A stretch of DNA of 34,140 nucleotides from positions 1 to 34,140 of the IMG/VR virus record IMGVR_UViG_3300048801_000029. The stretch is one strand, 5' to 3'. The translations under genes were made by a program, and so were the position numbers. This stretch comes from a virus (taxonomy: Duplodnaviria > Caudoviricetes). Of this stretch, positions 1 to 34,140 are shown piece after piece. The notes beneath the pieces were generated by a model that saw only the letters and a list, made by a program, of their open reading frames with translations, was not told the origin of the DNA and did no database searches. Each line of letters begins with the position of its first letter. The stretch's first letter is position 1.

Positions 1-220
1 AGCCGCCCGCCGGCGGCGTCGCGGCCCCGGACTTCGGCGGGCAGGGGATCGGCTTGGCATTGATCGTCGGGGCGATGGCGCAGGACGGGGCGGGCACAAG
101 GGTCGCGCCCTTGTCCTCGGCGGGCTGGCAGGCGGCGAGGGTGCCGAGGATGACGACGGCGCCGGCGAGGGCGCACACGGCGCCGACGGGCGCGATGGAT
201 GTCTTGCGGTTGGGTTTCAT
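1..220 (-). CDS. Small lipoprotein (runs off the window edge)
   Basis: Not in ORF track; translated by hand from ATG 220, which overlaps the RusA stop (ATGA): MKPNRKTSIAPVGAVCALAGAVVILGTLAACQPAEDKG... Basic N-terminus, hydrophobic stretch, lipobox LAAC. Confidence 0.7.
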   Translation of the reverse strand, partial: MKPNRKTSIAPVGAVCALAGAVVILGTLAACQPAEDKGATLVPAPSCAIAPTINAKPIPCPPKSGAATPPAGG

Positions 221-690
221 ACCCCGACGGTACCCACCCACACACGGACCCCGCAACTGTCCGCGTCCGCCGCCCACGTCTTCGACGTCCACCAACTGAC
301 AATCTGCCCGTCGTCGGCGATGATCCCCGAGTCGGTCAGGGCGTCGCCGAGGTTGCGGGTGTACTTGTCGAGGTCCCCGTCACGCAGCCTGTCCGGCCAC
401 AGGCGCCCCGCTGAGCGCCCAGCGGGCGGGGGTAGGTGGAATTCAGCGCCGACGCGCACCGGGCCCGTGTACGGCGTCCACACGCCCTTTCCCCCGGCCA
501 GCTTGCCCCAGAGGGTGCGCACAATGACACCCCTCCACTCGTAGCTGCCCTCGACGGCCTCGGTGAGGATGGCGCTGCCATTCGCGCGCCGGCCCCGTAC
601 TTTCAGACTCCCCTTCGTCCTCGGGCGCCCCGGCACCCACACGTCCACAGCGGCCAGCCCGTCCGGGCGTACGGAGTCGAGGGGGTTCAT
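217..690 (-). CDS. rusA: RusA-family Holliday junction resolvase
   Basis: VPGRPRTKGS N-terminal motif and DLDKYTRNLGDALTDSGIIADDGQIV catalytic Asp motif. Start at ATG 690 overlaps the upstream stop (ATGA). Confidence 0.85.
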   Translation of the reverse strand: MNPLDSVRPDGLAAVDVWVPGRPRTKGSLKVRGRRANGSAILTEAVEGSYEWRGVIVRTLWGKLAGGKGVWTPYTGPVRVGAEFHLPPPAGRSAGRLWPDRLRDGDLDKYTRNLGDALTDSGIIADDGQIVSWWTSKTWAADADSCGVRVWVGTVGV

Positions 691-803
691 GCCGGCGGCA
701 CCCCGTACAGCGCGGCGGCCAGCAGCACGATCGTCGGCAGGACTGCCAGCGACCACTCGATGTCGGCGGCTTCCGCCCGGACCCAGTCCCAGGTGCGTCT
801 CAT
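687..803 (-). CDS. 38-aa membrane peptide
   Basis: MRRTWDWVRAEAADIEWSLAVLPTIVLLAAALYGVPPA. Coupled to rusA; TACCCT -10-like box 7 nt before the ATG (leaderless-type). Confidence 0.5.
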   Translation of the reverse strand: MRRTWDWVRAEAADIEWSLAVLPTIVLLAAALYGVPPA

Positions 804-856
804 GCCGACCAGGGTAGCGCGGCGGCTAGGGCGGGGTGCGTAGCCCGTCGGGTGAC

Positions 857-1023
857 TACGCACCGTAGCTGTAGCTAACTTATATGGGGGTGTAGCAAGT
901 GAAGCAGCTCTCCCCCCTTGTCCACATGAGACCTTGAAGAATTGAGAATTAATATAGAACAAGGTTCCGGTGCTGCTTCACTTGCTACACCCCCACTTCC
1001 GTTAGCTACAGCTACGGTGCGTA
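857..1023. repeat. 52-bp inverted repeat flanking an AT-rich core; candidate replication origin
   Basis: Arms 857-908 and 972-1023 are reverse complements except for a 5-nt internal block. The 63-nt spacer includes gaagaattgagaattaatatagaacaa. Located just upstream of the primase operon. Confidence 0.85.
918..926 (+). promoter_or_regulatory. DnaA box
   Basis: TTGTCCACA matches the actinobacterial DnaA-box consensus and lies beside the AT-rich core inside the inverted repeat. Confidence 0.55.
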
Positions 1024-1154
1024 ACATTCTGGGTCACAGTTCACCCTGGCGACCCCGGGGAGCTAGGGTGGGGGCCTGCATTGGTCGCAAAGACAAGTGC
1101 GCCCCGGCAGCGCGTGAACGCTCCGGGGCTGAACCGAGAGAGGATCTCGATCCC

Positions 1155-1646
1155 ATGGCTCACAAGATACCAGTGCCCAGCAACTTCGATGGGCTGGTAG
1201 CGATAGACCTGTCCGCCGACTTCCCCTCCGCACGGCCCGGGGAGAATGGCAGCGTCATCGTCCACACCGGCGCCTGCCGGCCGCCGGACGTCGCGGCCAT
1301 ACTGGAGCGCGACCTTGAGATGCTCCGGATGCACGCGCACATGATCACCGGTCACCTGGCCGAAGACGGCGATAGCTCGAGGGTGGGGGCGGTGGGCGTT
1401 GTGGTCGAACCGGGGCGAGAACTTCCGCTGATGCGATGCATGATGAAGTGTCGGGAAAGCTCCTATCCGAGCGAGGTGCGATGCACCTACGACGGAAATA
1501 TCATGTCCTGCGTCTACTCTCAGGACTGCGCCCACACCGGCGACTGGATTGAACTGATGGTCATACTCACAACCCCCGCACAACTGGCCCCCCACCTCCG
1601 CGCCCTCGTCCTGGTGGCCATCCGGAAGGCCGGCGAGGCTCTGTGA
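1155..1646 (+). CDS. Hypothetical protein
   Basis: ATG 1155 preceded by GAGAGGA; stop overlaps the primase start (GTGA). Confidence 0.65.
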   Translation: MAHKIPVPSNFDGLVAIDLSADFPSARPGENGSVIVHTGACRPPDVAAILERDLEMLRMHAHMITGHLAEDGDSSRVGAVGVVVEPGRELPLMRCMMKCRESSYPSEVRCTYDGNIMSCVYSQDCAHTGDWIELMVILTTPAQLAPHLRALVLVAIRKAGEAL

Positions 1647-4144
1647 GCGACTCCCCTCTGGCCGCGTTCGAGGAGTACACCGAACGCGGTTGGTTCGTGC
1701 ACCCCATTCACCGATGTGGGGACACGCGACTGGACGAGGAGACGGGTGAACTGGTCGCCATCGACAAGCGCCCCATCCTCCCCGGCTGGCAGCGCGCCTC
1801 GACCAACGACCCCGCCGACGTCCGGCGCTGGTTGGGCGAGCGCCGGTTCGCCGGGGCGAACATCGGCGTCCACGCCGAGCGCTCCGGGCTGGTGATCGTC
1901 GACCTGGATGTCCGTCCGGACAAGAACGGCATCGACTCCTGGCTGGAGTTGTCGCACGGTTGGGAGCCGGATACTTTCACGGTGCGGACGCCGACGGGCG
2001 GCCTGCACTACTACTTCGAGGCACCCGAGGGTGTGAGGTTGGCCAACACGGCCGGTAAGCTCGGCAAGGGGATCGACACCCGCTCGAGCGGCTACGCGGT
2101 GGCCCCCCCGTCGGTCACGACGGCCGGGGAGTACATGGTCACCAACTGGTCGGTGGGCAGGCTGGAACCCGCCCCCCGCTGGCTGGTCGCGAAGATCCTG
2201 GAACGGCGTACCGAGGTGGCCCGGCCGTTCGTCCCGGTGGTCCCGGGGGTGTCGGCGTCGGCGTCCTCGGTGCTGGCTCGGGTGAAGAATTTTGCCGCCG
2301 AACTGGCCGACTGCGGGGATGGCGCGAATGACCTCGCGATGCGTCTGGCGGTGCGGGCCGGTAACTACGTGGGCGCTGGCCAGATCGAACGGGCCGTGGC
2401 TGAGAGTGTCCTCATCGGCGCCATGGAGGGGTGGAAGTTCACCGGCACCAACACCCGGGCGTCCATGATCAGCACGATCCGGGAAAAAGTCGCACTGGGG
2501 ATGAAGACACCCCGGGCCTGGGAGGAGTTGCGTAGTCTGACCGGCGGCGTCGAACTGCCGGCCCCGCCCCCCGACGAACCTGAGGCGCCCCGAAGTTCCC
2601 GCGTCGTCACCGGCTGGAGTACGGACGACGGGCAGGCCCGCGAGATGCGCCGCCTGTTCCCCGGGTTGAGGTTCGCCGAGGCGGCTGACGGGGGGAAGCT
2701 GAATTGGTTCGCCTGGTCGGGTAAGCATTGGAGTCCGGTCGGCGAGTCGAAGCCGACCGGACTCATGCAGAACTGGTATCAGAGGCAGCTTGATGAACTC
2801 AACGCCCAGATCGCTGTCCTGGACCTGGAGTTAGAGGCGGCGAAGGATCGCGGCGCCGAACCGGATGAGGAGAAAGAGGGCAAGCTGGACGCCCTGGAGG
2901 CGCGCGCCAAGTCGGTGACCCGCTTCATGGGTGCTTCGAAGCAGTCCAACATCCTGAAGGCATGGCGGGTGATGGCGCGAGCCGCCATCGACGAGTTCGA
3001 TGCTCATCCAGAACTCCTGAACACCCCCGACGGCGTCGTGGACCTGCGGACCGGGGAGTTGTCTCCGCACGACCCGAGTCTGATGCTGACGAAGCTGACC
3101 CGTGGCCGCTACCGTCCCGGGTATCGTCATGCGGACTGGGACTCGGCCCTGGAGTCACTCCCGGACGGATTGCGGACGTACCTGCACATTCGTGTCGGCC
3201 AGGCCGTGACGGGCGAAGCATCGGCGAGTGACGACATGGTTCTTCTGGTCGGCGGCGGGTCGAATGGTAAGTCGGCCATTATGGATGATGGCCTGCTGCA
3301 CGCCCTGGGCGACTTCGCGATGTTGGCCAGCCCGAATCTGTTCACTAAGGCTGAGGGCGGGGCGTCGCCGGAGCGTGCCTCACTGCGGGGCGCCCGCTTG
3401 GTGCTGGCCGAGGAGTTGAGCGAAGAGGGTGTGTTCTCCACTGCCGAGGTGAAGCGCATAGTCGGCACGTCGACCATCTCGGCCCGCAAGTTGTACCAGG
3501 GGGATATGACGTTCACGGCGTCGCATACGATCTTCGTGAACACGAACCACCTGCCTCAGATCCGGGAGACGACGGACGGGGACTGGCGGCGTTACTGTCC
3601 GATCCCGTTCCCCTTCAAGTTCGTCGACGGCGATCCGGCCAACGCATACGAACGCCGGGGCGACGCCGACCTGAAGCCTCGGCTGCGTAACGGTAGGCAG
3701 GGGCAGCATGACGCGATGGTGACGTGGGCTGTCGAAGGGGCGATGAAGTACTTCGCCGACCCGGGTGCCCTGGGTCGGTCGCGGCGGCCCGTCGAGGTCG
3801 ATGCGGCGCTGGGGGCTTGGAGAATGAGCGCCGACCTGTTGCTGTCGTTCCTGGACGAGCGGGTCGTCGCCGACCGGGGTGCAGCCATTCCCCGTAAGGA
3901 TCTGTTCAAGGAGTTCAGTAGCTGGTTGGATGAGGGGCAGCATAAACGCTGGTCGTCATCGACGTTCTACCAGCGGTTCATCAAGCACCCGGCGTATGTG
4001 GAGATGGCCGTGGCTGAGGGGCAGACCCGGGATCACTCGATCATCAGTCGGCCCACGCCGGTGGGCGCGACCTGGTCGTCGAACGGATCTCCGCTTCCGG
4101 AGACGGTTCGGGTGTTCAGGACCATCCGGTTCAAGCCCTCCTGA
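1643..4144 (+). CDS. Bifunctional primase-polymerase (Prim-Pol) fused to D5/P4-type SF3 helicase
   Basis: N-terminal ANIG..LVIVDLD, TPTGGLHYYF and GIDTR motifs; D5_N-like LLNTPDGVVDLRTG; Walker A GGGSNGKS; TNHLP motif. Confidence 0.92.
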   Translation: MSDSPLAAFEEYTERGWFVHPIHRCGDTRLDEETGELVAIDKRPILPGWQRASTNDPADVRRWLGERRFAGANIGVHAERSGLVIVDLDVRPDKNGIDSWLELSHGWEPDTFTVRTPTGGLHYYFEAPEGVRLANTAGKLGKGIDTRSSGYAVAPPSVTTAGEYMVTNWSVGRLEPAPRWLVAKILERRTEVARPFVPVVPGVSASASSVLARVKNFAAELADCGDGANDLAMRLAVRAGNYVGAGQIERAVAESVLIGAMEGWKFTGTNTRASMISTIREKVALGMKTPRAWEELRSLTGGVELPAPPPDEPEAPRSSRVVTGWSTDDGQAREMRRLFPGLRFAEAADGGKLNWFAWSGKHWSPVGESKPTGLMQNWYQRQLDELNAQIAVLDLELEAAKDRGAEPDEEKEGKLDALEARAKSVTRFMGASKQSNILKAWRVMARAAIDEFDAHPELLNTPDGVVDLRTGELSPHDPSLMLTKLTRGRYRPGYRHADWDSALESLPDGLRTYLHIRVGQAVTGEASASDDMVLLVGGGSNGKSAIMDDGLLHALGDFAMLASPNLFTKAEGGASPERASLRGARLVLAEELSEEGVFSTAEVKRIVGTSTISARKLYQGDMTFTASHTIFVNTNHLPQIRETTDGDWRRYCPIPFPFKFVDGDPANAYERRGDADLKPRLRNGRQGQHDAMVTWAVEGAMKYFADPGALGRSRRPVEVDAALGAWRMSADLLLSFLDERVVADRGAAIPRKDLFKEFSSWLDEGQHKRWSSSTFYQRFIKHPAYVEMAVAEGQTRDHSIISRPTPVGATWSSNGSPLPETVRVFRTIRFKPS

Positions 4145-4154
4145 CTCCAGAAAC

Positions 4155-4195
4155 GACAGCACCCCCCGACCATCGTGAGGTCGGGGGGTGTTGTC
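4155..4195. terminator. Hairpin between convergent genes
   Basis: gacagcaccccccgacc-atcgtga-ggtcggggggtgttgtc, 17-bp stem with one G-U pair. Confidence 0.7.
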
Positions 4196-4228
4196 TCTCG
4201 GCCGCTGGGAGCCCTGCCGGGGCTGATC

Positions 4229-4768
4229 CTACTGCGCGGCGGGCCACTCCAGTCCTAGCTTGATGGCATCCCGCCGCTGCCTGGGGCTGAAGACGCGCGT
4301 CCAGTTCCCGGTTGGGACTTTTACCGGGTATGTGACCCCGCCACAGTGTGGGCATGGGGCGGGTGCCTCACCGAGCGGGGCCAGGATCGGGTCCGCTTCG
4401 GAGGCGGTGAGGTTGGCGTCTTCGATGCGGACCCGCGCCGCCGGGTTCCCCGGGGCAATGATCTTGATGTGTGCCGGGTTGAGGCACATCGACACCTCGC
4501 AGACCGTACTGGCCCACAGCTGTGCGTCCAGCATCTCCTCGTTCAGATACTCCCAGACGGCCCGCCTGACGCTGCGGCGCCCCCCGTCGAGGCTGGCCAT
4601 GGGGGAAATGGGGTGACCCTTGCCCAACCAGGTCAGGCAGTCGCCCTCGATCCCTTCGGGGGCGGGCCTGGCGTGAACGAACGTCCCCCCGTGCTTGTTC
4701 GCTACTAGGGGGCTAAGCCCCATGTCAAGCAGTGTGTCGGTTAGTGTTTCCTCGTCCCAGTCGGACAT
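4229..4768 (-). CDS. Degenerate HNH/His-Me finger-like zinc protein
   Basis: CLTWLG...SVRRAVWE...CEVSMCLNPAHI resembles phage HNH endonucleases; C-terminal CPHC; RBS AAGGAG. Confidence 0.6.
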   Translation of the reverse strand: MSDWDEETLTDTLLDMGLSPLVANKHGGTFVHARPAPEGIEGDCLTWLGKGHPISPMASLDGGRRSVRRAVWEYLNEEMLDAQLWASTVCEVSMCLNPAHIKIIAPGNPAARVRIEDANLTASEADPILAPLGEAPAPCPHCGGVTYPVKVPTGNWTRVFSPRQRRDAIKLGLEWPAAQ

Positions 4769-4799
4769 ATTTTCGTCTCCTTACCTGTTGGGTTTTGTC

Positions 4800-5021
4800 T
4801 TACTCTTCCGATGCTACCTCACTGTCCCAGGGGCCGTATGTCCCTGACAGCGCTAACATTGTCGCCTCCCTCGGGTCTTGTGGGTGGACGTGGAACTGCG
4901 CACATCCCCCACGGAGGCACAGGGTCCCCGCCGCCGTCCAGGTCGCACCCTTCCCATCGCTCGCCCACCTCGTACCGTAGGGGTGACGCGCCCGTTCCCC
5001 CTCCCCCTCGTTCCCGGTCAT
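4800..5021 (-). CDS. Hypothetical protein
   Basis: ATG 5021 overlaps the upstream stop (ATGA); 73 aa. Confidence 0.55.
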   Translation of the reverse strand: MTGNEGEGERARHPYGTRWASDGKGATWTAAGTLCLRGGCAQFHVHPQDPREATMLALSGTYGPWDSEVASEE

Positions 5022-5356
5022 TGTCCCGCCTCCACGTCGAGCACTTGGGCGTTGAGGACGTGCCTCATGCCCTCTACCGCCCACGCGTGCGTCTGCCCGC
5101 CCTCATCTGATCCCCAGCCACCGCCGGGGACGCACAGGACCCGCGTCCAGATCGGTTCGAGTCGCACCACCTCCGTGATTCCGCCCCGCTTGAGGGTGAG
5201 GGCCTTACCCCCCACCCCCAGTCCGTGAAGCTCCGTCGCCTCGACCACCCACCATGCGGCGGCCCCCGTAGCGGTGGCTCCCCAGCGGACCCAGTCGCCG
5301 ATCATGATGGCCGCGACTGAGCGGTACTCAATGAGTCGCTGACTGGGCCCGGTCAT
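5018..5356 (-). CDS. Hypothetical protein
   Basis: 112-aa ORF with RBS GGAAGGA; tiles the operon. Confidence 0.6.
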   Translation of the reverse strand: MTGPSQRLIEYRSVAAIMIGDWVRWGATATGAAAWWVVEATELHGLGVGGKALTLKRGGITEVVRLEPIWTRVLCVPGGGWGSDEGGQTHAWAVEGMRHVLNAQVLDVEAGQ

Positions 5357-5636
5357 TGAGTTCCTTCCCGATCTGTGAGTGGCCGATCTTCCATAGCGCC
5401 CCGTGACGCAAGACGTACGCGACGGTCGCCTTCCAGGGCTTGTCCTCGCCTGCCCGTTCCCAGCAGGCGACGAGGACGGTTGATCGTACGGCGACGGAGT
5501 CGATGAACGTCTCCCCTACCCGTGTGCGCGAATAGGTGATGTAGGGTTTCGGGTCCTCCGGGTGCGCCCGGAGGCGCCTCAGCAGCGCGAGGGCGGCGGG
5601 GGCGCACGGGTCCCCGGGGAGCAGAATCTTACTCAC
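5328..5636 (-). CDS. Hypothetical protein
   Basis: 102-aa ORF overlapping both neighbours; natural amino-acid composition. Confidence 0.6.
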   Translation of the reverse strand: MSKILLPGDPCAPAALALLRRLRAHPEDPKPYITYSRTRVGETFIDSVAVRSTVLVACWERAGEDKPWKATVAYVLRHGALWKIGHSQIGKELNDRAQSATH

Positions 5637-6186
5637 CTTCGCTCACCCATCCCATCCTGATTTCCGTCTGCCGCCAGGACAATGACAGCCGCCGATCCCT
5701 CTCCTGCTCCAGGCGGGCGACCGACTCAGCGCTGACCAGCATCTTGAAGTCCCGGTATCCGAGACCCCGGACGTCACGCACGTCGAGGCGCCCCGCCTTC
5801 CCCCAGCGGTAGATGGTCTTCAGGTCCACCCCCAGCCTGCTCGCCGCCTGCGTCTTCGTCATCCACGTGCTGGGGATCTTGCTGGGGTTCACTTGCCCTC
5901 CTCCTGTGTCAGTTTCCCTGATCGCCGAGTTGGTCGCGGTGACCTGCGTCGCCGCCGCCAGGTTCACCGCCTCATTCCGGTCAGCGTGCAAGTCGCTCAC
6001 ATTGATCGGTACCTGTTCGGTCATTGTCTCTTCCTTCGGCTTGGCGCCCCGACGAGCTGCCTCGCCGGTGCGGTGGTGGTGTGGGTAGAGGGCCGCGCGC
6101 TCGCCGCCAAGGCCCACGTCCGCGAGCGCCTTGCCGGCCTTCTCGGCGAGGGGCGCGATGTCCGGATACTTACTCAGGTCGATCAT
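5629..6186 (-). CDS. Helix-turn-helix DNA-binding protein (excisionase/MerR-like HTH); start ambiguous (6186, 6024 or 5892)
   Basis: WMTKTQAASRLGVDLKTIYRWGKAGRL HTH motif in the C-terminal half. Confidence 0.7.
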   Translation of the reverse strand: MIDLSKYPDIAPLAEKAGKALADVGLGGERAALYPHHHRTGEAARRGAKPKEETMTEQVPINVSDLHADRNEAVNLAAATQVTATNSAIRETDTGGGQVNPSKIPSTWMTKTQAASRLGVDLKTIYRWGKAGRLDVRDVRGLGYRDFKMLVSAESVARLEQERDRRLSLSWRQTEIRMGWVSEGE

Positions 6187-6220
6187 TGTGAATCCCCTTC
6201 ATTGCTGGGTTGAGGCCTCA

Positions 6221-6256
6221 GACTGTATCAGAGTGTCCGGCAGTTGTGATACAGTC
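6221..6256. promoter_or_regulatory. Symmetric divergent extended -10 promoters
   Basis: gactgtatca-N16-tgatacagtc. Each arm reads TG-A-TACAGT outward; the right box ends 6 nt before the helicase ATG. Confidence 0.65.
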
Positions 6257-6261
6257 CTGGC

Positions 6262-7959
6262 ATGACGAACGAGGTCCGGCTGCGGGACTACCAGAGGGCG
6301 GCGATTGATGGCATCCACCGCGCCTGGCGGGGTGAGCCTCGGGGCACGGGCACGGGTGTCGTCAACCGGGTCGCGGTGGCGCTGCCCACCGGAGCAGGTA
6401 AGACCGTCGTATTCTCGCACCCTGACCTGCGGGAGTCTGTGATCGGGACGGGGGCGCGGGGGCGTAGGATGCTCATCCTCGTGCACCGTGAGGAGCTGGC
6501 CGGCCAGACCATACAGAAGTTGCGCTCGATCGACCCGAGTGCCGTCGTCGGCAGGGTGCAGGCGGAGCATGATCAGGTTGACGCGAAGATTGTCGTTGCC
6601 TCCGTGCAGACCCTTGCCCGGAGGAGTCGCAGAGATCAGATCAAGGACGTCGGCCTGATTGTCGCCGACGAGGCGCACCATTACACGTCGAAGACTTACC
6701 TGGAGACGTTGACGCATTACGGCGCATTCCGTGGTATCCCGACGGTCGGCTTCAGCGCCACCTTGACCCGGTCGGATGACAGGAAGTTGGGCGACCTGTG
6801 GGAAGAGCTGGTGATCCGTAAGGACATTATTGAGGGTATCCGGGCGGGTTGGTTAGTTGATGTCCGGGGCAAGACTGTGGCCATTGAGGGGCTGGACCTG
6901 GCGAAGGTGCAGCGCACCCGGGGTGACTACGCTGACGGGGCGCTGGGTGCGGCCCTGCACGGCGCCCACGCGGCCGAGCAGGTTGCCGAGGCATACAAGT
7001 CGAGCGCCATGGACCGGCAGGGGGCCGCTTTCTGGCCGGATGTCGCCTCCGCCCAGGAGGGTGCGGAGGCGTTCAACTCCACCGGCATCCCCAGTGAGGT
7101 CGTCATCGGCGAGACGCCAACCGATGTGCGTCAAGCGATCTACGCCCGGACGCGCGCCGGGGTGACGCAGGTCATCCACTCGTGCATGGTCCTGACTGAG
7201 GGCTTCGACATGCCCCAGTTGGATTGCGCGGTGATCGCGCGACCAACACAGAATAACGCCCTGTACGTGCAGATGGTGGGGCGGGTGCTACGTCCCTGGC
7301 GGGCGCCCCGGCCGGGGTTCGGGGTGAAGCGTGACGCCCTCGTCCTGGATGTGGCTGGGGTCGCGGGGAAGCATAAGCTGGCTACCCTCGCCGACTTGTC
7401 TCCGAGCACGAAGCTGCCCCGCGAGGACCAGTCCCTGCTTGAGTCCGAGGATGAGCCCGAGGATGAGCCCGAGGACGACATCCCCACCGGCCCGATGTCG
7501 CCGAAGGCGAAACCCTTCGACTTCGGCGCTGTCACGTTGCGCGACGCCGACCTTTTCAGCGAATCTGCGGCGCTGTGGCAGCAGACCCCACGGGGAACCT
7601 GGTTTGTCTCCGTGGGGAGCTGGTTCGTGTTCCTGTGGCCGATGGGGGGCGGCCTGTGGACGGTCGGGCGGGTGGGGCAGAAGGGGGGACTCGCGTCGGC
7701 TGAACTCGTGCAGGGCGACCTCACTTTCGAGTGGGCGATGGCGCGGGCCGAACGGGAGGCTGACACCCTGGAGGGCATGCAGACGCTGACCTATGGGGTT
7801 GGCCGGAGCGCGTCGTGGCGGCAAGGCAGCCGGCCCGCGTCCGACGCCCAGAGGGGGTACGCTCGAAGCCTGGGCATCGCTTTCGACGCTGGGACGTCGA
7901 AGTCCCAACTGGCCGATATGATCACCACCAAGATTGCCGCCCGAGTCCTGGGCGGCTAA
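6262..7959 (+). CDS. Superfamily 2 DEAH-box helicase
   Basis: PTGAGKT, LVHREEL, DEAHH, SAT, LTEGFD and QMVGRVLR motifs. Confidence 0.92.
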   Translation: MTNEVRLRDYQRAAIDGIHRAWRGEPRGTGTGVVNRVAVALPTGAGKTVVFSHPDLRESVIGTGARGRRMLILVHREELAGQTIQKLRSIDPSAVVGRVQAEHDQVDAKIVVASVQTLARRSRRDQIKDVGLIVADEAHHYTSKTYLETLTHYGAFRGIPTVGFSATLTRSDDRKLGDLWEELVIRKDIIEGIRAGWLVDVRGKTVAIEGLDLAKVQRTRGDYADGALGAALHGAHAAEQVAEAYKSSAMDRQGAAFWPDVASAQEGAEAFNSTGIPSEVVIGETPTDVRQAIYARTRAGVTQVIHSCMVLTEGFDMPQLDCAVIARPTQNNALYVQMVGRVLRPWRAPRPGFGVKRDALVLDVAGVAGKHKLATLADLSPSTKLPREDQSLLESEDEPEDEPEDDIPTGPMSPKAKPFDFGAVTLRDADLFSESAALWQQTPRGTWFVSVGSWFVFLWPMGGGLWTVGRVGQKGGLASAELVQGDLTFEWAMARAEREADTLEGMQTLTYGVGRSASWRQGSRPASDAQRGYARSLGIAFDAGTSKSQLADMITTKIAARVLGG

Positions 7960-7979
7960 ACCCAACGAAAGGTAAGGCA

Positions 7980-8090
7980 ATGGATACTGTCGGACACTTC
8001 CCCCCACACGCGACGGGGTGTGAGGTCTGCGGACGCGCCCTCATCAACACGGACGGCAAGCCGTGCGACATCAATGGCAACGCCCGGTGA
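7980..8090 (+). CDS. 36-aa Cys-containing peptide
   Basis: MDTVGHFPPHATGCEVCGRALINTDGKPCDINGNAR. Upstream AAAGGTAAGG; stop overlaps the next GTG. Confidence 0.5.
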   Translation: MDTVGHFPPHATGCEVCGRALINTDGKPCDINGNAR

Positions 8091-9598
8091 GCGCCGGCGA
8101 CGGAATGGGCGACTTCGTCCTGCCCTCGCAGTTGAGTTCCCAGGGGCAGGGCAACCCGAGGACCGTGCCCCGCCCATCGAACGCGGGGTTCGTCCAGGGC
8201 GTCACCTTCGACCGTTGGGGCCGGTACCAGCTCCCCAACGGGGGCACGGGGGAGCTGGAGCCCTTCACCCGGGTCACGACCCTCGCGGGGATGGTGACCA
8301 GCGTTGAGGGCCTGCGGGTGTTCACGGAGCGCGGCATCGTCGAAGGTATGGGCCTGCGCCCTGACCTGCGGCAACTTGCTGCTAGTGACCCCAGCAGCAA
8401 GGAGGTCCAGGACAAGGTCCGGGGGGCTGCGAAGGAGGCGGCGAAGCTCAATGCTGCCGCGACCCGGGGAACGTCCCGGCACCGCCTGCTCGAACTGCAC
8501 CCACCGGGTACGCCGTGGCCGGATCATGTCGACCCTAATGACGAGGACGGCCAGGATCTGGCGGCGGCCCGGAGCCTGCTCACCGAGCTGCAAGTGAGCA
8601 TCCAGCACACCGAGCTCCTGGTCGCGAACCGGGTCAGCGGGTATGCCGGTCGGCTCGACTACCTGATCGAGGTCAGCGGCCAGTTGTACATCCTAGACCT
8701 GAAGACAGGGGCGAAGCTCCTGGACCCCGGCAAGCGCACCACCATTGGCGCACAGTTGGCGCTCTACGGCTACTGCGATTCGGCTTTCATCCCGGGTACG
8801 GGTTGGGTCCAGGCGCCCATCATCAACCGCCAGGTCGGCTACGTCCTGAGTGTCTGTGACGGTGTGGCCGCCCTGTACGAGGTGGACTTGGAGGACGGCT
8901 GGAAGGTGGCGAGGATCGCCCTCGCCCTGCATAAGGCACGTAAGGATTCGGTGAGCTTCACAGAGGTTCGTTCGCTGGGTGGGGGCGCGGCGACCTATGT
9001 CGAGCAGGCCTCCCAGTTCCGCGAGACCCTCGCTCAGGCGTCAGCCGATCTGCTGGCGACGCCCGATGCCGCCGAGCCGGAAGTGGGTCGGAAGCGGAAG
9101 CGGCGCGCCTGCTCCGCATGCCGGGAAGTCGGCCACTTCGCGAAGAACTGCCCGACGCTCGTCGACGACACCGACGACGTGAACCTCACCCCCGCCGCCA
9201 CGTTGAGGGAAGATGAGGAGGAGACGGCGGAGGAGACGGCGGAGGAGACGGAAGCGGAGCGCACGTCTCGGCTTCGACTGCTCGACCCCTGCGAATGCGC
9301 ACCGGAGGAGCGCACCGGGTTCATCGACCTCGACGACATCAACGGGGTCCCACGGTGCAGGACTTGCGTCGGCATCGCCCACTGGGTGATGGGGGCCTGG
9401 ACGGTGGAGGAGGTTGCGGGCACTGTCCCTGACGTGGTCGAGGTGCAGTTGCGCAACGCCAGGTCACAGGAGGAACTGGGGCGGATCTGGCAGGTGGAGG
9501 CGGCCGCCGGCCGCTGGGAGGACAAGCACACCGAACTGGGTAAGCAGTTGCGTGAGGTGCTCCCGCTGATGGACAAGGATGTCGCGCCCCGGGTGTAG
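8087..9598 (+). CDS. PD-(D/E)XK exonuclease (RecB/Cas4-like) with C-terminal CCHC zinc knuckle
   Basis: RGTSRH, E-x8-YAGRLD, ILDLKTG and QLALY motifs; CSACREVGHFAKNC. GTG 8087 is coupled to the upstream stop; ATG 8105 is an alternative. Confidence 0.8.
   Translation: MSAGDGMGDFVLPSQLSSQGQGNPRTVPRPSNAGFVQGVTFDRWGRYQLPNGGTGELEPFTRVTTLAGMVTSVEGLRVFTERGIVEGMGLRPDLRQLAASDPSSKEVQDKVRGAAKEAAKLNAAATRGTSRHRLLELHPPGTPWPDHVDPNDEDGQDLAAARSLLTELQVSIQHTELLVANRVSGYAGRLDYLIEVSGQLYILDLKTGAKLLDPGKRTTIGAQLALYGYCDSAFIPGTGWVQAPIINRQVGYVLSVCDGVAALYEVDLEDGWKVARIALALHKARKDSVSFTEVRSLGGGAATYVEQASQFRETLAQASADLLATPDAAEPEVGRKRKRRACSACREVGHFAKNCPTLVDDTDDVNLTPAATLREDEEETAEETAEETEAERTSRLRLLDPCECAPEERTGFIDLDDINGVPRCRTCVGIAHWVMGAWTVEEVAGTVPDVVEVQLRNARSQEELGRIWQVEAAAGRWEDKHTELGKQLREVLPLMDKDVAPRV
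9218..9251 (+). repeat. 12-bp in-frame tandem repeat (EETA)
   Basis: gaggagacggcg x2 plus gaggagacgg. Confidence 0.85.
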
Positions 9599-9656
9599 TC
9601 TCGGGGATGCGAGTGCAAGTCGAACCGACAACAACAATAGAGAATCGGGAACCGTG

Positions 9657-10271
9657 ATGACTGAACTGTCGATCGAGGTCGAGGACTTCCAGAACCCGTC
9701 CGAACTGGCCAGCGCTGGGAGCGGGAACTACCCCGCCCTGTCTCAGCTGCGGGGCCGCCTGCTGTGGGTGAAGCCGATCCTGCGCAAGGACAACCAGGCC
9801 AGCATCCAACGCCCCGAACCGCACACCGTCATGGTGTGTGACATGGCGTTCCTGGACGGGCCAGCCATCGCGCACCGCCTCGACAAGGACGGCGACATCC
9901 ACGCTACCTTCGATGAGCCCGTCAACCCGGGAGACGTGATCCGGGGCATGTACTTCTCCCAGGGCTGGTTCGTGAGTCGCCTGAAGGATCGCGCCGGCGA
10001 CCCCACGTTCCCCGGACTGGTTGGAATCCTGGGTAAGGCGCCGGCGCGTACCGGCCAGATGTGGGTCCTGACGGACCCGTCCCCCGCCCAGATGACCCAA
10101 CTGCGGACGTGGGCTGCCTGGCAGCGCAAGAAGGACGCCGAGGAAGCTGCGGCGAAGGCGAGCGCGGCACCCGACTGGGCGAGCGCTGGCCCCGTCAGCA
10201 CGGGCCCGGCAGTGTCCGCACAGTTGCCGCCGTGGATGAGCGGCACCGACGCCGTGGCCCCGCCGTTCTGA
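9657..10271 (+). CDS. Hypothetical protein, possibly ssDNA-binding
   Basis: Follows the exonuclease; flexible Ala/Pro tail ending PPF, as in SSB C-termini. Function is inference. Confidence 0.55.
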   Translation: MTELSIEVEDFQNPSELASAGSGNYPALSQLRGRLLWVKPILRKDNQASIQRPEPHTVMVCDMAFLDGPAIAHRLDKDGDIHATFDEPVNPGDVIRGMYFSQGWFVSRLKDRAGDPTFPGLVGILGKAPARTGQMWVLTDPSPAQMTQLRTWAAWQRKKDAEEAAAKASAAPDWASAGPVSTGPAVSAQLPPWMSGTDAVAPPF

Positions 10272-10283
10272 TCTTCCCCTGAA

Positions 10284-10317
10284 GGGGAGGGGGCGAACCT
10301 GATCTCGCCCCCTCCCC
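10284..10317 (+). terminator. GC-rich hairpin
   Basis: ggggagggggcga-acctgatc-tcgccccctcccc, 13-bp perfect stem just after the stop codon; no U tract. Confidence 0.55.
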
Positions 10318-10344
10318 GCACATAACCCAACGAAGGAGTAGGCA

Positions 10345-10716
10345 ATGGGCAATGAGACGAAGAGCGGACTAACCGTCCCGGAGCGTTTTGTGGGCGAAGA
10401 GGTCGTTCCCCGGGTGGTAGCACTGTCCCAGCGCCTCGGCGTGGTCGAGGTGAAACTAGACGAGGTCGCCCAGCAGACCCGGGAGCACCTCAGCAACTCT
10501 GCCGAGATCAACGCGGCGGAGTTCGCGAAGTTGCACGACAGGATCGACCTGCTGGAGGACGGCGACGAGGACGACGAGGATTGCGACTGCTGCGACATTG
10601 TCGACGAGATCGACCGGAACGCCACCCGGGCCCGGATCGTCCTCGACTACGCCCTGGCCGTCAGTGCCGTCGGCGCGACCCTCGGCGTCGCCTCGTCCGC
10701 CTGGTGGTTGCGGTGA
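10345..10716 (+). CDS. Hypothetical coiled-coil protein with C-terminal transmembrane helix
   Basis: RBS AAGGAG; acidic stretch followed by CDCC; hydrophobic C-terminus. Confidence 0.7.
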   Translation: MGNETKSGLTVPERFVGEEVVPRVVALSQRLGVVEVKLDEVAQQTREHLSNSAEINAAEFAKLHDRIDLLEDGDEDDEDCDCCDIVDEIDRNATRARIVLDYALAVSAVGATLGVASSAWWLR

Positions 10717-10937
10717 GTGTCCCCCTGCCCGAGGGGTGGCGGGAATCGATGGTGTTCCCCCTGCCCCAGACGCCCGAGGTGCCGACGCTGATCCAGTTCG
10801 GCCATACGGGCAGTGAGTGGCCAATGGAGTGGCATTCGTTCGGCGACAGTTGCGAGCGATGTTCCCAGTACCGACTCTGGGCGGCGGGGGCGACCCTACC
10901 CATTCAGCTCGTCGACTATGACGAAGATCCCCGGTAG
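10713..10937 (+). CDS. Hypothetical protein
   Basis: GTG 10713 overlaps the upstream stop (GTGA); 74 aa with CERC. Confidence 0.55.
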   Translation: MSVPLPEGWRESMVFPLPQTPEVPTLIQFGHTGSEWPMEWHSFGDSCERCSQYRLWAAGATLPIQLVDYDEDPR

Positions 10938-11223
10938 CGGGCGTTATCTGGGTGCGTACCAGCGTGCACGCGCCCAGATGCGCACCGCCCGACCACAGCC
11001 CTGCGGCATCTGCGGCAGGGCTATTGACTATTCCCTCACCAAGCCCGACCCGGGCAGCTTCACCGTCGACCATATTCGCCCCATCGCCAGGGGTGGTGAG
11101 GACGTCCCCGACAACTACCGGCCCGCGCACCTGGGGTGTAACTCCAGGCGCAGAGATGCCCCGGCAGGGAAGCCTGAGCTTCGCCTGCCGGGGCTCCGTA
11201 AGAACTCCCGCGACTGGGGGTAG
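10918..11223 (+). CDS. HNH endonuclease (HK97 gp74-like)
   Basis: CGICG...TVDHIRPIARGG...N..PAHLGCN; ATG 10918. Confidence 0.88.
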   Translation: MTKIPGSGRYLGAYQRARAQMRTARPQPCGICGRAIDYSLTKPDPGSFTVDHIRPIARGGEDVPDNYRPAHLGCNSRRRDAPAGKPELRLPGLRKNSRDWG

Positions 11224-11288
11224 GGCGGATCTGACTACGTCAGATCATGGGGTAGGGCGGATCTGACTACGTCAGATCATGGGGTAGG
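11217..11288. repeat. 32-bp tandem repeat (2.25 copies) with palindromic core
   Basis: ggggtagggcggatctgactacgtcagatcat at 11217-11248 and 11249-11280, plus partial ggggtagg. Core is GATCTGAC-tac-GTCAGATC. Confidence 0.95.
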
Positions 11289-11289
11289 A

Positions 11290-11517
11290 CTATCTCGTCA
11301 GTGTGAGGATCAGGGCGACGATGATCGCCCATTCGCTGACAGTGCGGACAATCAGCCCGCCCCTCCTGCTCCAGCCCGACCCGATCGGGTCGGACGCGGC
11401 CACCCAGGCGCACGTCCCGACGAGGGCCAGGATCAGCGCCAGGGTCGCGCTGATGCCCGTCTCCGCCTTCTGCGTGAGGATGATCATCGCCCCGACGACG
11501 GGCGCCCACTGCTTCAC
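11290..11517 (-). CDS. Small membrane protein
   Basis: GTG 11517 coupled to the upstream stop; 75 aa with 2-3 hydrophobic segments. Confidence 0.6.
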   Translation of the reverse strand: MKQWAPVVGAMIILTQKAETGISATLALILALVGTCAWVAASDPIGSGWSRRGGLIVRTVSEWAIIVALILTLTR

Positions 11518-11837
11518 GACAACCCCTCCAGCGCACTCTCGTCGGTGAGGGTGTAGGTCACGCCAAGGTGCGTCTTGCCTGGTCGAATACGGCCGATGAC
11601 GCCCAGGTTGACCAGCCGGGTGATGGCCGCGCCGGCCGCCGTTGGGGCGCACCCCAGCTCTCGTCCAATCCCGGCCAGGGACGGGGAGATGACGTCGGCG
11701 CCGTGCTCCCTGATGTGGTCGACGAGCAGGACGTACGTCAACACTGGGAGGGTGATTCCGCCCTGAAGTTTCGGCGGGATCGGCACATCGCACACCGTGA
11801 TGTCGTGCAGCAGGAAGTGCGGCTTGGGCCTGTTCAT
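11514..11837 (-). CDS. Winged-HTH DNA-binding protein
   Basis: PSLAGIGRELGCAPTAAGAAITRLVNLGVI...TYTL pattern; ATGA coupling. Confidence 0.65.
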   Translation of the reverse strand: MNRPKPHFLLHDITVCDVPIPPKLQGGITLPVLTYVLLVDHIREHGADVISPSLAGIGRELGCAPTAAGAAITRLVNLGVIGRIRPGKTHLGVTYTLTDESALEGLS

Positions 11838-12208
11838 CGGATCTCAACCCCATCTTGGTCGAAGATACGCTTCGCTGCCAGTGACCATCCGTGCAGGTAG
11901 TAGCCGCTCCCGGCGTCGCTGACAACGGGACCCTCGGCCGTCAGGGCGATCAGGAACGCCCTATACGGCCCTTCGCCGTCCAGGTCCTCGGTGTTGCTCG
12001 TGTGCACTGAAATGATCACGTTGTCGCACTGGTGCAGCCCGTTCAGGTTGAACCAGGTGCAATAGTCTTCCGCGTTGCGTTCGACCTCGACCATCTTGCC
12101 GTCGTCGAGGGTCAACCTGCCAGTCTTAGCGTCGGTGCTGACGACCTTGTGCCCGATGATGGCCCGATACTTGTTAAGGGGTTGCATACTGTGGTCGATG
12201 TAGTTCAC
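11834..12208 (-). CDS. Hypothetical protein
   Basis: GTG 12208 coupled to the upstream stop; this is the C-terminal 124 aa of the track ORF. Confidence 0.65.
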   Translation of the reverse strand: MNYIDHSMQPLNKYRAIIGHKVVSTDAKTGRLTLDDGKMVEVERNAEDYCTWFNLNGLHQCDNVIISVHTSNTEDLDGEGPYRAFLIALTAEGPVVSDAGSGYYLHGWSLAAKRIFDQDGVEIR

Positions 12209-12780
12209 TTCTGCCCCATCTCGCCGTCTCGGCTGGACGAGTACGCCCATACCTGGATTAGCTTGCGCCCATACAACTTTCCCGCTCTGATGCGGGGATG
12301 CTGGACCGTAAACAGGTCCTGCCGGCGTTCGCTGGCCATCAGCAGCGCCGGCTCCCGGTTCACTACGTAGATCACGTTCGGGTAGCTCTCGGCCGGCCGG
12401 CTCCCGAAGGTCCAGACCTCCGAGTAGTCGATGTGAGTTAGGTCCTCGAACGCGACCCACTTGCCGCGCGGGACGCCGAACCCGGACCAGTTCTGCCGGT
12501 AGGGCAGCTCCACCTCCAGGTCCATCCCCGTTTCGTTGATGACGAGGGTCCCTCGGAGGTCGACGAAATCCTCCTCGGGTTCGGCCTTCGCCTCTGGGTG
12601 CCACGCCCGAGGCTTCCAGGTGTCGGCACCCTTGCCCAGGTGGGCGTACCCACCGGCCCGCCAGCGACGGTCGACGCCCCGGACGGTGTCCTTCTTCAAT
12701 CCGACCTGGTCACCGACCTGCCGGTAGGTGAGTCCGTTGTCCAACCCATTCATGACCGCCTGCAGCTGTTCGGGTTTCAC
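12205..12780 (-). CDS. Protein with N-terminal HTH
   Basis: GTG 12780 with RBS GGGAGG; GLTYRQVGDQVGLKKDTVRG HTH motif. Confidence 0.7.
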   Translation of the reverse strand: MKPEQLQAVMNGLDNGLTYRQVGDQVGLKKDTVRGVDRRWRAGGYAHLGKGADTWKPRAWHPEAKAEPEEDFVDLRGTLVINETGMDLEVELPYRQNWSGFGVPRGKWVAFEDLTHIDYSEVWTFGSRPAESYPNVIYVVNREPALLMASERRQDLFTVQHPRIRAGKLYGRKLIQVWAYSSSRDGEMGQK

Positions 12781-13022
12781 TACGCACCTCCCCGGCGCTG
12801 GCAGCGGCAGGGCCGACCAACCAAAAGAGCGAGCCACATAGGACGATGGCGATGACGGTCAGCCGGGATATCAGCATTGGAACCCCATCCCCACTCCGAA
12901 GTAACAATGCCCGCCGGATCAGTTCCGGCATCAAGGGCGGTCGGGGTGGACGGCTGGCGTGCCGTATGGGGAGGCTCCTGGGGGCGCTGGGCTCTGAGGA
13001 AAGAGTGGATGATTGGTCTCAT
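12780..13022 (-). CDS. Hypothetical protein (uncertain)
   Basis: Tiles exactly between whiB (ATGA overlap) and the next start; composition is unconvincing. Confidence 0.35.
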   Translation of the reverse strand: MRPIIHSFLRAQRPQEPPHTARQPSTPTALDAGTDPAGIVTSEWGWGSNADIPADRHRHRPMWLALLVGRPCRCQRRGGA

Positions 13023-13519
13023 GAGTCCGAGGTTACCTTATCTGCATGGGTACTGTCTAGCGGATCTTTCAGTACCCTGTCCCGCTGCCTGCGGTAGGCG
13101 AGGCGGTCCTGCCGGCGCGCCTTCGCCGCGTCTTTCTCTGCGGAGGTTCGGGGCCGACCGCGCGGCTTGAAGGTCCGCCCGATCTCCCCGTCCCTGCCCT
13201 CCGTCCAGATGGGCTCCTCGTACCCTCCGGCGAGGCGCGCCCGGTCGTACAGCCTCCAGCGCTGATAGGGCGTGAACCCGCCGGCGACGCCGCTGCGCCC
13301 ACCCGTCGGGCCCTTGCCCTCGGCGGCCATGGTGAAACGCAGGCACTGCACCCGGACGGGGCACGACCAGCACGTGCCTACCGCCCAACAGGTGGCGCAG
13401 GCGCCCTCGTCGTGCGCTCCGTCCTTCTTCTGCTCCACGTGGCCGTAGGCGACGAGGTGCATCTCCTCCTCGAAGCCGATGCACCGGGCCCGTGTCAGCC
13501 AACTGCCGGCGAGGCTCAC
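13019..13519 (-). CDS. whiB: WhiB-family Fe-S transcription regulator
   Basis: W...ARC...CWSCPVRVQCL...GVAGGFTPYQR; GTG 13519 coupled to the upstream stop; C-terminal PRGRPR. Confidence 0.8.
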   Translation of the reverse strand: MSLAGSWLTRARCIGFEEEMHLVAYGHVEQKKDGAHDEGACATCWAVGTCWSCPVRVQCLRFTMAAEGKGPTGGRSGVAGGFTPYQRWRLYDRARLAGGYEEPIWTEGRDGEIGRTFKPRGRPRTSAEKDAAKARRQDRLAYRRQRDRVLKDPLDSTHADKVTSDS

Positions 13520-13686
13520 GGGTGACACCTCGGGCCCCGGCCCCGGTAGTCGTCGGTGCTCATGCACGTGTGCCCCGGCCTGGATGGGGGCGCCTCCTTG
13601 GCCGGCTCGCACCCGGCGAGCAGTAGGCCCGCGACGGCGAGCAGGGCGAACGCACCCCACTCAGTGTTGATCATGTTGGGTTTCAT
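13516..13686 (-). CDS. 56-aa lipoprotein
   Basis: Below the ORF-track cutoff; MKPNMINTEWGAFALLAVAGLLLAGCEPAKEAPPSRPGHTCMSTDDYRGRGPRCHP. RBS GAAGGA; lipobox LAGC. Confidence 0.75.
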   Translation of the reverse strand: MKPNMINTEWGAFALLAVAGLLLAGCEPAKEAPPSRPGHTCMSTDDYRGRGPRCHP

Positions 13687-13704
13687 TGGGTTTCCTTCGA
13701 AAGC

Positions 13705-13735
13705 TTGACAGGCACCCTGTCGCTATGGGTACCGT
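13705..13735 (+). promoter_or_regulatory. SigA-type promoter with overlapping palindrome
   Basis: TTGACA (13705)-N19-TACCGT, ending 6 nt before ATG 13742; gacagg-cac-cctgtc palindrome at 13707-13721. Confidence 0.55.
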
Positions 13736-13741
13736 ATTCGC

Positions 13742-14284
13742 ATGTTGAATCTCAGCGTAACGCAGACCGGCACCATAGAGGTAGGGGATCAGCCAACCGA
13801 TCCCAGTGGACTCTACGCCGTCCAGCCGAGCGGAGGTCGCCACACCGCGCCTGTCCCGTCGGGTCGCCGGGCTGCCCGCCCCGTCCTCGACCTGCCGTTT
13901 CTGCCTCCCGTGAGCTGGCGGGCGTCGGGCCCGCTGCGCCTGGAGTCCGCCCTCCAGCGGGCCGTTGAGGCACCCGCCGAAGCCTGGGGGGTCAAGGCCC
14001 CCGCCCCCGACACCGTCGCCCTGGGGCACCTCCTGCCCGGCCCCGAAGCACTGAGCGCGAGAGGCCCCTCAGTCCCCGCCGTGCGTCCGCGTCGGCAGGC
14101 GAGGCCGAGGTCCCGGTGGGATAGGTTGGGCCTCATGGTCGTCCGTGTCGGCAAGCGCATCCAGCGCATCGACCGCGACGACGTTCTCCTGAACACGGCC
14201 CTGCCGTTGTTCCTTCTCGCCGGCGTCGCCGTGTTCGCCGCCGGGGTCTGGAAGATTGCGGCCCTGCTGGTCGAGATGATCTGA
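13742..14284 (+). CDS. Hypothetical membrane-anchored protein
   Basis: Pro-rich N-terminus, C-terminal transmembrane helix, leaderless-type promoter. Confidence 0.6.
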   Translation: MLNLSVTQTGTIEVGDQPTDPSGLYAVQPSGGRHTAPVPSGRRAARPVLDLPFLPPVSWRASGPLRLESALQRAVEAPAEAWGVKAPAPDTVALGHLLPGPEALSARGPSVPAVRPRRQARPRSRWDRLGLMVVRVGKRIQRIDRDDVLLNTALPLFLLAGVAVFAAGVWKIAALLVEMI

Positions 14285-14320
14285 GGGGCCCGGCAGCAAA
14301 CACGACGCGGGCCAGCGCAG

Positions 14321-14349
14321 GGGGCTGGAAACCCAACGAAACCAGCCCC
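14321..14349. terminator. Hairpin in convergent intergenic region
   Basis: ggggctgg-aaacccaacgaaa-ccagcccc. Confidence 0.5.
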
Positions 14350-14426
14350 GCCACACCGACCCGCGTCGGGCTCACCCAACCCTGAGACGGGAAGTTGGGG
14401 AGTCGTGAACATCCTAGCCGAACAGC

Positions 14427-14654
14427 CTACTTCGGCAGAATGTTGTGACCGTACTTCTCCTCAACCTTGTTCCAGGCCGCCGACACCGCCGCGATGCCGC
14501 CGACCAGCGAAGTACCCCACAGGATGTATTGGTTGTCGAACCCCACGACAGCGCCCAGTTCCTGCAACAACAGGTGTCCGGCGACGACGAGGGTCGGCAA
14601 CGCCGCCAACACTTGGCCGGCGGTCCTCAGTCCGCGCTTCAGCCAATCAGGCAT
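14427..14654 (-). CDS. Holin
   Basis: MPDWLKRGLRTAGQV... 75 aa with two hydrophobic segments; RBS GGAGG; downstream of the lysin. Confidence 0.7.
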   Translation of the reverse strand: MPDWLKRGLRTAGQVLAALPTLVVAGHLLLQELGAVVGFDNQYILWGTSLVGGIAAVSAAWNKVEEKYGHNILPK

Positions 14655-14898
14655 GTCCGCCTCCATTCCAGATCTGATAGAGGGTACCGGCGGTACCCCC
14701 GATGATCGCGGCCAGGCCACTTGTGACCCAGTCGCGATTTTCCAGGCGCGAGACCCGCTTCTTCAAGTCCTCGTCCTGGGCTTTCAGGTGGACGTTGCCC
14801 TCGGCCAGGGTGGCGACGTCCACTTTGATCTCGGTGATGTTTGCCGCGATCGCCTGCAGCTGGAGGCGAATGAATTGGAGCTCCTCGGTGGTGCTCAC
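14647..14898 (-). CDS. Lysis-cassette coiled-coil membrane protein
   Basis: Heptad-rich segment plus C-terminal TM helix; lies between lysin and holin. Confidence 0.7.
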   Translation of the reverse strand: MSTTEELQFIRLQLQAIAANITEIKVDVATLAEGNVHLKAQDEDLKKRVSRLENRDWVTSGLAAIIGGTAGTLYQIWNGGGHA

Positions 14899-14911
14899 GG
14901 GGATTCGGACC

Positions 14912-15868
14912 CTATCCGATCATGCGGGCGGAGAACTTGTCAGCAACCGCCGTGGCGATGGCGTCCACGTCGACACCGGCGGCGCCTGGGACGGTCCCGG
15001 CAACGGCGGCGGTGATGACGCGGACAGCGTTCTCGCGGACCTGGTTGCCGAGCGGGGTGAGTTCGGCGGCGCCAGCGGACTTCACGGGCAGGTTAGCGAC
15101 GGCCCACTTCTCCTCGGGGGAGCCGGCCTTCAGGGCGAAATGCCCGAACTGGGTGAACACGAAGTTTCCGTTACTGGGAGTGCGAACGATGAACATGTCA
15201 TCCTCCTGGGGGTCGGGGGCGGGGGCTTGCGTTGTTGCGGTGCCGGTCATGGCGACCAATTCGGCGTCCGACCGTAGCCAGATGTTCGCGTCCACCCCAC
15301 CACTGATGCCGGGCACGCCGGCCGTGTCAGTGAACTGGACCATGGCGGGGGTCAGGCCGCCGAACGTCGAGGGGTTCAGCGTCCTGCTCGCGAGGACAGT
15401 CTGCATGGGCCGGCCTTCGCCGAGAATGTAGGTTCCACTCTGATACCCGGCGTGCCAGCCGACGGGGTTTCCCGTCAGCCTGGCCGGACCGTGGACCATC
15501 GCCCACATGCCGATGTTCGAGTACACCAGCACGGGCCGGCCGGGAAACTTCCGGTCAACCCGGGACAGGAACGCGTTGACCTGCGGGCCGCACCCGGTCC
15601 CCTCCACGTCCAGGGCCAGGATCACCGGGTCATCCCCGACCACGGCCAGGTAATGGTCGGCCTGGGCGACGCCGTCGACGGCAGTCAGGTAGTGGTAGGC
15701 GCCCATGACTCGGCCCGCCCGGAGTCCGCCGTCAGTGTTGCGACGGTAGTAGGGGTTCGTGTAGCCGGTGCTTTCGGTGGCCTTGCTCAGGACGAACCGG
15801 ACGTAACTTGGGAGCGCCGTGTAGTTGACGTTGCCCTGATAGCTGCTTATGTCCACGCCGAGGATCAT
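14912..15868 (-). CDS. Endolysin, GH25 muramidase
   Basis: GVDISSYQG, KATE, GAYHY, LDVE, QFTD and VDAN motifs. Confidence 0.9.
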   Translation of the reverse strand: MILGVDISSYQGNVNYTALPSYVRFVLSKATESTGYTNPYYRRNTDGGLRAGRVMGAYHYLTAVDGVAQADHYLAVVGDDPVILALDVEGTGCGPQVNAFLSRVDRKFPGRPVLVYSNIGMWAMVHGPARLTGNPVGWHAGYQSGTYILGEGRPMQTVLASRTLNPSTFGGLTPAMVQFTDTAGVPGISGGVDANIWLRSDAELVAMTGTATTQAPAPDPQEDDMFIVRTPSNGNFVFTQFGHFALKAGSPEEKWAVANLPVKSAGAAELTPLGNQVRENAVRVITAAVAGTVPGAAGVDVDAIATAVADKFSARMIG

Positions 15869-15880
15869 GTTTCGCCTTCC

Positions 15881-16441
15881 CTAGTTCCCGATCCAACGAA
15901 TGTTCAGGTAGTTTGCGCCGACGGGAGTCACCAGGGTGAGCGCGCCACCGGAGGTCTGCAACCCCCACGCCTCCAAGTAGTCGTTGGCGGCCATGGAGAT
16001 GTAGCCGTGCGCCTCCAAGTAGCAGGTGTCCGTAGCCGTCGGTGCGTACGCGATGCCCGTCGATAGGACCACATTCCCGGGGACGAAAGACCCAGCCGAG
16101 TTCTTCGTGATGTCCAGTAGGCGCCTGCCCGTCGCGTTCGGCGTCCAGCCTAGGCGCGCCTCAATGCGGTACGTCCCCGGCGTGGTCGCGATGACGCGTG
16201 AGTTGTTGGTCGTGTTGTCGTGCATCGCGCCGTCCCAAGTGGCTCCTGTATCAAAATCCTCAGACGCGAAGGGGACGATGGCGCGGACGGTGTTCGCGTA
16301 ACTGGTCCCAGCGACGTTCGTGGCCTGCACCTGCGGTGGGTTCATGAGGAATTGGATGGCCGTCACGGGGTTGTTGTACCGGGTCGCGGTGAGGATGTCA
16401 CCTGACGCCAGGTAGGGCACGGTGGGCGGGTAAAGGGCCAT
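15881..16441 (-). CDS. Minor tail / receptor-binding protein
   Basis: Beta-rich with a TPGTYRIEA motif; last structural gene; ATG 16441 with RBS GGGAG. Confidence 0.65.
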   Translation of the reverse strand: MALYPPTVPYLASGDILTATRYNNPVTAIQFLMNPPQVQATNVAGTSYANTVRAIVPFASEDFDTGATWDGAMHDNTTNNSRVIATTPGTYRIEARLGWTPNATGRRLLDITKNSAGSFVPGNVVLSTGIAYAPTATDTCYLEAHGYISMAANDYLEAWGLQTSGGALTLVTPVGANYLNIRWIGN

Positions 16442-16442
16442 G

Positions 16443-18617
16443 TCAGATGCTCCCAAGTGCCGATGTGAAGTACACGTTAATGGATTCGTTGGACGAATGC
16501 GAGCGCGCCACGGAGGGCGCCACGCCGCGCGAAGTGACAGTGAGGGTCTGCGGGGAAACGGCGCTCGCCGGCGCCGACGTTACCGTCACATACTCCCCAT
16601 TCCAGTCGAAACCCATGGGGTACGCCCCGGCATCCACGGTGAGGGGCGACCCCGCTGTCGTCGTGACAACGATCGTCCCGTTGCCCGTCGACCCGACCGC
16701 CGTACCGGAGGTGACGGTCATGCCACCCACGTCGGCGGCCAGGCGGCCCCGCGCCGTGTCATCGAGGACAGCGCGTGCCGGCGCGTCGGCGGGAGTCAAG
16801 TCCAGCAGGAGCTTCACCTGCGAATCCCGAGTGATGGTTTCCGTCCAACCGGCCAAATAGCCGTCCCGGTAGGTGAAGCCGACCAGGGCGCTCGGCAGCC
16901 CGGTCAGCCGGACCCGTTGCCCCGGCTGGAGGGCGACGAACGCACCCCACAGGTTCGTCACGCTGGTCGCCAGGTTCACGCCCACCGAACTCCACCTGGC
17001 CATCGTGGAACGGTTCAGTACCTTCCCCGCCGCCGACGCCGCCTGAGCGATGGTCGGTGTGCACAGTTCGGTTGACTCCTCCCGAACCTGCCCACCCGCC
17101 GCCTCCGCCACAGTGTTGACGACCGTGACGGACCCGACCAGGCTGCTCGCGGTCACACGCGTCGGGAACGAATTCACGGTCCGGGTGATGGTCAGGGGCG
17201 CCACTCCCAGGTCCTCATCGATGGGGGATGTGACGGTGAAGGACACCGCCGTGGGGTCGGTGCTCCTGTAGTCCCTGAAGTTGACCGTACCCAGTTCGGC
17301 GGCAACCGCATCGAAGTCCTCGAGCACTGTCAACGACCCTGATCGGGCAACCGTGTCGATCAGGGTCAACCCGCCGACACCTTTCGTCGGCTGGTAGGTG
17401 TACCTCACGGTGTTGTCGTCAGTGAAAGTCTGCGAGATGATCGACCCGCCCACCTTCACGGGCCACGCCAGGACGGAGGCCGAAGTGTGGGCGGCCGTAT
17501 GGTCCAGCAGGGAGGCGTAGCCGGACGTGATTCCCACGCTGATACCGGACACCTGCATGGCCGGGCAGCGGGTCTGTTTGCCGACCTGCTGCCACGCCGG
17601 CACGGACCCGCCGAACATCACATACCGGGTCAGGTCCAGGCGTAACCCGGCGAACGAACCGGACCAGAGGGACGGGCGAATAACATGGTCGGGGGCGTAA
17701 ACGGCATTCGCCCCATCCCAGTACATGTACAGGGTTCGCCACGCCCCATCGCCGTCGATCGCCCCACTGGTGGACACGGATACGGCCAGTTCATCACCGA
17801 ACTGCAGGATGGTGTGCCCCGCCGAGTAGGTCATCTTCCACGTCCACAACCACCGGCCAGTCACGTCATACCCGGCGGCAAGGTGCAGGTCGCCGGCGGC
17901 CGCCGACGCCGTGGACGAGTACTGGAAACCCAGCGAAACATTAGCCCCCAGGGCCTGACCCAAGTCGAGGGCGAGGACCGATCCGAGCCCAGTGTCGGCG
18001 GGGGCCAGCGCCAGACCAGCCGGCATCAGGGGCAGCACCGTCGCCGCCGACACTGATCCGGCCTGCGAAACATGGTCAACTTTGGATAGGGTCGCGTACC
18101 CTCCGAAACTGGTTCGCTTCCTGGAGTTCTTGAACTGGCTGGCCCCCTGCGGGTCGTCCAGCTCGAAGGCGTCACCTCGGGCACTCGTCAAGTCCAGATC
18201 CGACAAGGCGGAAGCGATGTACATGTTCCCTGAGGGGGTCTGCTCCGTGGCGGCCAGGGCGCTGATACAACTGACCTTCACGAACGCCCCCGGGGAGTCC
18301 AGGGGGTCCGCGACCCATTCCTGAGTCAGCCCCTTGAACCGGTACGTCCATGCCCCTGAGGGGAGTCGCACCGAGTAGCGTACGAGGGCGCGGTCCGTGA
18401 CGTTCGGGTAGTACGGGGACAGCGGGTTATCCGGTGTCAGGTACCCGTCATCATTCCTGAGGGCCGCGATCTCCAGGCTGCAACCCTGCAACGGGTCGAA
18501 CTCGGTGGTCCGGTACTTGCGGATCGAGATGTCACATTCGACTCGACTCGTCAAGTCAACCCAGGTGACGCCGTCGAAACTGACTTCCAGTAGGCTCCCC
18601 AGGATCAGGCCGCTCAC
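16443..18617 (-). CDS. Minor tail (baseplate hub-like) protein
   Basis: Follows the tape measure gene; WVDLTSRV...LRNDDGYLTPDNPLSPYYPNV N-terminus typical of actinophage minor tails. Confidence 0.75.
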   Translation of the reverse strand: MSGLILGSLLEVSFDGVTWVDLTSRVECDISIRKYRTTEFDPLQGCSLEIAALRNDDGYLTPDNPLSPYYPNVTDRALVRYSVRLPSGAWTYRFKGLTQEWVADPLDSPGAFVKVSCISALAATEQTPSGNMYIASALSDLDLTSARGDAFELDDPQGASQFKNSRKRTSFGGYATLSKVDHVSQAGSVSAATVLPLMPAGLALAPADTGLGSVLALDLGQALGANVSLGFQYSSTASAAAGDLHLAAGYDVTGRWLWTWKMTYSAGHTILQFGDELAVSVSTSGAIDGDGAWRTLYMYWDGANAVYAPDHVIRPSLWSGSFAGLRLDLTRYVMFGGSVPAWQQVGKQTRCPAMQVSGISVGITSGYASLLDHTAAHTSASVLAWPVKVGGSIISQTFTDDNTVRYTYQPTKGVGGLTLIDTVARSGSLTVLEDFDAVAAELGTVNFRDYRSTDPTAVSFTVTSPIDEDLGVAPLTITRTVNSFPTRVTASSLVGSVTVVNTVAEAAGGQVREESTELCTPTIAQAASAAGKVLNRSTMARWSSVGVNLATSVTNLWGAFVALQPGQRVRLTGLPSALVGFTYRDGYLAGWTETITRDSQVKLLLDLTPADAPARAVLDDTARGRLAADVGGMTVTSGTAVGSTGNGTIVVTTTAGSPLTVDAGAYPMGFDWNGEYVTVTSAPASAVSPQTLTVTSRGVAPSVARSHSSNESINVYFTSALGSI

Positions 18618-20647
18618 GAGAACGCCCCCTTCGGGATGCGGAACCCTTGCGCTTTCGCGGTGGACACGCCCTGGACGACGGCGCTCGTCAAGTCACGGGC
18701 GTTCGACAGCATCCCGTTCACACTGACGTTCACGACCAGGGCACTCCCGCCCCCAGTGCCGAGCAGGCCGGCGACGCTCCCGGGGATGGCTTTCTGGCCG
18801 GCGAGCATGGAGTTGGATAGGACGAATTCGCCACCGTGCACGGTTGCCGGCTGCGGACCCGAACCTGACACCCAGCCGCCGTCGGCATAGGCTCTGACCT
18901 TGCTGGACGACATTGCGCGGGGGGCGGTGTCCCCGCCCTTCACGAGTTTCTGAGACCCACCCGTGCCATCGGCGCCGGTTATGTAGTTGTAGATTCCGCC
19001 GGCTGCGTCGATTGCCCTGTTCGCGGCGTCGGCCTTGTCGGCCAGCCAGCTATACGCCTGGGCTACCAGGCTGACAGCCTCCAGTAGGGCGAATAGGAGA
19101 GCTGTCGCAGTCGCCAGGGCTGCCACAAATGTGGATCCAGTGAAGATCAGGATCAACTTCCCGACCCTCTCCAGCAGCTTGTCGATCTGGGCCCTGTTGT
19201 CCCTATACGTGCTGCTCAGGTCGTCCCATGCCTTCTTAAGCACCCCGCCGGCAATGTCAGTCGCCCGCTGCATGACGGGGAGCAGTTTCTCCTCCCAGAA
19301 CTTCGCCAAGTCCTTGGCAATCTTGTGCAGGAACTCAAATTTCTCCCACGCCTTCTTCACGGCCACACCCACAGCCACGATGGCCGCGATGGCCAGGAGG
19401 ATCTCCCAGGTGGCGATGACGAACGCGGTCACCAGGACGCCGGCCGCGACGGCGAACGTCGCGACCAGGTAGTCGGCGAGTTCCTGCGCTTTCTTCTTCG
19501 ATGTCCCTAGCCCGTCGGCGAACTTCGTGACCCTCTCGACCACCTTGTCGAACATGGGCAACAGCGCCTCGCCGACACGCGTCTTCAAGGTGTCGATGGC
19601 GGCCGTGAACTTCTCCACCTTCACGCGGGAAGTCTGCTTCGTGATCTCCCACGCCGCCGTCGGGTTCTTCATGGCCTTATCGAGGGCGTCATACGTTTCC
19701 ATGAACTTTGCGAACTGGTCTTCGAGGACGGTCGGCGCCATGCCGGCCTTCTTGCCGAAGATATCGGTGAAGACGCCACCGACCTCCTTCGCCTTCACAC
19801 CGGCCTTGACCATCTTGTCATGCAGCATGCTGAAAGTGGCCTCAAGGCCGTTCTCAGCCATCATCTTGCTCAGGTCCTTGCCGTCCAGTCCGAGGCGCTT
19901 CAGGGCGGCGCCGGCGGTCGCGACCGGCTTGCTCAGGGCCTGCGCCATCATGCGGAGCGCCGTGGCGGCCTTGCTTCCCTTGTTCAGGTTGTCACCCATG
20001 AGCGCGACGGCCGCACCCACGTCGAGGGCGCTCCAGCCGAACGTTTTCAGCACGGGGATGGCGCCACCCTCCAGGGTGCTCACCAGGTCACTCATACGCA
20101 TGTCACCGGTACCGACAACCGCATTCGCCCAGTTCATGGCGTCCGCGTAGCTGTTGATCCCGGGCAGTCCGGCGAGCATCACGGCGCCCATCGCATTCGT
20201 GGTCGACTCAAGGTCGCTCATGCCGACCTGGGAGCCTTGGGCGGCGACCTTCAGTGCCTCCAGGGCCTGGGGCGCCGTCATGCCGAACTTCGCGAACGTT
20301 GACTCGATGTGATATAGAGCCTGGGCGAGAGAGTCGGGCGCGAAGCCGACCTTGCTGGCGAGGTTCAGGATGCCGTCGTGCAGGGCACCGATCTGGTCCT
20401 GGGGGACGCGGGCCTGCGTCACCATGAGCGTCATCTGGTCCTGGAAGGACATGGCGGCCTTGATGCTGCTGACGCCTATCGCGGCCGTCGCCCCCGCCAC
20501 AATCCCGGCGGCCCCCACAATCGTCTTGCCGAGAGCGGCGACCTTACTGCCGGTCCTCTCGGCGACAGCACCGGCTTCCGCCAGCTTCGCCGACAACATG
20601 TCATGCCCGATGAGGTTTACGACCACATCACGAACACCAGCGGCCAC
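18614..20647 (-). CDS. Tape measure protein
   Basis: 677 aa, Ala-rich and helical; GSKAATALR and IFGK motifs; hydrophobic segments; ADGG...GEFVL C-terminal motif. Confidence 0.9.
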   Translation of the reverse strand: MAAGVRDVVVNLIGHDMLSAKLAEAGAVAERTGSKVAALGKTIVGAAGIVAGATAAIGVSSIKAAMSFQDQMTLMVTQARVPQDQIGALHDGILNLASKVGFAPDSLAQALYHIESTFAKFGMTAPQALEALKVAAQGSQVGMSDLESTTNAMGAVMLAGLPGINSYADAMNWANAVVGTGDMRMSDLVSTLEGGAIPVLKTFGWSALDVGAAVALMGDNLNKGSKAATALRMMAQALSKPVATAGAALKRLGLDGKDLSKMMAENGLEATFSMLHDKMVKAGVKAKEVGGVFTDIFGKKAGMAPTVLEDQFAKFMETYDALDKAMKNPTAAWEITKQTSRVKVEKFTAAIDTLKTRVGEALLPMFDKVVERVTKFADGLGTSKKKAQELADYLVATFAVAAGVLVTAFVIATWEILLAIAAIVAVGVAVKKAWEKFEFLHKIAKDLAKFWEEKLLPVMQRATDIAGGVLKKAWDDLSSTYRDNRAQIDKLLERVGKLILIFTGSTFVAALATATALLFALLEAVSLVAQAYSWLADKADAANRAIDAAGGIYNYITGADGTGGSQKLVKGGDTAPRAMSSSKVRAYADGGWVSGSGPQPATVHGGEFVLSNSMLAGQKAIPGSVAGLLGTGGGSALVVNVSVNGMLSNARDLTSAVVQGVSTAKAQGFRIPKGAFS

Positions 20648-20653
20648 GCCGGA

Positions 20654-21154
20654 TCACCTCCCCCTTGCGTAGAACTTCGCGACCGCCACGGCCACGGCCC
20701 GCTCCGCGCCGGCAAGCACTTCGGGGCGCGCCTTCTCCACGGCCCTGGCGAACCACCCCGGTTGGACGCGGTTCGTCCACCACTTCTTACGGTCCCCGTA
20801 GACGGGGTGGCGGACCATGCCCCGGTCCATCTTCGACAGGCCAACCGTCGCGATACCCCGATCCGGGGCCGTGCCTTGCTTCGTACCCCGAATGCGTACG
20901 GCGATGCTCCCCGCCGCCTTCGCCGTGACGTTCGTCCTGACCGTCCACTTCGTACCCGAGGCGACGTACTCGTTCAAGCCACCACCCCGGGGCAAGGTCC
21001 GGCGCGCGTTCTCCTTCGCGTCCTTGATGGCCGGGTTGGCGGACGCGCGCAGGTTCCTCAGCATCTCCCGTCGAATGTCGACGGCGCCCATCTCCCTCAA
21101 GTCCCGGGCCAACAACTGGAGGTCACGCTGGATGGGGGTGCCACCTCTAGCCAT
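20654..21154 (-). CDS. Putative tail-completion protein (HK97 gp10-like)
   Basis: Basic 166-aa protein with RHPVYG and PGWFARAVE motifs; ATG 21154. Confidence 0.6.
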   Translation of the reverse strand: MARGGTPIQRDLQLLARDLREMGAVDIRREMLRNLRASANPAIKDAKENARRTLPRGGGLNEYVASGTKWTVRTNVTAKAAGSIAVRIRGTKQGTAPDRGIATVGLSKMDRGMVRHPVYGDRKKWWTNRVQPGWFARAVEKARPEVLAGAERAVAVAVAKFYARGR

Positions 21155-21350
21155 TCTGTGACTCCCTCCAGGCGGTGGCCCCACGGACCAGGTCGACGAA
21201 CTCGTTGTAGGGCAGTTTGCGCAAGTTGAACGGGGTTATCCCGGGGAAGAGCCGGAAGATACTGAGCTTGTGCTCCGCGATCGCCCGGCTGACGTCCGGG
21301 TACGGGAAGACTTCTTGTGGTCTTGGGGTTCGCCCCTCCGGGGAGGGTTT
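21147..21350 (-). CDS. -1 frameshift extension of the tail assembly chaperone (gpGT-like)
   Basis: A AAC CCT heptamer at 21350-21344. The -1 frame is open through ...IAEHKLSIFRLFPGITPFNLRKLPYNEFVDLV...SQNG to TAG at 21147. Confidence 0.75.
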   Translation of the reverse strand, partial: KPSPEGRTPRPQEVFPYPDVSRAIAEHKLSIFRLFPGITPFNLRKLPYNEFVDLVRGATAWRESQNG

Positions 21351-21670
21351 GCGGACTCGTCGCCCTCCTCCAGCTCAGTGCACTCCATCAGCACATCGCC
21401 GGGGATCTGCCGGATCTCCGCCCACTTCACATCGACGCCGGCCTGGCGGAACGATGCCCAGACGTGCGCTGTGATGGCGCGACGGAAGTCAAGGTCAAGC
21501 ATTCCGTCACTCTGCTTGCCCCGAGTATCGCTCATGATCTCGTAGACCCGGGCCATGGTGATGCCGGCGATAGCCTCCAGATCTTCCATCACCTCAAGGC
21601 TGGCCTGCTGTGGGGCGATCAGCTTGCAGGACACGGTGCCCAGCTCTTTGAGTTCCAGTGTGACCTTCAT
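21236..21670 (-). CDS. Tail assembly chaperone (gpG-like)
   Basis: Lies after the tail tube gene; ends in a Ser/Arg-rich tail following a slippery heptamer. Confidence 0.75.
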   Translation of the reverse strand: MKVTLELKELGTVSCKLIAPQQASLEVMEDLEAIAGITMARVYEIMSDTRGKQSDGMLDLDFRRAITAHVWASFRQAGVDVKWAEIRQIPGDVLMECTELEEGDESANPPRRGEPQDHKKSSRTRTSAGRSRSTSSVSSGSSPG

Positions 21671-21709
21671 AGGGTCCCCCTCATTCTGCGTGTTGGGTTA
21701 TTGGGCGAA

Positions 21710-22996
21710 CTAGACAGTGGTATCGGCGGACTGGTACATGACCTGGGCGTACCCGTTGGTGCCGTCGTCCAGGGCGGTAAAGGACGCCTTCACCTTCACA
21801 ATGTCCGGGCCGCTGACCTGCGGGGACAGGGTGTCCTCCCAGGCCGTTTCGGGCAGGTAGACTTGGATGGTCGGGTAGTAGGTGCTGGCGATGGCGACGG
21901 GCAGTTGCCACTTGAAGACCAGCGCGCCATGCCGGTCGGCCTGGTACTGGTCGTAGGCGGCCCGGGACGGGAACTCGAACTCAATGTCCCCGCTGATCTC
22001 CCGGAAGTCGTTCTCGACCTGCTCACCCTTGGTTTTCGTCCCGGCGAAGAACCGGTCAGTGGCCAGCCCATTCTTGCCCTTGATTGACACGTTGGTGACG
22101 GTGGCCAGAGACCGGCCGCCAGTGTTCGTCCACAGGCTGGAGACAACCGAGGTGGTGCCACCGGACGTGATGGTCAGGTCGCTGAAGTTGAACAGGGTCG
22201 CGGTCGTCGAGTAGGACGCGGTGGCCTTCGCGGCGGCCGCCGTGGCGACGGTGGGGAGGTTCGAACCGACGGTCTCACCGGACAAGTGGGCGTACACCAG
22301 GTTGGTGGTCAGTGGGATGGTGTACGGGCCAGCGCCCGACGGGGCGCCAGTGGTCGCGTACTCGATCGTCCCGGACAGGGTCCCGATCATGATGAGCGAC
22401 CCGGATGGGATGCTGGCGACAGTGCTGATGGAGGAGGCGCCGGCGATGGCCCCAGTCGACAGCGTGGTCGGGGTGACGCCCTGCGATTCGGTGATCTCGT
22501 CGGCGGCGTCCAGCTTCAGCTTCACCTCAAGCAGGCCGCCGGCCTTGCAGGTCAGTTCCCAGTCCGCGACCTTGCAGCCCGGGTAGGTGAAGGGGTGCGC
22601 CCAGCCGTCAATGGACGGGGCGACCTTCTGCATCGTGAAGGACTTGCCAGCGTTAGACCCGAAGTTGTGGATCTGCTGGTACGCGGCGGACCCGCCCTGC
22701 TGGATGGCGGTCGCGGTGTGCGACCCGACCATGTGCTGCAACCACAACCCAAAACCACTGGTCGGCAGCTCGAACGTGACGTCACCCTCAGCCATGCGTT
22801 GCGTGAGGATACGTCGCACACCCCGAACGGCCATGGCTCCGGCGCGCAACCCTTTCGACTGGGCGATGGAGCGCTTCAGCGCCATGCCCTCAGACAGGAA
22901 CTCGACAAACCGGGTGGTGGCGACGGGGGTGCCGAAGGTGGCTTCGGTGGCGATGCCCAACTGGGCGCCAAGCCCCGAACCGATTGTGGTGCTCAT
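21710..22996 (-). CDS. Major tail tube protein
   Basis: GSGLGAQLGIATEATFGT, FTMQK, YPGCKV and PQVSGPDIV motifs; position in the operon. Confidence 0.8.
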   Translation of the reverse strand: MSTTIGSGLGAQLGIATEATFGTPVATTRFVEFLSEGMALKRSIAQSKGLRAGAMAVRGVRRILTQRMAEGDVTFELPTSGFGLWLQHMVGSHTATAIQQGGSAAYQQIHNFGSNAGKSFTMQKVAPSIDGWAHPFTYPGCKVADWELTCKAGGLLEVKLKLDAADEITESQGVTPTTLSTGAIAGASSISTVASIPSGSLIMIGTLSGTIEYATTGAPSGAGPYTIPLTTNLVYAHLSGETVGSNLPTVATAAAAKATASYSTTATLFNFSDLTITSGGTTSVVSSLWTNTGGRSLATVTNVSIKGKNGLATDRFFAGTKTKGEQVENDFREISGDIEFEFPSRAAYDQYQADRHGALVFKWQLPVAIASTYYPTIQVYLPETAWEDTLSPQVSGPDIVKVKASFTALDDGTNGYAQVMYQSADTTV

Positions 22997-23178
22997 GCCG
23001 GGATCTCCTCGGTGTCAGCCGGCATACCCGGCTCGGTGGTCTCTACGGGCTCAAAGTCGGGACTTGCTTCCAAGGTGACGGTGGCGGAATCTGGTGCGTC
23101 GAACTCCTCACCAAACTCAATCAAACCAACCCCAACGACATCAAGGTCGCCGAGTGGGCTCACGTTCTTCCAGCGCAT
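22993..23178 (-). CDS. Small acidic hypothetical protein
   Basis: RBS AAGGAG; ATGA coupling to the tail tube gene. Confidence 0.65.
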   Translation of the reverse strand: MRWKNVSPLGDLDVVGVGLIEFGEEFDAPDSATVTLEASPDFEPVETTEPGMPADTEEIPA

Positions 23179-23190
23179 ACCAAACTCCTT

Positions 23191-23673
23191 CTACCAGATG
23201 TTAACGCACAGAACGCCGAATGTGATTGTCGCGGTACGCCCCAGACCCGCGAGGGTGTCAACGGTGGAGGTGTGCTCCACCTTCTCGCCGATGCCGACGC
23301 GGCCCTGCGTGAGGTTGCCGCCGAGGGTGATGTCGTTGCGGATGGCGTCGAGGCATCCGGCCATCACATTCCACGCCCTCATGCGCACCGGGCCAGCGTC
23401 CTCTACCGCCAGGTCCTGACACCAGATGACGCAGTGGACGGTGAAGGTCTCCTCCATCGCGGGGGGCTGGCGGCCAACCCTGGGCCAGTCCAATTCGTAG
23501 CTGACGGCCAACTCCTCGGTGAGGCTGCCCCGCCCGACGAGGACAATGGTCGCCGCGTCCGTCACCTGCGACCTGCTCTCGGCGACAATGGCCAGCGGGT
23601 CCACAGCTGCCGCCGCCGTGGCGAAAGTGGTCAGCAGGTAGTTCACGACGCCGTTCACAGCCGATACGGCCAT
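23191..23673 (-). CDS. Putative tail terminator / neck protein
   Basis: Size, position and IRNDITLGG motif. Confidence 0.65.
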   Translation of the reverse strand: MAVSAVNGVVNYLLTTFATAAAAVDPLAIVAESRSQVTDAATIVLVGRGSLTEELAVSYELDWPRVGRQPPAMEETFTVHCVIWCQDLAVEDAGPVRMRAWNVMAGCLDAIRNDITLGGNLTQGRVGIGEKVEHTSTVDTLAGLGRTATITFGVLCVNIW

Positions 23674-24551
23674 CAGGCAATCCCCCAGTCATTGACCTCG
23701 TTCTGCAGCATGTCCAGGACCGACCCCGGCATGAAGAACCCCGACCGGTGGTCGCGGTTCGTGGGCTGTTCACTCATGGCCGCGTTGATGCCCGCGCCAC
23801 CAGCCGTCATGACTTCCCAGTTGATACGAAGCAGGTCCTTCGCGGCGTGGATGACGTTCGGCGGGATCGGGTTACGTCCCGCCACGTACGTCACCGAAAC
23901 GTTGCGAACCCCGGGCAAGAACGACCCGTTCAGGCCGGAGACGCGGCGGAATAGGATGCCGCGCTCCAGGTCGACGGAGTAGCCGTAAGCGTCCAGCGCC
24001 CCCGCCGTGGTCGGGTCCTGCAAGGTGAGGGTCCGGCTGAACCCGGCGCCCGCGACCTCGATCACCGTGGTGACGGAGATGATCGGGGGGCGTAGCACCT
24101 TGATGACGTTCGACCCGCCGTTGTGCGTTTCGGTGATCGTCCTGCTCACGACGGGGCCGATGATGTTCTCAATCATGGGCGTCAGGGATAGGAGGAACGG
24201 CTGGAGTCTGGCCGCGTAGGTGTCCCGCGCCGTGGCGGGCAGGCGTAGGTGTTCCATCGCCTCGGACATGGAGATGATCAGGTACTGGGATGGGTCGACA
24301 ACGTCATGAATGGTCGTCCAGGCGGACGCATTCGCCCCCGTCGCCACCCACCTGACCGTGTACCGTCCAACCGTGGTCGGGGTGTAAGCCGAGGTGTAGA
24401 CGCCGGTCGAGGCGTGCACGACAACCGGTGTGGTCGTCGTCAGGTCGGGGAGGGTGATTGTCAGCGCCACGGCGCCGGCGTCCGCGACCAGGCCCGCCGT
24501 GTTCCTGATGGTCACCCCCAGGTCGGGGAGTGGGTTGCCGAGTTCGATCAC
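23673..24551 (-). CDS. Head-tail adaptor with N-terminal Ig-like extension
   Basis: EAMEHL...VTYVAG..IPPNVIHAA adaptor pattern; N-terminal ~85-aa beta domain (TGVYT...GRYTVRW). Confidence 0.75.
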   Translation of the reverse strand: MIELGNPLPDLGVTIRNTAGLVADAGAVALTITLPDLTTTTPVVVHASTGVYTSAYTPTTVGRYTVRWVATGANASAWTTIHDVVDPSQYLIISMSEAMEHLRLPATARDTYAARLQPFLLSLTPMIENIIGPVVSRTITETHNGGSNVIKVLRPPIISVTTVIEVAGAGFSRTLTLQDPTTAGALDAYGYSVDLERGILFRRVSGLNGSFLPGVRNVSVTYVAGRNPIPPNVIHAAKDLLRINWEVMTAGGAGINAAMSEQPTNRDHRSGFFMPGSVLDMLQNEVNDWGIA

Positions 24552-24554
24552 TGC

Positions 24555-26198
24555 TCATCCTTCCATTGTTGGCCAGGTGACGGCCGTCCAGCCGGCTGAA
24601 GCTACCGCCGGGTCCGCTACCAGGGTGCTGCCCGTAATCGAACGCCCAGCCATCACTACCACGTCAATGTCGGTGTTCGCGGTAGCCGTCGGCACCAGCG
24701 CCCACGACATTGTCCCAGTTGTCTGGTCATACAGAGCATAGGCGTAACTGCTCGCCGCGATGATCGAGTTAGCGGTCACATAGTTCGCGGCGGACGCGAG
24801 GGCGCCGGCATTCGCGGCTATCACACTGGTCGCTGTTCCACGTGAAACAACGCCAACCGTCAGCGCCCCGGAGGCCGTGATCAGGCTGCTCGCCGTGACC
24901 GTGTTCGCGGAGTTCGCGGTCGCCGAGGCGACGGCCGTGACTGCACTGGTCGCGTTGATCCCCGGGCTGCTCGCCGAAGCCGTAACGCCCCCGACCACGG
25001 TGATGTTGCTCCCGGCGGCCGTCACCGAAGTCGCGTTCGCGCTCGCCGAGGCGCCGGCGGTGATGGTGCTGCTGGCCGTGACGGAGTTCGCGCTGTTCGC
25101 CGTGGCGCTGGAGGCGGCCGTGACCACACTGCTCGCGGTGACGGAGGTCGCCACGTTCGCCGTGGCGCTGGAGGCGACACCGATCGAACTGGTCGCGGTG
25201 ACGGAGTTCGCGGAGCTGGAGGTCGCCGAGGAGGAAGCGGTGATGGTGCTGCTCGCCGTAGCGGAACTGGAGACGTTCGCGCCGGCGTTGGCGTTGGCGG
25301 TGATGGTGCTGGAGGCGTCGCCGAAGACGGCCCCGCCGGCGCCGGGGTCCTCCAGGCCAAGCCCGAACCTGGCCCCGAAGGTGTTGACCACCCACCAGCG
25401 GGCCCGGTTGTCGCGCCGGAACGGCTGGAAGCTGGCCCCGGTCAGCGTTGCCGGGCCGATCCGATTCGTGAACTGGCCGTGCCCCAGTTCGCGGGTGGTG
25501 CGGTAGGCGCGGTAGCCGGGTCCCCGCCGGCGGTTACCGACCGCGCCACCCGTCTTACCGGAGACGGTCACCTCAATGGCCGCCCACGTCATATCGACGG
25601 CCGCCGTGCCGCCCGCGTCGAGGTTCGCCGTCACCGACGTACCCGAATCCGCCCCACCCCGCCGAGCACCGGCCATCGCGGACATGAACGTGGCCGAGTG
25701 GAAAGTACTGATCGGGTTCAGGTCACTGCTCGCCGGGGCGCCCGGCGCCGTCCAGTCAGTGCACCCCACCACATACAGCGAGTAGTTGCCCGTAGCCGTG
25801 AACAGGGCGGGGCTGGAATTGTTCGTGGTCGTGTACCCGGCACCGGTAGCGCCGACGGCGACGACCTCGTTCACCGTGTACACGACGAAAGAGTGCTGGT
25901 TACCGGCCGTGAAGCCGGACGTCAGGGTGCTGGTTACGGTGACGGCACCGGTGGCGGCCTTCGACATCGTCCAGATGGTTGTCGCGCCGTTACCGGTGCC
26001 ATTCGTACCTGGATCGGAGTGGGCGCGCTCAGTCCACGTCCCACCGTCGGAACTGGTGACGGTTCCCGTGACGGACGCTGCGGCATTCGAGTCGACGTTG
26101 ACGACGGCGACGACCAGGCTGCCGGCCAACACCACGGAGGACGCGCTGGTTAGGGCCGCCGTCGTCCCGGAGGTTTGGCCGACCTGCTGGAACGACAT
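24555..26198 (-). CDS. Virion fibre-like protein with 20-aa Ala/Ser/Thr repeats
   Basis: Beta-rich N-domain, Arg-rich linker, about ten ASSxITAxxxAxAxxxxxVT repeats. Confidence 0.7.
   Translation of the reverse strand: MSFQQVGQTSGTTAALTSASSVVLAGSLVVAVVNVDSNAAASVTGTVTSSDGGTWTERAHSDPGTNGTGNGATTIWTMSKAATGAVTVTSTLTSGFTAGNQHSFVVYTVNEVVAVGATGAGYTTTNNSSPALFTATGNYSLYVVGCTDWTAPGAPASSDLNPISTFHSATFMSAMAGARRGGADSGTSVTANLDAGGTAAVDMTWAAIEVTVSGKTGGAVGNRRRGPGYRAYRTTRELGHGQFTNRIGPATLTGASFQPFRRDNRARWWVVNTFGARFGLGLEDPGAGGAVFGDASSTITANANAGANVSSSATASSTITASSSATSSSANSVTATSSIGVASSATANVATSVTASSVVTAASSATANSANSVTASSTITAGASASANATSVTAAGSNITVVGGVTASASSPGINATSAVTAVASATANSANTVTASSLITASGALTVGVVSRGTATSVIAANAGALASAANYVTANSIIAASSYAYALYDQTTGTMSWALVPTATANTDIDVVVMAGRSITGSTLVADPAVASAGWTAVTWPTMEG
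24834..24849. promoter_or_regulatory. parS site
   Basis: TGTTCCACGTGAAACA, an exact match to the chromosomal parS consensus TGTTNCACGTGAAACA. Confidence 0.8.
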
Positions 26199-26218
26199 GC
26201 ATCACCCCCTCGGGCTAC

Positions 26219-26680
26219 TTATTCGTCCCACATGACGGAGCACTGGAAGGTGCCGGTGGTCGCGCCAGACGCGTTCGCGTTGACGATGCACAGCCCCGCC
26301 GAAGTGGATGCCGCCACAACTATGGGGTTGTAGAAGTTCCACACCACGGACCCGCCGGCGGTGACGGCCATCGCGCCCGACCCCAGCCACGCCGTCGTCG
26401 TGAACGTCGGAGCCACCGACAGGACCGAATCGAACGTTCCCACAGCGGCCGCATCGGACGGGTCGAACGGCAACCCCGCCAAGGTGGTCGTGGCCGTGCC
26501 GATGGCCGTTGACCTGGCCAGGTAGAACGCGGGGGCCGTCGTCGGGGCGACGGCGATACTCACGATGATCTGCGTGATGGCCAGTCGGGTCGTGGTCGCC
26601 GTCGGGCGCAGCTGGAAGTAGCAGGTGTTCGCCGTGTTCACGCCGGCCTTCGACGCGCCCGCCCCATACGTCCCGGCCAT
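26219..26680 (-). CDS. Putative virion structural protein
   Basis: Thr/Ala-rich beta protein ending WDE; tiles the operon. Confidence 0.65.
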   Translation of the reverse strand: MAGTYGAGASKAGVNTANTCYFQLRPTATTTRLAITQIIVSIAVAPTTAPAFYLARSTAIGTATTTLAGLPFDPSDAAAVGTFDSVLSVAPTFTTTAWLGSGAMAVTAGGSVVWNFYNPIVVAASTSAGLCIVNANASGATTGTFQCSVMWDE

Positions 26681-26681
26681 G

Positions 26682-27059
26682 TCAGGCCGCGATCGGGGTG
26701 AACGACAGGGTCAGCGCGGACACTGTCAGGGTCGAACCGGAGATGACGGGGACGGCGGCCGACAAGGCTAACGACCATTCCATGTTCCCAGCGGTGGACG
26801 CATCCCAGAGGGACAGGTGGGTGACGGTCTCGGTCGCCGTCATCGTCCAAGACGCCAGGGCTGACATCGCCATCGACCCCGCCGATGGGGCAGCCCAGGT
26901 GACGCCGTTGCGGGTTACCATGGTCGAGGCGTTCGCCGCACCAGCCGCACCCGGGTCACCGAGGTGCAGCTTCGCGTACACGGTGATGCCGGTGTAGGTG
27001 GTGCCCCGGAAGACACCCAGCAACTCATTCGCGTGGGTGGCCGAGATGCCGATGGTCAC
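26682..27059 (-). CDS. Putative virion structural protein
   Basis: LHLGDPG...VTHLSLWDASTAGN pattern, as I recall from actinophage minor structural proteins. Confidence 0.7.
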   Translation of the reverse strand: MTIGISATHANELLGVFRGTTYTGITVYAKLHLGDPGAAGAANASTMVTRNGVTWAAPSAGSMAMSALASWTMTATETVTHLSLWDASTAGNMEWSLALSAAVPVISGSTLTVSALTLSFTPIAA

Positions 27060-27277
27060 GGGGTCCCTCCAGTGGCGGCCTGCGCCTGATGCTCGATGTA
27101 GCTGACGATGAACTCGTCCGGGAACGGCTGCCCCGGATCGAATACGAAGTCGGGGGCGTGCTGGGCGAGGAACTCGGACCCGCCCGGGACATCACGAATC
27201 GGGGGGTGCACAACGGTCACGACGGCGGACCCGTACAACGGGAGCGCCGGGACCGGCTCGGGCAGCTGCTCGGTCAT
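27056..27277 (-). CDS. Hypothetical protein
   Basis: Coupled to neighbours at both ends; 73 aa. Confidence 0.65.
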   Translation of the reverse strand: MTEQLPEPVPALPLYGSAVVTVVHPPIRDVPGGSEFLAQHAPDFVFDPGQPFPDEFIVSYIEHQAQAATGGTP

Positions 27278-27489
27278 GAGTTGGGATCTCCAGCCTTACG
27301 GGGCCGACCACGGCGGACCGGGCCATCCTGCGGTTCCGGCTCATACTTCGCGAGTTCATTGCGCACCAATTGGGCGCGCTCCTCACGGTTCAGGTGATGT
27401 ACCGACCAGTCAAGCAGGCCGGCCAGCTCCACCCGAAGGGCCGCCACATAGGCGGCCCTCGAGTTCGGCTCGGTAGCCTCGGCGGTCAT
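27274..27489 (-). CDS. Small protein with AT-hook-like RRGRPRK
   Basis: ATG 27489 (TGATG overlap); MTAEATEPNSRAAYVAALRVEL... Confidence 0.65.
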   Translation of the reverse strand: MTAEATEPNSRAAYVAALRVELAGLLDWSVHHLNREERAQLVRNELAKYEPEPQDGPVRRGRPRKAGDPNS

Positions 27490-28049
27490 CAGTTGACGAC
27501 CACGTACGGGATGGTCGCAGCGGCCGCGAAGGTGACGCCGGTCGTCGGCAGGGTGGTCTGCGCCGAACCGTAGGTCGCGGCCATCGCCTTGTCCGTGGTG
27601 AGCGGCTGGGCCGAACCAGCCAGAGCGAGGGTCATGCCGATCAGGGTCGGGGCGGTGGTCGCGACAACCAGGATACCGACGTAGTAGACGCCGGCCTGGG
27701 GCACCACGTAGGGGGCGGTCATGCTGAACGACTTCACGGTGTTCGCCGCCCACGCCGCCGTGGTCGCGTCCGCCGAGGCGGCCAGCAGGACACCGGCGGC
27801 CGAGTACAACCCAACCAGCTGATTCAGCGGGGTGACGGCGGCGGTCGCGCCGGACTTCAGGCTGACGGTCGAAACGACATCACCCTCAACGAGGGCGATG
27901 GCGGCCAGCTTCAGGACACCGGTCGCCAGGGCGGCCGAGTCGGAGCCGAGGCCGAGACGGGGGATGTTCCGCCGGTCAGTCCCCGCCGGGGACGCGGCCA
28001 GTAGCCATTCGGCGTTCTTGGTCTGGTAGTGCGAGTTCGTGAGAGGCAC
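27489..28049 (-). CDS. Putative capsid decoration protein
   Basis: Directly after the capsid gene; RBS AAGGAG; Ala/Thr-rich beta protein. Confidence 0.6.
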   Translation of the reverse strand: MPLTNSHYQTKNAEWLLAASPAGTDRRNIPRLGLGSDSAALATGVLKLAAIALVEGDVVSTVSLKSGATAAVTPLNQLVGLYSAAGVLLAASADATTAAWAANTVKSFSMTAPYVVPQAGVYYVGILVVATTAPTLIGMTLALAGSAQPLTTDKAMAATYGSAQTTLPTTGVTFAAAATIPYVVVN

Positions 28050-28072
28050 TTCAGGTTCTCCTTCGGGAGTAC

Positions 28073-28110
28073 GGTCCGGGCGACGGCGGGGGCACGTCGT
28101 CGCCCGGACC
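28073..28110 (-). terminator. Hairpin after major capsid gene
   Basis: ggtccgggcgacggcg-ggggca-cgtcgtcgcccggacc, 16-bp near-perfect stem. Confidence 0.65.
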
Positions 28111-28123
28111 TGTCAGGTAAGTC

Positions 28124-29566
28124 TTAGAAACCGGTCGGGGAGACGGTGCCGGTGCCGGTGATGGCGGAAAGGGACTTCGGGAACCGGTTGTTGATCATGG
28201 CGGCGTAGTTGTACAACTGCACCCTGACCTGCAATGTTCCGGAAAGGACCTCGGTCAGCACGCGGGTCCGGAGGGCACCCTCAAAAAGATAGGTGTCCTT
28301 GAACTTCGCGGCCAGAACATAATCCTGGTTGGTCGCGTAGGTGGACGGCATGTTCGCGTCGATGTAGATCGGGGTACCCAACACCTCGCCAACCAGGCCC
28401 TCAGCGTTCAGGTCCAACTGGCCAGCCGAGTTGAAGCCGGGAGCGCCACGGGGGACGACCAGCGGCCGGTTCGCGGTGTCCAACTGGGTAGCCAAGAAGT
28501 ACCAGCGTTGCGGCGTCATGGTGATGGCGTCGATCATCTGGAAACGCTGACGGGCCACGAGGGATGCGGCCTTACCGAAGTAGGGGTACATCTCCGGCAG
28601 GGTCGGGGAACCCGAGGAGTAGGTGACGGTGTTGCCGCTGGCGATGGCGGTGGTGAAGATACCAGTCAGGATGTCCGAGGTGCCGTTGGCGTAGATGGCC
28701 AGCTGGTCGATCTTCTGCGTGTACGCGGAAGCGAGGTCCTGAGCCATCACCGAGTCGAAGCCGGCGGACACGGGGGACTGCTCCAGCAACTGGAGGGCGA
28801 TGTCGACCTGGCCGGCCACGGTGGCGACGGGGCTGGACACGAACGCGTCGGTCGGGTCCTGCGAGGTCACAGCGCCATTGTCAGTCTGCAAGCCAACGGC
28901 GGTGCCGATGGACAACTTCGGCAGGTTGATGCTGTCGGTGCCGCCCGGCAAGTCGAAGTGAGTCATCCGGTCCGCGACGGTGCGACCTGCACGCAGGTAG
29001 GGGACGAACTCATCGACCAGCCACAGTGGTGGGACGAAGTAGCCGCCGGACCCGTCGACGCGGGAGGCGTTCGCGCGAGCCTCGCCGGCCGCGCGCTTGT
29101 GGGCGCCGCCCCGGAAGTCATTCGCGATGTCCTGCTTCGGCACGTTGGCCAACATGTTCGCGTGGTCGTTGAGCCGGCGCTGAGCGTCGAAACCCTCAGG
29201 GGAACCGGCCTGGCGGGTGGCGGTGATCAGGTCCCTGAAGTAGGACCGCTCGAACTGGGACTCGCGGGTGTAGACGAGGTCCTTGCCTTGCACGTAGCCC
29301 GACCCGGTGCGGCGCTGACCTTCGGCGTCTTCGGTCTGCTGGGCGCGGGCGGCGGAGGCGTCAACGGCGGCGCGGCGCCGGTCGTCGGCCTCAAGGTCGG
29401 CGATACGCGCATCCAACTGGTCGCGCTGCGCCCGGAAGGCGGTGGCCTTCGCGGTCTCATCGTCTGTGAGGGTGGCGCGGTTCTCGGAAGCGACGAAGTT
29501 CTCCAAGGCGCGCAACGACGCCTCAACTTCGGCCAGGGCCTTCCGGGCCAATTCCAGGGGGTTCAC
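28124..29566 (-). CDS. HK97-fold major capsid protein with N-terminal delta domain
   Basis: Coiled-coil N-terminus; GGYFVPP, QLLEQS and LGTPIYID motifs; RBS AGGAG. Confidence 0.92.
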   Translation of the reverse strand: MNPLELARKALAEVEASLRALENFVASENRATLTDDETAKATAFRAQRDQLDARIADLEADDRRRAAVDASAARAQQTEDAEGQRRTGSGYVQGKDLVYTRESQFERSYFRDLITATRQAGSPEGFDAQRRLNDHANMLANVPKQDIANDFRGGAHKRAAGEARANASRVDGSGGYFVPPLWLVDEFVPYLRAGRTVADRMTHFDLPGGTDSINLPKLSIGTAVGLQTDNGAVTSQDPTDAFVSSPVATVAGQVDIALQLLEQSPVSAGFDSVMAQDLASAYTQKIDQLAIYANGTSDILTGIFTTAIASGNTVTYSSGSPTLPEMYPYFGKAASLVARQRFQMIDAITMTPQRWYFLATQLDTANRPLVVPRGAPGFNSAGQLDLNAEGLVGEVLGTPIYIDANMPSTYATNQDYVLAAKFKDTYLFEGALRTRVLTEVLSGTLQVRVQLYNYAAMINNRFPKSLSAITGTGTVSPTGF

Positions 29567-29664
29567 AAGGGGCTCCTAGTTGAGATGGGACTGCACTCTA
29601 ACCTCAGGTAGACCCGTAGTGAACTCATCGCTGGAGTTCGGCTACTGTCCGGCGTTCGGTGTTA

Positions 29665-30642
29665 CTACCGGGATCGTACCGCACGATCCTGGATCAGGCG
29701 CAAGTAATCCAGCGACATCCCAGAACGGTCCTCGGGAGCGGGGGATTCTTCGCCCAACTCCTCGACCTCGCCCGGTTCCTCCACCTCGCCCGGCTCATCA
29801 CAGTCCGGGTTCGGCAGGCCGAGGATCTGGGCGAGCAACGGTTGGGCGGCGTCCAGGGCCACATCGGCGGCGCTGATCAGACCAAGCACACCGGCCAGGG
29901 CGGCCTTCGCCTCCTCGCTGACACCACCGGACTTCGTTTCACGTGAAACCCACGCACTCACGAACTCGGCCGCGCCGGACTCGATGATGGCCTGGCCGGA
30001 GCGCAACCCGATCGTCCCCGTTGTCGCCGGGTTCGCCGGGTGAGTCACCACGGACACGTCCCCGCCGTTCATGTCCAGCTCGGTGATGGTGCGCTCCGTG
30101 TAGTCGCCGCTCCAGTCCTGCCGCGTCACCCAGAAGGCGAAGCTCATGGCGTCCAACTCGCCCCGCTCAACGGCGGACCGGATGATGTGCACGTCCGCCC
30201 TAGTCGGGTCCATGCGCGCCTTCATCGTCCCGTCGGGGTAAACGTCCAGCGAACCAGCCGTCTTCGTCCTGGCTAAGGGTGTGCCGTCCCAGTTGTGATT
30301 CAGCACGAACTGGATGTCGGCCGCCTCATTCAGGGTCTTCGCCAGGGCGCCGGGGCTGATCCGCTCCACGTAGGAGTCGAAGAAGTCCTGCACCGTGTAC
30401 GGGTGGCCGAGGACAGTGAACGCACCCGTGAACTCAACGGACTCGCCGCCCGTACCCGATGGTACGCTTCGGGCCGTCAACGCGCCGATGTCGCCCATGG
30501 GCGCAGACAGTACGTTGACACCGGACCCCTGGCGCATGACGGCGCGAAGGAAACGCGGGTCACCCGCCATCGCGCCACGCTGCAACATGGCGGGGGTGAG
30601 GATTCCCCCGCGACGAACCTTGACTCTCGCCACCTTACCCAC
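29665..30642 (-). CDS. HK97-family prohead protease
   Basis: ERISPGAL, LNHNW, PLART, MSFAF and DVSVVTHPANP motifs. Confidence 0.9.
   Translation of the reverse strand: MGKVARVKVRRGGILTPAMLQRGAMAGDPRFLRAVMRQGSGVNVLSAPMGDIGALTARSVPSGTGGESVEFTGAFTVLGHPYTVQDFFDSYVERISPGALAKTLNEAADIQFVLNHNWDGTPLARTKTAGSLDVYPDGTMKARMDPTRADVHIIRSAVERGELDAMSFAFWVTRQDWSGDYTERTITELDMNGGDVSVVTHPANPATTGTIGLRSGQAIIESGAAEFVSAWVSRETKSGGVSEEAKAALAGVLGLISAADVALDAAQPLLAQILGLPNPDCDEPGEVEEPGEVEELGEESPAPEDRSGMSLDYLRLIQDRAVRSR
29936..29949. promoter_or_regulatory. parS site
   Basis: GTTTCACGTGAAAC, the perfect palindrome of the Streptomyces/Mycobacterium parS consensus. Confidence 0.82.
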
Positions 30643-31915
30643 CCATCAGATCGGACTCTTTTTCACGGCCAGTACCGGAGTCATCCTTGGCGCCGCCGCC
30701 CGCTTTATTGTCGCTGGCCGAGTTCGTGTTGAACGGCAAACCGTAGTTATCCCCGTCGTCACCGGGGATCGGCGCCCAGCCCTCGGCGGCCCGCACCTCG
30801 TTGACGCTCCGCGCGCCAATGAGTCGGTGCACCTGCGCCACCTGCGCCCGCTCCACGTCATTGGCGCGAAGCAGTTCGGCGAAGTCGTAGCGCATCTTCG
30901 TGCGCTCCCCGCCGGGGATCATGCGCTTCCAATGCGACTCGAAGACCTTGCAGGTCGGCATCAAAGAGTGTGAGGCGTACTCCTGATCCATCGTGTCAAG
31001 ACCTTTCGCGGCCGTCGGCGCACCAGTCTTCGGTGAGGACTGGATGCGTTGCAACGGAACCCCGAACCAGCCACAGATGTCCTCGCGCAGGAACTGCCCC
31101 GTCTCCAGGAACTGGGCGTTGTCCGGGGTGACGCTCAGCTGCTGCCACTTCGCGCCACCGAACATCACGGCCGGCTTATGCGCGTTAGCGACACCCGAGT
31201 GGCCACCCATCCACGCCTCTTGGATCTGGCGGGCCTTCGCGCTATTGCCCATGCCGGGCACAGAGATGATGCCCGAAGGGGTCGCGGCGTTACGGTAGAA
31301 ACCGGCGCCGTAAGTGTTCCGGTCCGACGCCATACCCCACACGACGCGCTGATAAGTCACCGGGTCAATGCCGGTCAGCGCCCCAGGTGGGGACAAGTTC
31401 TTCAAGTGCAAGATGCGATAACGCTCAACATCCTCACCCTCGATGGTGTACGTCACGACACCGGTCTCCCGGTGCCGACGCACCTTCACCCGGTCAGGGT
31501 GCATCGGGTTGAGCAGGGTCGGATTGCCCTGCGAGTCCCATTCCAGGATCTCGCAGATGGCGTTACCCCGAAGTTCATAGGAGAAATACAACTGCTTCAT
31601 GCCCTCGACCGGGTCAAGGTCGGGGCCGAACGGCTCCGTGATGATGCGCGGCTGCTGCTTCATCGGGCGCGCCTCATTGCCCAAGCCTTCGAACGCGACC
31701 ATCGGCAGGATGCTCAGGTCCTGGCTCTTCACCTTCACACAGGAAAGCACAGTTGAGACGCCCAGGGCGCCCTTCTCCGTGAGCGCCTGGCCGGTACCGG
31801 AGAGAGAGAGCAACGCCGAGTTCGGCGGGATCGAACTGTCGCCCCACTGCGCCGAACGCATGGTCGCGGCACCGGAGCCGAACATGTTCCCGATGGCGCG
31901 CTGAAGCATCGTCAC
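30635..31915 (-). CDS. HK97-family portal protein
   Basis: LRGNA, HPDRV, ILHLK, AQFLET, FGVP and NEVRAAEG motifs. Confidence 0.93.
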   Translation of the reverse strand: MTMLQRAIGNMFGSGAATMRSAQWGDSSIPPNSALLSLSGTGQALTEKGALGVSTVLSCVKVKSQDLSILPMVAFEGLGNEARPMKQQPRIITEPFGPDLDPVEGMKQLYFSYELRGNAICEILEWDSQGNPTLLNPMHPDRVKVRRHRETGVVTYTIEGEDVERYRILHLKNLSPPGALTGIDPVTYQRVVWGMASDRNTYGAGFYRNAATPSGIISVPGMGNSAKARQIQEAWMGGHSGVANAHKPAVMFGGAKWQQLSVTPDNAQFLETGQFLREDICGWFGVPLQRIQSSPKTGAPTAAKGLDTMDQEYASHSLMPTCKVFESHWKRMIPGGERTKMRYDFAELLRANDVERAQVAQVHRLIGARSVNEVRAAEGWAPIPGDDGDNYGLPFNTNSASDNKAGGGAKDDSGTGREKESDLMGG

Positions 31916-32136
31916 GACTGACCCACCATGGCGAAGAACTCGTCAGCGGTCAGGTCGTCCTCGCTGGGGGCTGGCTTGCGTGCTCTCGTCGGGAACTGGA
32001 CGACGGTGGTGAAGGCGAAGCCGACCAGCAGGCAGGACAGGGCGGCCAGGAGGATAGCCCAGCGGAAGCCGAACGTCCCGGCGAAGGCGACAAGGAGCGC
32101 CAGCCCGACCACGTGCAGCAGATCACCAACTCGCAT
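31912..32136 (-). CDS. Small membrane protein between terL and portal
   Basis: ATG 32136 with RBS GGAGG; two hydrophobic segments. Confidence 0.7.
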   Translation of the reverse strand: MRVGDLLHVVGLALLVAFAGTFGFRWAILLAALSCLLVGFAFTTVVQFPTRARKPAPSEDDLTADEFFAMVGQS

Positions 32137-32161
32137 CAAAACCTCCTGGAGGTTGTCAAAC

Positions 32162-33643
32162 TCAACCATACATGCTAAACGATCCGAACTCACCAGTGCG
32201 GTGACCAAACAGCGCTACCGTTTCGGCCTCAATTGGGCTGATATCGGCGTGCGAGTTCTTCCGACCCCACCCCCAACCCCCATCACCGACGTCCCGCTGA
32301 CGTAGCGCGGGGATCACGTCGTCGGCGGCGGGCTGGCCGAGGTGCCGCAACTGGTTCGCCAACACATCGTCATAGAACCCGAGGCACGCGGCGGCATACT
32401 CCGCCGTCGACAGCATCCGGTACGACACCCCAGCCTCGTCCAGTAGCGGCGGCAGCGCACCCTGCGGGCCCGCCGGGTCCAATACCACCTCCCAGCCGTA
32501 CCGTTCCTGCATCTCCAGCAGGTACTCGGCCAGCCAGCCGACGCCCCCGGCATGCCGGATCACCTCGACGTGCGGCAGGCCGTCGGCACGCTGGCCGGCA
32601 ACCGCGACGGCCGCCGTCGACCTGTCCATGCCCACGGCCACACCCAGGCAGGGCGGGCGCCCCGTCATCTCCTCATCCTCACGGATGGTCGAGTTGATGT
32701 CCAGGCAGGAGAACCACACGTCTTTGGGGATGAGTGGGCGTTCCATCGACTCGACCCGAACGCACAAGTTCTCCGTCAAGTACACCTCGACCGGGTCCGT
32801 GTCGAGAGCCGAGTCGAGGGCGGACTCGTCAATCAGGTAACCCAAACTCGGGTTGGAGAACCGGCGCGCGTCGGCGCCACGTAGGGCGCACGCCTTCGAG
32901 TGCCGCTTCGTCACCCGACCACCACAGTCGCAGTCCGTCGCCGGGTCCGCCGAGTACTCGAAGAAGCCCAGGTCGGACTCCGTCGTGAGGTTCGCGCGGC
33001 CGATCTCGACCATGTGATTCAGGACCACGGACTTGTCATCGCCGGCGTTCGACAGACTCCACACTTGGGACTTGGGCCGAGCCATGGTCGTCTTCGTGCA
33101 GGCGCTCCAGGCATCCCAGTGCTGATGTTCCCGGAGTTCGTCCAGGATCACCAGGTCCGCACTCAGCCCACGGCCACCCCGCCGGTTCGCGGTCTGCACC
33201 TTGTAGCGGGACCCCGAGGAGAGGACCAGTTGCTTCTTGCCGCTGCCCTTGATGACCTCGGCCACCTCCCGGGCCAACTCCGGCACGCCCTCGGCGATGT
33301 CGACGCACGCCATCCAGGACTCTTCGGCGATGTCGAGGTTCGTCGACGTACCCACCACGAGGGCCGCCTTCGAGACGAACAGCTTCCACAGGGCCATGGT
33401 CTGGATCAGAGTGGACTTCCCGTTCTGGCGGCCGACCAGGACCACCACGTTGCGGAAGCGGTAGCGGCCGTCAGGGCGGAGCTCCAGGGCGTGCTCCAGC
33501 ATCCAGCGCTGCCACGGGATCAGCGTCACACCCAGCAGGTCCTCGGCGAACTTCGCGGCGGCGAAACCGTGGGAGGTCCTCGGCGTCAACACGCGGGCCG
33601 GCGGCGTCCACAATCGAGGGGCTTCCGACCCGTAAAGCTTCAT
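32162..33643 (-). CDS. terL: Terminase large subunit
   Basis: PWQ, GRQNGKS (Walker A), LVILDE (Walker B) and SNAG motifs; C-terminal DISP nuclease motif. Confidence 0.93.
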   Translation of the reverse strand: MKLYGSEAPRLWTPPARVLTPRTSHGFAAAKFAEDLLGVTLIPWQRWMLEHALELRPDGRYRFRNVVVLVGRQNGKSTLIQTMALWKLFVSKAALVVGTSTNLDIAEESWMACVDIAEGVPELAREVAEVIKGSGKKQLVLSSGSRYKVQTANRRGGRGLSADLVILDELREHQHWDAWSACTKTTMARPKSQVWSLSNAGDDKSVVLNHMVEIGRANLTTESDLGFFEYSADPATDCDCGGRVTKRHSKACALRGADARRFSNPSLGYLIDESALDSALDTDPVEVYLTENLCVRVESMERPLIPKDVWFSCLDINSTIREDEEMTGRPPCLGVAVGMDRSTAAVAVAGQRADGLPHVEVIRHAGGVGWLAEYLLEMQERYGWEVVLDPAGPQGALPPLLDEAGVSYRMLSTAEYAAACLGFYDDVLANQLRHLGQPAADDVIPALRQRDVGDGGWGWGRKNSHADISPIEAETVALFGHRTGEFGSFSMYG

Positions 33644-33960
33644 CCGACACCTCCGGCGCGCTCCGCGTCGGCCCGCATGAGGCTCAACTTGCCCGCCGCC
33701 GGGCGGCTCTGGTCGAGCTTCATGCGCTGCTCAGGCGTCACGCCGAGGGCCGTGAGCGTCTGCATGAGCCGTCCGGCCAGCTTGTCGGTGAGGAATTGGT
33801 CCTCAGAATCGTCAATGAGACCGGCCAGCAGACCCGAAAGGTGCAGGACAGCGGCGTCTTCCGGGCCGATCCAAGGGCACGCGGCGGCTGTCAGCTCCAC
33901 CGCACGGCGTAGCGTCTGCGGCCGGAGGGTGCTCTGAGCTGGGCGTTTACGGGGCGGCAT
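33640..33960 (-). CDS. terS: Terminase small subunit
   Basis: Directly upstream of terL (ATGA overlap); LTALGVTPEQR motif; RBS GAAGGA. Confidence 0.8.
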   Translation of the reverse strand: MPPRKRPAQSTLRPQTLRRAVELTAAACPWIGPEDAAVLHLSGLLAGLIDDSEDQFLTDKLAGRLMQTLTALGVTPEQRMKLDQSRPAAGKLSLMRADAERAGGVG

Positions 33961-33978
33961 CGAATTCCTTCGTTGGGC

Positions 33979-34007
33979 TTGACATACATCTAAGGGTATG
34001 AGACGAT
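33979..34007 (+). promoter_or_regulatory. SigA-type promoter pointing away from terS
   Basis: TTGACA-N17-GACGAT. Confidence 0.5.
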
Positions 34008-34046
34008 TCTCTTGTTGGTCGAGAGATTACTCTCCTGACACCCCAA

Positions 34047-34101
34047 CTACCACCCCCCGAGCGGGCGCCTGCCGCCTCCGCTCGGGGGGTGGTAGCTTTT
34101 T
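34047..34101 (+). terminator. Intrinsic terminator
   Basis: ctaccaccccccgagcgg / ccgctcggggggtggtag, 18-bp perfect stem followed by CTTTTT. Confidence 0.75.
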
Positions 34102-34140
34102 GTCACTTTTCGTCACCCTATGGAGAAAAAAAAGGTTTAG

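Follow-up and report, generated by a model that had tools for sequence, protein, structure and literature searches.

Genome Organization

The window, a stretch of 34,140 bases, belongs to an uncultured phage from peat metagenomes. Its genes encode a terminase, portal, protease, HK97 capsid, tail tube, tape measure and GH25 lysin, together with WhiB-like, HNH, exonuclease, helicase, primase-polymerase and RusA proteins. Several HTH proteins are encoded as well. The features on which the following sections depend are:

1643..4144, plus strand: primase-polymerase/D5 helicase, the phage's own replication gene (Pfam, PHROG)
1812..1846, minus strand: CRISPR protospacer, matched by a spacer in run X1 with 1 mismatch, AAC adjoining
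13019..13660, minus strand: divergent WhiB-like regulator (PF02467, E = 0.002, a weak match below the cut-off; phrog_472, E = 2e-6)
24555..26198, minus strand: head-module repeat protein of 547 aa (Ala/Ser/Thr repeats of ~20 residues); bears parS site 1
24834..24849, unstranded: parS site 1, TGTTCCACGTGAAACA, 16/16 to the chromosomal consensus TGTTNCACGTGAAACA
29665..30642, minus strand: HK97-type prohead protease (PF04586, Peptidase_S78, E = 2e-16, residues 88-215; phrog_80)
29936..29949, unstranded: parS site 2, GTTTCACGTGAAAC, a perfect 14-bp palindrome, 14/14 to the core

The right end of the window, position 34140, is common to a near-identical fragment (L001) and a contig from run X4, and lies 180 bases upstream of the small terminase gene; it is therefore likely to be a genome end. 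On the left side, contigs from runs X1 and X2 both continue 968 bases beyond position 1, and identical capsid, terminase, helicase and lysin proteins are recorded on a 38,759-bp contig. Thus, 1 to 4.6 kb of the genome lies outside the window. A lower figure of <1 kb was dropped, since the four proteins map to the 38,759-bp contig, and another record of that length (L261) was set aside as a different phage, its capsid identity being just 36%. No stretch in viral_contigs matched a 24-nt pattern taken from the left end. CheckV puts the completeness of the record at 34%, while the same tool gives 42, 70 and 100% for three repeat-ended relatives. The leftmost ORF (2-295, minus strand) is open-ended and continues into the missing DNA; it has a hydrophobic stretch ending in LAAC, which we take to resemble a lipoprotein signal.

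Two parS Sites in the Late Operon

The first-pass annotation had reported two parS palindromes of the host chromosomal type in this DNA. Both were confirmed at the positions listed above, with 0/100 shuffles reaching the counts, and both fit the consensus core and have exact copies in actinomycete chromosomes. Both palindromes are, by sequence, real chromosomal-type parS sites, and ParB is predicted to bind them. They lie 5.1 kb apart within the late operon. On the minus strand, site 1 reads GTT TCA CGT GGA ACA, encoding VSRGT at residues 451-455 of ORF 24555-26198, and site 2 reads GTT TCA CGT GAA ACG, encoding VSRET at residues 232-236 of ORF 29665-30642. The region of site 1 recurs with 0 differences in two other peat runs (X5 record 19 and X6 record 27), as does that of site 2 in X6 record 31. 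Site 2 is also present in X4 record 13, where the single difference, at position 30460, falls beyond the site. Since both sites are unchanged in contigs from other peat runs, assembly error is ruled out for both. The evidence leaves out runs X8-X18, in which the shares were small.

The genes that carry the sites had been described as fibre and protease genes. The protease assignment is confirmed by the Peptidase_S78 match, and site 2 falls downstream of this catalytic-domain match. The fibre assignment is not confirmed: ORF 24555-26198, a repeat protein, has no family match in Pfam or PHROG and one weak homologue. From its position, it is likely to be a virion protein.

Chance Occurrence and Codon Context

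With Markov models (orders 0-4) fitted to the window (66% GC), the probability of at least two matches to GTTNCACGTGAAAC was 6e-8 to 2e-7. Under the loosest definition, two sites that each deviate from the palindrome by at most one base, it was 1e-6 to 5e-6. Among 420 palindromes of equal half-site composition (parS included), parS alone had two matches in the window. These values bear out the earlier claim that two sites in 34 kb are unlikely to arise by chance, with P about 1e-7 for two consensus cores. In a collection of 250,000 windows, ~0.03 such windows would be expected by chance under the strict definition and ~1 under the loose one; chance is therefore unlikely, yet not nil.

The sites also run counter to the surrounding codon bias, as had been noted from the sequence. 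In each gene, the site coincides with the longest stretch of A/T-ending codons (6 codons at site 1 and 4 codons at site 2), whereas A/T-ending codons average 16-17% in the two genes. Given the peptide, the probability of the codon choice was 3.3e-5 for site 1 and 1.3e-4 for site 2, and the parS spelling was used in none of the six VSR[EG]T peptides obtained when 213 loci of relatives were translated in six frames. Within the repeat protein, site 1 stands in place of the repeat-unit consensus ANSVT (the terminal motif is ANSVT in two other units and ANTVT in a third), and it provides the only Arg in a stretch of 205 residues. The segment of the protease at site 2 is poorly conserved, with a mean identity among 16 relatives of 0.08 for residues 221-230 and 0.22 for residues 231-240. 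Judged from these patterns, both sites look like DNA-level edits in places where the proteins tolerate change.

Partial scans of IMG/VR gave estimates of ~8400 stretches with the 14-mer, ~2700 with the 16-mer and ~290 with one control palindrome, a ~29-fold excess of the 14-mer, counts in which some stretches may be host origin regions. Across 31 loci from these scans with a GC content of 58% or more, 17 of the 44 distinct sites lay within ORFs of gene-like codon use. A Pfam search of 54 of the 119 ORFs picked from 14 of these GC-rich parS loci returned terminase, portal, coat or tail-tube genes in four loci (L002, L026, L052 and L053) and no ParA or ParB. A 392-aa ORF near a terminase (L052:9999-11177) holds three parS sites, and a 116-kb GC-rich viral contig has 12 exact 16-mers in ~13 kb (L542:6001-10972; L542-L544).

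The sites might nevertheless have arisen by chance, or be relics without function. The look-elsewhere effect over 250,000 windows is large and parS is conserved in no relative found (see below), which both speak for such an origin. It would leave unexplained, however, the low probability of a consensus-compatible core given above, the anti-bias codons at both sites, the excess over the control palindrome in IMG/VR and the same placement in phage phi29. We consider it highly improbable.

Relatives and Integrase Genes

Apart from L001 (99.98%), the nearest relatives have ~45-56% capsid identity. No closer ones were recovered with a capsid query, which returned just L001, or with a primase query, which returned one match at 28%, and a search of four peat runs at 80% likeness found the same phage throughout and no diverged strains. 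Among 213 loci related by capsid, which total 2.66 Mb with some redundancy between collections, none contained parS within one mismatch, and 3 contained it within two mismatches. Likewise, parS was absent from all 33 whole virus records of relatives, which comprised L346 and 32 viral loci chosen by length from 80. The conservation of the palindromes in relatives, which had been proposed as a check on their function, was thus not found in either set, a result that is uninformative at such capsid identities. Relatives with terminal repeats measure 37.4-38.5 kb. The closest cultured match of the primase-helicase is Microbacterium phage OscarSo, which has no parS and whose annotation lists no integrase or parAB.

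The phage had also been described as having no visible integrase or ParAB. For the 34,140 bases of the window this is correct: a six-frame search found no tyrosine integrase, serine recombinase, resolvase, ParB or ParA, the PF13614 and PF02195 profiles had no match in the six frames, and the ORFs that were scanned included no RepA, no ParA and no clear CI-type repressor. The statement does not extend to the whole genome, of which up to 4.6 kb lies outside the window. In the three closest mapped relatives, the integrase gene is located 5-8 kb past the minor-tail gene. The matching slot lies inside this contig and is occupied by HNH, exonuclease and small genes, with no integrase. Since the slot is empty of an integrase but the genome is incomplete, the absence of an integrase from the entire phage is likely, not proven.

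Integrases are common among the relatives, being present in 20 of the 33 (tyrosine integrase in 17 and serine recombinase in 3 others). The combination of parS without integrase here and integrase without parS in the relatives fits a situation in which parS stands in for integration, although the contrast sets one lineage against related negatives and is not in itself a demonstration of conservation. Alternatively, this might be an integrating temperate phage with its integrase in the missing 4.6 kb, in which parS would be of use only to the circle after excision or to a prophage close to the origin. The frequency of integrases in the relatives and the 38,759-bp contig with its four identical proteins are consistent with such a phage, but the slot used by the relatives is covered and has no integrase, and the integrase-bearing relatives are all without parS. 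We therefore regard an integrating phage as very unlikely.

Probable Host

The capsid relatives in named genomes (53 loci) come from Actinomycetota, and the host is therefore likely to be an actinobacterium. Among named genomes, Dermatophilaceae and Nanopelagicales MAG bins contain the closest capsids, and the host may not be a spore-former. The divergent WhiB-like gene, to the extent that its profile matches can be relied upon, also points to an actinobacterial host, and its product (13019-13660) could touch host septation or sporulation control.

The perfect parS palindrome was found in all five complete actinomycete genomes searched, and a GTTCC variant in two of the five, where it was clustered; a Streptomyces example has 20 parS sites within 170 kb. 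Four of five MAGs contained a parS site, while the reversed-pattern control gave 0. The tested chromosomes of the likely host group carry 2-20 parS sites each.

The spacer from run X1 that matches the protospacer at 1812..1846 sits on an 89-bp contig and is flanked on both sides by the same 27-nt repeat end. The repeat is presumably of type I-E, by its appearance. No exact match to it was found in 401 genomes of the class, 301 Streptosporangiales or 151 relatives of the best hit, which are overlapping samples, and the nearest array-like pair had 2 mismatches.

Comparison with phi29 and Other Partition Systems

Host-type parS sites are carried by phage phi29, for which the primary study is reportedly that of Meijer et al. 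2005. The phi29 record contains five sites within two mismatches, located in gp10, gp12, gp15 and gene 17, with one just after gp16. Four of the five have the same 16-mer as site 1 of the peat phage. Four of the five lie within genes, including the late genes for the connector (gp10), appendage (gp12) and endolysin (gp15), as do both sites in the peat phage. The peptides encoded at the phi29 sites are VSRGT or VSRGI, and VSRGT, which is also the peptide at site 1, occurs in both gp10 and gp15. No par or integrase gene is annotated in phi29; in the peat phage, none was found in the 34,140 bases of an incomplete genome. According to PMC2731898, phi29 has five parS sites through which Spo0J segregates the genome into the prespore, and its lytic cycle is suppressed through Spo0A boxes. 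The presence of parS in structural genes, which the first-pass annotation had presented as a surprise, is thus an anatomy already published for phi29, with the same 16-mer in late genes (PMC2731898). Phage Nf is grouped with phi29, as having host-type parS sites read by host Spo0J/ParB for spore entrapment. By analogy, the peat phage may work like phi29, which it resembles in the sequence and placement of parS.

The two phages are otherwise unrelated. Unlike phi29, the peat phage has an HK97-type head, a tape-measure tail and a primase-polymerase, it carries two sites rather than five, and its relatives mostly integrate. To our knowledge, the likely actinobacterial host has no Spo0A. In a scan for counterparts of the 0A boxes of phi29, TGTCGAA occurs 8 times in the window against 3.2 expected, a number reached by 2/100 shuffles, and its copies are scattered. 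The BldD consensus has 0 matches in the window. These two scans provided no convincing counterpart to the lytic-arrest boxes of phi29. A search of titles and abstracts, in a collection with few subscription papers, yielded literature on host-type parS in phages just for phi29-like phages and no actinophage case, and neither parS nor Spo0J occurs as a whole word in PMC3714127. Genome surveys of parS could already list phage sites in their supplements.

In actinobacterial chromosomal ParABS systems, the sites are the same, whereas the peat phage carries them without an adjoining parAB. Actinophages that partition instead of integrating, as we propose here, are represented by the mycobacteriophages whose extrachromosomal prophages have a parABS (PMC7157519). 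Those phages encode ParA and ParB themselves and have partition repeats distinct from the host site, with the difference that the peat phage has the host palindrome and no par gene is seen. PMC7022226 gives the chromosomal parS consensus, which ParB binds, as TGTTNCACGTGAAACA and the M. smegmatis site as GTTTCACGTGAAAC. In Streptomyces, ParA and ParB anchor a chromosome to the tip of the hypha and also target new hyphae (PMC5157956), and chromosomes are likewise targeted by these proteins to tips and spores.

A Model for Persistence

That the phage makes use of host ParB, as suggested from the first inspection of the sequence, is still the best reading, based on the match to the consensus, the placement against codon bias and the parallel with phi29. 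In our model, host ParB would load onto the phage DNA at both parS sites in the late genes, lytic growth would stall and the phage genome would stay non-integrated, and host ParA would then carry this DNA into daughter cells, hyphal tips or spores. The model supposes a host from the actinobacterial group, ParB binding at the two sites, a stalled non-integrated state and a benefit to the phage. On balance, we favor such transport of non-integrated phage DNA by host ParB/ParA through division or sporulation, with somewhat better than even confidence.

A stable plasmid prophage would be a related arrangement, in which a regulated low-copy episome relies on host ParB alone, or on host ParB with its own ParA/ParB-like gene outside the window. 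Such an episome would agree with the several HTH proteins and the lack of an integrase in 34 kb, and unstable plasmids are stabilized by parAB with a single parS (PMC7022226). However, RepA, ParA and a clear CI-type repressor were all missing from the ORFs scanned, and OscarSo, with its related primase-helicase, has no parS and no annotated integrase or parAB. A plasmid prophage is, in our judgment, unlikely.

The sites could also act during the lytic cycle, if ParB positions the replicated DNA, is drawn off the chromosome by titration, or spreads and thereby reduces late transcription. Both sites are indeed in the late operon, 5.1 kb apart, and many copies of the phage would be expected to outnumber the 2-20 chromosomal sites of the host. 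In addition, a parS site near a promoter can repress that promoter (PMC7022226). In phi29, however, the same anatomy serves segregation, and repression is brought about by Spo0A (PMC2731898), and a sigma-70 consensus scan, which is a weak test for actinobacteria, showed no promoter-like site near either parS. This makes a lytic-cycle role rather improbable.

If host ParB does carry the phage DNA, as we favor, a strategy known from the phi29-like Bacillus phages would extend to an unrelated phage of actinobacteria. A wider claim, which we put forward tentatively and consider doubtful at present, is that this lineage of integrating actinophages swapped its integrase for two host centromeres of 14-16 bp recoded within virion genes and persists, non-integrated, as a passenger of ParABS in a host lacking Spo0A. 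Taken with the thousands of viral contigs that bear parS, such sites would then provide a widespread third route of persistence rather than a peculiarity of phi29. Carriage by host ParB, if true, would also mean that the lack of integrase and par genes no longer marks a phage as strictly lytic, since 14 bp within a gene would be enough for inheritance, and lifestyle assignments in soil and peat viromes would be affected.

Other Features of the Window

Upstream of the primase operon, a 65-nt inverted repeat (857-921 and 959-1023; 85% complementary) surrounds an A/T-rich spacer, and the region 857-1023 is a candidate replication origin or divergent promoter region. At 11217-11288, there are two exact 32-bp tandem copies and a partial third, each containing an 8-3-8 inverted repeat. 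They are located just after HNH, where plus- and minus-strand genes converge, and are possibly a bidirectional terminator or an operator pair. The primase, helicase, exonuclease and HNH genes (1643-11223) are opposed to the terminase, whereas in the relative G022 the primase, HNH and terminase are co-oriented and HNH adjoins the terminase. The early arm looks inverted relative to G022, with the junction at the tandem repeat.
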